64,000 nucleotides of DNA from the NCBI GenBank assembly GCA_028353405.1, contig JAOMOG010000005.1, positions 13,763 through 77,762 of the forward strand. The letters are read 5' to 3'. Shown piece by piece: positions 1 to 64,000 of the stretch (position 1 is the stretch's first letter; every line of letters starts with the position of its first letter). The notes under the pieces were generated by a model. The model did no database searches. It was not told where the DNA came from and worked only from the letters and a program-made list of their open reading frames with translations. The position numbers and the translations under genes were made by a program. The DNA comes from Candidatus Poseidoniaceae archaeon (GTDB taxonomy: Archaea > Thermoplasmatota > Poseidoniia > Poseidoniales > Poseidoniaceae).

Positions 1-259
1 TCTCGCAAGGGCCTAAGCAGAATGCCCTCAAATATTGAATAATATTTCACAGCGTTTCTTGTGGGTTGATACAGGCAACCGACATATCATTCCCATGAAA
101 TCGCAAGGGTTCTTGCAAACCCCTCAAGAGATTATAGAGGAATACAATGGGTGTTCAGTCCCTCAGTACACTGGCTACCCTTTGATTCCAGAACATAAAG
201 GAGAATATCGCTGCTGTGGTTTGCGTAACTTAATGAACAATATTGTTCAAGCGAGAGAT

Positions 260-1090
260 ATGGATGTGATGACCCTAGCCCTCGTTCTCGGCTTGGTCTT
301 CGTGACCAGTTTGCTATTCGCCCCTCTTGGCTTGGGCGGAGGTTTGCTGTTCGTTCCAATTTTGCACTATGTTGGAGGATGGGAGATTGATGGGGGTTTG
401 TTAATGGTTTCATTAGCTCTAACCACGGTTGTATCCTATGGGTCGGGTTTGGCTCATCGGCAAGAAGGACATTGGTCTGCTGATGCCCGTAATAGTGCTC
501 TGCAAGGAGCTATTCCGGGCGTATTAATTGGTGTGTTGATAGTTGTTTTATTAGGAGATAAAATGGATTTAACATTCAAAGTGGTCGCTGCTTTGATGAT
601 TTCATGGTCAATTCAAAAAACTTGGGTTAAGATCAAGGGTGATGCTGCGGTTAATTCAGAAGAGTTTGTTGAGGGTAAGATTGAGGGTGTTCCTCTTGCA
701 ATCGGCTCGGGCATTGGTGGTATTCTTTCGTCGGTTTTGGGTATTGGAGCCGGGATAATATATATTCCATTATTGCGCCAATATACGACTCTAAAGGCGC
801 GTGCTGCTATCGGAACGTCGTTTGGAATTATGATGGTAGTTGTTCCTGTTGCCGTCATCACTCACAGTTTTGCATTGTCGGCAGATCAGTTGGCATTTTT
901 AGCCGATGAAAAGATCTTACTATTCGGACCTAGTGCAATCATAGCAACCTTCTTTGGCGCCCGGATTGGCGCTAAGATCGGACTAAAATATTTGCCGACA
1001 AAGGCGGTAATGGGCGTTTTCTTTAGTTTGTTAATTATCGTTTTAATTCGCTATATCCTAGATTTACTTACGAAATTTAATTTGCTTTGA
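260..1090 (+). CDS. TauE/SafE-family anion exporter-like membrane protein
   Basis: Multi-TM, Gly-rich hydrophobic ORF (LGLGGGLLFVPIL..., IGAGIIYIPLL...) typical of TauE/SafE permeases. I moved the start to ATG 260 (MDVMTLALVLG...). The first 75 codons of ORF 35..1090 are not membrane-like. Confidence 0.55.
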   Translation: MDVMTLALVLGLVFVTSLLFAPLGLGGGLLFVPILHYVGGWEIDGGLLMVSLALTTVVSYGSGLAHRQEGHWSADARNSALQGAIPGVLIGVLIVVLLGDKMDLTFKVVAALMISWSIQKTWVKIKGDAAVNSEEFVEGKIEGVPLAIGSGIGGILSSVLGIGAGIIYIPLLRQYTTLKARAAIGTSFGIMMVVVPVAVITHSFALSADQLAFLADEKILLFGPSAIIATFFGARIGAKIGLKYLPTKAVMGVFFSLLIIVLIRYILDLLTKFNLL

Positions 1091-1112
1091 ATTAACAAAT
1101 TGTCAATTAGGA

Positions 1113-1532
1113 GTGGTTGGTGGCCAAACTATGGATGAACAACAAAGGCCATTGTTGACTTTGTGTAAATCATCAATAATAGATGGTGTTCCTGAAGATC
1201 TAAATGAAAAGTCTCTAGCATTAATGGAAACATTAAGCAGTTTATGTTCGTTCCACACCGCTGCTGATTTAGCTGGATTCTTATTTTCCGAGATGTTCGA
1301 CTCCTTGATTGGTAATAATCAGCCATGGATTGTTTTTGAGTTGGGCATTTTTAGAGACCACAAAAAAATGATTGAATTGATCGCTGTTAAGGGCAATATT
1401 ACTCTTGCAGATTCTCAGTCCTCTGGAGTTTTTGAGAATGATGTTATTGTCTGTAATACTTCTGCTGAAGCAGAAATTGCCATAATGCGTTGGCATGATT
1501 TTGTTTATGATGATAGTGGTCGTTTTCAATAA
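1113..1532 (+). CDS. hypothetical protein
   Basis: 139-aa ORF with no motif I recognise. An ATG at 1131 is an alternative start. Its 3' end overlaps the convergent gene 1526..2335 by 7 nt. Confidence 0.3.
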   Translation: MVGGQTMDEQQRPLLTLCKSSIIDGVPEDLNEKSLALMETLSSLCSFHTAADLAGFLFSEMFDSLIGNNQPWIVFELGIFRDHKKMIELIAVKGNITLADSQSSGVFENDVIVCNTSAEAEIAIMRWHDFVYDDSGRFQ

Positions 1533-2335
1533 AATATTGAAAGACAGGTTAGTGAACCATCGGCTGCTTTAATTTGACTCATGTCTATTACTATTGGCTC
1601 AAGCCCCAAGCCTTCTAGTTCTGTGAGAACTGTTGGATATCCTTCAGCGACGAGCACTTTGCCATTTTCTAAACCGATGGTGTTGCAGCCATAGACTTCT
1701 TCTTCAGGCATCCATCGGATTTCGCAACCTTCTGGTAATTGTCCAAAATCTTGTTCGGTAAGATAGCCCTCGGAAGTAAAAATAATTTTATCGGTTGGAG
1801 TTGAAGACACGCTGGTCAGGTGTAGTGCTTGGGGTGGCATGTTGATTACTCTTAGTTCATAGCCAAGGCCTTCAACTAATTCCCTCAACACCGCTATTCC
1901 AGCATCGTTTGTTCTGCTAGAACGACCAACGAAAAATAAGTCTCCGAGACGGAGTATATCTCCTCCATCCATTTTACAATTTGAATTCATATGTTGTATT
2001 TTATCAGAACCATATTGCTGAGTCAAAAATTCTGCTATCGGTGGTTGTTCAGCAACTCTTGAGGGGTGGCCCGGGATTGGAAGTAGTACACGACCATCGA
2101 TGATAATGGCTTGATCTTCAACGAATAAGCAATCGGGATGGTTGTTGTCTGTCTCCAAAATAATTACTTCCAGGCCTGCGTCTTCGAGGGCTTGGCAATA
2201 GACTGAGTGCTGCTTTCTTGCAAGGGGCAAATCGGTTGGACCTGTTCCAAAATAATTGGCTAAGGCATCGGAATAAGTATCCGGAATTGCGCGGGCTAAG
2301 ACCCTGCGCTTCTGACCCAAATGGACAGTTGCCAT
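1526..2335 (-). CDS. amidinotransferase-superfamily enzyme (dimethylarginine dimethylaminohydrolase / arginine deiminase-like)
   Basis: 269 aa. The C-terminal ADGSLTCLSI motif contains the catalytic-Cys context of the DDAH/ADI fold. Overall length fits DDAH. Confidence 0.6.
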   Translation of the reverse strand: MATVHLGQKRRVLARAIPDTYSDALANYFGTGPTDLPLARKQHSVYCQALEDAGLEVIILETDNNHPDCLFVEDQAIIIDGRVLLPIPGHPSRVAEQPPIAEFLTQQYGSDKIQHMNSNCKMDGGDILRLGDLFFVGRSSRTNDAGIAVLRELVEGLGYELRVINMPPQALHLTSVSSTPTDKIIFTSEGYLTEQDFGQLPEGCEIRWMPEEEVYGCNTIGLENGKVLVAEGYPTVLTELEGLGLEPIVIDMSQIKAADGSLTCLSIFY

Positions 2336-2480
2336 GTGTAAACCGGATTATCAACCCCCCTTAACGCTTCGCCTTTTATTGGAAGTTCGTTTCCGGTGAC
2401 TGGAAAGATGAACTCTCATGGGATGGGGCTTTCTAACTTGTAACCGTTGGGTTCAACAATACCTTGCAAGTGGGGCGAAT

Positions 2481-4103
2481 ATGCGCTCAACTTATACGCG
2501 TGCCGGAATGTTGGTTTTCCTCATGTTTTCGGCATCTTTTGCTGGTTGTTTCGGAGAAAACGAGGATTTATCTCTTCCTGATTCTGAGAGACTTTCTATT
2601 GAAGTTGAGGGCGGCTCAACAAATAATACCATGGTCATTCCGGGAGGGGAGTGGGTTTCTACAACGTTCAAAGCTGATGTCGACATGAGCGTCTTCATCC
2701 CTTACTTTCTTCAAGATCCTGGTTCACTTCGGGCCCAAAATGGTACTGTTATAGACTTACGAAGTGGGGAAGAGGTTACTCTAAAATTACTATTCCCTCC
2801 TAGAAATGATGACATTGTTTTGTTGATGGGTAAGTATGGTCGTGAAAATTGGCCGATTCGCGCCGCTGATGAATCGTGGATGATGTGGCACGAAGATATG
2901 AGTAGTGGTTCAGCGGTGATGTCTTCTGTAAACGAAGACGGAGGAGGGCTTCTTCCGTGGATTATTCCTGCTAACGACACTGGTGGAGATGTTGTTGTGA
3001 AACACTTGAATACTGTTCGAGACCAACGTGATGACTTGTCTGAGGAAAATGGAGTCGGAGCAAGTGGAGGATGGCTCAACGGACGAGATGTCTATGAATG
3101 GGTTGATTTCATCACCGATGAAACTCCAGACCCCACTGATCTTGCTGATGGCGCAGTTGGCTATTTAGACCGGTGGATTGGTAATGGTAATCCTGCATAT
3201 GAAGATGCTATTACCTACTTTGAAGGTGTTATGATTGGGTATGGTTTAGATGTTGAAGTTCATCGTTTCCAAAGTGGAACTTTGTGGGCTGTAAATATTT
3301 GTGGCTACAAAACCGGTACTGTTTATCCAGATGAATGGTTGGTCTTTGGTGCGCACTTTGACATTGCACCTTATGCATCTCCAATTGGGATTATCCCTGG
3401 AACTGATGAACAAGGATACGGAACAAGAACTGGAGCTTATGACAACACAGCAGGAACTTCAATGGTATTAACCACAGCAAGCGTTCTTGCGGATTTTGAT
3501 GCACGACGGACAATGGTGTTCTGTTTGTGGTCTTCAGAAGAAGAAGGTCTTTGGGGATCTGGCGCTTTTGCCGGAGACATCCCTGACGGCGTGACAGTAA
3601 GCAATTACCTCAACCTCGATATGGCGGGCATCAATTACCCTGGTGATTTTGCACTCTCTGTTTACCTCGGACCTGACGGCAGTGGTGACGTTATTGACCA
3701 ACCAGGCATGTATCATTTAGCGGAATGGATTGGCGCTGATGCGTTTGACCTTTCTTATCAGATTGAAAATGGACGTAATGAATGGGAAGCTGCTGGTGAA
3801 AGTCCTTTGTGGCAGAATAATTATCAAGATACTGTGGCTATTTATGAAAGTCCAACTGCTCGTAGTGACCATGATTCATTCCAGCAGATTGGTGTAGCTA
3901 CGCTTGGTTGGAATGGAGTCGTTGATGGCTATCCTTGCTATCACAAGACTTGTGATAAATTAACAACGATGGAGGAATACATGGTCACCGATAATGCAAC
4001 CGGTGAATCGAATTTGGTTCACTCTTGGGACATTGTTACCTGGTGGGCTGTTTACGCATTCTTACACATGGACCAAACACCAGTTCCAAATGAATTGTTG
4101 TGA
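2481..4103 (+). CDS. M28-family metallo-aminopeptidase, predicted lipoprotein
   Basis: Signal peptide with lipobox-like SASFAGC. M28 metal-ligand contexts: GAHFD, GAYDNTAGTSMVL, WSSEEEGLWGS, NLDMAG, ARSDHDSF. Start chosen at MRSTYTRAG. Confidence 0.7.
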   Translation: MRSTYTRAGMLVFLMFSASFAGCFGENEDLSLPDSERLSIEVEGGSTNNTMVIPGGEWVSTTFKADVDMSVFIPYFLQDPGSLRAQNGTVIDLRSGEEVTLKLLFPPRNDDIVLLMGKYGRENWPIRAADESWMMWHEDMSSGSAVMSSVNEDGGGLLPWIIPANDTGGDVVVKHLNTVRDQRDDLSEENGVGASGGWLNGRDVYEWVDFITDETPDPTDLADGAVGYLDRWIGNGNPAYEDAITYFEGVMIGYGLDVEVHRFQSGTLWAVNICGYKTGTVYPDEWLVFGAHFDIAPYASPIGIIPGTDEQGYGTRTGAYDNTAGTSMVLTTASVLADFDARRTMVFCLWSSEEEGLWGSGAFAGDIPDGVTVSNYLNLDMAGINYPGDFALSVYLGPDGSGDVIDQPGMYHLAEWIGADAFDLSYQIENGRNEWEAAGESPLWQNNYQDTVAIYESPTARSDHDSFQQIGVATLGWNGVVDGYPCYHKTCDKLTTMEEYMVTDNATGESNLVHSWDIVTWWAVYAFLHMDQTPVPNELL

Positions 4104-4455
4104 TTTCCCTCGCAAACTATCCTTCGATAACAGGGCATTTTTGATCTGCTTCCTCATAGACCACTGCCTTAGCCCAAAGGTAATTTGTCCGCTTTGGGAT
4201 AGTCTTCGATTTCTTTGCTAACTTCTTTCTTTTGTTACAAAGTACTAATTCGTGCACGATTGTTTCTACCATTATGGCCATTTTACTCAGTTATTAGTTG
4301 GTCTTGAACCCTTATCAAACCTTTGCTAGTTTGACAATTATTCCCCGTTTTGTGTAAATTGGTTTCCTTTTTACACCGCCTTAGCGCCACATTTTACTGT
4401 TGTTGATGATACTAAGTAGGCGCAGACTTGAGAAGGGGGGCGCTCACGCAACATC

Positions 4456-6186
4456 ATGCTCGGCACGAAACATATGCGCGCTTTGCTATTGGTGGGCATC
4501 ATGTGTTTGGCCCCATTATCTGGTTGCTTTGGCGAAGAGGATGGGCGTGGTCCACCTGGAATGAATGACGTTGTCATCACTCCAGAAGTTCTGACCGGTG
4601 GTGTATTTCAAGGAATGACTATTTCTGCTGAAGAGGATGTTTCTGTATTCATTCCTTATTTGATTAAAGACACTTCATCAGGGTTTGTATTCAATTCTAC
4701 TGTGGTCGATTTACGCCAGGGTGATTCGGTTCAACTGAATGTTTTAGCGCCGCCAAGAGCTGATTCGGCATTCATCTTTATTGGTGAATTTGGTAGGGAT
4801 AATTGGCCTATTAGAGAAATTAATGAATCTTGGGCAACTTGGATTGCTGAAGATGGGCATCTTAGTGCAGACCGTGGTGCTGTGATGAGTATTGGTAGTG
4901 AAAATATTACATTCAATAGTAGCCAAGAAACAGGAGGTGCTGTCGCCTATTATCCACTCACTGTAGCAAGAGAAATCGCTCCGGGGTATTCAGAAGAAGA
5001 GGGTGGCCGTCATTCTACTGGTGTAGTTAATGGCCGGACAACTTACAATTTTCTAAGTCATCTTACCGACCAAACCCCAGACCCTTCTGATTTGTCGGAT
5101 GGTGCTGTTGGTTATCTAGACAGGTGGGCGGGTCAAGGAAATGGTGCTTACGAAGCTGGTGCGGTTTACTTACAAGATCAATTAGAATCGTTTGGTTTGG
5201 ATGTTGTTACTCAGCGTTATGCATTCACCGATATATTCGAAAATCAAAATCCAGAAGCATACAATATCTGTGGATTTAGATATGGTAGTGAATTCCCTGA
5301 TGAGTGGATGGTGTTTGGCGCTCACTTTGACGTCGCCCCTCCTGCTAACGCACTACTGCTAGACCCTCACGTCACCGGTGTGCGAACATATGGAACGCGT
5401 GTTGGCGCATATGACAACACCGCTGGCACCAGTATGGTATTGACCGTCGCTGAAGCGATGGCGAATTACGAGACGCGTAGAACAATGGTATTCTGCCTAT
5501 GGTCTGGAGAAGAGGGTGGCAAGAGAGGTAGTGATTATTGGACTGATTATTATGTTAAGGAAGATAATCCAGATGTCGTTGTTACAAATTATGTCAATCT
5601 CGATATGGCTGGAGTAAACTGGCCTGGTGGCGGTGGTGCACCGCACTCAGATCCCAATCCTACTGTTGACCCAGATGGTTATCCAAAGGATGAGGAAGTT
5701 TGGCCAATGCGAGTCTATATTGGACCTTCTGATGACCATACGCAACTAATGCAACCTGAGATGGTTGGCCTTGCTATGTGGATTGGTTCTGATGCTATTG
5801 GTGTTGAACAACAGCAATCTGTGCTAGTAGGTACTGGTTTTGAAGCAGACACTTGGAAGGTTGATGATTGGTTGGCAAGAGATCGACCTGAGATAATTGT
5901 CTATGAAGATTCTACTGCACGAAGTGACCATGCATCATTCCAGGATAATCTACAAACTGTTACTATGGGGTTCGGTGGATTGGTCGATGGTTATTGGTGC
6001 TATCATCAAACATGTGATACTTTGGATGAGATGGAGCAATGGATGGACACCACTGACAAAGGATATGGTGAAGACAATAGTGGTGTATCAAATTTGGTGG
6101 ACAGTCTTGACATTATTGTATGGTGGGCAACATACTCTTTCTTCCACCTAGATCAAGACCCTGTGGTCAATTCTTATTTGCTTTAG
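4456..6186 (+). CDS. M28-family metallo-aminopeptidase, predicted lipoprotein (tandem paralogue)
   Basis: Lipobox-like APLSGC. Same motif set as 2481..4103: GAHFD, GAYDNTAGTSMVL, WSGEEGGKRGS, NLDMAG, ARSDHASF. Alternative start at 4474. Confidence 0.7.
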   Translation: MLGTKHMRALLLVGIMCLAPLSGCFGEEDGRGPPGMNDVVITPEVLTGGVFQGMTISAEEDVSVFIPYLIKDTSSGFVFNSTVVDLRQGDSVQLNVLAPPRADSAFIFIGEFGRDNWPIREINESWATWIAEDGHLSADRGAVMSIGSENITFNSSQETGGAVAYYPLTVAREIAPGYSEEEGGRHSTGVVNGRTTYNFLSHLTDQTPDPSDLSDGAVGYLDRWAGQGNGAYEAGAVYLQDQLESFGLDVVTQRYAFTDIFENQNPEAYNICGFRYGSEFPDEWMVFGAHFDVAPPANALLLDPHVTGVRTYGTRVGAYDNTAGTSMVLTVAEAMANYETRRTMVFCLWSGEEGGKRGSDYWTDYYVKEDNPDVVVTNYVNLDMAGVNWPGGGGAPHSDPNPTVDPDGYPKDEEVWPMRVYIGPSDDHTQLMQPEMVGLAMWIGSDAIGVEQQQSVLVGTGFEADTWKVDDWLARDRPEIIVYEDSTARSDHASFQDNLQTVTMGFGGLVDGYWCYHQTCDTLDEMEQWMDTTDKGYGEDNSGVSNLVDSLDIIVWWATYSFFHLDQDPVVNSYLL

Positions 6187-7151
6187 AAGTAAGCTGCAAT
6201 GTTTTGCAATAATGGTTTAGGCCCCCAAAAACCCATGAACCAGCCTACCACTGGTATTGCAAAAATCGCTAATACAAAATAGAATACTTGTTCGTTCCAA
6301 TCCTTTACTTTCAATCCGTCAAGAGGGCCCCATGGAATCATATTGAACAGCCCTAGTAACAAGTTTGCCGCTAGCCAAAAATAGCCAATATCAAAAATCA
6401 TCGCTTGCCAATTCAATGAACCATTAACCAAGTACGAATAATCCTTTAATTCTGCTGAACCAGTTAACCCTATTACCGCACCCCAAAGTGGAACTCCGAT
6501 GATAAATAGAGATAGATTGACTAGAGGTCCTGCAACTGCAATGTGACCATTTTGTCTTCTTGTAACTAAACCAGCAACCATAACTGCGCCAGGCGCCATA
6601 AATACAATTCCAAGAAGTGCTGCCACTAAAACGCCGTTTCTCAAACCTCTTGGATCTGCCCTAAACTCTGCCCAGCAACCATTCTTTTTAGCTACTATTT
6701 TGTGACCTATTTCGTGTAGTAAGAAAGCCGGTCCTATCGCCAAGAACATTACGGGCATAGCGAGTAATAATCCTATAATCCATAGAGTCATTCCAGTTTG
6801 AGAAATAGAAAAGATTCCGCCAACTCTCATGAAGCCTAATGCTAGAGTGAAGGCGCCCATTGCAAATGCTAAATGGCTTCTTTCTGTTTTACTAAAGTGC
6901 CAAATCCTGCCATCGTGCATAGTTGCAGGTTTCTGCTGAATGCCACTCAGTAATTGATTCAACATTCCACCTATGTTTCCAGAATTGGTATCGAAATGAA
7001 TTGTTCCATCATTTCCTTGACGTTGATGGATACGGTGGATTCTGGCTTTCTGTGGACGAGAAAATGGGTCGTCGTCGACCAGATTTGCTCGGTCGTCTCG
7101 TGTGCCCATATCTCCGAAGTGTCGCCGCTGTGCTTTGAAGCCTCTCATCAT
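6183..7151 (-). CDS. M50-family site-2 protease-like membrane metalloprotease
   Basis: HEIGHKIVAKK (HExxH) lies inside a TM segment. A downstream NMIPWGPLDG resembles the LDG third-ligand motif. Multi-TM. Confidence 0.7.
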   Translation of the reverse strand: MMRGFKAQRRHFGDMGTRDDRANLVDDDPFSRPQKARIHRIHQRQGNDGTIHFDTNSGNIGGMLNQLLSGIQQKPATMHDGRIWHFSKTERSHLAFAMGAFTLALGFMRVGGIFSISQTGMTLWIIGLLLAMPVMFLAIGPAFLLHEIGHKIVAKKNGCWAEFRADPRGLRNGVLVAALLGIVFMAPGAVMVAGLVTRRQNGHIAVAGPLVNLSLFIIGVPLWGAVIGLTGSAELKDYSYLVNGSLNWQAMIFDIGYFWLAANLLLGLFNMIPWGPLDGLKVKDWNEQVFYFVLAIFAIPVVGWFMGFWGPKPLLQNIAAYF

Positions 7152-7195
7152 AGGGTTGATGGGTGATTAGTGACTCGCTGACTTGAGGAGTAGCA

Positions 7196-7906
7196 ATGTC
7201 AATGCCAAGACGTGCCATGAAGGAATTGGGCCTTCAAGCCTGTTGTCTTCGTTGCGATGAGGCAGATGTGGCCGGTTCGCAACGCTGCAAGGGGTGTATT
7301 TCCCACCACCGTAATGTACGAGAATTAATTTCTGCATCTGCTATTGAAGATGAATTATTTCAGTTTGCAAAGGAATTGGTGGCGATGGCGGCTTCACCAC
7401 ATAGACACGATCATGATGAGATTCATGGTGGAGTGTTACTTGAGCAGCAACGTCTTGCTGCAGCACTAATAACAGCAACACCGTTACCAACTTCCGAGGA
7501 AGTGGGAGATGTTTTTGCTTCTCAGAGAAATAGTGAGAAGGCAAATATTATTCGTGACGTTGCCAATCAAAATCCTTGGAAGGACACCGCCCCTGAAGTT
7601 GATGTTGCAACCCAAATCGGCCAAGAGGCTTGGAGTGATGCTGAGGCTGAGGCCAGTATCGCACATCATGGAGCGAGAACGATTCCTAGTAAGCCAATTG
7701 CTAAAGTCGATAGAAGTGATAGAGTTGGGGAAGACTTGGAACTGTCAGATCGCATTCATGCAGCCGCAGATGCTCAAAAGGTGCCAAAGGAATTGGCTGA
7801 TGATGTTGAAGCCCTTGGTTTTGAAGCACGACAGCGCGCTAGAAAGGATTTGAAGGATGTTATTTCAAATTTGGATGAAATCTTAGATGATGATTTAGAT
7901 TTATAA
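7196..7906 (+). CDS. hypothetical acidic protein with N-terminal Cys4 zinc-ribbon
   Basis: CCLRCDE...CKGC at the N-terminus. The remainder is acidic and ends in LDEILDDDLDL. No family recognised. Confidence 0.4.
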   Translation: MSMPRRAMKELGLQACCLRCDEADVAGSQRCKGCISHHRNVRELISASAIEDELFQFAKELVAMAASPHRHDHDEIHGGVLLEQQRLAAALITATPLPTSEEVGDVFASQRNSEKANIIRDVANQNPWKDTAPEVDVATQIGQEAWSDAEAEASIAHHGARTIPSKPIAKVDRSDRVGEDLELSDRIHAAADAQKVPKELADDVEALGFEARQRARKDLKDVISNLDEILDDDLDL

Positions 7907-8011
7907 TCTGTTTTATTGTATATTGTTTAATTGTTTATCAAAAAGAATTAATATTATTTGTTTTTTGAAAAGTTAAAGCCTTTAATTGGGTTGTGTAAAC
8001 TCTCCTTAAAA

Positions 8012-8788
8012 TTAAATGATTTTGTTATTGGGTTCAAAGGAAATTTCTCCTTTGTGAAGTGTATATGATATCCGCTGTGTGCCCTTTCCTTTGGATTTCT
8101 TACCAATAATTTCTATATGGCCAATCTCACCTAGTTGCTTGACATGTGTCCCAGCACATGGGCACAAATCAAGAGAATCACCGATTTTTACAACTCTTAA
8201 ATTATTGATAGAAGCAGGTAATAAATCCATGTTTGTTCGCTCTGGCGGCATTAGAGCATTAATTTCTGATCGTGTCATTTCTTCATCACTAACTGTGTGA
8301 TTTTCGTCGATTAAATCGTTGGTTAATTGGGTGAGTTGTTGTAACATTTCTTCATCGAATTTAATTGGGTTAAAATCAATTCTTGACCTTTCGGTATGAA
8401 TTTGATTACCTACTGTTCTAGCTGCATTAAAATTATCATATACAACTCCGCTAACCAAATGTTGGGCTGTATGCATGCGCATGTGTTCATATCTTCTGTG
8501 CCAGTCTATTTTACCTGTGATTTCGTCACCGACTTCCAATTGGTGGCCTTTTTCCAAATGGTGGTAAATATCATCGCGACCTCTTACTTCACTAACCGGT
8601 AGTGTCCCATTTGGACCATCCAGTGTTCCTGTATCCCAATTTTGTCCACCACCAAGTGGATAGAATAACGTTCTATCGAGAACTACTTTATCTTCTTCTG
8701 CAATGGTGACCTGGGCTGCAAAATTGGTTAAATATCCCGCTTCTATGTCCTCAAGGAATAGTTTCTCACTGCCCATGGTTTTATCCAA
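8012..8788 (-). CDS. alaX: AlaX-type alanyl-tRNA editing protein
   Basis: HTAQHL (HxxxH) and CPCAGTH (CxxxH), the zinc motifs of the AlaRS/ThrRS second additional (editing) domain. The ~258 aa size fits AlaX-M. Confidence 0.75.
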   Translation of the reverse strand: MDKTMGSEKLFLEDIEAGYLTNFAAQVTIAEEDKVVLDRTLFYPLGGGQNWDTGTLDGPNGTLPVSEVRGRDDIYHHLEKGHQLEVGDEITGKIDWHRRYEHMRMHTAQHLVSGVVYDNFNAARTVGNQIHTERSRIDFNPIKFDEEMLQQLTQLTNDLIDENHTVSDEEMTRSEINALMPPERTNMDLLPASINNLRVVKIGDSLDLCPCAGTHVKQLGEIGHIEIIGKKSKGKGTQRISYTLHKGEISFEPNNKII

Positions 8789-8818
8789 ACAGTGATAATT
8801 GAAGATGTTTTTTCTCTA

Positions 8819-9892
8819 TCAATGTGAAAGATCTTCAACTAGATTGGCATTGCCTTCGATGGTAGTATCAATCACAATGGATGGTGTTTTCCATGCATTT
8901 TTCAGAGCTACTGTTGAAGACCAGAGTGCGGGAATAAAGCCTACTTCTTCATATTCCCATCCACGTTCTTCCGCATACTGTTTGACCATTGGTGCTGCTT
9001 TTGGTAAGTTAAAATGTGATAATGCAGGGAGGAGATGGTGTTCGATTTGATAATCTAAACCAACGAAAAAGAAAGAGCCAATTCGTCCGAATTTTATACG
9101 CCGAGCAGTTTCTATTTGTAGTCGCCAGTTCTTATCATACTCAACTACAATCGGTCTTCCGGCGTGACCAACCAGGAAAACACCAGTTAGTATTGTTCCC
9201 ACTAAAGCCCACAGCAATACGTAGAATCCGACTACGGTTTGCCAAGGCATTCCAAGTTGAACTGGTAGAATTAGCCATAAGTAAAAGTGGAGCAAAACAA
9301 GGCCAGAGTCTGCCAGCCAAATCTTAGAAAACCTGTGGTTCTTTTTAGAAACAAATGGATGGCTAATAAGATACCAAATTCCATCCCAGCGGAGTAAATG
9401 TCCAACTAGGAGAGAGATTGGCCAAAATATCCATGCTTGTATATATCTTTGGAATATTTTTCTAATCGGGCCACTAGAATCATATTCTTCCTTGGTAAAG
9501 GTAAGCGGCCATGCATAAATATCTGGATCTTTGTCAATTACATTTGGATGGGCGTGGTGCTTGATGTTGTGCTTTACACGCCAATATTCCATCGACATAC
9601 CAGAGAATAGAGGGAATGCTAATCCAGCAAGACTTAGGTTGCCCCATTTGGAATTACAAGCTGAGGAATGTACTCCTTCGTGTGCAGTCATAGCCAATGT
9701 TGTAGCGAATAATGCTGTAATTGGTAAAATAATTAATCCTTGAATCAATGTAATTTGAGTATGGGTGTAAATTAGTCCACCCACTATTATGAAAAGAAAA
9801 ATTACTTTTGACCATGATTTACCTGCTGGCTTTGCAAGCAATCCTGCTGCATGAAGTTTGCGACGGAGGTCTGCCATTGGGTGTTCGGCCAT
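8819..9892 (-). CDS. membrane fatty-acid desaturase family protein
   Basis: Three His boxes (HEGVHS, HNIKHH, QIEHHL) with intervening TM segments. Confidence 0.7.
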   Translation of the reverse strand: MAEHPMADLRRKLHAAGLLAKPAGKSWSKVIFLFIIVGGLIYTHTQITLIQGLIILPITALFATTLAMTAHEGVHSSACNSKWGNLSLAGLAFPLFSGMSMEYWRVKHNIKHHAHPNVIDKDPDIYAWPLTFTKEEYDSSGPIRKIFQRYIQAWIFWPISLLVGHLLRWDGIWYLISHPFVSKKNHRFSKIWLADSGLVLLHFYLWLILPVQLGMPWQTVVGFYVLLWALVGTILTGVFLVGHAGRPIVVEYDKNWRLQIETARRIKFGRIGSFFFVGLDYQIEHHLLPALSHFNLPKAAPMVKQYAEERGWEYEEVGFIPALWSSTVALKNAWKTPSIVIDTTIEGNANLVEDLSH

Positions 9893-9979
9893 CTGAAATC
9901 AACTCAGTGGGGAGAATCCTCACTGCTTTGGCCCAAACCATGGGGGTTTTCAACATAGTGGGGGGTTAGTGTAGTAAAA

Positions 9980-10702
9980 TCAGTGATTGAGTGACTCAAA
10001 TAAAGACTCAGCATGGGTGATGCTGTTGTCAATGCTCATGTCTTTGAGGGCTCTTGGTGTTGCGTTTTGCATAATTTCAATCCAACCGTTTTTTGGCATC
10101 CATACTGGTTTTTCATCATACCAAAATTCACACAAACCATCATCGCGTATTAATTGAAGTGTTGGCTCTACTGTTGTATTTGGTCGTTGTTGGGAAAGAG
10201 CAAGTCCACCCCAATGATGGAAACGTTGTTTAGGGTTTGTTTGATCTTTAAATTCCATCACAGAGTGTTGTAGTTTTCCTGGTGCTTGTGCTGTATATTC
10301 TGTTAAATCAAACATTTTGTCACAAGTTATTATCCCATCTCCATTATTATTTCCTCCGATAGTAGAGATTTTTGTTTGGGATGATGATTGTTCAACACTA
10401 GTAACTCTACATCTTAACAAAACCTGAACACCTAGTTGAGCTGCCTTTATTGTTAAAATTTTGAATAACCATTCTCCGCGTAGGGCAAATCCATTTGAGT
10501 TTTGTAATATTTTTAAGTGGTTTATTTCGCCCTCTCCCAAATATTTCTGTAAACTTTCACGCCGCTCTACCCATCCTGGAATTACACAGGGAAAACCAAT
10601 TTCAGGATGAATGTCAATAAGTGTAACATTGTGTTCTTTGGCACAAAGAATAGATAAGATCAATCCTTCAATACTACCGCCGATAATCACTATATCAGAC
10701 AT
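9980..10702 (-). CDS. FAD/NAD(P)-binding flavoprotein (short)
   Basis: N-terminal Rossmann dinucleotide motif IVIIGGSIEGLILS. 240 aa. Overlaps the upstream ferredoxin gene by 8 nt. Confidence 0.5.
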   Translation of the reverse strand: MSDIVIIGGSIEGLILSILCAKEHNVTLIDIHPEIGFPCVIPGWVERRESLQKYLGEGEINHLKILQNSNGFALRGEWLFKILTIKAAQLGVQVLLRCRVTSVEQSSSQTKISTIGGNNNGDGIITCDKMFDLTEYTAQAPGKLQHSVMEFKDQTNPKQRFHHWGGLALSQQRPNTTVEPTLQLIRDDGLCEFWYDEKPVWMPKNGWIEIMQNATPRALKDMSIDNSITHAESLFESLNH

Positions 10703-10910
10703 TTAATTGCACCCCTTCAGGTTTTATGCTTAAAGCAAAAACGGGACACGAGGGGATACATAGTTCACAATGGGTGCATTTTTCTTCCTCGACAACAACC
10801 AATCTATCCTTTAATTCAATTATGTTAATTGGACATAAAGCTATACATGCAGCGCAACCATAACATAAATCTTCATCGATGATGAAAATATGGTCTGCTA
10901 TACGTGCCAT
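10695..10910 (-). CDS. 2x[4Fe-4S] ferredoxin
   Basis: Two CxxCxxCxxxCP clusters: CYGCAACIALCP and CTHCELCIPSCP. 71 aa. Confidence 0.75.
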   Translation of the reverse strand: MARIADHIFIIDEDLCYGCAACIALCPINIIELKDRLVVVEEEKCTHCELCIPSCPVFALSIKPEGVQLNV

Positions 10911-11386
10911 TACCTCTTGCCAGATGATTATTATAGATGGTTTCTTTGTCCAGTGGCAATTGGATTTAATTGATTTTGCTAGGATTTTTAAATTTTCAAA
11001 TAAAGGTTGCCGATGTCCATTGCAGAGAAAATAAGAAAACTAAAAAGAAGATATATTGATTAGAAATAAAAATAAATATTGTTTGCATTGGAATTATAAA
11101 GATTAAGAAAGATAGTGAAAAGAGAATATGTCACCACACCCCTTTGTTTCCTATGGAGATATTTAGTGATCGTTAACGAAAGTAAGGTAGATATGATGAT
11201 TGTAGATAACGAAAGTAAGGATTAGAAGATATGGTCGCGAGAGGTTATTGAAGTTATAGATTAAAGATGAATGGAAAAAATATTTACAAATTTTAAAATT
11301 AGGCTGCAGTGGAAATTAAGGGGTCTGGGTGAAACAAATTATACCACAGGTTCTTTTGACATCGACATTAGGGTTGGTTGATTGAT

Positions 11387-12721
11387 ATGGTATTATATGC
11401 ACCAGGAAGAACTTCATCATATCCTGAAAACCCTCCAAAAAAGGGGTTAAGATATCATTACTTGGGTGGTGGTGATGAAGTTGGTAACGTTGGTATTATG
11501 CTTGAAGATGCTAAATCAACTCGTCTTTTATTAGATTACGGATTAGCTCCAACAAATCCTCCTCGCTATCCTTCAGAAGCACCTATGGTAAAGGATGCAA
11601 TAATTACCCATTCTCATATTGATCATCTTGGAATGGCTCCTTGGTTATGTGCTAATCACCGAACCAAATTACACGGAACTGCTTTAACAGCAGAAATATC
11701 TAATTTAATGTGGCATGATTGTTACAAAGTAAGTTCGATAGAAAAATATCCATTAGCTTGGGATAAAAGAGATATAGATACTGCATTAGAATCATGGCAA
11801 ATTCATGATTATAATAAAAAATGGCAACACGAAGATTGGCAATTATCTTTGCATAAAGCAGGGCATATTCCAGGTGCAGCTATGCTGGAAATAGAAACTC
11901 CAAACCGTAAGGTTCTGATGACTGGGGATTTTGATACTAGAGATTCTCCCCTAACCAGTGGTGCTAAACCAAGAAAGGTTGACACTGTTTTCCTTGAAGG
12001 CACATATGGGGGAAGAGATCATCCAGATATGCAACAAGAAATATTACGTTTCATGGATAGAATTCAACAAGTTGTTGATAGAGGTGGAACAGCATTAATT
12101 CCCGCCTTTGCTAATGGTAGAACCCAGGATATTGTAATGAATCTACACAAATATCTCCCACATCTTGACGTTCATGTCGATGGTATGGGTAAGAGAATTG
12201 CCAAATTACAAATGCAACACCCAGAATCTTTGAAAGACCCTGCAGCCCTCGAATCTTCTTGGCGCTGGTCTCGACAAGTTTCTAGTAAATCTGATAAAAA
12301 GAAAGCTTTAGATTCTGATGTAATAGTTACCACTTCAGGAATGCTAGAGGGCGGCCCAGCACTTTGGTATCTCAACAGACTTCGTCACGATAATAAGAAT
12401 GCAATTTTACAAACAGGCTATCAGGCTAGCAATACTGGTGGTAGAATGTTACAAGACAAAGGTCAACTTCGAATCTTTGGTAAAATGACAGAAATACCTC
12501 TTGAATTAGATCAATTCACATTCTCTACCCATGCAGGTCACAAAGAAATTGTTGAATTTGCTAAAGCATGTGAAGCTGAAGAAGTTGTTGTTTACCACAC
12601 AGATCCAAATCACGCCCGTCCACCATTGGTCGAGGCATTAGAAGCAAATGGCCATATTGTTCACACTCCAGTGAATGGTGTTTCTGAATTTTTAGGTGAA
12701 GAATATAGCCGAAGTAATTGA
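11387..12721 (+). CDS. metallo-beta-lactamase / beta-CASP ribonuclease (aCPSF2-like)
   Basis: HSHIDHLG (HxHxDH), downstream GHIPGAA, and a C-terminal HAGHKE-type motif. Size is ~445 aa. Start set to the ATG at 11387. Confidence 0.7.
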   Translation: MVLYAPGRTSSYPENPPKKGLRYHYLGGGDEVGNVGIMLEDAKSTRLLLDYGLAPTNPPRYPSEAPMVKDAIITHSHIDHLGMAPWLCANHRTKLHGTALTAEISNLMWHDCYKVSSIEKYPLAWDKRDIDTALESWQIHDYNKKWQHEDWQLSLHKAGHIPGAAMLEIETPNRKVLMTGDFDTRDSPLTSGAKPRKVDTVFLEGTYGGRDHPDMQQEILRFMDRIQQVVDRGGTALIPAFANGRTQDIVMNLHKYLPHLDVHVDGMGKRIAKLQMQHPESLKDPAALESSWRWSRQVSSKSDKKKALDSDVIVTTSGMLEGGPALWYLNRLRHDNKNAILQTGYQASNTGGRMLQDKGQLRIFGKMTEIPLELDQFTFSTHAGHKEIVEFAKACEAEEVVVYHTDPNHARPPLVEALEANGHIVHTPVNGVSEFLGEEYSRSN

Positions 12722-12723
12722 AT

Positions 12724-13032
12724 ATGACAACCACGAGGGGGGGACAGATTGACATGGCTGAAAGAGGACCAAAACCTAAGAAAAAGAAGCGTAAGATGCG
12801 CCTTTCCTTGAAACAAAAGAAAATGAAGAAGGTCGATACCTATACCGATTCACTCGGTTGGTCAACAGATGTTGGACGTACTCTAACCGATACTCCAGAG
12901 AAGAAGGGCCCAGAAACCCTTACAGTACAATGTACAATGTGTGGTTCAATGTTGAAAATCCCTAAGCCAAAGAAGGCTAAGTACACAGTTTCCTGCGCAT
13001 ATCCAGAATGTGGAAACATTATGGAATTCTGA
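12724..13032 (+). CDS. small Lys-rich basic protein with C-terminal zinc ribbon
   Basis: KPKKKKRKMRLSLKQKKMKK tract, then CTMCG...CAYPECG (CxxC...CxxxC). Starts immediately after the beta-CASP stop codon. Confidence 0.4.
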   Translation: MTTTRGGQIDMAERGPKPKKKKRKMRLSLKQKKMKKVDTYTDSLGWSTDVGRTLTDTPEKKGPETLTVQCTMCGSMLKIPKPKKAKYTVSCAYPECGNIMEF

Positions 13033-13041
13033 AACCTATCA

Positions 13042-13830
13042 TTAAGTCCAGGTGCTTAATAATTCCACTACCTGCTTTAATGCAGCTAGTAGAAGCACAG
13101 AAACCAATAATCTACGAACGGTCTGTTGTGATAAAACATCAGCACCAACTTTTGCACCAAACACCCCACCAACAATTACAGCCATGCTAAATGGTAACAA
13201 AACTGCAACATCAAGAACTATTTGTCCAGAAAGGGTGCTACCGATCAATCCAGCTGCAGAATTTAACCAGATGAAAGCAGCGGCAACTCCAGCAGTAGTT
13301 TTCACATCACCCCAGCCAAATAACAAGATAATTGGTGAAAGGAAAATTCCACCACCAATTCCAATAATTCCACTTAATAAACCAATAATCAATCCGACAA
13401 TTGCAGCAATATGATGAGCCGGCGGTTCAACAAAAATATCTTCTGAATCTTTGTTTTTTATTGTCATCAACCGCCATGCTGCGAAGATTAAAGTCAGCGA
13501 TAATAAAGTGTCATATATACTATGATCAACCTTTAGATAACCACCAATTATCGCTGCTGGTATACTGGTAACGAGGAATGGAAGAGTTAACTTCCAACTG
13601 AAGTAACCTGAACGTTTGTATGCAATAAATGCAAGTCCAGCGACTATTAAATTCAAACTCCAAGCGTGCTGTTTTAGCCAAGCCGAATCTTGGGAAGCGT
13701 AGGCGGTGAGTGATAAAATCGCCAAATAACCTGAAGCCCCACCATGACCAACACTCGCGTAAAGAAAAGCTACCAAACAAAGCGCTATGAGGAGAAGGCC
13801 TGTTGTAAACACCTCCATACCCCTTCCCAA
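13042..13830 (-). CDS. TauE/SafE-family anion exporter-like membrane protein (second copy)
   Basis: 262 aa, multi-TM, with GHGGASGYL and IGIGGGIFLSPIIL motifs typical of the family. Confidence 0.6.
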   Translation of the reverse strand: MGRGMEVFTTGLLLIALCLVAFLYASVGHGGASGYLAILSLTAYASQDSAWLKQHAWSLNLIVAGLAFIAYKRSGYFSWKLTLPFLVTSIPAAIIGGYLKVDHSIYDTLLSLTLIFAAWRLMTIKNKDSEDIFVEPPAHHIAAIVGLIIGLLSGIIGIGGGIFLSPIILLFGWGDVKTTAGVAAAFIWLNSAAGLIGSTLSGQIVLDVAVLLPFSMAVIVGGVFGAKVGADVLSQQTVRRLLVSVLLLAALKQVVELLSTWT

Positions 13831-13959
13831 GGTTAGTTAGATGAATAGATTGTCGCCAAATTCATAGACTAGGGATGATAAATTTCTATTTCAGATATCC
13901 TTTAATTTTTATTTTACCGACCCACATCCTCAAACCAATCAATCATCCCGCCAATAATT

Positions 13960-15171
13960 ATGGGGGAAGTTCCATATTTCGTATCTTTAGACGAAGCGGT
14001 ACGCATTGCCAAACAAACCCCACTCACATTAGACAACGAAACACTATCATTAGACGATGCACATGGTCGTATATTGGCAACCGATTTAATCAGTAAAGTC
14101 GATGATCCAGCCTTTGATAATTCAGCAATGGATGGTTTCGCAATGCGATTTGAAGACACATTAAATCCTCCAAGTATTCTAAAAATAACAGGTCTATCCC
14201 AAGCAGGATCTGATATTGAATCCTCTAACGTAGAATTGGGAAGCGCCTATCGAATAATGACTGGCGCACCAATTCCAAACGGCGCAGACTCAATATTGCA
14301 AATTGAATTATGCGAAGTCGATGAGAAAAAACAATCAGTCACACTACTCCAACAATCCAAAAAACACTTCATTCGTAAAAAAGGAGAGAATTTACAAAAA
14401 GGGCAGGTTGCACTATCAAAGGGTTCAATATTAACTCCGAGCAAAATCGGACTTTGTGCTACAATGGGTTATGCCGAAGTTCCAGTAGTCTCTAAAGCAA
14501 AAGTTGCAATTATATCTACTGGAGATGAATTAATTTCTCCAGGTCAACCACTTCAACCTGGCCAGTTATACGAATCTAATTCATTTGGATTAGCAGGACT
14601 TGTAAAATGGCTAGGACACCAACCACACAGATTCAACGCAGTACCAGATACAATTAACGAATTGAGAACAGCTCTTGATGAAGCGGCAAAAACCTGCGAC
14701 CTCATTCTAACATCTGGTGGAGTGAGTATGGGGGATTGGGATTTGGTTCGAAAGATCATGCAAGAAGAAGGAGACCTCAATTTCTGGAGAGTCAAAATCA
14801 GACCAGGCTCTCCCCCATTATTTGGAACATGGAAAGGAACTCCAATTTTTGGCCTTCCAGGGAATCCAGTAAGTAGCCATGTAGTTTTCAGAATGATAGT
14901 AGCACCTTGGCTGCGTCACGCAACTTCCGCTACAGGACCAACAGAAACCTCAGTACGCGTAAAGCTGGCAGATAAAATAAAATCAACAGACGATTGTATG
15001 ACTCTTAGAAGAATACAAATTCACAGTACTGAGGAAGGTCTGGTCGGCACACAAAGCAGCCACCAGGGCTCAGGTAATTTGGAAAGTTTAGCTAGTGCAG
15101 ACGCATTAACTCTACTACAGCCAGGCCAGAAGGCCGAGGTTGGGGTGTGGATAGACGCACTCATATTATGA
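13960..15171 (+). CDS. moeA: molybdopterin molybdenumtransferase MoeA
   Basis: PAFDNSAMDGFA, TGAPIP, ISTGDEL, SGGVSMGDWD and GLPGNPVSS, which are canonical MoeA motifs. 403 aa. Confidence 0.85.
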   Translation: MGEVPYFVSLDEAVRIAKQTPLTLDNETLSLDDAHGRILATDLISKVDDPAFDNSAMDGFAMRFEDTLNPPSILKITGLSQAGSDIESSNVELGSAYRIMTGAPIPNGADSILQIELCEVDEKKQSVTLLQQSKKHFIRKKGENLQKGQVALSKGSILTPSKIGLCATMGYAEVPVVSKAKVAIISTGDELISPGQPLQPGQLYESNSFGLAGLVKWLGHQPHRFNAVPDTINELRTALDEAAKTCDLILTSGGVSMGDWDLVRKIMQEEGDLNFWRVKIRPGSPPLFGTWKGTPIFGLPGNPVSSHVVFRMIVAPWLRHATSATGPTETSVRVKLADKIKSTDDCMTLRRIQIHSTEEGLVGTQSSHQGSGNLESLASADALTLLQPGQKAEVGVWIDALIL

Positions 15172-15180
15172 GGTGAAATT

Positions 15181-16068
15181 ATGCAATATAGTAGTGATGA
15201 AGAAAGTAATTTGTTGGAAGTTTTGGTTAAACTATTTCCACAATCTAGCAAATCAACATTGCGTAAAATGCTAACCAGTGGCAGGGTCATAGTCGACGGG
15301 AAAGTGTGCAATCGCGCTAAACATGAAGTTGTAGTAGGGACTAATATTGAAATTTTAGATAAGGTCAAAGCCGCTGAAGAATCACCATCACCAAGATCTC
15401 AATATAATGGTCCAAAAATTGACATCATCTATGAAGATGAGGCAATATTGGTTGTCATCAAACCAGAAGGGATGCTATCTATTGCAACCAATAAATTAGA
15501 AACCGACACACTTCATTCTCGCTGTGTTGATTATGTACAATTTAGTGGTGAAAGAAATTGGTGTCATATTGTCCACCGTTTAGATCGAGACACATCTGGG
15601 GTGATGGTTTTCGCCAAGAATAAACAACACAAAGAAACACTACAACAACAATTCGCAGAGCGTAGTGTACACCGTACATACCACGCTCTTGTAGAAGGTC
15701 GCCCGGAGAAAGACTCAGGAACAGTTTCTGCTTGGCTAGCAGAGGATAAACACCTTCATGTTAGAAAGGTAAGTTCAACTTATCAAGGTGCAAAAAAAGC
15801 AATTACACATTGGGATGTTGAAGATAGTGACGACCACGTCTCACTCATCCACATTACTATCGATACTGGAAAAAGACATCAAATTCGGATGGCGATGAAA
15901 GAGTTGGGTTGCCCAGTTGTTGGTGATGAATTACACGAGTCTTCGGCCAATCCACTAAATCGCGTTTGTTTACACGCGACATCATTGGAATTCCTTCACC
16001 CACAAAGCGATGACCCAGTGCGTTTCTCATCAAAAATTCCTTTCACCGGCCCTGAATCTCAAAGATGA
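15181..16068 (+). CDS. RluA/RluD-family pseudouridine synthase with N-terminal S4 domain
   Basis: HRLDRDTSGVMVFAK contains the catalytic Asp. Also GKRHQIR, and an S4-like N-terminus. Confidence 0.8.
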   Translation: MQYSSDEESNLLEVLVKLFPQSSKSTLRKMLTSGRVIVDGKVCNRAKHEVVVGTNIEILDKVKAAEESPSPRSQYNGPKIDIIYEDEAILVVIKPEGMLSIATNKLETDTLHSRCVDYVQFSGERNWCHIVHRLDRDTSGVMVFAKNKQHKETLQQQFAERSVHRTYHALVEGRPEKDSGTVSAWLAEDKHLHVRKVSSTYQGAKKAITHWDVEDSDDHVSLIHITIDTGKRHQIRMAMKELGCPVVGDELHESSANPLNRVCLHATSLEFLHPQSDDPVRFSSKIPFTGPESQR

Positions 16069-16132
16069 TGTTAGGGCTCTGTTTAGGGAGGACTTCTTGA
16101 ACCCTTGACGCGCCCAGTTAATTGGTGAGGTA

Positions 16133-19069
16133 ATGAGTGAGCCCGGCGATGCAGGATGGATTGAGGTAAAGGGTGCTAGAACTCATAACCTACAAGACAT
16201 TGATGTCAAATTACCAAAGGGTCAATTTGTCGTTATTTCTGGAGTTTCCGGCTCGGGGAAGTCTAGTTTAGCGTTTGACACATTATACGCAGAAGGACAA
16301 CGACGTTATGTCGAAAGCCTCTCATCATATGCGCGACAGTTTATTGGGCAAATGAAAAAAGCAGATTGTGATTCAATCGAGGGCCTTTCTCCAGCAATTT
16401 CCATTGATCAAAAACAAGGCAGTCACAATCCACGTTCAACCGTTGCAACCGTCACTGAAATTCAAGATTACTTACGATTACTATGGGCTCGAATCGGCAA
16501 ACCACACTGTCCACAATGTGGTCGCGAAGTTGCTAGACGTACTGTTCAAGAGATTGTAGATGATATTATGTGGAATATGGAGGGCCATGCAGTTGCAGTT
16601 TGGAGTCCAATAGTACGTTCTAGAAAAGGAACTCATCTTGATTTATTCCGCCAGTTAATTGAGCAAGGATATCTTAATGGGAAAGTCAATGGACACGAAG
16701 TGGAATTTGAAAACCCTCCTCAATTGGATAAAAACTTCCGTCACGATATAGATGTTCGAATAGACCGCGTCACCTGTACCAAAGACCGCCGTCAGCGTCT
16801 GACAGAAGCCGTAGAATCTGCAATTAAACTAGGAGGTGGAACTACAGCGATCGAAAGTTTAAGAGAGCCACCTGAAGAAATGAAGCTCAGTGAAGGAACT
16901 CGCTCTCGCTTTACCAAAGAGGGAGAAACCGTTGCATGGTCGGAAGATTTTGCATGCCCAGATCATGGTGCTTTCATGCCCGAATTATCACCACGAGTGT
17001 TCTCATTCAATTCACCCCTGGGTGCATGTAGTTCTTGTCAGGGTCTCGGAGTACAACGTCAATTTAATCAGCAATTGATCATCGATAAACACGCTAGTGT
17101 TTCCAAAGGCTGTATCGTTCCATGGCGCCAATCTATGTCTCCATCATGGTATAGGAAATTAATGGAAAATACTTGCCAGCATTATGGGATATCTACAACA
17201 GCACCATTTGAACTATTGAATGATGATGAGAAAGACATACTTTTGTATGGTTCTGGCTCAACCATAATCCATTACAAATTCACTAGTGAATCCGGCTCAC
17301 AATACAACTACAGTAAACCATGGGAAGGAGTAATACCGCGCCTTCAAAAAACCTACACTGAAACAACCTCCGAACGAACCCGTTCACGCCTAATTTCCTG
17401 CATGACCGACTTAGATTGTTCGGAGTGTAATGGTGAAAAACTCAACGCAGCAGCTCGCTTTGTAACAGTGGGTGGTATTCGTCTTCCAGAAGTAAGTAAT
17501 TGTTCAGTTCACGATGCATTATCAGTGATTAGGTCATGGCAACCAGATGGAGAAGGAGCTCCAGAAGCCTTTGCCGACATGATGGAAATACTCGACGAAA
17601 GAAGCCTCTATATCGGTAAAGATATTTTGGCAGAAATAGAATCAAGATTAGGATTCCTCGATAGTGTGGGATTAGACTATCTAACTTTGGATAGGGGGGC
17701 CAATACGCTTTCAGGTGGCGAAAGCCAAAGAATCCGTCTTGCAACCCAAATCGGCTCAAGATTAACCGGGGTGATGTATGTTCTCGATGAACCCTCTATC
17801 GGTTTACATCAACGCGATAATGCGAGATTATTGGAAACACTACGAGATCTAAGTAACCTTGGAAATACTCTACTCGTAGTTGAACACGATGAAGAAACCA
17901 TCCGCCAAGCGGATTGGCTTTGTGACTTAGGCCCAGGTGCTGGACTAGAGGGTGGACGAGTCGTTGCTAATGGACCGCCTTTGGAGGTAATGGCCAATGA
18001 AGAATCTGTGACTCTTGCCTACCTTAGTGGTAGAAAATCAATACCAGTACCATCTTCGCGTAAGAAACCAACCAGTAAAATATTAGAAATCAAAGGAGCA
18101 ACTCACAATAATTTACAGTCGATTGATGTCCAGTTCCCATTGGGTTGTTTGACCGCAGTAACTGGCGTATCAGGTTCAGGAAAATCATCCTTAGTCTCTG
18201 GAATTTTAGCACCTGCGCTGAAACGAAGTTTACACAATGCCGATTCAGTCGTCGGTAGCCATCACAAAATAGAGGGGATGGAATATGTTGACAAAGCGAT
18301 CGTCATCAACCAAGCTCCAATCGGTAGAACGCCTCGTTCAAATCCCGCGACATATACCAAAGTGTTTGATGAGATTCGCATTTTATTTTCTAAGACAACA
18401 CTAGCCAAAGAACGCGGTTATACTCCTGGAACCTTTTCCTTCAACGTCAAAGGAGGCCGCTGTGAAGCCTGCAGGGGTGGTGGCGCAATAAAGTTAGAAA
18501 TGAATTTCTTACCAGACGTATGGATGACTTGTGATATTTGTGATGGCAAGCGCTATACTCGCGAATGTTTGGAAGTTACTTGGAAGGGTAAGACTATTCA
18601 TGATGTATTGAAAATGGCAGTCGGTGAAGCGGTCAATTTCTTTGAACATCACAAGAAGATACATCGTACATTGATGACACTCAGCACCGTCGGCCTTGAT
18701 TATATTAGATTGGGCCAACCTGCAACAACACTTTCCGGTGGAGAAGCGCAGAGAGTGAAACTTGCTAGTGAGTTAAGAAGAACTCCAAATAAGCATACTG
18801 TTTACATTCTTGATGAACCAACCACCGGCCTAGCATTTTCAGATGTTAAGAAATTAATTGAAGTATTATTTGAACTGAGAGACAAGGGCCATACCATCAT
18901 CGTCATCGAACATCATCTTGATGTGGTCAAGTCTAGCGACTGGGTTATTGATTTGGGTCCAGAAGGAGGAGAACGCGGTGGTCAATTACTTGTAAAAGGT
19001 ACACCGGAAGACATTGCAGCGCATAAAGAGAGTTTTACAGGGCAATATTTAGCACAGATGTTACAGTGA
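16133..19069 (+). CDS. uvrA: excinuclease ABC subunit A
   Basis: 978 aa. Two ABC modules (GVSGSGKSSLAFDTLYAEGQRRYVESLSSYARQF and a second GVSGSGKSSLV). Two LSGGE signatures and Cys4 zinc modules. Confidence 0.95.
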   Translation: MSEPGDAGWIEVKGARTHNLQDIDVKLPKGQFVVISGVSGSGKSSLAFDTLYAEGQRRYVESLSSYARQFIGQMKKADCDSIEGLSPAISIDQKQGSHNPRSTVATVTEIQDYLRLLWARIGKPHCPQCGREVARRTVQEIVDDIMWNMEGHAVAVWSPIVRSRKGTHLDLFRQLIEQGYLNGKVNGHEVEFENPPQLDKNFRHDIDVRIDRVTCTKDRRQRLTEAVESAIKLGGGTTAIESLREPPEEMKLSEGTRSRFTKEGETVAWSEDFACPDHGAFMPELSPRVFSFNSPLGACSSCQGLGVQRQFNQQLIIDKHASVSKGCIVPWRQSMSPSWYRKLMENTCQHYGISTTAPFELLNDDEKDILLYGSGSTIIHYKFTSESGSQYNYSKPWEGVIPRLQKTYTETTSERTRSRLISCMTDLDCSECNGEKLNAAARFVTVGGIRLPEVSNCSVHDALSVIRSWQPDGEGAPEAFADMMEILDERSLYIGKDILAEIESRLGFLDSVGLDYLTLDRGANTLSGGESQRIRLATQIGSRLTGVMYVLDEPSIGLHQRDNARLLETLRDLSNLGNTLLVVEHDEETIRQADWLCDLGPGAGLEGGRVVANGPPLEVMANEESVTLAYLSGRKSIPVPSSRKKPTSKILEIKGATHNNLQSIDVQFPLGCLTAVTGVSGSGKSSLVSGILAPALKRSLHNADSVVGSHHKIEGMEYVDKAIVINQAPIGRTPRSNPATYTKVFDEIRILFSKTTLAKERGYTPGTFSFNVKGGRCEACRGGGAIKLEMNFLPDVWMTCDICDGKRYTRECLEVTWKGKTIHDVLKMAVGEAVNFFEHHKKIHRTLMTLSTVGLDYIRLGQPATTLSGGEAQRVKLASELRRTPNKHTVYILDEPTTGLAFSDVKKLIEVLFELRDKGHTIIVIEHHLDVVKSSDWVIDLGPEGGERGGQLLVKGTPEDIAAHKESFTGQYLAQMLQ

Positions 19070-19112
19070 ATACTTCCGTATTGTTCAAAGAGCGTAGGCT
19101 ATGGCCTCCAAA

Positions 19113-19131
19113 CGCCCCCCATAGGGGGGCG
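19113..19131. other. perfect 8-bp G/C hairpin (CGCCCCCC-ATA-GGGGGGCG) between uvrA and purL
   Basis: Read directly from the sequence. It lies 44 nt after the uvrA stop and 11 nt before the purL ATG. It could act as a terminator or attenuator, or occlude the translation start. Function unknown. Confidence 0.3.
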
Positions 19132-19141
19132 GTGCATTCCC

Positions 19142-22100
19142 ATGGCTGTAATCCGCGTAGAAGTCACACCAAAACAAGGCGAAGGGATGCGCGATGTACG
19201 CGGAGACTCACTTCGTAGGCAATTACTTTCAGACCATGCAGTTAGTGCAACAGAGGTTCGTAGCATAGTTGGATTTCTCATCAAATCAGATATTTCAGAA
19301 GAGGAAATAGCAAAACGTTCAGACGACTTATTTACCGACCCGATCATTGAAACAGGATTTACTAATACACTTGCAATGAGCAACTCGGATATTTTCCCTA
19401 CTGCACCAGATTGTGTAATCACTATTGGATTCAAACCCGGCGTTACCGACAATCCAGGCAAAGCAGCACTCGATGGCTTCCACACAATTTTTCCACAAGC
19501 AACCGATGCTGAAATTTCAACCTATATCACCTATGCATTCTATGGATTGCCAAGCGATTGCGATGGACAATGGCTAGCGGGAACGATTTACAATGGTCTG
19601 ATTCAAAGAGCCCTTGTTTCTGATTCAGTAGCATGCGCCGCTGGTACTTGGCCAGAGATTGAATTTCCAGAAAGGCCACCACAAGTTTTCACTACACCGG
19701 AAACAATCAATCTTGAAATCAGTGATGCAGAATTAGAAGAATTATCTTATTCAGGACTACTCGCATTAAATCTAGAAGAGATGCAAACCATTCAAGGACA
19801 TTACCGGGACGAAGAAACCCGCAATCTTAGAGAAGCGATAGGAATTTCACCCGATGCGCCAACAGACGTTGAGCTGGAATGTTTAGCACAAACCTGGTCT
19901 GAGCATTGTAAGCACAAGATTTTCGCGTCAAAAATACACCACGTTGATACGGAAACTGGAGAGGACACCACCATTGATTCAATCTTCAAAACCCACATTA
20001 TGGATCCAACACACGACATGCAGAAGGATGTTGATTGGTTACTTTCAGTATTCCACGACAACTCTGGAGTAATCGCGTGGGATGATGATTGGTCTATTTG
20101 TATGAAGGCAGAAACCCACAATTCACCAAGTGCATTAGACCCCTATGGCGGCGCTATGACAGGTATTGTTGGAGTCAACCGCGACATTCTTGGAACTGGA
20201 TTGGGAGCAAGACCAATCGCTAATACTGACGTTTTCTGTTTCGGACCACCAGACTGGGAGGGAGACTTACCAGACAATCTATTCCATCCATCTAGGGTTT
20301 TACGCGGAGTCCACGCTGGAGTTAGAGTTGGAGGAAATGAATCTGGAATACCAACAGTTAACGGCGCTATAGTTTTCGATGACAGATATATCGGAAAACC
20401 ATTGGTTTACTGTGGTACAATAGGAATAATGCCGCGCCGTTTAGCAGATGGAAGAGAATCACACATCAAGACTCCAACATCAGGAGATATGGTCTACATG
20501 GTTGGAGGCCGAGTTGGCTATGATGGAATACATGGGGCAACCTTTTCTTCACTAGAATTAACCGAAGAATCTCCTTCTTCAGCAGTTCAGATAGGCGATC
20601 CGATTACTCAGAAGAAAATGATTGATATGATTCTTGAAGCGCGAGATAGCGGATTGATTACCTGCATTACAGATAATGGGGCAGGTGGCCTTTCATCCTC
20701 TATTGGTGAGATGGCAGAATATACAAATGGTTGTGAAATTGATTTAGCAAAGGTACCTCTGAAGCAAGCCGGACTTTCAGCTTGGGAAATTCTAGTTTCA
20801 GAAAGTCAAGAGCGAATGACTGTTGCAGTAAAGGAAGAAGACCGTGCAGCATTTGATGCACTGGCTGCACTGCACGAAGTGGAAGCAACACCAGTTGCAA
20901 CATTTACTTCAACAGGAATTTTCCATGTCAAGTATAATGAAATGACTGTAGCATATTTGCCAATTGAATTCCTTCATGATGGCGTTCCACAATTACAATT
21001 AGAATCAGAATGGAAATCTCCACAACTCGAATCATTTAGCGTTCCAGAACATAGTGATCATAACGAACTTTTACTACGAATGTTAGCAAGGCCAAACATC
21101 ACTAGCAAGGAAACTTGGGTTCGCCAATATGACCACGAAGTAATCGCTCAGACAGTCATCAAACCATTTGTTGGTGTTGAAAGAGATGGACCAGGGGACG
21201 CAGGGCTCATCGCTCCAATTCATGGCAATCCACACGGAATAGTTGTCTCTTGTGGAATCGCACCTAGATATTCAGATATCGACGCTGGTGCAATGGCTGC
21301 AGCATCTATTGACGAAGCAGTTCGTAATGCAGTGTGTGTTGGAGTCGATGTTGACAAAATAGCAGGGCTTGATAATTTCTGTTGGCCAGACCCAATAGAA
21401 TCGGCCAAGACACCGGATGGGAGATTCAAACTAGCACAACTGGTTCGAGCAAATCGGGAATTGGAGAGAGTTTGCCGGGCTTATCGATTACCATGTGTTA
21501 GTGGTAAAGATTCAATGAAGAATGATTATGGTAGTGGGGAGGGCAAAATATCAATTCCGCCGACTTTACTATTCTCCTTATTTGGAGACCATCCAGATGT
21601 CAGATACACTGCTACAAGCGACCTTAAAGGCGCCGGAGAGCGCCTATATTTGGTCGGAACTAGCAAGCAAGAACTTGGTGCAAGCGAAATCGCCTTCATG
21701 CTAAAAGAAAGTGGAGAAGCAGGCGGAATTGGTGGCGAAGTACCACAATTACTAGATCCAGAATCACAACTTGATACATATCGCGCTCTATCAAAAACAA
21801 TTCAATCCGGACTGGTTCGCACCGCTCACGATTGTAGTGAAGGTGGAATTGCAGTAGCAGTAGCAGAGATGTGTATTGGTGGTCGATGCGGCGCCAATAT
21901 TGACATTGATGGAACTGGAAGCGGAGACATCTGGGGGAGAATGTGGGGCGAGTCATTAGGCAGAATCGTCATTGGAGTTTCAGCTGGAAACGAAGCTGAC
22001 TTTGTTGAAGCAATGGCCGGACATTCTATCACATTATTAGGAATTTCAACGGTTGGAAACACTCTTAGCATTACTGATGGTTATGATGAATTAGTGGAAT

Positions 22101-22165
22101 TACCAGTAGAACAATTGGTTACTTCTTGGCAAGGAACTCTTGACCTTACAGGAGGTGTTGCTTGA
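19142..22165 (+). CDS. purL: phosphoribosylformylglycinamidine synthase II (PurL) with N-terminal PurS-like extension
   Basis: AETHNSPSALDPYGGA, GVNRDILG, DNGAGGLSS and SESQERM, which are PurL motifs. 1007 aa is ~250 aa longer than a stand-alone small PurL. Confidence 0.9.
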   Translation: MAVIRVEVTPKQGEGMRDVRGDSLRRQLLSDHAVSATEVRSIVGFLIKSDISEEEIAKRSDDLFTDPIIETGFTNTLAMSNSDIFPTAPDCVITIGFKPGVTDNPGKAALDGFHTIFPQATDAEISTYITYAFYGLPSDCDGQWLAGTIYNGLIQRALVSDSVACAAGTWPEIEFPERPPQVFTTPETINLEISDAELEELSYSGLLALNLEEMQTIQGHYRDEETRNLREAIGISPDAPTDVELECLAQTWSEHCKHKIFASKIHHVDTETGEDTTIDSIFKTHIMDPTHDMQKDVDWLLSVFHDNSGVIAWDDDWSICMKAETHNSPSALDPYGGAMTGIVGVNRDILGTGLGARPIANTDVFCFGPPDWEGDLPDNLFHPSRVLRGVHAGVRVGGNESGIPTVNGAIVFDDRYIGKPLVYCGTIGIMPRRLADGRESHIKTPTSGDMVYMVGGRVGYDGIHGATFSSLELTEESPSSAVQIGDPITQKKMIDMILEARDSGLITCITDNGAGGLSSSIGEMAEYTNGCEIDLAKVPLKQAGLSAWEILVSESQERMTVAVKEEDRAAFDALAALHEVEATPVATFTSTGIFHVKYNEMTVAYLPIEFLHDGVPQLQLESEWKSPQLESFSVPEHSDHNELLLRMLARPNITSKETWVRQYDHEVIAQTVIKPFVGVERDGPGDAGLIAPIHGNPHGIVVSCGIAPRYSDIDAGAMAAASIDEAVRNAVCVGVDVDKIAGLDNFCWPDPIESAKTPDGRFKLAQLVRANRELERVCRAYRLPCVSGKDSMKNDYGSGEGKISIPPTLLFSLFGDHPDVRYTATSDLKGAGERLYLVGTSKQELGASEIAFMLKESGEAGGIGGEVPQLLDPESQLDTYRALSKTIQSGLVRTAHDCSEGGIAVAVAEMCIGGRCGANIDIDGTGSGDIWGRMWGESLGRIVIGVSAGNEADFVEAMAGHSITLLGISTVGNTLSITDGYDELVELPVEQLVTSWQGTLDLTGGVA

Positions 22166-23025
22166 TGGTAGATACGCCGAAAGTAGCGGTATTGTTTGGT
22201 TTTGGAATCAATTGTGATCACGAGACTAAAGCAGTGTTTGACTTGGTTGGAGGGCAAGCGACAAGAGTGCACGTCAACCATTTCATCAATGGCAATCATT
22301 CTCTAGATGAGTTCCATATTTTAGCAGTTCCAGGTGGGTTTTCTTTTGGAGACCACTTAGGAAGTGGCCGATTATTAGGGAATAGAATGCGCTTTGCACT
22401 ACGTGACCAACTTCACGCATTTGTTGCTGCAGGAAAACCGATAATCGGAATTTGTAATGGATTCCAAGTTCTGGTAAAGACAGGATTGCTACCGGGGCCA
22501 GCAGCAGGACAAGACCCACTTCCAGATTTCGTCCAAAGAGCGAGTCTAACCCTCAATGATTCAGGTCGTTATGAAGACCGTTGGGTTACCTTAGAGTTTG
22601 ATTCTAACAGCCCTTGTATTTGGACTAAGGGAATTACCAGAATCGACTGTCCAGTTAGACATGGTGAAGGTAAATTTGTATTACCAGATAACACAGATTT
22701 TGATATGTTAGCTGCCAATAATCAATTGACAGTAAGATATGTTGACCCTGCAACAGAAAACGGTGAAGGAATTACCGATGAGTTGCTCCCATTCCCATTA
22801 TCTCCTAATGGTAGTATGAGGAACATTGCAGGAGTTTGTGATTCGACAGGATTGGTATTCGGATTAATGCCTCATCCAGAGGCTGTTTATGCTAAGTGGT
22901 TACATCCAGATCATACAAGAGATACAGCCCCAGGCCCAGAATCAAGTGGTGTTTTAGGCGAGTGGGAAGGAGAAGGGTTGCAGATTTTCCGCAATGCTGT
23001 AGATTATGCAAAAGCAAATCTTTGA
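22165..23025 (+). CDS. purQ: phosphoribosylformylglycinamidine synthase I (PurQ glutaminase)
   Basis: GATase-1 nucleophile elbow IIGICNGFQVL and the MPHPE His/Glu motif. TGATG stop/start overlap with purL. Confidence 0.85.
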   Translation: MVDTPKVAVLFGFGINCDHETKAVFDLVGGQATRVHVNHFINGNHSLDEFHILAVPGGFSFGDHLGSGRLLGNRMRFALRDQLHAFVAAGKPIIGICNGFQVLVKTGLLPGPAAGQDPLPDFVQRASLTLNDSGRYEDRWVTLEFDSNSPCIWTKGITRIDCPVRHGEGKFVLPDNTDFDMLAANNQLTVRYVDPATENGEGITDELLPFPLSPNGSMRNIAGVCDSTGLVFGLMPHPEAVYAKWLHPDHTRDTAPGPESSGVLGEWEGEGLQIFRNAVDYAKANL

Positions 23026-23116
23026 AGAGCCAATCTCGAAGAGTTACCGAGCGCCTGAGCAGTGGATACCCATACAACACTTTACAGCACCCTTCAGACG
23101 CTTTCAACATAGAAGG

Positions 23117-23995
23117 TTAGCAAAGTGTTTTCACAAAGAACTCTCTTGCCCGAACTAGAGAATCCGTACGGGCAGCGGCGTTGCCTTCCACATGAGCCCC
23201 CCTATTCCTCAAGATTCGGATAACCCATCGACGTTGCCAGCGTTCATTCAAAGGTAATCGGACACCTGGAAATAATTTCCCAGACATATACCCCCTCTTG
23301 TTTATTCTAACAGTGCGCTTCTTCAAACGAACGGCCCTGGGAAGCAGTGTGAATTCTTTCTCGCTGTCGAAGGAATGGTGCGCTCCTGGATAGGCGTGCA
23401 AGTTAGCATTTGGCAGTTGAGGCATTAAATCTTCAACCAAATGAAGAGGAGTCCAATCATCAGCATCTCCATGAAGAATCAAAATAGGCGAATCCGACCA
23501 ATTTTGGATATCGGGGCGGATATGAGCTGCCGGATAGAACGGAAGGTGGGCATCAAATGGGTCCCCTAGAATCTCGATAATTGGAGACCATGCCGAATAC
23601 AGTGCTACAGTTCCACCAAGACTCCACCCCGAGACCCCAATCTTTCCAATTCTAGGGTCTTTTTCTAACACAGAACGAGTTCTGAAGGCGTCAACGAGCA
23701 TCATTGAATGGGTTACTGAGAGTTGATCGTCAACCGTGGAATCAATCGACCTTGAGGTGAATGAATTGACCTTACAAACCGCAAGCCCAGCATCGAGCCA
23801 ACCATTGACATGGTCTTGATGATGGGATGACCAACCCATGCTTCCGTGAAAGGCAATTATACACCCGAATGGCCCCTCGCCTTCAGGAATAAACAGTTCA
23901 GCCTCAACATTTGTTTCTGGAGTTTTTTCCAAACCAGTCAGTATGTGATGAATCTCAAACGGAGAGCGGGATTGAACTTGTAATCGCTCAACCAT
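23117..23995 (-). CDS. alpha/beta hydrolase (dienelactone hydrolase-like)
   Basis: GVSGWSLGG nucleophile elbow. Downstream ILHGDADDW and GAHHSF fit the Asp/His of the triad. Confidence 0.6.
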   Translation of the reverse strand: MVERLQVQSRSPFEIHHILTGLEKTPETNVEAELFIPEGEGPFGCIIAFHGSMGWSSHHQDHVNGWLDAGLAVCKVNSFTSRSIDSTVDDQLSVTHSMMLVDAFRTRSVLEKDPRIGKIGVSGWSLGGTVALYSAWSPIIEILGDPFDAHLPFYPAAHIRPDIQNWSDSPILILHGDADDWTPLHLVEDLMPQLPNANLHAYPGAHHSFDSEKEFTLLPRAVRLKKRTVRINKRGYMSGKLFPGVRLPLNERWQRRWVIRILRNRGAHVEGNAAARTDSLVRAREFFVKTLC

Positions 23996-24108
23996 GAGAC
24001 TCCGAATACTTACATCACTTCAAATGTGGTTTCATTATCGGGATAATCTACAGTGATTTTCACCTTTAGGTCGGGTTGAGGTGCGTATGAAGCATCCATA
24101 CGATTTAC

Positions 24109-25242
24109 TCAATGGCCATGTTCAAGCAAGCCCGCAGCATCGGCGGAAACCAGCAGAAGTGTCAGGATTGCAACGCCTATTAGAACGTGCATCACCGCTC
24201 TCTTTCCCGTTTCCGGGTTGTGGATGTCAGGTAATGTATCTACTGTTGCAACGTAGAGGAAAGTTCCAGCAGAGAATAGCATAGCCAAACCGATTAAATG
24301 GGACTCTAGATCTGCAAGGGCGTAGTATGCCAATAACATCATTACAGGGGTTGCGAGTGAAAAGATTACAACATCTTTGATAGTATCGTTTCTTTCCTCT
24401 CTCTCATGCATCGAGAAGACACCTAGGCTAAATGCGGCTGGTGCTTTGTGAATCAATACTGCAAGGGCAACCGTCGCAGTCAAGGCAATGCTGCCAGTTG
24501 CAGCAGCGGCACCGATTGCTAAACCATCGGTCGCGGAGTGAAGAGTCAGACCGAGAACCAGCATCCAACCAGAGTTACTGTGGTGAACATGGTCGTGTCC
24601 ATGATCATCACCGTGGTTATGGTGCTCCTCGTGGACAGCATGACCAATTCCCGCACCTTCAAGGACAAACATCATCATGAATCCAGCGAGAACCGCTCCT
24701 CCCAATAGAAGTCCACTAACATGCCCCTCGTGCCCTTCTTCTTCCACATGATTATGGCCAGAGACAGCAACCTCAATCTCTTCTATTGCAGTGGTTGCAT
24801 TAATTTCACCCTCCTCATATTCTTCGATTGTATGTTCTACAGACTCGGAAAGAGGCATGTCCGCTTCTTCGTGATCAGCTTCTTCTTCGTGATTAGCCTC
24901 TTCTTCATGGCTGTCGTGATCATCATGACCTCCAAGAAGACCTTCAATCTCCTCGATTGCTTGCGCATTAGTAATCTCCCCGTGATTAACCTCAAGCAAT
25001 ACTAGAGCGATTGAACCTGCCAAAGCACCATCCTCATCGTGCGCATCTTCTTGGGTTGCAATTTCGTACCCTTCAGGAATTACAATCAGCATTGCAGAGG
25101 CAATAATAATTCCAGATGCTATAGCAGTCATCATTTTCAAGCGGTCTGGGTTTTCTTTCATCTTAGAGAAAACAGGTATCAGTCCAGCGATTAGAGCTAT
25201 AATCAAAGTCAGTGCAACGTAAAGAAATGGTGCTTCGGCCAT
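24109..25242 (-). CDS. ZIP-family divalent metal (Zn/Fe) transporter with long His/Glu-rich loop
   Basis: Multi-TM with LHSATDGLAIGAA and IHKAPAAFSLG (ZIP-like TM4/TM5 metal-site contexts). A ~95-aa His/Asp/Glu-rich loop is present. Start moved to MAEAPFLYV (25242), which also removes the overlap with the divergent regulator gene. Confidence 0.7.
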   Translation of the reverse strand: MAEAPFLYVALTLIIALIAGLIPVFSKMKENPDRLKMMTAIASGIIIASAMLIVIPEGYEIATQEDAHDEDGALAGSIALVLLEVNHGEITNAQAIEEIEGLLGGHDDHDSHEEEANHEEEADHEEADMPLSESVEHTIEEYEEGEINATTAIEEIEVAVSGHNHVEEEGHEGHVSGLLLGGAVLAGFMMMFVLEGAGIGHAVHEEHHNHGDDHGHDHVHHSNSGWMLVLGLTLHSATDGLAIGAAAATGSIALTATVALAVLIHKAPAAFSLGVFSMHEREERNDTIKDVVIFSLATPVMMLLAYYALADLESHLIGLAMLFSAGTFLYVATVDTLPDIHNPETGKRAVMHVLIGVAILTLLLVSADAAGLLEHGH

Positions 25243-25256
25243 GCTACTTCCCCCAC

Positions 25257-25282
25257 TAATAACTATATGAAAACTGTTATTA
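25257..25282. promoter_or_regulatory. candidate operator: perfect 7-bp inverted repeat TAATAAC-N12-GTTATTA
   Basis: Read directly from the sequence. It lies in the 62-bp divergent intergenic region between the ZIP transporter and the NikR-like gene. The region is AT-rich, so a chance match is possible. Confidence 0.3.
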
Positions 25283-25304
25283 ATTTTAACACATACGCGG
25301 TAAC

Positions 25305-25730
25305 ATGAGCCGGATTCTATCATTCAGTACGGACAACGAGTTCGCCGAACAATTAGCACGATTAATCATCGATTCTGGTTATAAAAACCGTAGTATGTTT
25401 TTGCGCGATGCAAGTCTACATTTTGCTGAAGCTAAGCGCAGAGGGGACCTTGAAACAATGGATGATGACACTGTATTAGAAGGCACCATTGTGATCTATT
25501 ACCAACACGGTGTTGAAAACAAACTCATGGAATTGCGTCATTCTCATGAAATTGATGTATTTTCTTTCCACCATAATTGCTTGACGGAGAGCCATTCCTG
25601 CGTTGATACGATGCAGGTTCGAGGTAATGCCAGATCTTTTAGAAAGGCAATTGACAAACTGAATAATACCCAAGATGTCGATAAGGTAGAATTTGTTGCA
25701 GCGCCTATGCGAGAGCACGGTTGCTGCTAA
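25305..25730 (+). CDS. NikR-like ribbon-helix-helix metal-responsive transcriptional regulator
   Basis: N-terminal RHH-like segment (ILSFSTDNEFAEQLARLI). C-terminal ACT-like domain carries His/Cys ligand candidates (HSHEIDVFSFHHNCLTESHSC). 141 aa. Divergent from a metal transporter. Confidence 0.6.
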   Translation: MSRILSFSTDNEFAEQLARLIIDSGYKNRSMFLRDASLHFAEAKRRGDLETMDDDTVLEGTIVIYYQHGVENKLMELRHSHEIDVFSFHHNCLTESHSCVDTMQVRGNARSFRKAIDKLNNTQDVDKVEFVAAPMREHGCC

Positions 25731-25841
25731 ATTTAATCTAAGATTCGAGGCTAATGTTACCTACTGTAAATGGAAATGTTCAGTTTAAATAATTAACAAA
25801 ACATCACAAAGATTGAGAGCGAGGAATACATCCAATTGGAT

Positions 25842-26876
25842 ATGTCGCGCATTTGTGTACTCGGCGGAGGCCTAGTTGGAAGATTTGTGGCTTGCACATT
25901 GTTACAGCGTGGACATGAAATTTGCCTTGTTGATTCAGAACAAATAACTCAATTACCAAGTACGATTGAATTAGTACAAACTATGATTCAACCTGAAAAC
26001 ATTTCTCAAATAGTATCCGGCTTTTCTGTGGTTGTAAATTGCTTACCCGGGCGAATCGGCCATGCAGTTCGCGCACCGCTATTGCGCTGCCCAAATATGC
26101 TTGTAGCAGACTTGGCATTTACCTTAGAAGACCCAAGAGAGTTGAACCAATTAGCAATTGACAACAATTCAACAATGGTTTATGATATTGGAATTGCACC
26201 TGGATTATCGAATGCTCTACTAATGGATGCTCAATGCGATTTCACCTCATTACAAAGCGCTAAAATCTGGGTGGGAGGAAATCCACAACAGAGCGACGAT
26301 GGATGGTCATACATGGCACCTTTTTCGCCATCAGATGTGATTGAGGAATACACCCGCCCAGCGCGAATTAGAAGAGCTGGAGTCAATGTAATTGAGCCGC
26401 CGCTTACCCAACGCCACGCTGTATCAGTACCAGGGTATGGGCAAATGGAAGCCTTCCTAACCGATGGACTTCGCTCACTATTAGATACAATTAACAGCCA
26501 AGAACTTCTAGAATATACTGTTCGTTGGCCAGGACATATCGATCGTTATATTGCAGGTAACTTTTCAGAACAAGAACTGCTCAACGCTTGGAAATTTGAC
26601 GATGATAGACCGGAGTTCACTTGGTTAGCAATCGAGGTTGTAGCCGAACAAGGGAGACGTAGATGGGACATTATTGATGAAGGCGGGGACGGTTGGTCCT
26701 CCATGGCTAGAACGACAGGACTCGTCACCGTTGAAGTAACAGAGATGTTAGCGGAAGGACTGATCTCGCAAAGTGGAGTGATGGCTCCAGAGATTCTCGG
26801 ACAATCAAAACATTTGTTACAGCGGATAACCGATAGAATGAGCAATAGCGGAGTTAAGATAACTCGTAGCGAATAA
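25842..26876 (+). CDS. saccharopine dehydrogenase-like NAD(P)-binding oxidoreductase
   Basis: N-terminal ICVLGGGLVGRF Rossmann motif. ~345 aa with the layout of the Sacchrp_dh family. Moderate confidence only. Confidence 0.55.
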   Translation: MSRICVLGGGLVGRFVACTLLQRGHEICLVDSEQITQLPSTIELVQTMIQPENISQIVSGFSVVVNCLPGRIGHAVRAPLLRCPNMLVADLAFTLEDPRELNQLAIDNNSTMVYDIGIAPGLSNALLMDAQCDFTSLQSAKIWVGGNPQQSDDGWSYMAPFSPSDVIEEYTRPARIRRAGVNVIEPPLTQRHAVSVPGYGQMEAFLTDGLRSLLDTINSQELLEYTVRWPGHIDRYIAGNFSEQELLNAWKFDDDRPEFTWLAIEVVAEQGRRRWDIIDEGGDGWSSMARTTGLVTVEVTEMLAEGLISQSGVMAPEILGQSKHLLQRITDRMSNSGVKITRSE

Positions 26877-26902
26877 TTACTAAGACTCTAGGGGAACATC
26901 CA

Positions 26903-27136
26903 ATGACAAATTCAAAATTTGAAAAGTTACTTGAAAATCCTCTTTTCAAGTCCTTTTTATTCTATTCAATATTTAGGGCGTTTTATGGCACAGCAATCCT
27001 GCTAATTACGTGGCTATTTGCGACAAACACCGAATATCCTCTTTGGACATCAGTAGTATTCTTGTTATTTTCCATGGTATTTTCTAGAATACTATTAAAA
27101 AAATTAAAAAATAAAACGGCTAACAAAGAATTGTAA
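26903..27136 (+). CDS. small 2-TM membrane protein, hypothetical
   Basis: 77-aa ORF with two hydrophobic helices and a basic tail. Confidence 0.3.
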   Translation: MTNSKFEKLLENPLFKSFLFYSIFRAFYGTAILLITWLFATNTEYPLWTSVVFLLFSMVFSRILLKKLKNKTANKEL

Positions 27137-27190
27137 AATAATCACAACTATCAAAATCATATTGATATACAACCGCTTCAAAGGACTACC

Positions 27191-27889
27191 ATGAAACCTA
27201 GCACCCTCTCCTGTCTTAATGGGAATAAATTATTGCTAACCACACTAATCTCTCTTGCGTTGTGCTTGGCTTCACCAGTCGCCACCGCTGAACACGAATG
27301 GGACCACCGCTACACACTAACCGGCATTGTCACCGATGCTAACGGCGAAATTGCAACCGATACACCAGTATTTCTCGACTGCAGCCCTGAAAATGCTAAT
27401 CAAGAAATATGCGGCCATAATGAAGGAAGAAATTCAACTACCGATAATAATGGATCATATTTACTAATTCTCCACATCCACATCACAGATCATGGCGCGG
27501 TAATATATCTCTTAGTTGACAATAAAACCTTCCCTCACGTTCTTGATTTAGAAGGAGATGATGGTCAAGCCGAAGAAGGCGACCGTATGGCTACGATGGA
27601 TATTGCCCTTACACAGGAAGTAAAACAATCAATGCTAAATGAAACTTTAATCATTGGGGGCTCTTTGGTTTTGGTTCTAATTCTAGCAACGATGATGGCT
27701 ATTAATTTTAGGAAATCTGACGCAGGAGCTACAAAAAACAAAAGTTCACAACAAAGAACTGACTTACTAAGTTGTCCAAAATGTGATACGAAATTAAAAG
27801 ATACGAATCTGAAAGATCACTTGAAGAAAAGGCACTTCTATAGTGAATCAGATGCGGAAGAAGAGTTGAAAAATCAAACTCTACCTTGA
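27191..27889 (+). CDS. single-pass membrane protein: secreted CarboxypepD_reg-like domain plus cytoplasmic C2H2-type zinc finger
   Basis: Signal peptide. YTLTGIVTDANGE...TTDNNGSYLL fits the carboxypeptidase-regulatory-like beta-sandwich pattern. TM helix IIGGSLVLVLILATMMAI. Tail carries CPKCDTKLKDTNLKDHLKKRH. Confidence 0.45.
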   Translation: MKPSTLSCLNGNKLLLTTLISLALCLASPVATAEHEWDHRYTLTGIVTDANGEIATDTPVFLDCSPENANQEICGHNEGRNSTTDNNGSYLLILHIHITDHGAVIYLLVDNKTFPHVLDLEGDDGQAEEGDRMATMDIALTQEVKQSMLNETLIIGGSLVLVLILATMMAINFRKSDAGATKNKSSQQRTDLLSCPKCDTKLKDTNLKDHLKKRHFYSESDAEEELKNQTLP

Positions 27890-30699
27890 TCGACTAACCA
27901 TTGTTGGCCATAATAGTTCCATTGTTCCATAGTCCAACCAACAGGAATGCCTTCTGGAGGGATTGCTGGCCCTACTACTGGTGTAACAGCCTGCGGTGCA
28001 GCAAGTTGTACAGTTGGAGCTGTTACAGAAGGAATCATCGAAGGTGCTGAAGATGGACTCCAAAGGTGTTCATCTTTTGATATTGCACTCCCCTTAGATT
28101 TGCGCACTATTATCCAAGTTACTGGAATCAATGCAAAGATAGCAACCATGACCCACAACCAGACTTTTTGGTAAATCGCTTCTTCAACAGTTCGTTTTGC
28201 ATCCTGTGGATAAAAGTCTTGTTCATCTGAAACACCATCTCCATCACTATCAAGGCAGCCAATACGGTCAACGCTGGAATATCCTTCAACCAATGGACAA
28301 TCGTCACTGAGGTTGGTCGCAGATTGATCTGCGAACCCATCACCATCTGTGTCTGACCAGATACGAATGTCATTTGGCCATGAATCTTCAACATCATATA
28401 CACCATCACCATCAGCATCTGGGCAACCTTGTGAGCCATTTGTTGAGGTTCCATATTGTGTTGGACAAGAGTCGCCCCTGACCCCTTCAACCCTATCACC
28501 AAATCCATCTAAATCGTAATCATCCCACTGACTTGACTCGTTTGGTAAAGCATCTCCTTCATCAGAACGGCCATCACCATCAGTATCCAGGCAACCTAAT
28601 CGGTCAACAATTGATGTTCCAAAGACATCTGGACAATCATCATAGTCATTTCCAAACGGTTCATCACCATAGCCATCACCATCGCGGTCAAACCATTGAG
28701 TCTGATCAGAAGGAAAAGCATCAGCACCGTCTTCAGCAGTGTATGATGTGCTTGGGTCTGACCATCCGTCACCATCAGAATCGCGGCAACCAAGGCGGTC
28801 ATTGAGTGACTCGCCGGCAAGAGAAACACAACCATCTGGATCATTTCCATCTGCATTATCACCATAACCATCTTCGTCAACATCACTCCATTGAGTACTA
28901 TCATAATCGAAAGCATCAACGCTTTCTGCCCAGCCATCGCCGTCTAAATCAGTACATCCTAGCACGCCACCTTGACTGGAAGTGCCCGAAATCTTTGGAC
29001 AATTATCATTTACGTCTAGATAACCATCTCCATCATCATCAAAGTCTTCTGTGGAATCTTCGCAACCATCTCCATCAATATCATTACCTTGGAATGAAAC
29101 AAAACCAAGCGTACCTAAAGGACACATATCCTGACCACGCACACCTCTGCTACAATCAATACTCGGCCCGCCAGTATCGCACATACCATCATCATCATCA
29201 TCATAATCTTCATCCAAGTCTCGGCAGCCATCAGTATCGTAATCGTTTAGATTATCGCTGGCCCAATTGAGCATTCCTTTGCTGCAACGATCATCGACAT
29301 CAAGAACAGCATCATCATCATCATCAAAATCTTCACTTAAATCATTACAACCATCCGAATCATAATCGGTTGACAACTGCGAAGTCCAATCTAGTACACC
29401 AAGTTCGCAATCATCATCAACGTCGAGTATTCCATCATTGTCATCATCTGAGTCACAGACATCACCCAAACTATCCAAATCATGATTCTCTTGCCCATAG
29501 TTTTGGATGTCTGGACAATTATCGACAACATCGGCAACACCATCGCCATCAGTATCTGTCCGAGGGTCGATTCTAACGACTTCATCCTGCCCGTTATCAA
29601 CATAGTAGAGGTGACCATTTGGACCAATTTCTAGGCCCATGATAGATGAAGCTGAAGTTTGCACCGAACCAGCTTCAACCGCACTCTTGCCATTGGTGGC
29701 CAAGTCGTATGCAATAATCCGACCATTGCCGTTAAGGGAGACGAACAGTTGATCTCCATCGAGTGCAATTCCAGAAGGTCTGTCAAGACCAGTCGCTAGA
29801 ACGCCCCATTCGACGCCAGTAATATCTGAGTATTCTTGGAGCGGCTCTAATCGAGTAGATTCACTCATGATGTTTTGTGTGTTGTAAGAGGTATCATCAG
29901 TATTGACCCACAGAACACGGTTTGCACCAGCATCCGCAATGTAAAGAATTCCTGAATCTTTGTCCAAAACCATGTGGCCAGGGACCCCATAAGCATGCGT
30001 AAGTGAGATATCAGCGTAACGACGAACAATTCCATCGGAATGGTCATCTTCACCGGTATCGTGGTCAGCTTGGAAATCATAGTAAACCAGTTCACCATAG
30101 TATCCGTCATTGTACCAATATGAATTTCCTGAATCGTGAGCAATACCTACGCCATAAGGAGATTCATGGTTCATGTCAATGTGACTGCCAAGAAGACCGT
30201 TACCATTATTTTGATTTTCGACTGCAAAATGGCTAAGGGAAGATGGCCATAGGGTGGGCCCCATGAAATTATTTGGAGAACCCTGTCCACAGAAAGTATT
30301 CCTCGTTTCTTGAGCAGAACCCCATTGCCAATCAAATTCTGGATGGTACGCTCCAAATGCAATAGCACTCACTTCTTCGAGAAAGTGATTTCTATTCGAA
30401 TCTTGCCGATTCTCGGAGGTTTGATTTTCTAATCCTGTGTCATGGATGATAGTGATGCTGTCAGTGGCGCGATTCGCCACCCACAATTCATTTGCTCTAC
30501 CCGGGTGGAATTCAAGATCGCGTGGGTCTGAGAGGGAGTCGGAATAATCGGCGATTACTACTTCGTCGAAGCCAACTCCAAATTGTGGAACTACTGAATC
30601 GCCCGCGTTTCCCATAGCATTAGATGGCAGGAAAAAAAGCATAATCATTAGAAGAACAAGACCAACTCGTCTATTTGCCATGTGTAATGCAAAGCGCAT
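27874..30699 (-). CDS. large surface protein: N-terminal beta-propeller-like region, thrombospondin type-3-like Ca-binding repeats, C-terminal TM anchor
   Basis: Signal peptide (MANRRVGLVLLMIMLFFLPSNAMG). At least 5 tandem ~55-aa units of GC-D-DGDG-...-W-D-D-DGDGYGD-...-CP. C-terminal TM VWLWVMVAIFALIPVTWIIV. Start is either 30699 or 30681. Confidence 0.7.
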   Translation of the reverse strand: MRFALHMANRRVGLVLLMIMLFFLPSNAMGNAGDSVVPQFGVGFDEVVIADYSDSLSDPRDLEFHPGRANELWVANRATDSITIIHDTGLENQTSENRQDSNRNHFLEEVSAIAFGAYHPEFDWQWGSAQETRNTFCGQGSPNNFMGPTLWPSSLSHFAVENQNNGNGLLGSHIDMNHESPYGVGIAHDSGNSYWYNDGYYGELVYYDFQADHDTGEDDHSDGIVRRYADISLTHAYGVPGHMVLDKDSGILYIADAGANRVLWVNTDDTSYNTQNIMSESTRLEPLQEYSDITGVEWGVLATGLDRPSGIALDGDQLFVSLNGNGRIIAYDLATNGKSAVEAGSVQTSASSIMGLEIGPNGHLYYVDNGQDEVVRIDPRTDTDGDGVADVVDNCPDIQNYGQENHDLDSLGDVCDSDDDNDGILDVDDDCELGVLDWTSQLSTDYDSDGCNDLSEDFDDDDDAVLDVDDRCSKGMLNWASDNLNDYDTDGCRDLDEDYDDDDDGMCDTGGPSIDCSRGVRGQDMCPLGTLGFVSFQGNDIDGDGCEDSTEDFDDDGDGYLDVNDNCPKISGTSSQGGVLGCTDLDGDGWAESVDAFDYDSTQWSDVDEDGYGDNADGNDPDGCVSLAGESLNDRLGCRDSDGDGWSDPSTSYTAEDGADAFPSDQTQWFDRDGDGYGDEPFGNDYDDCPDVFGTSIVDRLGCLDTDGDGRSDEGDALPNESSQWDDYDLDGFGDRVEGVRGDSCPTQYGTSTNGSQGCPDADGDGVYDVEDSWPNDIRIWSDTDGDGFADQSATNLSDDCPLVEGYSSVDRIGCLDSDGDGVSDEQDFYPQDAKRTVEEAIYQKVWLWVMVAIFALIPVTWIIVRKSKGSAISKDEHLWSPSSAPSMIPSVTAPTVQLAAPQAVTPVVGPAIPPEGIPVGWTMEQWNYYGQQWLVDQGRV

Positions 30700-30832
30700 T
30701 CTGTTTTCATACCTTGCTAAGGTTGACAACACGATAGTCAGCACAACAATTCTCACATAAGAATTATATTCATGAAATGCACTAATGTTCAGTGAGAGCC
30801 GGCAACAAGTTTAACGCCTAATTTTTGTATTA

Positions 30833-31276
30833 TTGCACATGGAAGGAGCCAGCAACCAGCCCCCAAACGAAACCCCCTCACCCCTTTTTGTCGGGAATAT
30901 AGCCTCATCAACATCAATCTCCGCAGCGAGCCCACTGGAAAATAATCAAGCCGCCAGCATAATATCTCAAAGCGGTTGGATATACTCAAAGGCGACATTT
31001 CGCAAGTTTTACCTCGTACCTTCCTTGCTTTTTTCCGTACCAGGTCATATTGCAGTATTTGGGTCTATTTTCTTTAACCCCCTCGAGGAAACCGGAATAA
31101 TAATGTGGGCCCTTTCACCCATAGTGGCCATTATCATTTTACTCCTTCTTCTAATCATTGGAATTAGTAAAAAAAATAAAAGCGTTATTTATGCAGTATT
31201 GGCTGGAGCAATTACTGATACGATTATTTGGTTTGGCACAATATTTTACTATCTCGCTTTCACTGGCGGTTGGTGA
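30833..31276 (+). CDS. hypothetical membrane protein
   Basis: 147-aa ORF with three predicted TM helices after a Ser/Pro-rich N-terminus. Confidence 0.3.
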   Translation: MHMEGASNQPPNETPSPLFVGNIASSTSISAASPLENNQAASIISQSGWIYSKATFRKFYLVPSLLFSVPGHIAVFGSIFFNPLEETGIIMWALSPIVAIIILLLLLIIGISKKNKSVIYAVLAGAITDTIIWFGTIFYYLAFTGGW

Positions 31277-31312
31277 GATCCACTCAAAGATCAGTAAAAA
31301 CCTGTAAACAAA

Positions 31313-31663
31313 TCATTCTTCTTCAGAATCGTCTTGCATTCCTGCGAACGCAGCACGAAGTTCTTCAACATCAATACGGTTGTCTTCATTAATGTCAAAG
31401 GCTTTGATAATTGATGAGACTTGACCAGGTGAAAGGGATTCTCCAACTAGTGATTGTAGTCCTTTGTGTAACTCAGGTCCGTTGATAGAGCCATCAGAAT
31501 CTCCATCTATTTGTGCAAATAAAGCGTCAACTGAAAGGTCATTCTCTTCTAAACAAGTTGCAAGTTTTTGCATTGAATCATTTAGTGTCCATTGTTGTTC
31601 ATCATCAGGTGACGTGTCGCTCATATCCTTTGACAATAGACCTAAACCAATAACTCTTTGCAA
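31313..31663 (-). CDS. EF-hand calcium-binding protein
   Basis: Two canonical EF loops: DGDSDGSINGPEL and DINEDNRIDVEEL. Acidic, 116 aa. Confidence 0.6.
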   Translation of the reverse strand: MQRVIGLGLLSKDMSDTSPDDEQQWTLNDSMQKLATCLEENDLSVDALFAQIDGDSDGSINGPELHKGLQSLVGESLSPGQVSSIIKAFDINEDNRIDVEELRAAFAGMQDDSEEE

Positions 31664-31687
31664 TATTAGAGAATCAACAGTATCCGA

Positions 31688-33466
31688 TTAATCGCTCAGA
31701 ATTTCTCCTGTTTGAACAGCCCATAAGCGAGCGTAAATACCACCTAAACCTACTAATTCTTGATGCTCACCACTTTCGACTATTTTTCCGTCATCAAGAA
31801 CAATAATTCTGTTTGCATAACGAATCGTTGAAAGGCGATGTGCGATGATCATAGTAGTTCTATTATCGGAAATTTTTGCTATGGATCGTTGTAATGCAGC
31901 TTCGGTTTCATTATCTACAGCAGATGTGGCCTCATCCAAAATCAACAATGCAGCATCCTTGAGAACAGCCCTTGCAATAGCAATACGTTGCCGCTGTCCA
32001 CCACTCAAACGGTATCCGCCTTCACCAACCAAAGTATCCCATCCATTCGGCAATTGCTCTACAAATTCTCTTGCTTCAGCAACATCCGCCGCCGCCCAGA
32101 CTTCCTCATCAGTTGCATCTGCTTTACCATATCTGATATTATCTGCAATGGTGGTTGGGAATAATGTTACATGCTGATCTACTAATGAGATGTTTGAACG
32201 TAAAGACGGTAAAGTCCAATCTTGACTTGATTTACCAACCCACTCAATATTGCCTCCATCAATATCGGAAAATCTCAACAACAATCGCGTAAGTGTTGAT
32301 TTTCCAGCACCAGTAGCACCGACCACACCCAATGTCTGGCCAGCAGTAATTGTTAGATTTAAATCTGTGAATAATGGTTCTCTATCACTATAACAAAAAC
32401 TAACATTGCTCATCACAATATCTGATTTCCTAGCATCTTCTCTAGTGGCAACGAACTCGCCATCTACGATTTCTATTGGACTCTGTAGTAAATCCAAAAC
32501 ACGCGTACTACTAGCCATCGCTCTTTGATATAAATCAAATGTTTCACCAAGACGAGTAAGCGGCCAAAGCAATCTTTGAGTCATGAAAACCAAAACTGAA
32601 TATGCCCCGATAGCAAGAGATCCTTCTAATGTTAGCCAGCCACCAAGAAGTAGGGTTGCAGTAAATCCAACGAGAATTGCCATACGAATTAGTGGCGTAA
32701 AAGCTGCAGATAATCGAATTGCTTCCTTATTTGCCATCCTATACTGTTGACTTAATTCTCCAACCCGCTGAGCCTCTAGCGTTTCAGCAGTAAATGATTG
32801 AATTGTTGTCATTCCACTCAAATCATTTTCTAATAGAGCATTCATTTGCCCTGCAGCATATCGAACTTCAATATAACGCGGTTCCAATGATTTCTGATAG
32901 CGGAACGAGCCCCACAAAATAATAGGGATTGGAATAACTGCAAATAGTGCGACTTGCCAAGAAATAACCAGGAAAACAGTAGAGACGATTATCACAGTTG
33001 TAGCAACTTGTAAAATATCATTAGCACCCTTATCTAGGAATCGTTCAAGTTGGTTAACATCATCATTTAAAATCGCCAATAGATCTCCCTTTTGCCTCTT
33101 ATCGAACCATCCACTGCCTTGTTTTTGTATATGTTGAAAGGTTTCAATTCGCATTTCATGTTGAACGGTTTGCGCTAAGTTACGCCATAGAATAGCAAAG
33201 AAGTATTCGAATAAAGATTCAAGACCCCAAATAGCGAAAGTCAAAACCGAAAGGAAAATTAGTTGCTGCATTGGGTCGGCAATACCAAGAGTTCCCAAAT
33301 ACGAATTTTCCCTTAGAACAACAATATCAACTGCTAGGCCAATGAGTAGCGGTGGAGCCAAATCCCAAATCTTGTTTAGGATTGAGCAAAGACTTGCTAA
33401 GCGGACAGTGGATTTGTGCGGACGCATATAATGCATCAAGCGCGACAAAGGGGCTTCTCCGCTCAT
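31688..33466 (-). CDS. ABC exporter, fused permease/ATPase (MsbA/MdlB-like)
   Basis: Six-TM N-terminal half. Walker A GATGAGKST, signature LSGGQRQR, Walker B LILDEATS. Confidence 0.85.
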   Translation of the reverse strand: MSGEAPLSRLMHYMRPHKSTVRLASLCSILNKIWDLAPPLLIGLAVDIVVLRENSYLGTLGIADPMQQLIFLSVLTFAIWGLESLFEYFFAILWRNLAQTVQHEMRIETFQHIQKQGSGWFDKRQKGDLLAILNDDVNQLERFLDKGANDILQVATTVIIVSTVFLVISWQVALFAVIPIPIILWGSFRYQKSLEPRYIEVRYAAGQMNALLENDLSGMTTIQSFTAETLEAQRVGELSQQYRMANKEAIRLSAAFTPLIRMAILVGFTATLLLGGWLTLEGSLAIGAYSVLVFMTQRLLWPLTRLGETFDLYQRAMASSTRVLDLLQSPIEIVDGEFVATREDARKSDIVMSNVSFCYSDREPLFTDLNLTITAGQTLGVVGATGAGKSTLTRLLLRFSDIDGGNIEWVGKSSQDWTLPSLRSNISLVDQHVTLFPTTIADNIRYGKADATDEEVWAAADVAEAREFVEQLPNGWDTLVGEGGYRLSGGQRQRIAIARAVLKDAALLILDEATSAVDNETEAALQRSIAKISDNRTTMIIAHRLSTIRYANRIIVLDDGKIVESGEHQELVGLGGIYARLWAVQTGEILSD

Positions 33467-33575
33467 ACCCTGTCCTCAACGGCTTGTGCAATAAGACTCC
33501 CTTTTACCAATATTACAACCAATTACAGCAAAAGCCCTATTCAATAGAGAGCCAAGCCCACATTTAGGGTTGAAG

Positions 33576-34382
33576 ATGCGCCGAGACGATATGACCACTT
33601 TGCAGTATGTTACGAGGCCGTCTGAGCATTGCCGACACATCACACTCATCGACCCAGCAAGCCAATCTCCAGATGTTGCTGCAGAGCGAGTGATGGTAGC
33701 GATTGACTGTGGAACATCAATGATATTCGTAGGCGGCTCAACAAACACTCCTGACGCAATCGTACACGCGACTTGTGAAGCTATCCAAGAAGCCCTAGAA
33801 TTACGCGTCTTTGCTGCAAGCCAAAACCCCGAATGCGATGAAGAAGATAGCAAGATACCAGTCGTCTTATTCCCAGGTGGAGCCCATGCATTATCCCCAG
33901 CAGCCGATGCTATCACATTCATGATGCTGATGAATTCAATCAGTAGGAAATTTCTTGTTGGAGAACAAGTTAGAGGCGCCCCTCATCTGCACAAATTTGC
34001 AGTTGAAGCACTTCCCACCGGATATGTTGTTTGCGCACCGGGTGGAAAAGTCGGTGAAGTTGGTCAAGCAGAATTAATTCAAGAAGGTGATGTTGAATTG
34101 ATAAATGCCTATGCAAGGTGTGGGCAAATGTTCGGATTCAAACTGCTTTATCTCGAGGCAGGCAGTGGTGCTGATACACAAGTTGCCCCAGCCCTAATAG
34201 AGAGTGCAAAACAAGTTGAAGGTTTGACACTATTAGTTGGTGGCGGGATTAGAACTGGGGCACAGGCCAAGATCGCTGCACAAGCAGGTGCGGATTGGAT
34301 AGTAACTGGAACTCTAACAGAAGATGCAGCCGATTTGGCAGAATTACGTTCACGTTTGAGTGAAGTAATAGACGCGCTTTAA
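33576..34382 (+). CDS. geranylgeranylglyceryl phosphate synthase (PcrB/GGGPS family)
   Basis: HITLIDP near the N-terminus, YLEAGSG, and GGGIRTGAQAKIAAQAGADWIVTGT (phosphate-binding TIM-barrel end). The start is uncertain: 33570, 33576 or 33591. Confidence 0.75.
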   Translation: MRRDDMTTLQYVTRPSEHCRHITLIDPASQSPDVAAERVMVAIDCGTSMIFVGGSTNTPDAIVHATCEAIQEALELRVFAASQNPECDEEDSKIPVVLFPGGAHALSPAADAITFMMLMNSISRKFLVGEQVRGAPHLHKFAVEALPTGYVVCAPGGKVGEVGQAELIQEGDVELINAYARCGQMFGFKLLYLEAGSGADTQVAPALIESAKQVEGLTLLVGGGIRTGAQAKIAAQAGADWIVTGTLTEDAADLAELRSRLSEVIDAL

Positions 34383-34434
34383 GCAACCCTGGTAGCATTT
34401 GCTAGGAGTAAGATTTCTTACGCTATTATACTGT

Positions 34435-35199
34435 TCAGTAGCGTTGCTGTGAGTGCCAAAAACTACATTGATTGTTTTTGTTGGTTGGGTGCGGATTAAA
34501 CGAAGGCGCCCCTTCATTGGTTCTATTTGCACCATTTGGGCGGTAACTTGTCCAATCATGATTGCAACTTAGATAATACACGCGGAAAGGACGACGTTTT
34601 TTACCATGCCCCATCTTCTCTGCATTAACCCAGCCCTCATGCATCATAAGTCGTAGCGGGTCTCTACAGATTGGACAAAATGGATTTTGGTTTCGGATGT
34701 CTGCTTCGAGCTGTTTTGGATCCAGCATCCAATGGGATTGGTAAACATCATAGTGGGGTTGAGTGCTTAATTTCATCTTCCCGTCTTTGTTGCGCTCCCA
34801 TTCTCCAGGAATTTCAGTTTCTAAGAGAAACATAGCATCGCATACGGGAGATTTTACAGTCCCTATGTTTTTTTCCAAGACGGATTGACCGAATTTAGGA
34901 AAAAGTCGGCCTCTGATGGTGTAAGAAGCCTTGCGCATAGTAAATGTTGTCTCACCTAAAAATAAACTCGCCCCATCCGATTCTAACCATTTTTGGATAT
35001 TTTGTTTTTGTTTCTCTAGAGCCGCAAGACCAAAGCCAGATGGATAACAACTGTCGCAGTTCTCGCAATGATGGCCCCGTCCACGTGGTTCCATCCCCAA
35101 ACCTTCGTGTCCAAAATATAGATATGTTGCCCCACATTTCCCATTGGCATTACCAGGGTGTCTATCGCAACTACAGGGATGGTTAAGTATGGCTGGCAT
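34435..35199 (-). CDS. hypothetical Cys/His-rich protein
   Basis: 254 aa. N-terminal PCSCDRHPG...KCG...HHCENCDSC cluster. Later CPICRD and SCNHDW. No family recognised. Confidence 0.4.
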   Translation of the reverse strand: MPAILNHPCSCDRHPGNANGKCGATYLYFGHEGLGMEPRGRGHHCENCDSCYPSGFGLAALEKQKQNIQKWLESDGASLFLGETTFTMRKASYTIRGRLFPKFGQSVLEKNIGTVKSPVCDAMFLLETEIPGEWERNKDGKMKLSTQPHYDVYQSHWMLDPKQLEADIRNQNPFCPICRDPLRLMMHEGWVNAEKMGHGKKRRPFRVYYLSCNHDWTSYRPNGANRTNEGAPSFNPHPTNKNNQCSFWHSQQRY

Positions 35200-35253
35200 G
35201 GATTTGTTAAAAAATAAGACATATATATATTGGGTTGGTTGTATTTCAATTAT

Positions 35254-35826
35254 TCATGAAATTGATGCTCGCTTCAAATTACCAATTTTTTTGAATAAAA
35301 AATAGAACATTGCAATAAGAGCAATCATCACTATTATTGGAGATAATAATGCAAGTATGGTTAGAACTACGGCCGCAATCGCTTCAAAGATTGCAATTAG
35401 CGGATTTGCTAGGCCACCAGTTGTTCCAGTAGAAGCAGCTCTGGTAGCAACAGTTCCTATTTGTACAGTGCCTGCAGAACCCCCTCCAGCGATTAAAGCA
35501 ACAGTCCATTGTAACATCGGATCAAAATCACCGAGCATGGATGCGGATACAAACACTCCAGCAAGTGCTGCTGCAGGAGTAGCAACAACATCTAGCAAAT
35601 TATCAATCCATGGAATGAAATAACCACCGATTTCAAATGCAACTGCTGCGGATAAAATGGCAAAGGCACCCCAACTGTCTAACATTGCAAATTGACCATC
35701 TAATTCCATCCAATCAAGGTTAGCAGCGAGACTCATCATCGCTGGTGGTAAAAAAATACGAAATCCACAGGCAGCAGACAAACCAATTCCAACACTAACC
35801 GCAGAAATCAAAGACAAAAAGTCCAT
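35254..35826 (-). CDS. DUF4126-like integral membrane protein
   Basis: Gly/Ala-rich multi-TM ORF. Start set to MDFLSLISAV (35826), 1 nt after the upstream gene's stop. The family assignment is from memory. Confidence 0.45.
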   Translation of the reverse strand: MDFLSLISAVSVGIGLSAACGFRIFLPPAMMSLAANLDWMELDGQFAMLDSWGAFAILSAAVAFEIGGYFIPWIDNLLDVVATPAAALAGVFVSASMLGDFDPMLQWTVALIAGGGSAGTVQIGTVATRAASTGTTGGLANPLIAIFEAIAAVVLTILALLSPIIVMIALIAMFYFLFKKIGNLKRASIS

Positions 35827-35827
35827 C

Positions 35828-37093
35828 TCAATCCTCGTCCTCGTAGAGAACAGGGTCTCCTGAACCACCAGGGCTAGGAGGGCGAGGGCCATCAACATCG
35901 ATTCCCTCTTCGATTACAGTTTCATCAACACCAAGTTCAACGCGCCCACCTTTTGCAAGATGCGCCATATCATCGGTTTCAGGAGTTGATAGTGTTCTTT
36001 CAACATTCGGTGAATTAGCATACGCCTCTCGCTTAGCATCACGTGCATCTTGTTCACGAACAAGTGAGAGGGAGTCTGCGAAAACGCGTCCAACAACTTC
36101 TCTAGTACGTTCGCCCCGCTTAGCAGAATCAAGTTCAGACATCATAGCTTCGTTCTGCGTTTCTAATTCTCTGAATTCTGCAGTACGGTCGCCAAGTGCA
36201 GACTCAAAGTCCGCAATCGTCAAAGTCATCTGTTGAATTCTCTCATCTCTATCAAAGACATCACTATGGAGGCGACGCTCTCTCCTTCTCAGAGATTCAT
36301 ATTCTCGATTTCTTTCCAATAACCTTCTCTTCAGTTCCTCAATTTGCTCAACTAAATAATCGTGTTCAGCAGAAACCGAACGAGGCCCTTGCATTACTCT
36401 CTCGAGTTGTTCTTCTAATTCAGCCAATCTTGAATCTCTAGCATCAAGCAATCCACGCAAACGATCTGCGATATCTCGTAGCCGTTGACGTTCTTCTTCT
36501 AGAGCCGTGTTTGCAGCAGTCTCTACTTCATATTTTCCAGCCATATCATCAAGCTGTGATTTCAATGAACGAACCTCGTCCGCAGTAACTGAAGTCAAGC
36601 CGGCCTCAGCGGCTCTTTCCAAAGCTTCAACCATTTGAGAAATACGTCCTTCCATTTCACCAATCACTTCGTCTTGCTCATTCGACAAGTTTCGTAATTG
36701 ACTAACTTCCGTCTCCATAGATTCTCTTTCCTTCTGTGAAAGTGAAGATTGCTGACTTGCTAATTCCGCCTGGGTATCGGCGAGCACTCGTGATAGGTGA
36801 ACATTCTTTGCTTCAAATTCCTGAAGAGAAGACTCCGCATCATTTAGTCGCGCAACTTCCGGCGCAACCAAGTCCTCTCTTTCCGCCAAATCAAGTTCTA
36901 AAACTCGGATTCTTTGCTTTACAGAAACCAACTCATCATTGCGTCCAGCTAGTTCTTGCCAAGCGATGAGAACCTCTTCCACCAATTGGTCTTGAGGATA
37001 GCCGCGAAGCATCCCTTCGAGCACCGCTCGTTCATCTCCTGAAGCATCACTAATTCGTCCGATGCCACCCGCTGTTGAAGTTCCTAGCGTCAT
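35828..37093 (-). CDS. long coiled-coil protein
   Basis: 421 aa dominated by E/R/L/Q heptad-like sequence (e.g. LAELEEQLERVMQG, EEERQRLRDIADRLRGLL). Acidic C-terminal tail. Confidence 0.55.
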   Translation of the reverse strand: MTLGTSTAGGIGRISDASGDERAVLEGMLRGYPQDQLVEEVLIAWQELAGRNDELVSVKQRIRVLELDLAEREDLVAPEVARLNDAESSLQEFEAKNVHLSRVLADTQAELASQQSSLSQKERESMETEVSQLRNLSNEQDEVIGEMEGRISQMVEALERAAEAGLTSVTADEVRSLKSQLDDMAGKYEVETAANTALEEERQRLRDIADRLRGLLDARDSRLAELEEQLERVMQGPRSVSAEHDYLVEQIEELKRRLLERNREYESLRRRERRLHSDVFDRDERIQQMTLTIADFESALGDRTAEFRELETQNEAMMSELDSAKRGERTREVVGRVFADSLSLVREQDARDAKREAYANSPNVERTLSTPETDDMAHLAKGGRVELGVDETVIEEGIDVDGPRPPSPGGSGDPVLYEDED

Positions 37094-37195
37094 ACAATGG
37101 GCAATCGCCGCTCAACCACTCTTGAACTTTGCCAATAGAAACAGGCATTAGGAGGGGAGTTTGATACCCCTTGGCAACTATTCAACCTATCAAAT

Positions 37196-38200
37196 TTAGT
37201 TGATTGATGTGAACATTTCATCAGGCATTTGCTGAGCCAGTGCTAGAGCACCAGTTGCAACCTTGTCAATTGGTTCTTCAACACACCAGACATTTACATC
37301 ACCGATATCGGAGATTTCGTCAGCAACACGAGCTGCTAATCCTTCGATTAGAGAGCCGCCACCAGAGATGATGACATTGTTACGAAGAACTGGTTGATAT
37401 TCAGGGTCTGCACCAGCAACGATTTGCTTGATACCGTTTCCAATCTTTGGAATAATTGATTCACATGCCTCTTGAACTAGGTCTCCAATGTCTACCACTT
37501 GCTTCTTACCTTCAACTGAAAGTTCAACAATTGCTTCACGAGTGTCTCCACCTACATAGGAAACTTCCTCTTTCCAACGGCGAACCATATCCTTGGTTAC
37601 TTGAGCGCCAGTGTACTTCTTTCGGATCAGTTCCATTAGTGCCTCATCCAACCAATCTCCAGCTTCTTGAAGAGTAATTTGGTCTTCTTCGGTTGGGAAT
37701 GTTCCGTAAATACGTGCGATGTCAGTTGTTCCAGCGCCAATATCTACTACGATAGAACTAGCGATTTCTTCAATTCCGAATGCTGTAGCGAATGGCTCAG
37801 TAACTACCATTATGGCATTTACTTGTCCACGAAGTGTTGCAACTAGGTTGGACTTGTCAGTGAATGAAACGTGAGATGGTGAGCAAATTACTCCGAAAAC
37901 CTCATCGAATTCTTCAGGATCTACTGTTTCCAGTAGGTGAGAAACAAACGCCTTTGCAGCAGCAAGGTTTGCATCATCATCTTGAGCAACTCCAGCAGCC
38001 ATTGGGCGGTATATATTACAGGCCAACTTGTTTTTCAAAGCATCATTACCGAAAAGAACATCTCGCCCGAGGAAGTTACGAGCAATAGGGTCCTTCGGTC
38101 GTCCAACAACAGTTTCAATTGTATGGCTTGCACCAGCACTTGACGCGATTGTTGATTGGTATGTTCCCAAATCTATTCCTACGTAGAGTCTTTCTCCCAT
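37196..38200 (-). CDS. actin-fold ATPase, MamK/Alp-like filament protein
   Basis: Phosphate-1 YVGIDLGTYQS, phosphate-2 VVDIGAGTTDI, adenosine ISGGGSLIEGL. VVGRPKDPIARNFLG resembles the MamK VVGYPKD region. A GGTGA Shine-Dalgarno-like motif lies 5 nt upstream of ATG 38200. Confidence 0.7.
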   Translation of the reverse strand: MGERLYVGIDLGTYQSTIASSAGASHTIETVVGRPKDPIARNFLGRDVLFGNDALKNKLACNIYRPMAAGVAQDDDANLAAAKAFVSHLLETVDPEEFDEVFGVICSPSHVSFTDKSNLVATLRGQVNAIMVVTEPFATAFGIEEIASSIVVDIGAGTTDIARIYGTFPTEEDQITLQEAGDWLDEALMELIRKKYTGAQVTKDMVRRWKEEVSYVGGDTREAIVELSVEGKKQVVDIGDLVQEACESIIPKIGNGIKQIVAGADPEYQPVLRNNVIISGGGSLIEGLAARVADEISDIGDVNVWCVEEPIDKVATGALALAQQMPDEMFTSIN

Positions 38201-38330
38201 TTTATTCACCTTCCGCGTTGCGGACAAACCGCCGAGGATGCCACTACCCTTCAAGGTTCACCTTCACTAAAAAGGGGTGATATCTGCATAAGTAAGCAAA
38301 AAAAGACCCTCAGTACAACGAAAATAAAAA

Positions 38331-41300
38331 CTATTCCCCATCACTTTCAACAGGAACCAGTTCTTTCTCAGTTATATCGGAAAAGGCCTCATTAAAATCT
38401 TCGCGAAGAAACTTCTTAGCGACTAATAACGCGCCAACTAAACCACCAATCAATCCTATAATTGCTAACATTAGAACTCGCTTTTGTTTAGCAATTTCTT
38501 CTTTATTTAAAATCAAAGAATTGTCATCATCTATTGAGGAGTTATCCCATAATGAAGTGAATACATTTTGACTGCTTTTTGTTATTAATTCATTATTCGC
38601 CTCTGGAGATTGGTTTGAACTTTGTACAAAGAATTCTAGGTACAACTGTTGTCCATTAATGTCGTATGAAGGGAGATCGGTTGGAATTACCCAGATACAA
38701 AAGAATTCATTTGAATCATCCCCTCTCACCCCCGCAACACATCGAACTAATTCCGAAGAACTCTCATTCGAATCATTATGTGTTATCATTATTTTAACAC
38801 CGGTCGTCAATTGGTCCTCATCACTGTCTTCTGCTAACCATCGTACCAACATCACATCTTCCCAAACACTGCCATTTTCTAATTCTGAGATGATAGTAAT
38901 TTGCGGAGTATTATCTATTGGCCTGCAACCATTTTCCATTACAGGCCAGCTACTGTTGAGTATTTCTGTATAGCAGAGATCTACATTATCCTTTACTGAA
39001 TCCGCATCCGAATCATCAACACACCCGTCCGAATCTAAATCGAAACCACTTGCATCCTCATCCCCACACAAGTCAATATCGTCAGTTATTGTGTCTCCAT
39101 CTGAATCATCAATACACCCGTCCGAATTCAAATCGAAACCACTTGCATCTTCAACCGGGCAGAGATCTAATACATTTTCAATACCATCGCCATCACTATC
39201 CACCCAACCGTCGTAATCTCTCTGCACTCCTTTAGCAGCGATAGAAAATCCATTTTGATCCCCATCAAGACCGACAGTTCCCGGTGAGTTTCCAGGCGAG
39301 ATATAGCGGGTGCGAACTTCAATTTCAATCCATTCAATTTCACTTAAGTCAACAGCATCCAAATGAATTTTCACAGTGGTTTCATTGCTTGATGGAAATG
39401 AATTGTTATTTGAGTAATTAACAACGCTTTCGTAAAATAAGGTATTAGCGCCATCAGTATTTGTTTTACCCGAGATAGCGACTTGCCCATTTGAGAGACG
39501 TACGACTAGTAACATGTCATCGACCAGATAAGGTTCTGGCGATGCAGGGAATGCCATTGTAACATCCAATGGTTGGTCTTGCTCTATTGAAAGCCGCTTT
39601 GTCCATACTTCTCCACTTGAAAGGAACGGGCCTACGGCCCCGTCTCCATTCCAGGGATTATTAGCTAAATTTTCCAATGGAGTAAGGTTTCCATTTCTTT
39701 GTGATAATAACTGCATAGGTTGTAATTGTTCTAAACGATAGGAATCGTGGATCCAAACATCACTAGCCGGAGAAACATTGCCCGCGGAAATCATATTTTC
39801 CAATTGTTCAAAATCAACTAATTGAGATAAATTTAGACGGCCAAACCCATCATATGGATTTCTCAAATCCTCTTCTCCATTTCCAGCGTTTCTTTCATCT
39901 AATGGCAAAGGAGTACTTGCAATCGCCATCAAAGCCCGTAACATCGGCCCAGAAGGAGTGAAGCCATCACCCAACATCAAATTGGAAGAATGATTCAGGG
40001 AACTATTGACCCATTGAGGGCGTAATTGATCGATAGAAATATCATTGGTGTTTTCCAGTGAACCACGAATCCACCCCTGTTCAACCATTTGCTGTATTAT
40101 GGCAGCAGTGCTTGCTGCCATCGGAGTAGCCATACTTGTGCCGCTTGATGAGCGCAAGTCATCATTGTAAGAATTATCAATGCCATCAGCCTTCGCCGAT
40201 AGAATTGATGTTCCAGTTGCGAGTGCGAAAATACCAGTTGTATCCGCTTGCAATGGGCCATGGGCGTTTGATGCCCAGCGTTGCGATTGATCATTTTTTA
40301 TTGAAGCCCCAATAGCAGCAACATTTCTAGCATTGGCGGGCTCTAAGACTTCACCACCACCATTGCCCGGGGCGATAAATGCAAGCGACCAAGGAAATTC
40401 CCTTCCCCATGCGTCAAAATCAGCTGAGCGAGCAGTATATTCAGCAGAATCATCACCCCACGAATCTGAATGAATCACCGCGCCATTAGTGGCCGCCTCA
40501 TACAATAACAAATCCACATCTGGAACGACCCACCCCTCACTTGATACAATATCTTGGAAGACTAGAGAACTGCCATGGGAAAGCGAAGAACCTGTAGTTG
40601 GAAGAGTCCCGTTTCTATAATCATAGACATCAAAGCAAGACAAAGTGCCAGCGACATGAGTTCCGTGCCGGTAATCACTATGCCCCTGAGTATCTCCCGA
40701 ATCTATTGTTTCATTGAGCAATAGTAGTTTGCGATGGTAGAGGCCGGCAGGAGCTTCAGCATCACCCCCATTTTCACCTTCGGAGCCGAACTGTGAAACT
40801 GCAGTTGCATTTCTAAAACAAGAATGATCTGCATCAAGGCCAGAATCAGCAACTCCAACAACGACGCCACTTCCATTCAGCCCCAACTCCCAAGCAGGGT
40901 TTTCAGAGAAGCCCCCATTTTGGTGAATAGATGCAGATTGTGTGTTTCGGGCAAAGGTTTCCAATAAAGGCTCAACCCAAAGCAAACCATCAACCGCTAG
41001 TAATTGGGAAAAGAATTGCGGGTCATCGTACGCCCATTTTACGATCATAACCTGAGGAATCGGACTTGATAAGAATAATTCTTCACCATCCATTTCGATT
41101 GAAAACAATGCCAATTGTTGAGATAACTGCTGTGCAGCCACATCGGGTAATCTCGGTTCAAAGACCAAGCGAAGCATGGTGTCGGTGGAAGGCTGCAAGC
41201 CATCTAAACCAGTCTTGTATTGTGCTTGCTTTGCCTCATTAGTTTCAATATTCAAATCTAAATTAATATCTTCGCCGCTACTCCATACCAATAGTGTTGT

Positions 41301-41546
41301 TGGGGAAATAATTCTCAAAGGGGTGAGTCCATTATTTTTCACCACATTCCAATTGTCCTGGGTCCAATATCCCTCATTAAGAATTATCTCAATTTCTTGC
41401 CCTTCTCCCATAGCGATAGGAGAGCCTGTGTTATCAGTTAGAAAGGCAGTGGAAAGCGGCATCAGCAATATCAGCAATAGTATAATCGCTGGCCGCATAA
41501 ACCTTGTCAAAACCTCAAACCATGTCAATCCCACGCCCATTTTCAA
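38331..41546 (-). CDS. subtilisin-like (S8) serine protease with Ca-binding repeats and C-terminal TM anchor
   Basis: Catalytic contexts VGVADSGLD (Asp), HGTHVAGT (His) and SGTSMATPMAA (Ser). DSDGDG/LNSDGC repeats. C-terminal TM LMLAIIGLIGGLVGALLVA. Confidence 0.8.
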   Translation of the reverse strand: MKMGVGLTWFEVLTRFMRPAIILLLILLMPLSTAFLTDNTGSPIAMGEGQEIEIILNEGYWTQDNWNVVKNNGLTPLRIISPTTLLVWSSGEDINLDLNIETNEAKQAQYKTGLDGLQPSTDTMLRLVFEPRLPDVAAQQLSQQLALFSIEMDGEELFLSSPIPQVMIVKWAYDDPQFFSQLLAVDGLLWVEPLLETFARNTQSASIHQNGGFSENPAWELGLNGSGVVVGVADSGLDADHSCFRNATAVSQFGSEGENGGDAEAPAGLYHRKLLLLNETIDSGDTQGHSDYRHGTHVAGTLSCFDVYDYRNGTLPTTGSSLSHGSSLVFQDIVSSEGWVVPDVDLLLYEAATNGAVIHSDSWGDDSAEYTARSADFDAWGREFPWSLAFIAPGNGGGEVLEPANARNVAAIGASIKNDQSQRWASNAHGPLQADTTGIFALATGTSILSAKADGIDNSYNDDLRSSSGTSMATPMAASTAAIIQQMVEQGWIRGSLENTNDISIDQLRPQWVNSSLNHSSNLMLGDGFTPSGPMLRALMAIASTPLPLDERNAGNGEEDLRNPYDGFGRLNLSQLVDFEQLENMISAGNVSPASDVWIHDSYRLEQLQPMQLLSQRNGNLTPLENLANNPWNGDGAVGPFLSSGEVWTKRLSIEQDQPLDVTMAFPASPEPYLVDDMLLVVRLSNGQVAISGKTNTDGANTLFYESVVNYSNNNSFPSSNETTVKIHLDAVDLSEIEWIEIEVRTRYISPGNSPGTVGLDGDQNGFSIAAKGVQRDYDGWVDSDGDGIENVLDLCPVEDASGFDLNSDGCIDDSDGDTITDDIDLCGDEDASGFDLDSDGCVDDSDADSVKDNVDLCYTEILNSSWPVMENGCRPIDNTPQITIISELENGSVWEDVMLVRWLAEDSDEDQLTTGVKIMITHNDSNESSSELVRCVAGVRGDDSNEFFCIWVIPTDLPSYDINGQQLYLEFFVQSSNQSPEANNELITKSSQNVFTSLWDNSSIDDDNSLILNKEEIAKQKRVLMLAIIGLIGGLVGALLVAKKFLREDFNEAFSDITEKELVPVESDGE

Positions 41547-41598
41547 TCATTTAGTCGCGCCATAGCGCTTAAGACGGGATTGCGAGTCGCCCCATTTG

Positions 41599-41865
41599 AT
41601 GAAGGCCTATCGAATTTCAGGAATCGCCCCTTTCGGACGCATGCGCCAAGGATTCTCAATTGATATAGCAGCAAACGATGAAGCAGATGCTGAACATCGC
41701 GCGTATTCAATTATGGGTTCACGCCACAAAGCAAATCGCCGTTCAATCACTATTGAATCAGTTGCAGAAATTGATCCAAGAACATCCAAGGAATCACGCA
41801 TTTTAGACCACTTCCGCGAGCAAATTGCAGCGGCAGGTGGACCAATCGCATCCGAAGAAGAGTGA
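41599..41865 (+). CDS. rplX: 50S ribosomal protein LX (eL20/L18Ae family)
   Basis: MKAYRISG...F...I.A.....A.......GS.HK..R..I.I matches the archaeal LX pattern. It holds the conserved position upstream of pfdA-ftsY. Confidence 0.65.
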   Translation: MKAYRISGIAPFGRMRQGFSIDIAANDEADAEHRAYSIMGSRHKANRRSITIESVAEIDPRTSKESRILDHFREQIAAAGGPIASEEE

Positions 41866-41922
41866 GGTTGTCCGGCCGCGCCGGTTTTTCAACCCCGGCG
41901 GTCTACGAGGGGATGAGCGAAG

Positions 41923-42504
41923 ATGGCAACGAGGGAAGAATTGCAAAATTTAGCTCGCATCGTCGAGGTAACTAAGGCTAGTTTTGACGAAGTAGAAAAG
42001 CAGATCGGCAAAGTCGAAGAAGTCATTAAAGAACATACTATCACTCTAGCAACACTCACCGAATTAGTTCAAGTTGGAACCAAGGGAAGTGCTGGCGCCC
42101 ATTTTTCAATTGGCTCAGGAGTAACACTTCCATACAAACACGAAGGGCAACAAGAAGGCTTAGCGATGGTTGATTTGGGCAGCGGTATCTTCGGAGAAAA
42201 ACCGTGGAGCCAAGCAATTGAAATTACCCAACAACGCAAAGACGACATCATACAACTGCGTAACGATTTACAGGTCCAAGCCCAAGCCCTAGAAGTGAAA
42301 GTCGGAGAGGCGGCAGAGCAATTTAATCAGGTGGCGATGGCCATTAAATCGCAGCCGAGTGAAAACAAATTACCTACCAAAGCCCCTGCCTTGGTTCCAA
42401 TAAAAGAACAGGATGTAGAGGAACAACAATCGGAACAAGTAACTCGTCGCAGTGGAAAACGCCGCGGTGGAATGTTTGGCAATGAATTGACACTAGATGA
42501 CTGA
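41923..42504 (+). CDS. pfdA: prefoldin alpha subunit with C-terminal extension
   Basis: Coiled coil, then a two beta-hairpin core (HFSIGSGVTLPYK...AMVDLGSGIFGEK), then coiled coil. Conserved neighbourhood with LX and FtsY. Confidence 0.6.
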   Translation: MATREELQNLARIVEVTKASFDEVEKQIGKVEEVIKEHTITLATLTELVQVGTKGSAGAHFSIGSGVTLPYKHEGQQEGLAMVDLGSGIFGEKPWSQAIEITQQRKDDIIQLRNDLQVQAQALEVKVGEAAEQFNQVAMAIKSQPSENKLPTKAPALVPIKEQDVEEQQSEQVTRRSGKRRGGMFGNELTLDD

Positions 42505-42513
42505 GGTATTTGC

Positions 42514-43914
42514 ATGGGATTATTTGATAGATTCAGAAAAGTAGCCGAGGTTACTGATACAGAGGCATTATCCGCCGCTGCAGAATCAGATGAAGCCCAG
42601 CAAGCCCTACAAAATGCACAGCAAACTCAAACACCACAACCGGAACCGGTTGAGGAAGTAACAAATCAACAAGATGATGACTGGGACGACCTCGAAGAAG
42701 AAGTTGTTAGTGAAACAAAAGATGAGGAAGATGACTGGGACGATTTCGATGAAGAAGAAGAGATCGCTCTACCAGTTGAATTGACCAAGGCTCAAAGGAA
42801 ATTACTTGAGCGAGAAAAAAAGGTTGCAGCAAAAGCCGAAAAAGCTCGACAAAAGCAAATCAAGAAGCGCGGTGGAGTTGAACAAGCACGCCCACAGGGT
42901 TCACGTGTTGATTTGTCTATGATGAGAACTACGACTGGGAGAAAACTGGTCAGTGTCGAATCAGCACCAAAGGGCTCTTCCAAGTCAGCAATCATCGAAA
43001 CAGAATTCGGCGGTAAAGTCGAAGTTGAACTCGGTGGCGGTGTAGTTGAGCAAGGTGGAAGAGTAATCAAATCAGGAGATGGCCTTGATACCCTACTAGA
43101 GGAATTAGAGTGGGTATTACTAGAGTCTGATATTTCATCGGATGCAGTTTCGGCGGTAATAGATGCTTTGCGCAACACATTGGTAGGGGCGAGATTACGC
43201 AAAGGAGCAGACCTTTCCAAGGTCCTTGAAGCATCTCTTAAACGCGCTCTAAACAATTTACTTTCAGCTGGTTATTGGGATTTCGATGCTACGGTCCAAT
43301 CCTATGTGGACAAGGGAGATTTACCAGTCGTCATAATGATGGTTGGGGTAAATGGAACTGGAAAAACAACTACGGCAGCAAAGATTGCTCACAGATTACA
43401 ATCCCGAGGCCTATCTGTTATTGCAGCAGCAGGGGACACCTTTAGGGCAGGAGCAATCCAACAATTAGAATCACATTGTGAAACCCTGGGGATCCGTTGT
43501 ATCTCCAGCCAACGCGGCGGTGATGCTGCTGCGGTTATCCGAGACGCCATAGATTCTGCAAAGGCAAAAAACATCGACGTCGTATTGGTTGATACAGCAG
43601 GAAGAATGCACAATAAAACAAATTTAATGAAAGAATTGAACAAAGTTAGGAGAATTGCAAATCCTCATTTGACTCTATTCGTAGGTGATGCTTTGGCAGG
43701 TAATGATGCAGTTGATCAAGCCAAGATGTTCCAAGAAATAATGAAGTTTGATGGCGCAGTATTAACAAAAATGGATACTGATGCCAAAGGTGGAGCAGGA
43801 CTTTCTATCGCCTTCGCAACAGGACGACCAATCGTTTTCGCAGGCACTGGACAAGGTTATGATGACCTATTACAATTTGAACCAACTTGGCTTCTTGACC
43901 AGTTATTTGAATGA
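42514..43914 (+). CDS. ftsY: signal recognition particle receptor FtsY
   Basis: Acidic N-terminal region. SRP-GTPase motifs GVNGTGKTTTAAKIA, DTAGR and TKMDTDAKGG. Confidence 0.9.
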   Translation: MGLFDRFRKVAEVTDTEALSAAAESDEAQQALQNAQQTQTPQPEPVEEVTNQQDDDWDDLEEEVVSETKDEEDDWDDFDEEEEIALPVELTKAQRKLLEREKKVAAKAEKARQKQIKKRGGVEQARPQGSRVDLSMMRTTTGRKLVSVESAPKGSSKSAIIETEFGGKVEVELGGGVVEQGGRVIKSGDGLDTLLEELEWVLLESDISSDAVSAVIDALRNTLVGARLRKGADLSKVLEASLKRALNNLLSAGYWDFDATVQSYVDKGDLPVVIMMVGVNGTGKTTTAAKIAHRLQSRGLSVIAAAGDTFRAGAIQQLESHCETLGIRCISSQRGGDAAAVIRDAIDSAKAKNIDVVLVDTAGRMHNKTNLMKELNKVRRIANPHLTLFVGDALAGNDAVDQAKMFQEIMKFDGAVLTKMDTDAKGGAGLSIAFATGRPIVFAGTGQGYDDLLQFEPTWLLDQLFE

Positions 43915-43970
43915 ATAATTGAATCACAAAAAGCGATGAGGACAAAAACCTCCTATGCAAAGGAGTAATC

Positions 43971-44348
43971 ATGGCGGAGATATTTCACGACGACGAAACG
44001 GCTCGATTTTTTCAATTAGTGCATCTATTCCAACGCTCAGCACTATTGCAAATGGGTCAATTACCAGATACGGAAGGTAATGTACATTACAATATGTCTG
44101 AGGCTAAAGAGGCCATTGACTTACTGACAATGTTGCAGAAGAAGACGAAAGGAAATCTCCAACCAGTTGAAACATCATTGTTGAATGGGATAGTTTCGGA
44201 ACTACAATTACAATTTATGAAAGCACCAGCACTCTACAGGAAAATGCAAGAAGAAAAAAATCAATCGGAAGCGATGAGAGACACATTTGCAAATCCCCAA
44301 CAAGGGCCGGTGGAAGATTTGAGCGGGTCGCAAGAAGAAGAGGAATGA
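43971..44348 (+). CDS. DUF1844-like small protein
   Basis: FFQLVHLFQRSALLQMGQLPD...AKEAIDLLTMLQKKTKGNL matches my recollection of the DUF1844 signature (KTKGNL). Confidence 0.45.
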   Translation: MAEIFHDDETARFFQLVHLFQRSALLQMGQLPDTEGNVHYNMSEAKEAIDLLTMLQKKTKGNLQPVETSLLNGIVSELQLQFMKAPALYRKMQEEKNQSEAMRDTFANPQQGPVEDLSGSQEEEE

Positions 44349-44396
44349 ACAATTTTCATCGCATGTTTGATGTGCAAGAATGGTGGCGTGAGTAAT

Positions 44397-45101
44397 ATGG
44401 CGTATGTGACCGAGGCAGAGGGAGAATCAACTCCGACCGTCCTTATCGTCGATAATAACCCAATGTCGATTACCAGATTGAGCAATATTTTCAAGGTCAA
44501 AGAATTCAAAATTGAAATCTGCGAAGATGGCGATAAAGCGGTTGATGAATACATTAGGTTAGACCCAGAATTAGTGGTTTTATCTCTAGACATACCATCA
44601 TTGGATGGCCACTTAGCCGCTTTGGAAATTAGAGAGCATGGTGGCGAAGGGAGGATCATATTTGTTGCACCAAAGCACCAAGCGCAATTAGCAGCTGATG
44701 CAGCATATTCAGCAGGAGCGGTAGCATGGCTTCAAAAACCAGTCATCACAGCAGATTTGGATAAGATTTGGGAAACCGTTCTCGGACCAATTCCCGAAGC
44801 ACCAGGATTAGCAGATTTGGATAGTTTATACCCCGAAGATCGCATCAAGCCAGAAGAAGATTCTGGGCCAATGCCTTTGCCAGGATTACCACCTCTGCCA
44901 ATGCCAAACCAAGATGGAACATTGCCAGCTTTGACATTACCTCCATTAGAAATGCCATTATTGGTGGTCGAAGAGGCTGCCAACAAGCCAAAACGCAAGA
45001 TAAAGGGCCTGAAGAAAATGCTATTGTTGATAGTGCTATTAGCAGGTGCTGGTGGCTATTGGTATTATCAAACAATTATGATGAACTCGCCGCTCTTTTG
45101 A
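44397..45101 (+). CDS. response-regulator receiver (REC) domain protein with Pro-rich linker and C-terminal TM helix
   Basis: TVLIVDNNP...VVLSLDIPSLDG...AWLQKP is a CheY-like pattern with the phospho-acceptor Asp in LSLD. C-terminal LLLIVLLAGAGGYWYY is a TM helix. No output domain. Confidence 0.55.
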   Translation: MAYVTEAEGESTPTVLIVDNNPMSITRLSNIFKVKEFKIEICEDGDKAVDEYIRLDPELVVLSLDIPSLDGHLAALEIREHGGEGRIIFVAPKHQAQLAADAAYSAGAVAWLQKPVITADLDKIWETVLGPIPEAPGLADLDSLYPEDRIKPEEDSGPMPLPGLPPLPMPNQDGTLPALTLPPLEMPLLVVEEAANKPKRKIKGLKKMLLLIVLLAGAGGYWYYQTIMMNSPLF

Positions 45102-45107
45102 CCTCAG

Positions 45108-46100
45108 TCAAGGAATTCTTTTGTCCATTACAGTTTTCCATAGCGGTGGAATAACGGCTAACCAAAAACACACATAGTAGCCAAAGGGTAGTTGTGGAGA
45201 CCCTTCCTGAGCGCGCAGATTCCACATTGGGTCACTGGCTTTTAGATGATGCGCGGGATGTAGAGGCAACTCCAATAAAGTCCACCGAGACCACAGTTTT
45301 CTGCTTTCCCAAGAATGCGCAAGCGTTTGTTTTTCTCCAACCACTGCGCGAAGACCATAGTGTTGTAAATAATTGACAAACTCTAGTAAAATTATTGCAA
45401 CTGTGGCAGAAAGTAAGAAGGCTAATACTGCATCAAGACCAAGCCCATAGTAAAGTCCTATAACAAAGGAAATTTGAATCATCAAACCATGCAATATTGG
45501 GTTTTTCATTCCCTTACGTCCCTTATCCGAATGGGTTTTCCATGCCGCAATAAACTGAAGGGGGATCGTTTTGATAATTTGAGTCCACAACCCTCTGCCT
45601 TTAGGAGAAGAAGCAGGGTCCAATTCTGTCGCATAATTACGGTGATGGCCATGGTTATGTTCGGTTGTAAAATGCATATACATCACCCACAACAAATTGA
45701 GCCGCCCCATTCGCCAAATCAGTGACCCCTTTCTTCGATGTCCCTGCTCATGTGCATTGATAATCGCTGAAATACCACTGACAAGTCCAACCGATATTGC
45801 ACCTACAATTGTTGTAATGATCAAACCGTCTAATTGCGCTCGGTACATTAGGGCAGCTAATGCTGAAACCGCGGCAATACTATGGCCGAAAAGTAAGATG
45901 TTCCATGGGACAGAAGAAGCTTCGCTCTTTCGACTCGGCGTGCCCTCGGGAGATAACAGGTCCAAGATCGGACCAATAATCAACCCCCAAATTATTCCAC
46001 TCGCAGACCACCATCCGCCTTGTAATAATCCAGCGATTGTTACAATTGGTAATATGAATCCGAGCAGATGAGGTTTCCAACTCTCAATCCGCTCCTCCAT
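45108..46100 (-). CDS. AlkB-like membrane di-iron hydroxylase / desaturase family protein
   Basis: His boxes HEQGHRR, EHNHGHH and LQHYGL with TM segments. The layout is that of alkane-1-monooxygenase-type enzymes. Confidence 0.65.
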   Translation of the reverse strand: MEERIESWKPHLLGFILPIVTIAGLLQGGWWSASGIIWGLIIGPILDLLSPEGTPSRKSEASSVPWNILLFGHSIAAVSALAALMYRAQLDGLIITTIVGAISVGLVSGISAIINAHEQGHRRKGSLIWRMGRLNLLWVMYMHFTTEHNHGHHRNYATELDPASSPKGRGLWTQIIKTIPLQFIAAWKTHSDKGRKGMKNPILHGLMIQISFVIGLYYGLGLDAVLAFLLSATVAIILLEFVNYLQHYGLRAVVGEKQTLAHSWESRKLWSRWTLLELPLHPAHHLKASDPMWNLRAQEGSPQLPFGYYVCFWLAVIPPLWKTVMDKRIP

Positions 46101-46148
46101 GAACCAACCAAGCGAGCATTTGTATTCAACATGAAGGTTGAAATGGAA

Positions 46149-46376
46149 TCAATACTTTCTTTGTTGAGAATAAACCAATGTTACATCATCGTAAATTTGT
46201 GTACCAGGGGGTCCCTGAGTAATACGCTTAATTTTAACTCCCGAATCACTGAGAATTGAAATATCTCCGCGTTGAATTTTTTTATTTATCGAGCGGTGAG
46301 ACCTAATCGCCCACCAAATAACGGCCAATGGCACCGCTAATGAGAGCATGATTAGAACAAAATCTGTAAGATTCAT
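46149..46376 (-). CDS. small single-TM protein, hypothetical
   Basis: 75-aa ORF with an N-terminal TM helix. Weak support. Confidence 0.25.
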   Translation of the reverse strand: MNLTDFVLIMLSLAVPLAVIWWAIRSHRSINKKIQRGDISILSDSGVKIKRITQGPPGTQIYDDVTLVYSQQRKY

Positions 46377-46424
46377 TTGGGCTCAGGTAATTGCAGTGTA
46401 TCCTAACAATTCAACGTTTGCAAT

Positions 46425-47261
46425 TCAGCGGTTTAGTAATGCATGCCAAGAAACCTCGGCATACTTTGCCGCTTGTTGTGACGGGTTATCCGCCATGTGA
46501 ATACCTGAGCCGACTATAATACAGTCTGAGCCAGCATTGATCGCTTGTGCAGGATCGCCATAGCGTTGACCCATTTCACCATCGCCAACCGCAAGGTTAA
46601 CTCCTGGAGTCCAGATCATTTTCGCCTCACCAACCGTCTTGCGCAACTCTCGCAATTCGTCTGGCCTAGAGCCATTGCCAATGAAACCAAATACTCCATC
46701 ATGTGTCTTTCCTTTCTCAACCACTTGAGCGGTATATTGAGGATTTAGTAAATTGCCCCGAGAAGACATTTGCGCTAATAACAAGACTCCGCCTTGCCTA
46801 TTGACATCAGCCCATCCAGCTTGAAGTCCATCAACGATATCAGGTCCAGAGATTAGATGGGCGGTGACTAAATCAGACCAAGAACGTATATCATAAACAC
46901 CGGCCATTTGATTCCGAGATATTTTTCCAATATCAGCGAACTTTCTATCTTCAAAAATTATCAAGTCAGCCGCTTCTGCCTTTGCACAGAACGCCGCCCA
47001 GGAATCAGCAGTCCAATCATCCACCAAGTCGACATGAGTTTTCAATGCTGCAATGTGCTGGCCGACTTCATCAATCAATTGATTGAGACCAGCCATGGTT
47101 GACCTATCGGCTGCCAAACAAACCAAACTTTGCTTACGGCAAGCCACTTCCATGTAGCGTCTAGCCATTGGCAAAGTGTTCTCCTGCCACCGCTTTCCCC
47201 ACACCTGTGGCGCTTCCATGATACAGGCCAGCGACTCTTTGTCCTCAATCCTTGCGGCCAA
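46425..47261 (-). CDS. pyrF: orotidine-5'-phosphate decarboxylase
   Basis: FEDRKFADIGK contains the catalytic Lys. LVCLAAD and IIVGSGI motifs. 278 aa. Confidence 0.8.
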   Translation of the reverse strand: MAARIEDKESLACIMEAPQVWGKRWQENTLPMARRYMEVACRKQSLVCLAADRSTMAGLNQLIDEVGQHIAALKTHVDLVDDWTADSWAAFCAKAEAADLIIFEDRKFADIGKISRNQMAGVYDIRSWSDLVTAHLISGPDIVDGLQAGWADVNRQGGVLLLAQMSSRGNLLNPQYTAQVVEKGKTHDGVFGFIGNGSRPDELRELRKTVGEAKMIWTPGVNLAVGDGEMGQRYGDPAQAINAGSDCIIVGSGIHMADNPSQQAAKYAEVSWHALLNR

Positions 47262-47271
47262 ATGACCTAGA

Positions 47272-48270
47272 TTATTGGCTTATAGAATCTATTGAATCTA
47301 CAAGTGTTTGTTGGTAATCAGTAAAAACAAAATCAAGTTCCTGTTCAACATTACCAACATCATATCCGATTTGCACACCCAGATTTCCTCGTAATTGTCT
47401 AATGGAAAGTTTGGGGTGGAAAACGGTCATCAAGTAAGCAAAAACCGAAGGTAATTTTCTTGTAGCCCATTTTCTCTCTGGTTTTAATTCCCTCAACGCC
47501 GCACCGATCTCATGCATCCACATACCTCGCTTATGGATGAGATAGCGTTCACCATCTTGGCCATTAGTCAGTGCGCTGACATGGGCTTTTGCAACATCTC
47601 TAACATCAACAAAATTGACATTAATTTTCAAAACGAACGGTGGACCGGAATAAAAATGTTGCAGATAAGACATCGAACCCATCTTATGTCTTTCAGACAA
47701 TATTGGTCCGAAAACAATAGAGGGGTGGATGGTTATTAGCCGGGGTTTTGAATCTCTATCTTGACTTTCTACCCATTGACGCATTACTTTTTCAGCACCC
47801 GCCTTAGCAAGCCCATAGGGATTAGATTTGACAGTCGCATCGTCACACCAATCTGTAACAGAAAAGATAGTTCCGCTTTTATGTGATGTATTTCTAATAG
47901 CGGCAACCGAAGAAGTGTGAACAATTCTCTCAACAACACCTGCTTGTTGCAATGCTTTCACCAAATTACTAGTTCCTTCAATACTGGGGTCTACAATATC
48001 TTTCTGCGCGTCATTAGCTCCAACTGGGAGTGAAGCAGCGCAATGAATAATATCTTTACAATCAGAAACTGCACTACGAACACTGGCGAAATCTAGTAGA
48101 TCCATTGTAACGATTTGAAGAGATGCGCCGTTTGCAACTGGAAGTGAATTAAGAAATATAGCATTTTTTGGGTTGCGTACAGTGGCGCGAACTTGTGCCC
48201 CGGACTGCAATAATTGCGCTACTACGTGGCTGCCGATGAAACCAGCAGCCCCTGTTACTAATACGGGCAT
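47272..48270 (-). CDS. NAD(P)-dependent epimerase/dehydratase-family reductase (dihydroflavonol/cinnamoyl-CoA reductase-like)
   Basis: VLVTGAAGFIGSHVV Rossmann motif and a YGLAK (YxxxK) catalytic motif. Start moved to MPVLVTG (48270). Confidence 0.7.
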   Translation of the reverse strand: MPVLVTGAAGFIGSHVVAQLLQSGAQVRATVRNPKNAIFLNSLPVANGASLQIVTMDLLDFASVRSAVSDCKDIIHCAASLPVGANDAQKDIVDPSIEGTSNLVKALQQAGVVERIVHTSSVAAIRNTSHKSGTIFSVTDWCDDATVKSNPYGLAKAGAEKVMRQWVESQDRDSKPRLITIHPSIVFGPILSERHKMGSMSYLQHFYSGPPFVLKINVNFVDVRDVAKAHVSALTNGQDGERYLIHKRGMWMHEIGAALRELKPERKWATRKLPSVFAYLMTVFHPKLSIRQLRGNLGVQIGYDVGNVEQELDFVFTDYQQTLVDSIDSISQ

Positions 48271-48357
48271 GTAACGCCTTTCCATCAATAGTTCAATAAT
48301 TTACAGGTTGAAATTATTAGCATCACATTGATGAAAGCCGCATTGCAGGGCAAAGTG

Positions 48358-50142
48358 ATGCGCATAGCCTACCTGCTGGTCTCGCTAGTCCTACTGGGGC
48401 CGATGGCAGGGTGTTTTGGTGGAGACTTATCCGGTGCCATTGATGATGATAAAGAGGAGATGTATCCACCGATTTGGCAACGTCACAATCTTGATTGGAA
48501 TTGGACTGATAGTTATTCTTACGTCCTGCAACCAGGACCTCATCATGCCTTAGAAGTTCAAGAGGCAACCTTTGAAGTGGACACTTCTCAGGTTTGGGAA
48601 ACAGGCCCTTCAACCTCAAATATACATCTTTCATATTGGTTACCGTCCAACACGGAGATCGGCGACCAAGTCCCTGTGATCGCAGTAATCAGTCCATACT
48701 TTTCATTCGGCCAACAAGGCTCAGAGTCTGGAGCAACCAATGTCGTAGGTTCGGGGCGGGGCGAATTTATTTACGATAATTTCATTCCACATGGCTATGC
48801 ATTCGCTCAAGTTTCTGTGTTTGGAACCGAGGAATCAAGCGGTTGTTTCGACTATCGTGGAGAAGGTGAAGGATGGGGAATTCATCAAGCAGTGGAATGG
48901 CTAGGAACTCAAAATTGGTCTAATGGAAAAGTCGGCCTATATGGGAAATCATACGAGGGTGCAACTCAATGGGAAGCTGCAGTACATGGTAGTGATTACC
49001 TTGCGACAATAGTTCCAATTTCAGGAACAACTGGATTACATCCTCTGCTTTACAAAAACGGTAGCGCAGAAGCACGAAGTCAAGTAATGCACATGAACTA
49101 TTTTTCAAGCACCGTCGACTATAATGCTGAGGATTTAGATAACATATGTCCCGATATTGTCGAGGGATTCTTTGCAGGGCCAGTCACATACGGAATGGGA
49201 GAACTAGACCCGTATATGTCAAATTATTATGAGGAAAGAGAACATATTTCAAAGGCGCTAAACAACTACCAAGGTAGCGTTTATTGGGTGCAGGGGATGC
49301 AAGATTGGAATGTAGATCCACACCAAGTATTCCCCTGGTATCAGCAATTTAGAGATCAGGGTTTTGAAGTCAGAGGGATGCTTGGTCAATGGGAGCATAA
49401 TTATCCAGACCAATGGAGTAAACATAACGCTCAAGATTCCGGCTATGGTGGTGAAGCGATTGACAACATGACGCGTTGGGATTGGGCCCAAGATTTGTTT
49501 GAATGGTTTGAATACTACCTCAAAGGAGTAGGGCCAAAACCCGATTTAACAGCCCAAATACAGCGAAATGATGGCCAATGGCGCATTGAAGAAACATGGC
49601 CGCCATTAGATGCACAATGGACAACACTAGATCTTTCTGAATGTAGCCAAACTGGAACAAGAGTAGGTGGCGCCCCAGTTATCGGAGGCGGGCTATCTAC
49701 TGTGACCATGGAATGTGGGGCACTAGATGAGCAAATAGATACACTAATTTCAGGATTACTAACCTTGCACTTAGATGTAACAGCAGCAATGGATGGAGGG
49801 CAAATTTTTGTCGAAATGCAGGATGCTGAAAGCGGATTAAGACTTGGTCATGCCACTATGGATATTCGCTATTATCAAGGCGGAAGTGAGCCAACAACAG
49901 TCTTGCCAATGCAGTCTTTAACAATGCTAATGGAATTCCAAGCGATAGATGCAATATTGCCAGCAGGACATGGAATAAGATTGGTAATGACTGAAACTGG
50001 AGAAGATTATCTCGCTCCCGCCTGTGGAGTTTCATGCCCAATCACCGTTAACGGAGGGGCCTTTTCAATTCCACATCTATCACGTGATGATAGTAATGTT
50101 CTCATCACACCCCAAAGCGAAGAAGCAGCGAATAATCAATAG
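48358..50142 (+). CDS. S15-family (CocE/NonD, X-Pro dipeptidyl-peptidase-like) hydrolase, predicted lipoprotein
   Basis: Lipobox-like GPMAGC. LYGKSYEGATQ (GxSYxG nucleophile). ~600 aa with a C-terminal beta-sandwich-sized region. Confidence 0.65.
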   Translation: MRIAYLLVSLVLLGPMAGCFGGDLSGAIDDDKEEMYPPIWQRHNLDWNWTDSYSYVLQPGPHHALEVQEATFEVDTSQVWETGPSTSNIHLSYWLPSNTEIGDQVPVIAVISPYFSFGQQGSESGATNVVGSGRGEFIYDNFIPHGYAFAQVSVFGTEESSGCFDYRGEGEGWGIHQAVEWLGTQNWSNGKVGLYGKSYEGATQWEAAVHGSDYLATIVPISGTTGLHPLLYKNGSAEARSQVMHMNYFSSTVDYNAEDLDNICPDIVEGFFAGPVTYGMGELDPYMSNYYEEREHISKALNNYQGSVYWVQGMQDWNVDPHQVFPWYQQFRDQGFEVRGMLGQWEHNYPDQWSKHNAQDSGYGGEAIDNMTRWDWAQDLFEWFEYYLKGVGPKPDLTAQIQRNDGQWRIEETWPPLDAQWTTLDLSECSQTGTRVGGAPVIGGGLSTVTMECGALDEQIDTLISGLLTLHLDVTAAMDGGQIFVEMQDAESGLRLGHATMDIRYYQGGSEPTTVLPMQSLTMLMEFQAIDAILPAGHGIRLVMTETGEDYLAPACGVSCPITVNGGAFSIPHLSRDDSNVLITPQSEEAANNQ

Positions 50143-50148
50143 TTGCGA

Positions 50149-50718
50149 CTATTGTGAAATATCTCGCAAAGCTCTAACCATATCAATTCTTGAAACCAAA
50201 CCGACCAACCTACCATTTTTGGTTACCAATAATGCTTCTTCATTAGTTAACAATTCACGTGCTTCAGAAATAGAAACATCATAATTGACTACAACTGCAT
50301 TTGCCTGCATTACACTTTGAACCGACCCCATAGTTTGTGCTCCATGGGTCAACAAGCTGGCTTCTGAAACCAGTCCGATTGGAGAGCCACTACCCGATAT
50401 TACTGGTAATTGTGAAACATTACTACCAATCATTTTGTCAATAGCACTTTGAATGGTATCATCAGCAAATAAAGTGATCAAATCTTCAACCATGATGTCG
50501 TTAACAACATGTGGTTGGTCAGGAAATTGCAACCTATTCAAAGCACCCACTATTTTTTTCAGAGTCGAAGCGCGAGGATCTACACTTTCATTCTCAACCT
50601 TGGCGATGACAGATTGAGCAATACCAGATAATTGCGATAATTCAGTTTGGGTCAACCCTAATGATTTCCGACAGCGCTTCAGATGCTTGCCGGTAGGAAT
50701 CTCCATGAGTGATGGCAA
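50149..50718 (-). CDS. XRE-type HTH transcriptional regulator fused to a CBS-domain pair
   Basis: LKRCRKSLGLTQTELSQLSGIAQSVIAKVE is an HTH_3 segment. Two CBS-like repeats follow (VSQLPVISG..., ALLVTKNGRLVGLVSRIDM). Confidence 0.7.
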   Translation of the reverse strand: MPSLMEIPTGKHLKRCRKSLGLTQTELSQLSGIAQSVIAKVENESVDPRASTLKKIVGALNRLQFPDQPHVVNDIMVEDLITLFADDTIQSAIDKMIGSNVSQLPVISGSGSPIGLVSEASLLTHGAQTMGSVQSVMQANAVVVNYDVSISEARELLTNEEALLVTKNGRLVGLVSRIDMVRALRDISQ

Positions 50719-50976
50719 ATAGTCGAAGCAAATTAGTTCACCGCAATTTCGGCGAGGAAATTACACTGCAGATAATCGTAACTTTCAAAATTAATCAATT
50801 GAAAATAGATGGACATTTTTTCTTATCATTTGCATAAGCCACCAAACATAAAATAACCAATATTATAGGCAAATGATTTACTTTAAGCAAAAAAGATATG
50901 CACTTATGCTAACAAATTTGAACAAAAATGAGCGTATGTTTGATATACCGTCTAGCCAACCAACCGTTTGATACCT

Positions 50977-51990
50977 ATGATAGATAAAGCAAAACTGGAA
51001 TATATTTGGCTCGACGGATACAGCCCGACACAAAACATGCGTAGCAAAACTTTGGTACGTGCTGATTTCGAAGGAACTCTTGAAGAATGCCCTATGTGGA
51101 ATTTTGACGGTTCATCAACAAGACAAGCAGAAGGCAACTCATCCGACTGCCTACTAAAGCCGGTAGCAATTTATCCAGACCCACAACGATTCAGCGGTTT
51201 TCTTGTAATGTGTGAAGTAATGAATCCAGATGGAACTCCACATTCAAGTAATGGTAGAGCAACAATCGAAGATGATGATGAAGATTTTTGGTTTGGATTT
51301 GAGCAAGAATACTTCCTTATGGATGCAGAAACACAACTTCCTCTCGGTTTTCCAATGGGCGGTTATCCAGGGCCACAAGGAATGTACTACTGTTCAGTCG
51401 GTGGCAAAAATACGCACGGCAGATCTTTGGTAGAAGAGCACGCAGACCTATGTCTTGATGCAGGAATCAACTTTGAGGGAATCAACCAAGAAGTTGCCTG
51501 TGGTCAGTGGGAATTCCAAATTTTCGCCAAGGGTGCTAAGAAAGCTGGAGATGAGCTTTGGGTTGCCCGGTATCTTCTTGACAGATTGACAGAAAGTTAC
51601 GGTTGTTATATTGAATATCATCCAAAGCCGGTTAAGGGCGATTGGAACGGTTCTGGAATGCATGCTAACTTTTCAGATGGAAAAATGCGTGATGAAGGAG
51701 GAGAGGCCCTGTTCACGAAAATATGCGAAGAATTCGGCAAGAATGTCAAGAAACATATGGATGTTTATGGTGAGTTTAACGACCAAAGATTGACCGGTCT
51801 GCACGAGACACAATCCATTGACCAATTTTCCTTTGGTATATCAGATCGCGGGGCATCCATCAGAATCCCTGTTACTGTTCCCGAAGATGGATGGGTAGGC
51901 CGTCTTGAAGACCGCCGACCTGCTTCAAACGGAGACCCTTACAAGATTGGAGCAGTAATCATTGAGACTACCAAGGCCTCTTACAACTGA
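50977..51990 (+). CDS. glnA: glutamine synthetase, type II (eukaryote-like)
   Basis: EYIWLDG, FGFEQEYF, DWNGSGMHANFS and the ~338 aa length are typical of GSII rather than the archaeal GSI-alpha. Confidence 0.8.
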   Translation: MIDKAKLEYIWLDGYSPTQNMRSKTLVRADFEGTLEECPMWNFDGSSTRQAEGNSSDCLLKPVAIYPDPQRFSGFLVMCEVMNPDGTPHSSNGRATIEDDDEDFWFGFEQEYFLMDAETQLPLGFPMGGYPGPQGMYYCSVGGKNTHGRSLVEEHADLCLDAGINFEGINQEVACGQWEFQIFAKGAKKAGDELWVARYLLDRLTESYGCYIEYHPKPVKGDWNGSGMHANFSDGKMRDEGGEALFTKICEEFGKNVKKHMDVYGEFNDQRLTGLHETQSIDQFSFGISDRGASIRIPVTVPEDGWVGRLEDRRPASNGDPYKIGAVIIETTKASYN

Positions 51991-52319
51991 TCTCTAATTT
52001 CAGATTTATCTTCGCTTCTACGCACGCGTATTACGCCGATGAAAACTGCACCAATTACCGACAAGGTCATGATATTTGCAGCAACCATAGCAAAAGAATC
52101 TACAAGAATTCCATAAATTAGCCACATGGTTAGAGCGATTGCGACTACAGCAAATGTTGTTAGAGACAAACCATCATGACGTTTGTGAACCCATACTTGG
52201 ATGATTTGTGGAATCCAAGCAATAATTCCAATAACGCCGGCTAACAAGCCAAGTGCCTCAACCATCATAGTAGCCATGGGCGATGCCAATAGCCCAACCC
52301 AAATCAAACCTTGTCTCAC
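51981..52319 (-). CDS. PQ-loop / SemiSWEET-like 3-TM protein
   Basis: 112 aa, three TM helices, PQ motif (AWIPQIIQVW). Confidence 0.5.
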   Translation of the reverse strand: MRQGLIWVGLLASPMATMMVEALGLLAGVIGIIAWIPQIIQVWVHKRHDGLSLTTFAVVAIALTMWLIYGILVDSFAMVAANIMTLSVIGAVFIGVIRVRRSEDKSEIRDQL

Positions 52320-53260
52320 TTAGATCTTGGTTTCTCGCCCCATTCTGCGGGTGGCCTTGCAGCAAATACTTTGTTTACAGTGGCCCAATCTACCAATCGT
52401 CTTTCCTTTTCTCCTACAACATGCATTTCCAAGCATAAATCCTTTGCTAAAGTCGCTTCAATATTTTTTGTTCCATGAGATAATTTGACCCGACTTGGTC
52501 TTTTATTGAAGATAGAAAAGAAACCACGTCGATGAGTTGTTTGCACATTCAAATCTTCTTTTCGAAGCTTGAACCAATCATCTACGTCTGAACCTAATCC
52601 CAGTTGAATCAAATCTCCTTTCAAAGTTAATCCCCCATGTAATTCAATCTCATCCCAAGTTGAAAACCCTTCAACTGTTTGTAGGAGATCTTCATTCAAT
52701 TCACCAGGGATAGTCGACTCTAATATTTTTATAAAATCTGTTTCATTAACCATTTCCTGCTTAAAATTCTTAGGGATTTTTGGCCATTCTAGCCTTTGAT
52801 GAGTCATTGCAACGATGACTCTAACCTCTATGCTATCCGTTTGTTTTTGATTGATTCTCTGATGATGAATTTCGTTCAACATTCTCGCCTTTCTAGCGAT
52901 TCTCTCAGCGACCGTACTATGGTTGTGTTCGCTACCATTATTACGATATTGAACAAATTCTTCATCACTATTAATCTCAAATCTTCCAGCCCAATGTTTC
53001 TGTTCTACCACCAGAAGGGTATTGCCTCCAACGATAACCAAGTCAATTTCCCTTCTCCCTCCATCAGCAGGATCTGGAATGCGCACAGATGCAAAAACAT
53101 GCCACCCGTTTGCCTTTCCAGCAGCACGAGATAGTTTTTCTAAACGTAATTCAGACAATTCACCAGCGCGATGAGTATCGTCTGGAGGGTGCTTTTTACA
53201 GCGCGTTCTCCACCAATTAAATTGCTGTAGAAACGACAAAATAATCCCCCATAAAATCAT
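52316..53260 (-). CDS. NERD (nuclease-related domain) protein with uncharacterised C-terminal half
   Basis: RAGELSE...L....GWHVFASVRIP...REIDLVIVGGNTLLVVEQKHWAG fits the NERD pattern (E...D...ExK, PD-(D/E)xK-like). The N-terminal segment is hydrophobic. Confidence 0.55.
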   Translation of the reverse strand: MILWGIILSFLQQFNWWRTRCKKHPPDDTHRAGELSELRLEKLSRAAGKANGWHVFASVRIPDPADGGRREIDLVIVGGNTLLVVEQKHWAGRFEINSDEEFVQYRNNGSEHNHSTVAERIARKARMLNEIHHQRINQKQTDSIEVRVIVAMTHQRLEWPKIPKNFKQEMVNETDFIKILESTIPGELNEDLLQTVEGFSTWDEIELHGGLTLKGDLIQLGLGSDVDDWFKLRKEDLNVQTTHRRGFFSIFNKRPSRVKLSHGTKNIEATLAKDLCLEMHVVGEKERRLVDWATVNKVFAARPPAEWGEKPRSK

Positions 53261-54045
53261 CTAAATAATTCGTCTACAGAATTGACAATGATATCAGGCA
53301 TTTGCTCTGCACCCGTTTCTAAAGAGTCAACATCATTCATTTGCGCTTCACCTGAAAGAACCAGAACTCCGACGCAGCCGGCGCGATTTGCCATCGCAAT
53401 ATCAGTGTATAATCGGTCACCAACCATTGCGCAACGGGCAGGATCTAATCCTAGTTCTTCGATTTTATGAAGAATCATTCCTGCATTTGGTTTTCCTGTA
53501 ATATGAACTGGGTCGACCCCAGTTGTAGTCTTGAACATTGCAAGATATGCACCAACATCTGGCAACCCCCCATCTGGGCTAGGGCAGACCATATCGGGGT
53601 GACTTGCAACCAAAGGAATACCAGCGTGCATGTGTATGCTAGCGGTCATTATTTTGTCATATGTTAATTCTGTATCATAGCCCAGTACAACATATTGAGG
53701 TTTTTCAGACTTTGTTGCAATACCACAATCATGTAACATTTGGGCCATGCCATCAGTACCAACAAGCCAAGTTTCAGTAACATCGTTAGCCTGTAACCAG
53801 GAAAGTAAATCATGTGTTGAAAGTAGAATATCTTGTTGTTCAGCAGGAATATTAAATTTAATCAATTTCTCCTGATATTGGCTAACGGAACGGGATGAGT
53901 TATTTGATAAAAAGAAGCGACGAACTCCTCTATCTTCGCATCGCTGCAAGAATTCCAAAGCACCTTCAATTAGGTCACTACCAAGATATATTGTTCCATC
54001 TAAGTCTAAGAAAATCGCATCAATTTCCTCTAGCCGAGCATCCAT
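53257..54045 (-). CDS. HAD-IIA (NagD-like) phosphatase
   Basis: IFLDLDGTIY (DxDGT), SNNS and GDRLYTDI motifs. Confidence 0.75.
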   Translation of the reverse strand: MDARLEEIDAIFLDLDGTIYLGSDLIEGALEFLQRCEDRGVRRFFLSNNSSRSVSQYQEKLIKFNIPAEQQDILLSTHDLLSWLQANDVTETWLVGTDGMAQMLHDCGIATKSEKPQYVVLGYDTELTYDKIMTASIHMHAGIPLVASHPDMVCPSPDGGLPDVGAYLAMFKTTTGVDPVHITGKPNAGMILHKIEELGLDPARCAMVGDRLYTDIAMANRAGCVGVLVLSGEAQMNDVDSLETGAEQMPDIIVNSVDELFR

Positions 54046-54054
54046 AATATCACC

Positions 54055-55452
54055 TTAGAACATCAAAGTTTTAAACATAAACCAAGGAGAATGAAGATCT
54101 TGTTGAGCTTCTTTACTAGCGATCATTTCGGTCATCATATCTTGAAGCATTGGCTTTTTACTGGCCTTTTTTACGAACCAATTCAATAACCACGCCTTGC
54201 GACTCAACTTTTGCATTCTAAACGAATTGATTAGTTCAGGGCCCAATACCGCCCACAACTCTTTCTGATATTCTGAATGTTCTTTGCCTTCAATAATATG
54301 TCGGGCAGCCATTTCGCCACTAACCAATGCATTACCAACGCCTTCCCCACTAAACGGGTCAACAAGCGTTGCAGCATCTCCGACTAAACGGATGCCGTTA
54401 GCACTCGCTCTACGCGGTTGATTCTCTTCCGATTTACGCGGTGAGCCGAAAGGTAATTGCCAACCCTTTGAAGTTCCAGCAACAATAGTTGCATCAGCAA
54501 AACGCTCTTTGAAAAGAGGGTGATTTGCGATAACATCAGCTTGCAATGCCTTTAATTTCTTCTTTTGCTTATCCATCAGAGACATTACCATGCCAATACC
54601 AACATTGACAACTCCTTCAGAAACAGGGAATAGCCAAAAGTAACCAGGGATTACAGTATCAACAAAATGAATTTCAATATCGCCTGCAGAATCTCCAATA
54701 TCTTTCACACCAGTCCAATACTCTCTATATCCGGCACAGTAGTGTGTACGGTCAACCATTTTTTCTGAATATGTATCTTCAACTAAACTTACAGCTACAG
54801 GGCAGCGATATCCAGCAGCGCCAACCAATTGGCGAGAATGGAATGTCAATTCTTCACCACCACGGCCGCCAACTCTCACCACAACTCCACTAGCATGTCG
54901 CGACTCTTTTGAGCCAGAGCCAGGGTCATCACCACCACAATCATCATCGTAGAGAACTTCTCTAACCTCGCCACCTTGCAAGACCATTCCACCAGCATCA
55001 CGAACTAGTTTTTGACAAGCATCGAATAACAGATGATCAAATTGGGAACGTGGCAGTGAATAACCAGCCTCCATTTTTTCAACTTCTTCCTCTGGAAGAG
55101 GAACTCTAACGATATGTCCTTTTGGACTGGAGAATTTAATCCCAGTTACTCGAAAATGAGGAGTGGCCTCAAGAATTTCTTTGACCCCTAACTCTTGAAC
55201 ATGTCCAAGCGATTTTCCGCCAACTGCGTCGCCACATATTTTATCGCGTGGCCAAACACTCTTTTCGATGAATAGGACCTTCTTTCCACCCTTAGCAAGA
55301 TATCCCGCAGCGGAAGCCCCACCAGGGCCTCCACCAACTACAATTGCGTCAAAAGTAGCGTTATTTTCAGGTGAAGGGCCACTGTCAATTGGTTGCTCCC
55401 ACACACGCGGAGCCGACACCTTCTCATCGGACATATCAATCACAGAACACAT
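54055..55452 (-). CDS. geranylgeranyl reductase family flavoprotein
   Basis: DAIVVGGGPGGASAAGYLA FAD motif, CGDAVG, and VGDAATLVDPFSGEG, typical of GGR. Confidence 0.8.
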   Translation of the reverse strand: MCSVIDMSDEKVSAPRVWEQPIDSGPSPENNATFDAIVVGGGPGGASAAGYLAKGGKKVLFIEKSVWPRDKICGDAVGGKSLGHVQELGVKEILEATPHFRVTGIKFSSPKGHIVRVPLPEEEVEKMEAGYSLPRSQFDHLLFDACQKLVRDAGGMVLQGGEVREVLYDDDCGGDDPGSGSKESRHASGVVVRVGGRGGEELTFHSRQLVGAAGYRCPVAVSLVEDTYSEKMVDRTHYCAGYREYWTGVKDIGDSAGDIEIHFVDTVIPGYFWLFPVSEGVVNVGIGMVMSLMDKQKKKLKALQADVIANHPLFKERFADATIVAGTSKGWQLPFGSPRKSEENQPRRASANGIRLVGDAATLVDPFSGEGVGNALVSGEMAARHIIEGKEHSEYQKELWAVLGPELINSFRMQKLSRKAWLLNWFVKKASKKPMLQDMMTEMIASKEAQQDLHSPWFMFKTLMF

Positions 55453-55551
55453 TCACTCCTTGAGGCTATTTGTTGGCAACTATGGTAGAGGGAGATAATC
55501 CAACCTTCATTTTGATGCCATAGACTGGCTTTATCAAAAGCACTCATCAAT

Positions 55552-56469
55552 TCAAAATGGCAATTCTTTATCGAGTCTCTCAGTCATCTCAAGATATCTA
55601 TCAGTATGTTCAGTATTTGGTAAATTGATAACAAATTGCCAATAACGCCATGCGGCAATTGAAAGAGTTGCCAAACGATGTAAGGCTGGTAAAGCATTAA
55701 TTTCAGCATCATTCAATTTCCTTATCGACTGATATCCAGATAGTAAAGAATCCCAGCGTTCAGATACCGGTTGACCATTTTCCCAACCAAATCCAACAAA
55801 TGTCATAACCAAATCGAAAGCCAAGACATCATAACATATTTCTTCAAAATCAAGTAATGATTTGACCTTTTCTTTAGTTCCGATGACATTATCGGGAAAT
55901 AAATCTCCGTGTATTATTCCCTTCGGCAAATCTTGACCTATGCTCTCAGCTAGTAGAGTGTTCTCAGTTTGTAGCATATTTAGAAAATCAGTCCAGCCAT
56001 GAGTTTCGTTTGCGATTGAAAATAATTTCTCAAAAAGGGTATTACCCATTGAGAAATTACTCTTTAGGCCCTTAGGGGGTTTTAGCAGATGTAAATTGGC
56101 TTGGATCATGCCAAGTGAGTATAGTGACGAATGATTGGATTCTAGCCACTGTCCTTCTACAAAGGGCAGAAGTGTCCATGCTAAGCCATCTTTAATCATC
56201 ATTAATTCACCATTCTTAAATTTGATAGGAGTGGCAGTCGGGACTCCATTATTAGCCAAATAAGATGTCATCGTTAGTAAATATTCAACTTCTTCTAGCG
56301 ATTGTTCATTCCATATCTTCAATACTAGTTTAGTATTATCTTTTAGAGTCAAAATGTAGTTGGAATTAGCCCAGCCTCCTGCTAATTTTTCAATACTAAG
56401 TAATTCTGACAGACCTGTGGCTTCAACAATCGCTGAAGCGTCATCAAGTGATACTTCTGTGTAAGCCAT
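55552..56469 (-). CDS. aminoglycoside phosphotransferase-fold kinase (homoserine kinase type II-like); its 5' 173 nt lie inside the left direct repeat
   Basis: IIHGDLFPDNV (Brenner HxDxxxxN) and LLDFEE (DFG-equivalent). 305 aa. Confidence 0.7.
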   Translation of the reverse strand: MAYTEVSLDDASAIVEATGLSELLSIEKLAGGWANSNYILTLKDNTKLVLKIWNEQSLEEVEYLLTMTSYLANNGVPTATPIKFKNGELMMIKDGLAWTLLPFVEGQWLESNHSSLYSLGMIQANLHLLKPPKGLKSNFSMGNTLFEKLFSIANETHGWTDFLNMLQTENTLLAESIGQDLPKGIIHGDLFPDNVIGTKEKVKSLLDFEEICYDVLAFDLVMTFVGFGWENGQPVSERWDSLLSGYQSIRKLNDAEINALPALHRLATLSIAAWRYWQFVINLPNTEHTDRYLEMTERLDKELPF

Positions 56470-56538
56470 ATAGTGCCCCTAACTCAATTTCTTTTTCTTT
56501 TTATCTATTGGATACGCCGATATTTACAGAGATGAACC
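56297..56538. repeat. left copy of 242-bp direct repeat (kinase gene 5' end plus upstream region)
   Basis: Aligned by eye with 62584..62825 at a constant offset of 6287 nt. In 56297-56470 there is one mismatch (56377 T vs 62664 C, synonymous Gly). Positions 56471-56538 are ~75-80% identical with two 1-nt indels. Confidence 0.9.
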
Positions 56539-56720
56539 TTTCTTGCTATGGGTGCCCCCTGAGTCAAACCACATAAAACAGAGGTAAAATGACTTTTTGC
56601 CGAATTGAATTCTTTAAAAGGAGTGATGTATTGTGGAGTTTTAGAGGGACAGGCCCATCCTAAAATAGAAACTTGAAAACACTACCCATTGTTTGAGATA
56701 TCAGAAAATACTAGATTATT

Positions 56721-59402
56721 ATGTCAATTGAAGTAACACTATTCGGGTCCGAGAAAAGGGCCATTCCGCATGGCATTAGTTTGTCTACGCTGCACCACAT
56801 GTGTGCGATAAGGGCAAGGATGTGTTGGGGTCTCTGGAACGAAGGATATCCGATTGCCAGAGTCTTAGACCACTATCCCTCCGGCGAGGAATATACTGTT
56901 ATTCTAGATCATGACTCTCACGCCCGCATCATCAAAAAAGATTTTGCTAGAATTCGTTTAACTGAATTTGACTACCCCAGGCCAACTGAATTAGCGACAT
57001 TTTTGATTGATTTGTTGAGATTGGAAAAAACAGGATTAATAGGTCGTTTCAGCATTTCTTATTCCCAATATGATTTCAGTTTTGAACGGGATAAATATAT
57101 AGGTATCCGTTATGTTTTAATTCCCGATTTAAGTGACATACAAGAAGACTCTGTTGAATTGACTGATCTGTTATCTCTTGCAAAGATAGCAGCAAAGATT
57201 TGTCTGCCTAATCAGGTCAATTCATTCTCGCGATGTAAATCTATTGGAGAGATTCTATCTCTGATTGCAGGTTTGACCTTTCGTAAAGACAATACAACTG
57301 GGGCCGGTAAATTGATTATCAATCTTGATGAGGAAAATCACTCCATGTGGGTTGGATATAACAGCGAGAGATTTAGAATCCGAGCCAATCAACATGGCTA
57401 TTTTATACCGTCAAAGAAGCCTGATCCCAAAGCACATGGTATCGAAATCCCGATTCAAATTTCCCCATATCCCGACCCTAATCTTGTGAATCCTTGGATT
57501 GAAAGAGCGCTTTGTTGGCAAGGGAAAACAAAAATCTGGAATGAGGGTAGTTCTGATGGTACTATTCGCAACTTGGTCGGAACGCTTGCAGCTGAATTTC
57601 GTCATGCTGAAAATTCCTGCTACAAATATGAGGTCGAATCTAATTATGATCTCAAGAAGGGGATTGCCACCATTAGAATCGAGCGTCGTGATGGGAATGC
57701 CAATGCGCATGATTTGTGGGAAGCAGCGGTACGTAACAGAGAAATGGATGTCGCTTTGAATTCATCCGAACGCGTATTTGAATGGAAAGATGGTGATATT
57801 TGGAAGTTGGAAAAAATCCACGAAAAAGATCCGTTCCTTCTAACGATTAAGTCCTCTCCAAAGAACGCCAAATTATCAGATTCAGGATATCTGAAACTGG
57901 CGAGTGTCCCGCAGAGGGCATTGATGACGAGGAAGGAGAAACTAATCAGGTCGGGAGTACGAAAAGAATCGATACGAAACCTACTTCAGCTACAGGTCAA
58001 TACGAGAAATTCGGATGAATGGAGATTGTCTCAAAGACGTAACATCATGGCTCTTCAGGGACCACCTGGGACTGGAAAAACATGGACCGCCTGTCAGATT
58101 GTCAAAGATATTCTCAGGGAAAACCCCTGTGCTAGGATTTTGGTAAGTTCAAAGGAACATCTAGCTCTTGATCATCTTTCGAACCGCATCCGAGAAGCAT
58201 TGGACAATTCTTTTGACGTAGTTCGAATTAATCATCGTGAATCTGATGTAGAACGCGACATTGATTCAGAGGTTTTGCCTGAAGCCATCACCAATCGAAT
58301 CCTCAAGGATATCTCAATTTCCGAGAAGAATATGCGAGAAATCGGTAAGTTGGCTACATGGGTTGAGGACTTGGCTACTCGAACAGCCTCCGTTGTTTGC
58401 ACCACTACCTTAGACCGTACGATGGAGAATTTACAACGTTCTGGCGAGACATTTGATTTCACAATCATAGAAGAAGCAGGGAAATCCTACCCTTCTGAGT
58501 TGATTGGCCCCGTGTCTATTTCAATGAACACCCTGATAATTGGTGACCATCTTCAACTCCCGCCATTTGAATTGCGTGAAATACAGAAAGCGATTGAAGA
58601 TTGTATCAATGATGGGTTGAATAATTGGGATGACCGAGACTTCAGAAATAGTATTGAACGTGAATTGGTAGAGGTGTCAACACACCATGCGAAGCGTAAA
58701 GAATTCAATCCAACTAGTATTTCTGATCAGATTGAAGCATGGCTTCAGCCCTTCCAAACAATTCATATGATTACCAAGGGAGATGTACTCTCCAATCAAT
58801 GGCGGATGTTCCAATCACTATCCGATTCAGTTGGTGAGATATTCTATGGAAAGTCATTCTCCATAAAGAAAATAAATAGTGTTGAGGATGATCAACTACC
58901 AGGTGTCTTTGGAGAATATGCTGAGAGACTTCTAATGGCGGATATTCCAAACGGTACAGAGAGTAATCGCACCAAATCATATTGCAACAAGGCCGAAGCC
59001 AAGTTTGCCGCCAAGCATCTTGAGGAACTTCTCAACAGTGGATGTGATGCCATCGCCATTACTCCATACAAGGGGCAAGTTGATGAAATTCGTGAAAATC
59101 TCCCGAAGAAATATCGCGACAATGTCAGAACAGTAGACGGTTTCCAAGGAAAGGAAGCAGATTTTATTCTCCTCAGTCTTGTACGCAGCAACAAGCGTAC
59201 AGGATCATCCCGGAGATGGGGTTTCTTCCGTGACCCCCGCCGAATCAACGTAGCCCTATCTCGCGCTAGAGAAGGGCTTGTTGTGATTTCATCCATAGAT
59301 CATATCGAGAATACTGATTGGGCGGAGGATGAAGGGCAACTATCAGAGTTCCTTGAATCGGTTCGTAATCAAGGAAAAATAATTCAGGAGGTGAAAAATT
59401 GA
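56721..59402 (+). CDS. Upf1-like SF1B helicase (COG1112-type core) with 446-aa unrecognised N-terminal region
   Basis: Walker A GPPGTGKT (58059-58082, aa 447-454); Ia ILVSSKEHLALDHL; II IIEEAGK; III GDHLQLPP (58542-58565); V TVDGFQGKEADFILLSLVRSN; VI DPRRINVALSRAREGLVVIS. The motifs are near-canonical Upf1/DNA2/NAM7. Confidence 0.85.
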   Translation: MSIEVTLFGSEKRAIPHGISLSTLHHMCAIRARMCWGLWNEGYPIARVLDHYPSGEEYTVILDHDSHARIIKKDFARIRLTEFDYPRPTELATFLIDLLRLEKTGLIGRFSISYSQYDFSFERDKYIGIRYVLIPDLSDIQEDSVELTDLLSLAKIAAKICLPNQVNSFSRCKSIGEILSLIAGLTFRKDNTTGAGKLIINLDEENHSMWVGYNSERFRIRANQHGYFIPSKKPDPKAHGIEIPIQISPYPDPNLVNPWIERALCWQGKTKIWNEGSSDGTIRNLVGTLAAEFRHAENSCYKYEVESNYDLKKGIATIRIERRDGNANAHDLWEAAVRNREMDVALNSSERVFEWKDGDIWKLEKIHEKDPFLLTIKSSPKNAKLSDSGYLKLASVPQRALMTRKEKLIRSGVRKESIRNLLQLQVNTRNSDEWRLSQRRNIMALQGPPGTGKTWTACQIVKDILRENPCARILVSSKEHLALDHLSNRIREALDNSFDVVRINHRESDVERDIDSEVLPEAITNRILKDISISEKNMREIGKLATWVEDLATRTASVVCTTTLDRTMENLQRSGETFDFTIIEEAGKSYPSELIGPVSISMNTLIIGDHLQLPPFELREIQKAIEDCINDGLNNWDDRDFRNSIERELVEVSTHHAKRKEFNPTSISDQIEAWLQPFQTIHMITKGDVLSNQWRMFQSLSDSVGEIFYGKSFSIKKINSVEDDQLPGVFGEYAERLLMADIPNGTESNRTKSYCNKAEAKFAAKHLEELLNSGCDAIAITPYKGQVDEIRENLPKKYRDNVRTVDGFQGKEADFILLSLVRSNKRTGSSRRWGFFRDPRRINVALSRAREGLVVISSIDHIENTDWAEDEGQLSEFLESVRNQGKIIQEVKN

Positions 59403-62233
59403 GTGGGGCTAGCATTATTCTCGAGATTCCAGTAGAGATTCTGCACACTGTTTTCAGAGTGGAGAAAGATGACCCTCTAAAACCAATCATGGATGTCATG
59501 AAATCAAACAAGATGATTGAATCAAACTCACAATCAGTGCATCGATTAGATGCACTCTCTCGATCATCTTCATCAATCTCCAAGATTAATGAATTCCCCA
59601 CACCTGTAATGAGGGATTTATGGAAAGGAAAATATTGGACAATGAGGGAAAAAAGCCTCAGTCTTGATAGTGATATTACGGGTTCTATACATCAATTAGA
59701 GCCGATTCAAAGGTTAGATCTGAATAAACATGAAGGTAAAGTCAAGGATATGGCCGCCCCGTTTCTGGGATGGTTAGCAGGCAAATCACAAATAAATAGA
59801 AAGGATATTCTGAGTCATGTGCGACTTGAGAGTTTGGAGACATTTGGTGAAACCATCTTTTTGAGAACAAAGATATCGCAGAAAGAAGACCGAGCAGGGC
59901 GAAAATTCTGGGTCTATGAAGAAGGGCCTTTTAAGCAATTGATAGGAGATTATATTGATCAAGTACCCGGCTTTGAAATCGATGAGCGGAATGCGACAGA
60001 AAAGATGCATGAGTGGCCATATTCCCCCGAGGTAATGGCTCTTAGAGAACTTAGAAAGAAGGTTAAATTGTCCAAAATTTCAGATGCTAAATTGAGGGGG
60101 AATAAGAATAATTTACAATTAAAGAAAAAGTCTACCAAAGACCAAAATGTAGTTCTTAAAGAGGCAAAAAGTATTCTAAAATCTATCATGGACCAAATAA
60201 ATGAAGATATGCGCCCCCGCCTCAATGAGGTGAAACAAATAGTTGGGTTTCGCCAGGATATGTGGGACGCTGCACAAGTGGTCATCAACTCGGCGGAGAG
60301 GCGAGTATTTGTTCTAACTTCGTTCAGTAACAAAAAATTCTTAGGAGATGTGGCAGATATGTTGGCGGAGGCTTCTGAAAGGAGTAGCCCTGAAATCCTA
60401 CTATCCTTCGGTGAGCCCGACCGTGGCCGTTCTCCAGAGGACATTGAAAAGACGAATCGATATATCTCTACTCTATCTAAGGATAAACGACTCAATTTGA
60501 AAGGTGGAGTTTCTGCGATTCCCACTCATTCCAAGATAATCGTATCCGACACAGGTATGATTTTCCTCTGTTCATGTAACCTTTTTAGCGGTTCTTTTGA
60601 TTCCGGTGTTCTCGAATCGGGACTATTAATCAAGGATGCAGAATGTGCAAGAACACTTATTGAAGCAGTAGATGATGAAAGATGGGTCCCTGAAACTATT
60701 AAAAAACAGTTTGGAGAGTTGTTTTCGCGAATCAAGGATATCAAGGACGACAAATATGGGCTTTTTGAATTAGGAAACAAAATTTCCGAAATAAAAACAA
60801 ATATCAATAAAGGTGAAATTTGGTATGCAATTCCTAAGTTAGAGCGAATGTTATTGGAGATTTCAGAAAGACCGACTTGGTCGTTGATTAGAACACTTGA
60901 GCACCGCCCATTTATGGCGGATTGCATCAAGAAATTCGAGGATCGTTTGGTTATGGGGAGCGATGGATTGAGAAGTAATGGTTTAGATAAAGAATCTATC
61001 AGCGGGATTGTCAAACGTGCATCTAAGAATAATGCTACAGTTCAAATTTGGTGGGGTCGGCATGCACCAAAATCGAAAAGTTATGACGAGGCTGATGCTA
61101 GGGGCAGAAAAGAAGCAAAGAACCGCCTAGAACAATTAAGAGGCCACAAAGGATTATTCTTGATTCCAAGAACTTCCAATGAACCAATGGAAACACATGC
61201 TAAGATGTTTATTGTTGATGATTTAAGGCTGATGATTACTTCGGATAATACACTCTCATTCGGCGATACAGAAACAGAAAGAGGCGATGCGGGTGAATTA
61301 GGAATCGTGGTTGATCACCCGCGATTGGCCATCCAAACAAGAGGTTGTATGGAATTATGGCTTCCAGACGATGCTGTGGTCCCACGAGATAACACGAAAT
61401 GGTGGTCTCTTCTCGGCGAAGGGGTAGGCATGCAAACAGATAATCCGTTTCAAAAAGTTCCACTTATCAATACATTAGATTCGCTGATTGAACGAGTCGA
61501 ATCTAGTAACTTCTTGAAGTCTCGTTGGGAAAGAGAAGTAGAATCCGGTTCGAATGAGATTGAAATATTGAATAAATTGACATTAGGTAATAAATTCGGA
61601 ATTTATTCCATCGCTGAATCCGTGAACTCAGCAGGAAACAAATCACGCTTGTCTGAGGAACAAATAGAAGAAGCTGTGATATCCTTGGCAAAGAAGAAAA
61701 GATGGAATATATCAATCGATGATTCGATTGATAATGCATTGATATCTGCACTAAGCCAATATAAATCAAAGTCTGGAAAACGTCCACATTTCATAATACA
61801 AGGTGGAAGGAATTACGAATTATCTTACAAATCTAAAGAATTACATATGCAATTTGATGAAGATTTTGTTTTACCATATCTAATAAAACACCGAGAGGAA
61901 GTCATCGATGAGTTAAATTCTCTTTTCGGATTCGAAATTGAAGTTTCATGGAGCCTCACAAGCAGTGGTAAAATGATGAATGATTTCTCCAACGCATTCA
62001 GCATCGAGGAAGAAATTACCCCGAAAATATGGGCGGAATCCCTTATTCAATTCATGAATGATCCAGATATTTTTGAATTCATTTCTGACCCATATAATCG
62101 AATGGTTACATCGGAACCTAAATTAAAACTCGGTAAAGGTGAGTTGGCCATATTTGTGGATGAGGAGTGCTATGAGTTCATTGAATGGGAGAAGCGAAAG
62201 GGTCAATTGTATGTACGAAGGAGGAGGGAATGA
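59399..62233 (+). CDS. double-HKD phospholipase-D-superfamily protein (predicted nuclease) with large extra N- and C-terminal regions
   Basis: HKD-1 HSKIIVSD...CSCNLFSG (60527-60550, aa 377). HKD-2 HAKMFIVDD...ITSDNTLSFG (61196-61219, aa 600). No TM segments. TTG start overlaps the helicase TGA (TTGA). GGAGGTGA at 59387-59394. Confidence 0.8.
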   Translation: MSGASIILEIPVEILHTVFRVEKDDPLKPIMDVMKSNKMIESNSQSVHRLDALSRSSSSISKINEFPTPVMRDLWKGKYWTMREKSLSLDSDITGSIHQLEPIQRLDLNKHEGKVKDMAAPFLGWLAGKSQINRKDILSHVRLESLETFGETIFLRTKISQKEDRAGRKFWVYEEGPFKQLIGDYIDQVPGFEIDERNATEKMHEWPYSPEVMALRELRKKVKLSKISDAKLRGNKNNLQLKKKSTKDQNVVLKEAKSILKSIMDQINEDMRPRLNEVKQIVGFRQDMWDAAQVVINSAERRVFVLTSFSNKKFLGDVADMLAEASERSSPEILLSFGEPDRGRSPEDIEKTNRYISTLSKDKRLNLKGGVSAIPTHSKIIVSDTGMIFLCSCNLFSGSFDSGVLESGLLIKDAECARTLIEAVDDERWVPETIKKQFGELFSRIKDIKDDKYGLFELGNKISEIKTNINKGEIWYAIPKLERMLLEISERPTWSLIRTLEHRPFMADCIKKFEDRLVMGSDGLRSNGLDKESISGIVKRASKNNATVQIWWGRHAPKSKSYDEADARGRKEAKNRLEQLRGHKGLFLIPRTSNEPMETHAKMFIVDDLRLMITSDNTLSFGDTETERGDAGELGIVVDHPRLAIQTRGCMELWLPDDAVVPRDNTKWWSLLGEGVGMQTDNPFQKVPLINTLDSLIERVESSNFLKSRWEREVESGSNEIEILNKLTLGNKFGIYSIAESVNSAGNKSRLSEEQIEEAVISLAKKKRWNISIDDSIDNALISALSQYKSKSGKRPHFIIQGGRNYELSYKSKELHMQFDEDFVLPYLIKHREEVIDELNSLFGFEIEVSWSLTSSGKMMNDFSNAFSIEEEITPKIWAESLIQFMNDPDIFEFISDPYNRMVTSEPKLKLGKGELAIFVDEECYEFIEWEKRKGQLYVRRRRE

Positions 62234-62574
62234 TGTCAAGAGGTTCGGGCAAAGGGGGATCATCGCGTGGTCGAGGAAATTCGCGAAGACAGTCAATGTC
62301 CAAATCGCAAAAAGACCAACGATCTAATAGTATGAATCCCAACAACAATACCAACAAAAGTGGAAATGATAATCGTTCCAATCAGATGAATCCGAACAAC
62401 CCTGCTCACGATTCTTCAAGGCAATCCTCTACAAGTTCAGGTCGATGGAGTCAGAGAATGGATGCGAAGAGTGCATCACGAATTCAAACTCACGCTGATA
62501 AAACCGACACAAATCAAGATTTCAAGGCTAGAGCACAATCTGCAGCTGAAAAGAATGAAGATGAAAATAGTTGA
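62233..62574 (+). CDS. small basic Asn/Ser-rich low-complexity protein
   Basis: MSRGSGKGGSSRGRGNSRR..., two RSNxMNPNN motifs, and a C-terminal ASRIQTHADK...ARAQSAAEKN. TGATG overlap with the PLD gene stop. GGAGG at 62223-62227. Alternative ATG at 62230. Confidence 0.5.
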   Translation: MSRGSGKGGSSRGRGNSRRQSMSKSQKDQRSNSMNPNNNTNKSGNDNRSNQMNPNNPAHDSSRQSSTSSGRWSQRMDAKSASRIQTHADKTDTNQDFKARAQSAAEKNEDENS

Positions 62575-62583
62575 TGAAGCTTC

Positions 62584-62756
62584 AGCGATTGTTCATTCCA
62601 TATCTTCAATACTAGTTTAGTATTATCTTTTAGAGTCAAAATGTAGTTGGAATTAGCCCAGCCCCCTGCTAATTTTTCAATACTAAGTAATTCTGACAGA
62701 CCTGTGGCTTCAACAATCGCTGAAGCGTCATCAAGTGATACTTCTGTGTAAGCCAT
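62584..62756 (-). pseudogene. orphaned 5' fragment (58 codons) of the kinase-fold gene, still carrying its start codon and upstream region
   Basis: The predicted peptide MAYTEVSLDD...KIWNEQSL is identical to residues 1-58 of 55552..56469. The frame then reads into island sequence, giving the 80-aa chimeric ORF 62514..62756. Confidence 0.8.
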
Positions 62757-62825
62757 ACAATATCCCTAGTTGCATTTTCTTTTTCTTTTTATCTATTGGA
62801 TATGCTGATATTTCAGAGACGAACC
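62584..62825. repeat. right copy of 242-bp direct repeat
   Basis: See the left copy. It starts 9 nt after the stop codon of the small island gene. Confidence 0.9.
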
Positions 62826-62919
62826 CGCCTTCCAAATCATTTATTTGAATTTAGAATCGCCTTCAAGAGATTTTTTTCCTGCGAAAGAAACAAATGCTAT
62901 CGGGCACGTAGTATACTTC

Positions 62920-64000
62920 ATGAAGAAGAGCATATTATTGAGCTTGCTATTATTAATGTCTGTATTTGTGGGTTGTCTTGGCGATAATGACCCGGTTCTT
63001 GGAATCGGTGGTCAAGTCGATGGCTCTAAAGAGGGCGGAACCTTTAATTGCACTCTACCAAACACAATTTCGACATTCCAATTGGGAACTATTGATGACT
63101 GGGATCCTAATATCGCAGAGTCTCCATTGCCCAATGTTCCTACTAACCTAATGGGAATTGTATTTGTGTCGAAAGATACCGACAGTGTATTTAACGAAGC
63201 TCCTGTTGTACATCATTTCAGTAATCTTGGCGGACAATTAATTGTTGATGCCAAGATAACAATTCAGACCCGTACTATTACTGGCATGACTCCGAATTCA
63301 GATATTCTTCAGTTGATGTTCCACAATGATATGAATCTATACCCAACTTGGAATATTCCGATCGGGCAAACAGCAGATTCTCCATATGGTATGACTGAAG
63401 TTCTGCATCTAGATGAGTTACCAACGAGTGGAGCAGGCGACCTATCTACATTAGTCGCTGGCACTACAAGCCTAACTTCAGCACTAAACACACTCGGATA
63501 TATCGACATAGTCGTTTCAAACGCTCAGCAGGTAGATTATGTTGAACTTGAGTTATGTGTTCGACCCCCACCCCCTCCTTCAGGAGGTTCCTTTGATTGC
63601 CCTGCACCGCACTCAAGTTTCAGTTTCTTTTTAGGGACAAATGACAATTGGGACCCTGCTATTGCAGAATCCCCACTACCCATAGTCACCTCAAACCTTT
63701 TGCAAATTGCAACATATACGAAGGGTACTGATGATGATATGAATGAAGCATCAGTTACTCATCAGTTTGGTAGCATAGCGGCATTTATAATTGTAGATGC
63801 CTCATTGACAATCCAAACACGAACAATTCCAACCGAGGCTCCAAATATTGCCAATCTAATTTTATTATTTAGTGATGACATGACGGCATATCCTCCTTGG
63901 GAGATTTCAATTGGACAAGCAGCAGATGCTCCATCAACGCTGACTGAAACATTACATCTTGATGAATTGCCTACAAGTGGAATGGGAGATTTGTCATTAT
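62920..64000 (+). CDS. predicted lipoprotein with tandem ~183-aa repeat domains (3' end beyond window)
   Basis: My own translation; it is absent from the ORF track because no stop falls in the window. MKKSILLSLLLLMSVFVGC is a lipobox. Repeat 1 starts at 63034 (GGTFNCTLPNT...) and repeat 2 at 63583 (GGSFDCPAPHS...). Shared motifs: WDPxIAESPLP, TIQTRTI, LHLDELPTSG. Confidence 0.6.
   Translation, partial: MKKSILLSLLLLMSVFVGCLGDNDPVLGIGGQVDGSKEGGTFNCTLPNTISTFQLGTIDDWDPNIAESPLPNVPTNLMGIVFVSKDTDSVFNEAPVVHHFSNLGGQLIVDAKITIQTRTITGMTPNSDILQLMFHNDMNLYPTWNIPIGQTADSPYGMTEVLHLDELPTSGAGDLSTLVAGTTSLTSALNTLGYIDIVVSNAQQVDYVELELCVRPPPPPSGGSFDCPAPHSSFSFFLGTNDNWDPAIAESPLPIVTSNLLQIATYTKGTDDDMNEASVTHQFGSIAAFIIVDASLTIQTRTIPTEAPNIANLILLFSDDMTAYPPWEISIGQAADAPSTLTETLHLDELPTSGMGDLSL

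What the first reader, a model, noticed from the sequence alone, without database searches (positions are those of the whole stretch)
56297..62825. Integrase-less island flanked by a 242-bp direct repeat that duplicates the 5' end and promoter region of the target gene
Positions 56297-56538 and 62584-62825 align at a fixed 6287-nt offset. The 174 nt covering codons 1-58 of the kinase-fold gene differ at one synonymous position. The ~68 nt upstream of the ATG are only ~75-80% identical, with two indels.

The intact gene (55552-56469) therefore uses a 5' end and upstream region that arrived with the insert. The original 5' end and promoter are stranded at 62584-62825. This is the signature of an element that integrates into a gene and carries a replacement end, here from a related but non-identical donor.

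I find no integrase, transposase, terminal inverted repeats or tRNA target between the repeats. Possible routes are trans-mobilisation, loss of the recombinase, or homologous-recombination-driven exchange of a defence cassette between strains.
Basis: seen in the sequence. Interest (0 to 1): 0.7.

Follow-up and report, generated by a model that had tools for sequence, protein, structure and literature searches.

The report
Defence cassette inserted by recombination, archaeon
A 6-kb, three-gene anti-virus (Mokosh-type) cassette was spliced into one strain of an uncultured marine archaeon by one homologous crossover and one illegitimate joint. This duplicated 247 bp of a kinase gene and swapped its promoter region, and the cassette belongs to a mobile family that has fixed ends but no recombinase gene of its own.

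Summary
The repeat is real. 56297-56538 and 62584-62825 differ at 1 of 173 coding bases and are about 82% identical upstream.

The window is a Marine Group II (Poseidoniales) archaeal chromosome. Ten public contigs from at least 8 samples encode the identical kinase. They match both flanks at 98-99.5%, and all are empty sites with the kinase 199 nt from the lipoprotein gene.

The insert holds a Upf1-like helicase (MkoA), a PLD nuclease (MkoB) and a conserved 114-129-aa RG-rich protein. At least 20 related cassettes sit in unrelated flanks with sharp common ends (attP core CAGTGAC-TA-CCCTCTG). None carries a recombinase or a kinase fragment.

In the window the cassette has lost its 83-nt right-end tail. 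It is joined to kinase nt 173 by a microhomology-templated junction. The left junction is a homologous crossover between -2 and +54 of the kinase gene.

Best reading: a one-off Campbell-type or homology-facilitated illegitimate insertion from a related lineage, not a gene-targeting element. An assembly path switch in the 93-nt exact repeat cannot be excluded without reads.

The parts
55552..56469 (-). Intact APH-family kinase gene (305 aa), resembling type II homoserine kinase. It is the target gene.
   Evidence: Pfam APH 3.9e-27. NCBIfam homoserine kinase models reach 1e-44, below their cut-offs. The identical protein occurs on 19 public contigs. All informative coding sites match the native empty-site haplotype.
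56292..56538 (.). Left copy of the duplicated 247-bp target. It covers kinase nt 1-177 and 69 nt upstream.
   Evidence: Window 56538-50138 equals L051 9932-16332 at 99.5%. Repeat found.
56470..56552 (-). Foreign upstream allele now serving the intact kinase gene. It is a mosaic. 56515-56552 matches the L061 allele at all informative sites but one (56518). 56471-56514 follows L001 at 14 of 15 informative sites (56476 is private). The core promoter block (-50 to -20) is invariant in all alleles.
   Evidence: Alignment A3 and the site-by-site table. Homology to L001 and L061 runs 13 nt beyond the repeat.
56546..56570 (+). attL-like left junction of the cassette: CTATGGG-TG-CCCCCTGAGTCAAACC.
   Evidence: The same left terminus (...TA-CCCTCTGAGTCAAACC) occurs in at least 15 unrelated flanks. 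The empty counterpart in L002 reads CTACTGG-TC-CGCTGATAGAAT.
56553..62579 (+). Mokosh-type three-gene cassette, truncated at its right end (the 83-nt tail is missing). GC 41.0% against 42.7% for the window.
   Evidence: 96.3% identical to L061 over 55500-62580. 77-85% identical to about 20 further loci, with homology starting at 56543-56560 and stopping at 62575-62580. GC.
56721..59402 (+). MkoA-like Upf1-type SF1 helicase (893 aa). The Walker A motif GPPGTGKT is present. The N-terminal ~300 aa are of unknown fold.
   Evidence: Pfam AAA_11 and AAA_12. PADLOC MkoA 9.3e-101. PDB Upf1/NAM7 5e-26. The N-terminus has no Pfam hit and its AlphaFold2 model has pLDDT 40.7.
59399..62233 (+). MkoB-like PLD-family nuclease (944 aa) with two HxKxxxxD motifs (HSKIIVSD, HAKMFIVD). 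Its start overlaps the MkoA stop.
   Evidence: Pfam PLDc_2 1.6e-7. PADLOC MkoB 1.8e-21. Sequence. Downstream of about 60030 it is the most divergent part of the cassette.
62185..62574 (+). Third gene, a small basic Ser/Asn/Arg/Gly-rich protein. The ORF is 129 aa, and homologues of 113-115 aa suggest a start near 62230.
   Evidence: Present after MkoB in every related cassette. 69 homologues, none in Pfam. Substitutions are concentrated at third codon positions, for example 6:2:26.
62571..62593 (.). Illegitimate right junction J1: TTGATGAAGC (cassette end) + TTC + AGCGATTGTT (kinase antisense, nt 173-164).
   Evidence: The 23-mer equals kinase sense nt 23-45 at 22/23. Only 2 of 6021 cassette positions offer a 10-mer matching TTGATGACGC at 9/10 or better, and the breakpoint is one of them. 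The 10-nt inverted repeat (nt 36-45 and 164-173) exists in native and L001 kinase genes but not in L002 or L061. See also repeat I1.
62584..62756 (-). Stub: kinase codons 1-58. Its ORF continues to 62514, antisense to the 3' end of the third gene.
   Evidence: Its one difference from the native sequence is G at +93 (about 62664), the L001 allele.
62757..62826 (-). Native kinase upstream and promoter region, now stranded on the stub.
   Evidence: Seven of the eight empty-site contigs aligned carry exactly this sequence; the eighth (L059) differs at 1-2 bases.
62920..64000 (+). 5' part of the divergent lipoprotein gene (signal peptide with VGC lipobox). This is native flank.
   Evidence: Translation. 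Window 64000-62580 equals L051 8757-10178 at 98.0%, and the matching stretch of L055 at 99.4%. The product is 1083 aa in L051.

Best explanation
The insert is a horizontally acquired, apparently intact three-gene Mokosh-type defence cassette. It encodes a Upf1-like helicase (MkoA), a PLD nuclease (MkoB) and a small RG-rich protein.

The cassette belongs to a family that moves among Marine Group II archaeal genomes through defined att-like ends, using a recombinase it does not encode. In this strain it did not arrive by that normal route. The local att site had decayed.

DNA from a related lineage already carried the cassette next to its own kinase gene. That DNA was captured through two junctions:
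(i) A homologous crossover in the highly conserved first ~55-95 nt of the kinase gene.
(ii) An illegitimate, microhomology-templated joint between the cassette, truncated 6 nt after the stop codon of its third gene, and kinase nt 173.

Topologically the simplest path has two steps. First, a fragment [kinase +173..-82 | cassette] circularises by snap-back end joining. Then it integrates Campbell-style by a single crossover. This necessarily duplicates the shared 247 bp.

Consequences: the intact kinase gene now reads from a donor-type upstream region whose core promoter block is unchanged. The native promoter and 58 codons are stranded as a stub that points antisense into the 3' end of the cassette.

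Shown: the insertion polymorphism, which copy is native, the cargo, the common ends of the family, the truncation, and the anatomy of the junction.
Inferred: the circular intermediate, the order of events, and defence activity.
For: - Empty sites: the identical kinase protein is found on 19 contigs. The 10 shown, from at least 8 samples, all have the kinase next to the lipoprotein gene. They match the window at 98-99.5% on both flanks, with L051 9932-10178 present twice in the window.
- The stub upstream equals the native sequence. The upstream of the intact gene is a foreign mosaic of L061-like and L001-like alleles, and the coding sequence is native from +54 onward.
- Cargo identified.
- Family: 27 metagenome loci and further contigs carry the same three genes, with homology starting at 56543-56560 and ending at 62575-62580. 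In most loci whose right flank is held, an 83-nt tail follows that the window lacks.
- Recent mobility: the L079 and L080 cassettes are 99.74% identical over 5829 bp in unrelated flanks.
- Canonical insertion at this very locus is seen in L061, with L002 as the empty counterpart.
- In L001 the lipoprotein gene segment ends with the same right-end motif against the same flank. The native haplotype has deleted that attR.
- The stub carries the L001-type G at +93 while the intact copy has the native A. This is the reciprocal pattern expected of a single crossover.
Against: - The reciprocal pattern rests on one fourfold-degenerate, hypervariable site. At +54 both copies are native, which needs either a donor with A there or a conversion tract.
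- The exact donor haplotype was not found.
- J1, and the exact MkoA, MkoB and stub proteins, are in no other public assembly searched. The structure therefore rests on one assembly.
- An assembler switching paths inside the 93-nt exact repeat would give the same crossover pattern.
- No circular form was seen.
- Homologous plus illegitimate recombination of linear DNA usually deletes rather than duplicates.
Confidence: 0.6

Rival explanations
1. Linear-DNA route with no circular intermediate. This would be homology-facilitated illegitimate recombination, or double-strand-break repair with template switching. The kinase 5' region anchors donor DNA by homology. The other end is joined at kinase nt 173 by snap-back, synthesis-dependent microhomology end joining, possibly across sister chromatids or a replication fork. 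The stub is entirely native and the G at +93 is a later neutral mutation.
For: - There is one homologous and one microhomology junction.
- Apart from +93 the stub is identical to native.
- +93 is a fourfold-degenerate site that varies A/G/T/C among lineages.
- At +54 both copies are native, so no conversion tract is needed.
- Homology-facilitated illegitimate recombination is documented in bacteria (PMC3240628) and has been invoked for stub-leaving displacement of toxin modules (PMC5361080).
Against: - Integration of a linear fragment with the illegitimate joint on the 'wrong' side of the homologous anchor does not give a duplication on one chromatid. It needs two templates.
- It requires an extra mutation that happens to match the L001 allele.
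Confidence: 0.22
2. Assembly chimera. J1 is real, but the molecule carrying it was merged with the abundant empty-site chromosome by path switching in the 93-nt exact repeat. That molecule would be a free or excised circle, or an integrated copy in another strain. The flanks shown in the window would then not belong to the island.
For: - Both apparent crossovers fall within the single longest exact shared stretch, 93 nt. This is longer than the default metaSPAdes k.
- Empty-site genomes are common in many samples.
- The island-bearing haplotype is not found elsewhere.
Against: - J1 shares only 7-10 nt with any other local sequence, so it cannot be a graph artefact.
- The upstream mosaic switches between alleles within 12 nt or less and has private SNPs, so it is a real haplotype.
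- A 93-nt repeat is shorter than a 150-nt read or k = 127-141.
- A non-replicating circle would rarely reach assembly coverage.
- If the island is integrated in another strain, the direct repeat is still real.
Confidence: 0.12
3. One reading: a dedicated integrative element whose attachment site lies in the kinase gene. It carries a replacement 5' end, like prophages that restore tRNA or icd gene ends, and it has lost its integrase.
For: A direct repeat of the gene end flanks the island, with a diverged element-side copy.
Against: - No other member of the cassette family carries kinase sequence. Where both flanks are held and unique they differ from locus to locus, and the ends are TA-centred att-like sites.
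- The closest relatives, L061 and L099, have the full tail.
- The window copy is truncated.
- The junction lies inside the gene at a microhomology, not at a conserved core.
- No integrase remnant is present.
Confidence: 0.04

Closest known systems
Type I Mokosh anti-phage system (MkoA + MkoB; Millman et al., bioRxiv 10.1101/2022.05.11.491447)
   Same: Two adjacent co-oriented genes: a COG1112/Upf1-like SF1 helicase with an intact Walker A motif, and a PLD-family nuclease with HKD motifs. PADLOC MkoA scores 9e-101 and MkoB 1.8e-21.
   Different: - The host is archaeal (Poseidoniales).
- The N-terminal ~300 aa of MkoA do not match the N-terminal ~460 positions of the PADLOC MkoA model, where I assume the Ser/Thr-kinase domain of type I MkoA lies. 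They match no Pfam family.
- MkoB is 944 aa with two HKD motifs and a long unannotated C-terminus.
- A third, conserved RG-rich small protein is always present.
- Defence activity is untested.
Campbell-type (single-crossover) integration of a circle carrying a chromosomal fragment, as with suicide plasmids or aberrantly excised specialised transducing phages
   Same: The insert is flanked by a direct duplication of exactly the shared segment. Each copy is a hybrid of donor and recipient alleles. No site-specific recombinase is needed.
   Different: - It is a natural event in an uncultured archaeon.
- The circle is inferred, not observed.
- Its closure junction is a snap-back microhomology joint.
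- The shared segment is only about 250 bp.
Homology-facilitated illegitimate recombination (de Vries & Wackernagel 2002; Prudhomme et al. 2002; see PMC3240628 and PMC5361080)
   Same: One end of the foreign DNA is anchored by homology. The other is joined at a short microhomology. A fragment of the resident gene is left as an orphan stub.
   Different: It is described for transformable bacteria and for conjugation. It usually yields deletions or replacements rather than a duplication. It is not documented in Marine Group II archaea.
Prophages and islands that carry a replacement gene end (e14 and phage 21 in icd; tRNA-targeting integrases). From my own knowledge.
   Same: The gene end is duplicated, with an element-borne variant restoring the gene.
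   Different: Those elements encode an integrase, always carry the fragment, and replace the 3' end. Here there is no integrase, the fragment is unique to this copy, and it is the 5' end and promoter.
Integron gene cassettes, including archaeal integrons (PMC9668308)
   Same: For the cassette family: recombinase-less cassettes with a structured 85-105-nt right-end module. Insertion occurs next to the end of a previous cassette (L069, L068). The cargo is diverse: a defence system, a lipoprotein and another unknown.
   Different: - The crossover is at a TA between CAGTGAC and CCCTCTG, not at G|TTRRRY.
- There is no R''/R' attC signature, no Rfam hit and no IntI nearby.
- The cassettes are 6 kb with three genes and their own promoter.
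- The text search for Poseidoniales, Thermoplasmatota and Marine Group II in the archaeal integron survey found no mention.

Membership tests
Mokosh type I defence system | MkoA: Upf1-like (COG1112) SF1 helicase with an ATP-binding motif | tested here: met
   Pfam AAA_11 9e-23 and AAA_12 2.8e-38. PADLOC MkoA 9.3e-101. PDB Upf1/NAM7 5e-26. GPPGTGKT is in the sequence.
Mokosh type I defence system | MkoB: PLD-family nuclease with an HKD catalytic motif, encoded next to MkoA | tested here: met
   Pfam PLDc_2 1.6e-7. PADLOC MkoB 1.8e-21. HSKIIVSD and HAKMFIVD are in the sequence. The genes overlap by 4 nt.
Mokosh type I defence system | Ser/Thr-kinase domain in the helicase protein (Millman et al.) | tested here: inconclusive
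   The N-terminal 420 aa give no Pfam hit better than E = 0.14. The PADLOC model aligns only from residue 297. The AlphaFold2 model is unusable at pLDDT 40.7.
Mokosh type I defence system | Protects against viruses, dependent on the helicase and PLD active sites | not testable with these tools
   Needs expression and infection assays.
Integrase-bearing integrative element with a replacement gene end | Encodes a tyrosine or serine integrase, or a remnant of one | tested here: not met
   No recombinase family appears in Pfam, NCBIfam or PADLOC for any of the three proteins or their unannotated parts. There is none in the ±10 kb annotation of L051, nor in the 20 ORFs of window 1526-38254 that were scanned.
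Integrase-bearing integrative element with a replacement gene end | The gene fragment is a constant part of the element in its other copies | tested here: not met
   tblastn with the kinase N-terminus finds no second copy in 27 cassette loci. Right ends carry a conserved tail instead.
Campbell-type single-crossover insertion | The insert is flanked by a direct duplication of the shared homologous segment, absent from empty sites | tested here: met
   L051 9932-10178 is present once in 10 empty sites and twice in the window.
Campbell-type single-crossover insertion | Reciprocal hybrid copies (donor/recipient and recipient/donor) with one common switch point | tested here: inconclusive
   The upstream sites and +93 are reciprocal. 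+54 is native in both copies. Only one coding site is informative.
Campbell-type single-crossover insertion | Existence of the circular intermediate | not testable with these tools
   No reads are available. Searches of viral contigs for the canonical attP junction of the cassette family and for its left end found nothing; no search for the J1-bearing circle was possible.
Homology-facilitated illegitimate recombination | One homologous junction and one junction at short microhomology | tested here: met
   The left switch lies between 56471 and 56416 within 99.5%-identical sequence. J1 has a 9/10 microhomology, a templated TTC and a 10-nt inverted repeat.
Integron cassette / attC | attC with RYYYAAC...GTTRRRY and crossover at G|TT; IntI integrase | tested here: not met
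   The ends read ...CAGTGAC-TA | CCCTCTGAGTC.... No Rfam match. No integrase in flanking ORFs.
DNA transposon / insertion sequence | Transposase, terminal inverted repeats, target-site duplication of fixed short length | tested here: not met
   No transposase. No terminal inverted repeats. The L079 and L080 flanks show no duplication beyond the shared TA(C).

The most novel reading that the evidence does not exclude
Marine Group II archaea may possess a previously undescribed integron-like cassette system. Multi-gene cassettes would carry their own promoters and an 85-105-nt right-end module. They would be inserted by an unlinked, unidentified site-specific recombinase at a TA flanked by inverted CARWGGG half-sites (ideal site CAGAGGG-TA-CCCTCTG). 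Cargo seen so far: Mokosh-type defence, large surface lipoproteins, and at least one other type.

The system would build small arrays and hypervariable hotspots such as the AsnC-regulator/kinase intergenic site. The window would show both an unoccupied site (169-184) and a cassette that escaped into an att-less strain by homologous plus illegitimate recombination.
Probability: 0.35. Interest if true: 0.75.

Novelty: new variant of a known kind. Interest (0 to 1): 0.5.

Why it matters
Marine Group II archaea are among the most abundant planktonic archaea. They have no cultured representative and little is known about their mobile elements or immunity.

This locus gives a rare case resolved to the base pair, with natural empty, alternative-cargo and canonical-insertion controls. 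It shows how a complete defence system moves between lineages that are only about 93% identical. A very short conserved stretch of a housekeeping gene served as the anchor, and a microhomology joint closed the other side.

It also shows that such an event can silently exchange the promoter region of a core gene. It leaves an active-looking promoter firing antisense into the new defence operon.

The cassette family has fixed ends and a near-palindromic att core but no recombinase. It is a concrete, testable lead to an unknown recombination system that shapes the flexible genome of these archaea.

Tried and rejected
- tRNA or tmRNA targets: none in the window or in 25 loci.
- Rfam on three cassette loci at E <= 1: nothing.
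- Single-strand DNA folding of the tail and the left end: not better than shuffles (z = -1.15 and -0.39). The joined attP gave a weak z of -2.4. The left-end hairpin AACAGTG...CACTGTT is not conserved, and no compensatory changes are visible. I therefore dropped an IS200/IS605-type hairpin model.
- Exact look-ups of MkoA, MkoB and the stub ORF: not on record.
- Cassette relatives or the attP junction in viral contigs: none.
- Recombinase in flanking ORFs of 8 loci and in 20 window ORFs: none.
- A search with the MkoA N-terminus gave only 6 fragments. The AlphaFold2 model built from them has pLDDT 40.7 and was not used for fold search.
- MkoB has no PDB sequence relative.
- The L068 144-nt 'terminal inverted repeat' turned out to be the 5' ends of two divergent paralogous lipoprotein genes. 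It is not a transposon end.
- The att-like motifs are not enriched genome-wide in the window.
- A double-strand-break repair model in which the whole left copy was copied from the donor is rejected. The left copy is native at all coding markers.

Full report
**1. Observation**

The repeat finder and MAFFT recover 56297-56502 and 56485-56525 against 62584-62789 and 62773-62813 at an offset of 6287/6288 nt. The coding part, kinase codons 1-58, has one mismatch in 173 nt, at 56377 (GGA versus GGG). The ~70 nt upstream match at 58 of 71 aligned columns, with single-base indels. The right copy is a truncated gene. ORF 62514-62756 (-) encodes kinase residues 1-58 and then 22 residues read antisense through the end of the neighbouring gene. 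The longest exact stretch shared by the two copies is 93 nt.

**2. Organism and locus**

A scan of species-representative genomes with the kinase protein returned only Marine Group II (Poseidoniales) MAGs, apart from two bins labelled bacterial. The best is Ca. Poseidoniaceae ANT-132 (L001), at 99% aa and about 93% nt identity. Other ORFs in the window are ordinary archaeal housekeeping genes: GGGP synthase (PcrB), MoeA, an actin/MreB-like protein and others. The window has no tRNA. The island shows no compositional anomaly, at 41.0% GC against 42.7% for the window.

**3. Empty sites and which copy is native**

The exact kinase protein is encoded on 19 public contigs. The ten shown come from at least eight samples. 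In all of them the kinase lies 199 nt from a divergently transcribed 1083-aa lipoprotein gene, with no island.

These contigs match the window at 98.2-99.5% on the kinase side and 97.8-99.4% on the lipoprotein side. L051 9932-10178 (247 bp) aligns to both window copies. The foreign DNA is therefore about 56539-62579.

In the 12-sequence alignment, the upstream region of the right (stub) copy is identical to seven of the eight empty-site contigs aligned (L059 differs at 1-2 bases). The upstream region of the intact gene is a different allele. The native promoter region is stranded and the working gene reads from imported upstream DNA.

Site by site, the imported allele is a mosaic:
- 56600-56515 follows L061.
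- 56514-56471 follows L001.
- From the ATG onward every informative site is native. The first site that separates L001 from native is at +54.

The block from -50 to -20 (ATCCAATAGATAAAAAGAAAAAGAAA) is the same in every allele aligned except the more distant L002. It probably holds the archaeal TATA element (inference). Both copies therefore probably keep a working core promoter.

**4. Cargo**

- 56721-59402 encodes an 893-aa Upf1-like SF1 helicase. Evidence: Pfam AAA_11 and AAA_12, PADLOC MkoA 9e-101, PDB Upf1/NAM7 5e-26.
- 59399-62233 encodes a 944-aa PLD-family protein with two HxKxxxxD motifs. Evidence: Pfam PLDc_2, PADLOC MkoB 1.8e-21.
- 62185-62574 encodes a basic Ser/Asn/Arg/Gly-rich protein. 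It has 69 homologues and no Pfam family. It follows the PLD gene in every related locus. Its substitutions are concentrated at third codon positions, for example 6:2:26.

This matches type I Mokosh as defined by Millman et al., with two differences. No Ser/Thr-kinase domain is detectable in the helicase N-terminus. A third gene is always present. Defence activity is inferred from family membership only.

**5. The island belongs to a mobile cassette family**

A metagenome scan with the helicase found 27 loci at 77-96% aa identity. Look-ups through the third gene added more. Nucleotide homology to the window begins at 56543-56560 in most loci and stops at 62575-62580 in all of them.

In most loci whose right flank is held the cassette continues for a further ~83 nt (AGAGCAACCC...GCGCAGTGACTAC) before the flanks diverge. 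Where both flanks are held and unique, they differ from locus to locus. They include ribosomal, biosynthetic, lipoprotein and other defence genes.

Nearly identical cassettes sit in unrelated flanks. L079 and L080 are 99.74% identical over 5829 bp, and L073 is 99.1% identical to them. The family has therefore moved recently.

The junctions read:
- attL = [flank] TA CCCTCTGAGTCAAACC...
- attR = ...GCGCAGTGAC TA [flank]

The flank half-sites resemble CARWGGG and CCCWYTG. Several junctions come close to perfect 16-bp palindromes. The attL of L078 is exactly CAGAGGGTACCCTCTG, and those of L068 and L079 differ from it by one base. The attR of L078 is CAGTGACTAGTCACTG.

I infer an attP core of CAGTGAC-TA-CCCTCTG. 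I also infer a site-specific recombinase supplied in trans. None is encoded in the cassette or in the neighbouring ORFs examined.

**6. The same locus in relatives**

The site between the AsnC-type regulator gene and the kinase gene is a hotspot, found in four states:
- L002, L003 and L017 have nothing there.
- L001 and the native haplotype have the lipoprotein gene.
- L061 has the Mokosh cassette in canonical form, tail included, and no lipoprotein gene.
- The window has a truncated cassette, the stub and the lipoprotein gene.

These states are documented. In L001 the lipoprotein segment ends ...TTTTCAGTGCC-TA-GCTCTGTGATTGAAAC. That is the same end motif against the same flank as the attR of L061 (GCGCAGTGAC-TA-GCCCTGTGATTGAAAC). 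The lipoprotein gene therefore looks like an alternative cassette at one attB.

The native haplotype has deleted ~60 nt there, and its left half-site has diverged. The native strain thus had no usable att site (inference).

**7. How the window copy arose**

Only the window lacks the tail. Its closest relatives, L061 (96.3%) and L099 (96.5%), both have it.

The cassette stops 6 nt after the stop codon of the third gene and is fused to kinase nt 173. The junction 23-mer TTGATGAAGC-TTC-AGCGATTGTT equals kinase sense nt 23-45 at 22 of 23 positions. This arises from three features:
- The kinase gene contains a natural 10-nt inverted repeat, at nt 36-45 and nt 164-173.
- The three 'filler' bases TTC are those that precede the repeat arm.
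- The last 10 nt of the cassette match the next 10 kinase bases at 9/10.

Only 2 of 6021 cassette positions offer such a match, and the breakpoint is one of them. The inverted repeat exists in native and L001-type kinase genes but not in L061 or L002.

This is the footprint of snap-back, synthesis-dependent microhomology joining (inference). The 3' end at kinase nt 173 folds onto nt 36-45 and is extended by 13 nt. That extension then pairs with the cassette end.

The other junction is a homologous crossover between -2 and +54. It lies in a stretch that is nearly invariant across lineages.

A single crossover between the chromosome and a circle [kinase +173..-82 | cassette] gives exactly the observed order and the 247-bp duplication. 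It also explains why the stub carries the L001-type G at +93 while the intact gene carries the native A.

The pattern is not fully reciprocal. +54 is native in both copies, and only one coding site is informative. A linear homology-facilitated illegitimate route, with a later mutation at +93, therefore remains a serious alternative.

**8. Assembly caveat**

J1 cannot be a graph artefact, because it shares at most 10 nt with any other local sequence. The mosaic upstream allele has private SNPs and switches between alleles within 12 nt or less. It is therefore a real haplotype.

Both apparent crossovers do lie in the 93-nt exact repeat. An assembler that merged a J1-bearing molecule with the abundant empty chromosome would produce the same picture. 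The island-bearing haplotype was not found in any other assembly. I put this risk at about 0.1. Only reads can settle it.

**9. Comparison with known systems and novelty**

The cargo is a member or variant of Mokosh type I. The insertion works like Campbell-type integration or homology-facilitated illegitimate recombination (PMC3240628, PMC5361080). It resembles replacement-end prophages only superficially.

The cassette family works somewhat like integron cassettes. It fails the attC and IntI criteria. The text search for Poseidoniales, Thermoplasmatota and Marine Group II in the archaeal integron survey found no mention. A survey of 7747 archaeal genomes mentions Mokosh once in its text, as under-represented in Halobacteriota, and does not name Poseidoniales.

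I rate the finding itself as a new variant of known processes, with interest about 0.5. The cassette system with an unknown recombinase is the more novel lead.

Noticed in passing
window 76-184 (site 169-184): A ~105-nt module (...CAATGGGTGTTCAGTCCCTCAGTACACTGGC-TA-CC) recurs in L069 and twice in L072. It always ends at the same TA, with a different continuation each time. In L069 and L072 the Mokosh cassette left end follows directly. In the window it is followed by CCCTTTGATTCC, which looks like an unoccupied att site. This is probably the right-end module of another cassette, cut off by the window start.
   Followed up: partly
window 62920-64000; L001 6763-9815; L051 6416-9801: The large lipoprotein gene (950-1083 aa, only 83% nt identity between L001 and the window) is absent from L002, L003 and L017. 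In L001 it ends with a cassette-type right end (CAGTGCC-TA) at the same attB as the Mokosh cassette of L061. It appears to be an alternative cassette.
   Followed up: partly
window 60030-62200 versus L062-L082: Across the family, MkoA and the first ~210 codons of MkoB stay at 80-85% nt identity, and the third gene at 84-89%. The C-terminal two-thirds of MkoB drop to about 67% or become unalignable. This is a hypervariable module inside a conserved cassette.
   Followed up: no
window 62514-62756 (-) versus 62185-62574 (+): The stranded native kinase promoter points into the 3' end of the third cassette gene. The two ORFs overlap by 61 nt, so the stub may produce antisense RNA against the defence operon.
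   Followed up: no
L068 1-4975 and 7586-13356: This locus holds a second, different helicase / 450-aa / PLD system. It ends with a related tail and the same 30-nt sequence after the crossover point (4938-4972 = 13352-13386). This suggests several cassette types share one att system and can sit in the same island.
   Followed up: partly
L062 71-157 / 6354-6440; L075 27-179 / 7924-8076: Two other cassette loci are also bracketed by direct repeats of flank sequence: 87 nt at 93% identity and 153 nt at 96%. I did not resolve whether these arose like the window's duplication or are local repeats.
   Followed up: no
L092 5102-9377; L102 10001-15147: Copies of the cassette on 0.3-Mb and 1.5-Mb long-read contigs are broken into many short ORFs. 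These are either decayed cassettes or frameshift errors in the assemblies.
   Followed up: no
window 52316-53260 (-): The homologous gene in L051 is annotated as a NERD-domain protein. It sits between the HAD hydrolase and PQ-loop genes, about 3.3 kb from the island.
   Followed up: no

Follow-up and report, generated by a model that had tools for sequence, protein, structure and literature searches.

The 64-kb window (the whole stretch of DNA analysed) from a Poseidoniaceae (Marine Group II) archaeon contains three adjacent genes coding for an Upf1-like helicase, a phospholipase D (PLD) superfamily protein and a small disordered protein. This arrangement raises the question of whether the three genes form an antiviral system of the Mokosh family and, if so, to which of its types they belong. 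The definition of Mokosh and the mutant data for its types I and II are those of Millman et al. (10.1101/2022.05.11.491447). An earlier note on this DNA had proposed a Mokosh-like locus, either a new subtype or a distinct system.

The ORF calls bear out the three intact, overlapping genes that had been described (Table 1). At the first junction, the TTG start of gene 2 (59399-59401) overlaps the TGA stop of gene 1 (59400-59402), with the sequence GGAGGTG located 6 nt 5' of the TTG; at the second, the TGA stop of gene 2 (62231-62233) overlaps the ATG of gene 3 (62233-62235) and GGAGGAGGG lies directly 5' of the overlap. Both junctions show the overlapping stop and start codons preceded by GGAGG-type motifs that the earlier note had reported. 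In the public record, the gene 1 product (P0002) apparently measures 860 aa; the start giving 893 aa is preferred because residues 1-33 are kept across the family. A non-coding leader precedes gene 1 and probably includes the cassette's own promoter, given its conservation in copies from unrelated contexts. Consensus structure prediction gave no conserved RNA structure in the leader, the alignment being poor and the test weak. No tRNA genes or Rfam families are present in the 64-kb window, indicating that the cassette is not a tRNA-targeted island. The open reading frames, their junctions, the motifs and the flanking repeat could not have arisen by chance.

Table 1. Features of the cassette and its immediate surroundings, in window coordinates
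Feature	Position	Strand	Basis or remark
APH-family phosphotransferase gene, intact, 305 aa	55552-56469	-	Pfam APH, E 3.9e-27
Direct repeat copy 1 (APH codons 1-58 and ~70 nt upstream)	56293-~56540	.	Self-comparison
Cassette leader, conserved, non-coding; left end ...TACCCTCTGAGTCAAACCACATAAAAC	56547-56720	+	Kept in copies from unrelated contexts
Gene 1	56721-59402	+	893-aa ORF; predicted MkoA-like Upf1-type SF1B helicase
Gene 1 N-terminal domain, aa 1-296	56721-57608	+	Sits where type I MkoA has a Ser/Thr kinase
Gene 1 Walker A GPPGTGKT, aa 447-454 (K453)	58059-58082	+	Motif scan
Gene 2	59399-62233	+	944-aa ORF, TTG start; MkoB-like PLD-superfamily protein, two HKD motifs
Gene 2 first HKD motif HSKIIVSD, aa 377 (H377, K379, D384), then CSCN	60527-60550	+	Motif scan
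Gene 2 second HKD motif HAKMFIVD, aa 600 (H600, K602, D607), then SDN	61196-61219	+	Motif scan
Gene 2 variable C-terminal extension, aa 771-944	61709-62230	+	Homologue alignment
Gene 3 alternative in-frame ATG	62230	+	ORF inspection
Gene 3	62233-62574	+	113-aa ORF; basic, disordered protein
Pseudo-ORF of truncated APH 5' fragment in repeat copy 2	62514-62756	-	ORF call
Direct repeat copy 2 (truncated APH 5' fragment and upstream region)	62580-~62826	.	Self-comparison

Among the PADLOC profiles, MkoA (PDLC03920) is by far the best match of gene 1 (E 9.3e-101, 336.8 bits). The alignment pairs aa 297-882 with profile positions 465-1098 of 1112, that is, the helicase part only, including aa 297-440 just before the helicase core. 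Pfam assigns AAA_11 and AAA_12, and the profile of the gene 1 family retrieves Upf1/NAM7 structures (E about 1e-50) as the closest solved helicases, a likeness to the Upf1 of nonsense-mediated decay. The full Upf1-type SF1B motif set claimed earlier was recovered by motif scan and comprises, besides a Walker A that is invariant or nearly so in the family, IIEEAG (aa 582-587), GDHLQLPP (aa 608), TVDGFQGKE (aa 804) and NVALSRA (aa 843). By its sequence, gene 1 thus belongs to the MkoA lineage and encodes a predicted SF1B ATPase of the Upf1-like kind.

Likewise, MkoB is by far the best PADLOC match of gene 2 (E 1.8e-21, 75 bits, aa 238-645), and hhalign pairs gene 2, at 97.8% probability, with the MkoB protein that accompanies a kinase-type MkoA. 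The remaining profile matches are DrmC, which is the only one in NCBIfam and the next-best family after MkoB, and a weaker one to MkoC, which gene 1 also matches weakly. No match was found among PDB sequences, and nothing significant in comparison with the 680-aa MkoB of locus L183, a protein that itself aligns with no more than the front part of this profile. The two HKD motifs are 223 aa apart, and both are kept across 34 homologues, invariant or nearly so. A hydrophobic segment is absent (maximum Kyte-Doolittle 19-residue mean 1.42), so the earlier description of two HKD motifs at this spacing and no transmembrane helices holds. The AF2 model (pLDDT 83) has a two-lobed PLD fold and matches two-lobed PLD structures with E values down to 4.6e-11. 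The C-terminal extension is missing from variants of 750 and 830 aa. Some 240 residues at the N-terminal end of gene 2 and 300 at its C-terminal end have no domain assignment. Profile and model together identify gene 2 as a soluble, two-lobed PLD enzyme with two HKD motifs, of the MkoB lineage and with predicted nuclease activity. In the broad sense, then, a MkoA-type helicase and a MkoB-type PLD protein in overlapping frames place the locus with Mokosh, which supports the Mokosh-like assignment of the earlier note.

The first departure from type I lies in the N-terminal domain of gene 1. Kinase-type loci match the MkoA profile from position 8 over its whole length, whereas kinase-less loci match the helicase part only. 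Pfam finds no match in the domain, and neither gene 1 nor any of 31 members of its family matches Pkinase or PK_Tyr_Ser-Thr. Against the N-termini of kinase-type MkoA proteins, hhalign gives a probability of 0.6%, and the family alignment has no conserved Lys or Asp at the counterparts of VAIK, HRD and DFG. At the level of sequence, the previously noted absence of Ser/Thr kinase motifs is therefore borne out. The domain family amounts to 35 representative clusters among 1.84 billion, is always found in front of an Upf1-like helicase, and gave no match in a plasmid search.

Structure leaves more room for a kinase ancestry. The locus might be a type I Mokosh of the ordinary kind in which the kinase has become a pseudokinase too decayed to be recognised by sequence, with the third gene as the only real difference, and we regard this as quite possible though not probable. 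The AF2 model of aa 1-300 is confident (pLDDT 85), and its Foldseek matches, all weak, are enriched in kinases: nearly all of the top 50 in the PDB are protein kinases or aminoglycoside phosphotransferases, and about 20 of the top 50 in BFVD are viral protein kinases. Moreover, aa 47-136 are modelled as three strands, a helix and two strands, an order resembling that of a kinase N-lobe. However, the Foldseek matches do not exceed a TM score of 0.31, at an rmsd of 6-17 A, and in BFVD the best ones are to virion proteins of the poxvirus L3-like type. In its C-terminal half, the modelled domain is rich in beta-strands, unlike a kinase C-lobe, and the sequence comparisons above likewise argue against a kinase.

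The second departure is gene 3, a basic protein (pI 10.9) composed of 20% Ser, 14% Asn and 11% Arg and devoid of Leu, Val, Tyr and Cys. Its N-terminus is rich in RG, the motif DNRSNQMNPNN occurs twice and the C-terminal motif is SASRIQTHADKTDTNQDFKARAQSAAEKN; 78 homologues were found. Strong purifying selection acts on it, its dN/dS values of 0.07-0.10 being below those of genes 1 and 2. Among 259 retrieved loci surveyed by HMM, in raw counts that ignore kinship, gene 3 is present in all 20 complete loci with the new N-terminal domain and in all 22 complete kinase-less loci, from Archaea and Bacteria alike, and in none of the 24 loci with a kinase-type N-terminus. Its homologues lie 3' of the PLD gene even where the helicase of the clade shares no more than 29-39% identity with gene 1. 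Archangium likewise combines a homologue with a MkoA/MkoB-like pair, its genes being ordered differently. The failure of the genes to co-occur elsewhere, which the earlier note had named as an argument against a defence system, is not what was found, as helicase, PLD protein and gene 3 occur together in every complete kinase-less locus. Because the third gene is conserved in all of these loci, the unit has three genes. The third gene of the earlier note thus exists and is conserved, and gene 3 can be described, on sequence comparison, as a conserved small basic protein confined to that branch among the loci examined.

Even at permissive thresholds, the gene 3 family has no match in Pfam, NCBIfam or PADLOC, and no match was found in phage genomes. 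The C-terminal motif bears what we take to be a resemblance to the repeats of plant seed maturation proteins; this assignment is not claimed, as Pfam scans gave it no support.

A selfish role was considered for this conserved partner, namely that the cassette is an addiction or toxin-antitoxin-like module in which the helicase-nuclease would be toxic, gene 3 its labile inhibitor and antiviral protection a by-product. Such a module would be in keeping with a strongly conserved small protein that is disordered, is coupled in translation to the nuclease gene and is strictly linked to the pair, and also with a cassette that changes sites without its own recombinase. Antitoxin genes, however, are usually found ahead of, or in a tight pair with, the gene for a small toxin rather than 200 kDa of helicase and nuclease, two-gene type I Mokosh systems work without a gene 3-like partner (10.1101/2022.05.11.491447), and gene 3-like motifs also adjoin viperin genes where there is no nuclease. 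We therefore consider the addiction reading improbable.

The same viperin neighbours allow a bolder proposal, which is speculative and which we hold to be rather unlikely. Proteins of the gene 3 kind may form a hitherto unrecognised class of tiny proteins of defence islands, with NPNN repeats, a tail rich in RG and a motif of ~30 residues (ARIQSHADxTGxNQDFKARAQSAA) as proposed hallmarks. In Archaea as in Bacteria they are found beside pairs of an Upf1-like helicase and a PLD protein, and they also adjoin viperin genes. In the kinase-less Mokosh branch, such a protein might, along with a dead N-terminal domain, replace kinase signalling as an RNA-recruiting, switch-like or condensate-forming subunit. 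By analogy, and as speculation, its role would be akin to that of the disordered RG/RGG cofactors of eukaryotic Upf1/MOV10-type helicases, of which it would be the prokaryotic counterpart.

The cassette is mobile, intact and ~6 kb long. It is flanked by a direct repeat of ~245 bp with copies about 94% identical. Similarity to cassette copies in unrelated contexts spans positions 56547/56555 to 62580, indicating that the cassette fills the space between the repeats; it lacks 45-85 bp found 3' of the gene 3 stop in other copies. Of the earlier view of an insertion bracketed by direct repeats, the presence of the repeats and the cassette as their sole cargo stand. The repeats are not ordinary insertion-site repeats, as the repeat is a duplicated 5' portion of the neighbouring APH gene and looks like a recombination scar rather than an att site or target-site duplication. 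The distal end of copy 1 matches cassette-linked loci and that of copy 2 matches empty-site loci. None of the loci L001, L002, L004, L005, L012 and L013 has direct repeats of 25-30 bp or longer around the cassette, no target-site duplication is visible between filled L012 and empty L098, and no integrase or transposase is present within the cassette. A fragment or circle containing the APH 5' end, the intergenic region and the cassette may have recombined into an empty site via APH homology, which would leave the flanking repeat behind. A chimeric assembly was rejected as the source of the repeat, since the junction microhomology of only a few bases is too short for a k-mer-based mis-join. A circular element, suggested by many metagenome contigs of ~6 kb, was also rejected: these contigs have no terminal overlaps and more likely reflect assembly breaks at the cassette borders.

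The cassette is distributed patchily. In nine close relatives the site is empty, with an AsnC-type regulator gene directly beside the APH gene, while L012 and L095 carry the cassette at the APH site and at least six other genomic contexts are known. A close copy occurs in one of 185,579 GTDB species representatives, and an IMG/VR search returned no close relative. The neighbourhoods of distant relatives are defence neighbourhoods, with genes for pVip, a viperin-associated kinase-like protein (VakA) and NucC-like, SNF2-type and PDC-S01 proteins. Along with the patchy, mobile distribution of the cassette, they speak indirectly for a role in defence. The distribution also bears on a reading of the cassette as a housekeeping module for RNA surveillance or decay, an analogue of Upf1 plus a nuclease rather than an immune system. 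Such a role would agree with the Upf1-like helicase, with the core housekeeping genes (not a defence island) on the left of the cassette in the window, and with one lineage in which the cassette lies stably beside the rpS3Ae gene across several samples, which could reflect vertical inheritance. A cassette that nine close relatives lack at this site, placed in at least six further contexts, nearly absent from GTDB representatives and marked by so rare an N-terminal domain is not the single-copy, syntenic gene set that the earlier note had associated with housekeeping, and we judge this reading very improbable.

Least credible of all is that gene 2 encodes a lipid-metabolising enzyme (a phosphatidylserine or cardiolipin synthase) next to an incidental helicase: its closest solved structures are indeed the lipid enzymes PssA of E. 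coli and Haemophilus and the classical phospholipases PLD1/2, and a JGI source labels some homologues synthase-like, but the resemblance is at fold level (~13% identity) and biased by the fact that solved single-chain, two-HKD proteins are mostly lipid enzymes, whereas gene 2 has profile matches to MkoB and DrmC only and no membrane segment, some variants carry an S1/cold-shock-like nucleic-acid-binding insert, and the helicase linkage is strict across domains of life. The clustering with lipid synthases that the earlier note had named as a possible objection was thus not observed, gene 2 grouping by sequence with MkoB and DrmC.

Compared with known systems, the cassette shares with type I Mokosh the adjacent, co-oriented genes for a COG1112/Upf1-like helicase and a PLD HKD protein. 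It differs in having a rare 300-aa domain in place of the kinase, in the conserved small third gene next to the separate helicase and PLD genes, in the length of gene 2 (944 aa versus the 610-position MkoB profile) and in its marine archaeal host. The archaeal host had been listed earlier as a departure from Mokosh; the host is indeed an archaeon, but this is not unusual in itself, as there is a report of Mokosh from Asgard archaea (PMC11291487). In type II (MkoC, e.g. E. coli YjhR) the same two catalytic modules are fused in one protein, the helicase N-terminal and the PLD nuclease C-terminal, without a kinase or small partner, whereas here and in all relatives they are separate ORFs, each with a start and a stop codon of its own, with the third gene in addition. 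Outside Mokosh, an operon that joins an NTPase or helicase as sensor to a nuclease as effector recalls DISARM DrmC, Gabija, Hachiman and Azaca. However, these systems use SF2 or UvrD-like helicases rather than an SF1B Upf1-like one, the methylase and other DISARM genes are absent from the cassette, and DrmC is short with a single HKD motif, in contrast to the long, two-HKD gene 2 protein. The animal piRNA biogenesis pair MOV10L1 and Zucchini/PLD6, a parallel to Mokosh drawn by Cury et al. (10.1101/2022.12.12.520048), also combines an SF1B RNA helicase with an HKD nuclease. Zucchini, however, is a membrane-anchored homodimer with one HKD per chain, whereas gene 2 encodes a soluble single chain with two, and no Argonaute or PIWI partner accompanies the cassette.

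Taken together, we consider it likely that the cassette is a three-component helicase and PLD-nuclease system of the Mokosh family, neither type I nor type II, with a putative role in defence of its Poseidoniaceae host. In such a three-component system, one transcript from the conserved leader would yield three proteins by coupled translation, which would form one complex; nuclease-NTPase defence pairs have been reported to form complexes, and type I Mokosh has so far not been purified (10.1101/2025.07.10.664194). The helicase would load on RNA of the virus or on single-stranded intermediates of replication, along which it would travel 5' to 3' with ATP. Following the mechanism put forward by the Mokosh authors as a hypothesis, and their mutant data for types I and II, the PLD subunit would cut nucleic acid via a covalent phospho-histidine intermediate (10.1101/2022.05.11.491447). 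Whatever regulation or recruitment the type I kinase exerts may here be taken over by the gene 3 protein and the N-terminal domain of gene 1, which would be non-catalytic and possibly the remnant of a dead kinase. Judging from co-occurrence and composition, the RG-rich basic half of gene 3 probably binds nucleic acid, and a partner is the probable docking site of its conserved C-terminal helix.

Mokosh itself and its occurrence in archaea were already known; new here is a branch of the family, delineated by sequence comparison, without a recognisable kinase and always with a small disordered third protein in the complete loci examined. Mokosh is widespread and its mechanism is unsolved. A kinase-less variant with a constant small subunit points to a regulatory, replaceable part of Mokosh, and the kinase-less complex offers a different, possibly simpler, object for biochemistry. 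The gene 3 motif, recurring beside viperin and Mokosh-like genes of distant organisms, is a cheap new marker for surveys of defence islands. The Poseidoniales are uncultured and among the most abundant archaea of the surface ocean, and to our knowledge they have been reported with few recognised defences. The presence or absence of the cassette at the same site between strains provides direct evidence of variation, presumably virus-driven, in their flexible genome.

Three long open reading frames on the forward strand occupy 56721-62574 (see table), and the trio is real and intact. All five sequence observations of the earlier note were borne out, the layout included: gene 1 (an MkoA-like helicase) and gene 2 (an MkoB-like PLD protein) overlap in TTGA at 59399-59402, gene 2 and gene 3 (a small basic protein) overlap in TGATG at 62231-62235, a GGAGG-type motif precedes each junction, and direct repeats bracket the three genes. 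The TTG start of gene 2 is supported by its conserved N-terminus, MSGASIILEIPVEIL.

Features of the window and of comparison loci (L-numbers), each in its own coordinates
Feature	Position	Strand	Remarks
NERD-domain gene	52316-53260	-	three genes left of the cassette
APH gene	55552-56469	-	phosphotransferase, left of the cassette
Direct repeat, copy 1	56293-~56540		~245 bp, 94% identical to copy 2
Bases just upstream of APH start codon	56470-56476		ATAGTGC in copy 1
Gene 1	56721-59402	+	ORF, 893 aa
Gene 1 upstream of Met34	56721-56819	+	outside the 860-aa public record
Gene 2	59399-62233	+	ORF, 944 aa, TTG start
Gene 3	62233-62574	+	ORF, 113 aa; alternative in-frame ATG at 62230
Pseudo-ORF	62514-62756	-	80 aa
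Direct repeat, copy 2	62580-~62826		~245 bp
Lipoprotein-like gene	62920-64000	+	runs off the window
L003, 69-nt tandem repeats	16673-17489		at least 8 copies
L005, OB-fold insert PLD variant	2845-5337
L179-L181, 221-aa gene	~180-1474
L218, NPNN protein	12919-13140		~73 aa
L259, Archangium gephyra locus	5012-16228		GCA_049060025.1
L259, MkoA-like ORF	8329-10866		overlooked by the gene caller
L260 (pMETHO01), 33-aa ORF	8986-9087		NC_019972.1 ~101767-101868; not in PLSDB gene table

Gene 1 carries the complete SF1B motif set, with five motifs located (GPPGTGKT at 447, IIEEAG at 582, GDHLQLPP at 608, TVDGFQGKE at 804 and NVALSRA at 843). In the PADLOC check that the earlier note had called for, its best match is the MkoA profile PDLC03920 (E 9.3e-101, 337 bits), and the gene 1 family profile retrieves the structures of Upf1/NAM7, IGHMBP2, Sen1, Aquarius and DNA2 (best 1.7e-50). 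The MkoA profile covers only residues 297-882, corresponding to profile positions 465-1098 of 1112, and the kinase-less helicases of loci L178, L180 and L182 match it in the same way; the kinase-bearing MkoA proteins of L183 and L184 align to positions 8-1099 (~545 bits). In the public record the gene 1 product seems to be an 860-aa protein starting at Met34 (P0002), and several 853-aa relatives are shortened likewise. Family-wide conservation of residues 1-33, LHHxCAIRAR among them, makes it probable that the true start lies upstream of the annotated one.

The N-terminal domain of gene 1 comprises residues ~1-300. As had been noted from the motifs, it shows no sign of a Ser/Thr kinase at sequence level: a Pfam scan of the first 300 residues gave no match in gene 1 or in 30 relatives, and hhalign found no similarity between the domain and the kinase region of kinase-type MkoA (probability 0.6%); two kinase-less groups further removed do have N-terminal regions that this test recovers, at 93% and 91%. 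An AlphaFold2 model of the domain is confident (pLDDT 85, pTM 0.85). Foldseek returned no significant neighbour from the PDB (best E 0.1, TM ≤0.28) and, from BFVD, two poxvirus L3-like proteins at E ~4e-4 (TM ≤0.31); in both databases the weak matches are strikingly enriched in protein kinases. No conserved Lys or Asp equivalent to the kinase catalytic motifs was found in the domain family. We conclude that the domain does not function as a kinase; it may be what is left of one after strong decay. Its profile retrieved 35 representative clusters among 1.84 billion, of which the full-length ones all measure 877-1011 aa, indicating that the domain is rare and always fronts this helicase.

Gene 2 contains the two HKD motifs previously described (HSKIIVSD at 377 and HAKMFIVD at 600), each followed by SxN, and has no hydrophobic segment; 34 homologues keep both motifs. 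Its first PADLOC match is MkoB (E 1.8e-21; residues 238-645, which include both HKD halves); several DrmC models rank next, and NCBIfam returns DISARM DrmC only. The gene 2 family profile matches the MkoB partner of kinase-type MkoA with 97.8% probability. The AlphaFold2 model (pLDDT 83) resembles single-chain, two-lobed PLDs, namely PssA, vaccinia F13, PLD1/2, Streptomyces PLD and PLD4, with E down to 4.6e-11, target-normalised TM-scores of 0.4-0.64 and ~13% identity. The predicted structure thus confirms the pseudo-dimeric fold and does not discriminate between a nuclease and a lipid enzyme; grouping by sequence with MkoB and DrmC, together with the strict linkage to the helicase, favours the nuclease. 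The family is modular, with a ~770-aa core common to all variants and three forms beyond it: the one found in the window is extended by 170 aa at the C-terminus, a second has an S1/cold-shock-like insertion ahead of its second HKD motif (PF22707 at 2.6e-6), and a third has neither. PLD proteins carrying the OB-fold insert (826-835 aa; in L005 and as P0215, P0219, P0233 and others; Rho_RNA_bind at 1e-4) have helicase partners 82% identical to gene 1, which suggests recent module shuffling and a nucleic-acid substrate.

Gene 3, described in the earlier note as basic and Asn/Ser-rich, consists mostly of Ser, Asn, Arg, Gln, Gly and Lys, lacks Leu, Val, Tyr and Cys, and has a pI of 10.9. It has 78 detectable homologues, mostly of 111-115 aa and from the same marine sources as the rest of the trio, and its dN/dS against three cassette copies is 0.07-0.10, compared with 0.13-0.22 for gene 1 and 0.135 for gene 2. 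By these sequence measures gene 3 is, its low complexity notwithstanding, a real gene under strong constraint. Conserved parts are an RG-rich N-terminus (SRGSGxGGSSRGxGNSRR), two DNRSNQ(L/M)NPNN motifs and a C-terminal stretch (SASRIQSHADKTxxNQDFKARAQSAAEKN). Homologues lie 3' of the PLD gene in L178 and in L180 and L181, where the helicases are 39% and 29% identical to gene 1, respectively; in L182 the homologue is reduced to the NPNN part.

For a census, HMMs were run on all open reading frames of the 259 fetched loci, four distant sequences having also served in HMM building. By raw counts that ignore kinship, gene 3 is present in 20 of 20 complete loci with the new N-terminal domain and in none of the 24 with a kinase-type N-terminus; L182 and the Archangium locus contain it as well. 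In this set, kinase domain and gene 3 have complementary distributions. In L179-L181, which represent the kinase-less clade furthest from the window, the helicase gene is directly preceded by a conserved gene of 221 aa that has no family match and could form a four-gene unit with the trio; a phage-integrase-like gene is found at the edge of L179.

Relatives of gene 3 also occur in other defence loci. In Archangium gephyra (L259), a 75-aa homologue lies directly upstream of an MkoA-like ORF, in the order SNF2-type helicase, gene 3-like gene, MkoA-like ORF, MkoB-like PLD (fused to an FGE-sulfatase domain), VakA (viperin-associated kinase-like), HAD, UPRTase and radical SAM genes. L182 shares this module of VakA, HAD, UPRTase and radical SAM genes, its trio being flanked by an AAA_17-HAD-UPRTase module like that of L259. 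Plasmid pMETHO01 of Methanomethylovorans hollandica encodes the gene 3 C-terminal motif alone, as a 33-aa ORF (MTKGDAARIQSHADRTGKNQDFKARAQSAADKK). This ORF overlaps a 473-aa gene at that gene's stop codon, and a viperin gene (PADLOC pVip, 1.3e-78) follows 180 bp downstream; PDC-S01 is close by. Being found near viperin and VakA-type modules, the gene 3 motif has ties to a wider range of defence loci. A ~73-aa protein with two NPNN motifs (…ANLHNPNNKAY…DNRANQMNPNH…) is encoded ~1.5 kb downstream of an SF1 helicase gene on the IMG/VR contig 3300045988_178485 (L218, classed as viral); it could belong to an unrelated family sharing the repeat or be a viral gene 3 counterpart.

The UvrA and PurL proteins of the window fall into 90%-identity clusters whose named members come from Candidatus Poseidoniaceae or Poseidoniales metagenome-assembled genomes, and trio homologues come almost only from marine metagenomes and from assembled genomes labelled "Methanobacteriota" or "Poseidoniales". 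No tRNA or Rfam element was found in a search across the window. Left of the cassette lie core genes, encoding FtsY, OMP decarboxylase, glutamine synthetase, a NERD (nuclease-related domain) protein, a HAD hydrolase, a geranylgeranyl-reductase-like protein and the APH-family phosphotransferase. The NERD gene is also present in the related locus L012 and therefore seems to belong to a conserved flank, not to the cassette. To the right lies a gene whose product (MKKSILLSLLLLMSVFVGC…) is secreted or lipoprotein-like, with a ~220-aa domain in at least two tandem copies and a PPPPP linker. Pfam gave no match for it, and none of the 80 related APH loci has a counterpart, pointing to strain variation also right of the insertion site.

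BLASTN of the window against cassette copies in unrelated contexts places similarity from 56547/56555 to 62580. The left end is conserved (…TACCCTCTGAGTCAAACCACATAAAAC); the right end has short and long forms in the copies, and the window copy lacks both tails. Metagenome loci with relatives of the APH gene were fetched, 80 in all. Among those of at least 81% identity, an AsnC-type regulator gene directly adjoins the APH gene in nine, with no cassette; L095 holds a cassette 96-98% identical to the window's at this site, as does the separately fetched L012, and L094 has other genes there. Alignment of the filled L012 with the empty L098 sets the insertion point between …CTACGG and CTAGCC… and shows no obvious duplication of the target. 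Elsewhere the cassette neighbours AhpC/peroxidase genes (L001) or rpS3Ae (L002, L174-L177), and it occurs in further contexts (L003, L004, L005, L007). L003, a long-read contig full of small unknown ORFs, has 69-nt tandem repeats ~1.5 kb downstream of a frameshifted cassette copy. No recombinase gene was found inside the cassette, no terminal overlap in any of the ~6-kb contigs, and no close cassette copy in IMG/VR.

The long flanking repeat is present only in the window among the loci compared. In its coding part (APH codons 1-58) the copies differ from each other at one site, and both differ from every other locus at ~10 sites. Differences between the copies cluster in the non-coding part, where copy 1 resembles cassette-linked loci and copy 2 empty-site loci; copy 2 then enters the different flank with the lipoprotein-like gene. 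At the right junction, where microhomology extends over only a few bases, the truncated cassette end is joined to the interior of the APH fragment. From these features we infer that the cassette integrated by homologous recombination, on a circle or fragment that also carried the APH 5' end and intergenic region; a Campbell-type event and homology-facilitated illegitimate recombination are both conceivable routes. Transposition or att-site recombination does not fit the repeat pattern. A mis-assembly is improbable, since no long k-mer is shared at the junction. The pseudo-ORF, comprising the first 58 APH codons and then running antisense into the gene 3 end, is a by-product of the duplication and not a gene. 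The bases immediately preceding the start codon of the intact APH gene are ATAGTGC in copy 1, against ACAATAT in copy 2 and all related loci; the four changes fall within six bases, likely in the ribosome-binding or 5' leader region of the functional APH copy.

The Mokosh-like reading proposed from the sequence proved correct, the profiles matching both MkoA and MkoB. The trio has the COG1112-type helicase and PLD nuclease of the broad Mokosh definition; it lacks both the kinase domain in the helicase protein that defines type I and the single fused protein that defines type II. On this gene content we file it as a putative new three-gene, kinase-less subtype of the Mokosh family. With standard tools the trio would probably be called Mokosh type I. 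The archaeal host is not new in itself, as Asgard archaea have been reported to carry Mokosh (PMC11291487); a survey of archaeal defence also includes Mokosh without singling out this lineage (PMC12988326). A full-text search of a limited literature collection returned no "Mokosh type III" or "Mokosh-like" system.

[quoted passage not shown] A single transcript would yield three proteins forming a single complex, in which the gene 1 protein would act as an ATP-driven 5'->3' sensor and motor and the gene 2 protein as a metal-independent nuclease effector. The complementary distribution of kinase and gene 3 suggests that the gene 1 N-terminal domain and the gene 3 protein stand in for the regulatory or recruiting role of the kinase. 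The basic RG-rich half of the latter could bind nucleic acid, and its conserved C-terminal motif a partner, predicted to be the gene 1 N-terminal domain or the gene 2 protein within a stoichiometric complex. Gene 3 is the component that descriptions of Mokosh have so far lacked. Concrete, testable leads are the small third protein as an obligatory member, the replacement of the kinase domain and the association of the gene 3 motif with viperin loci.
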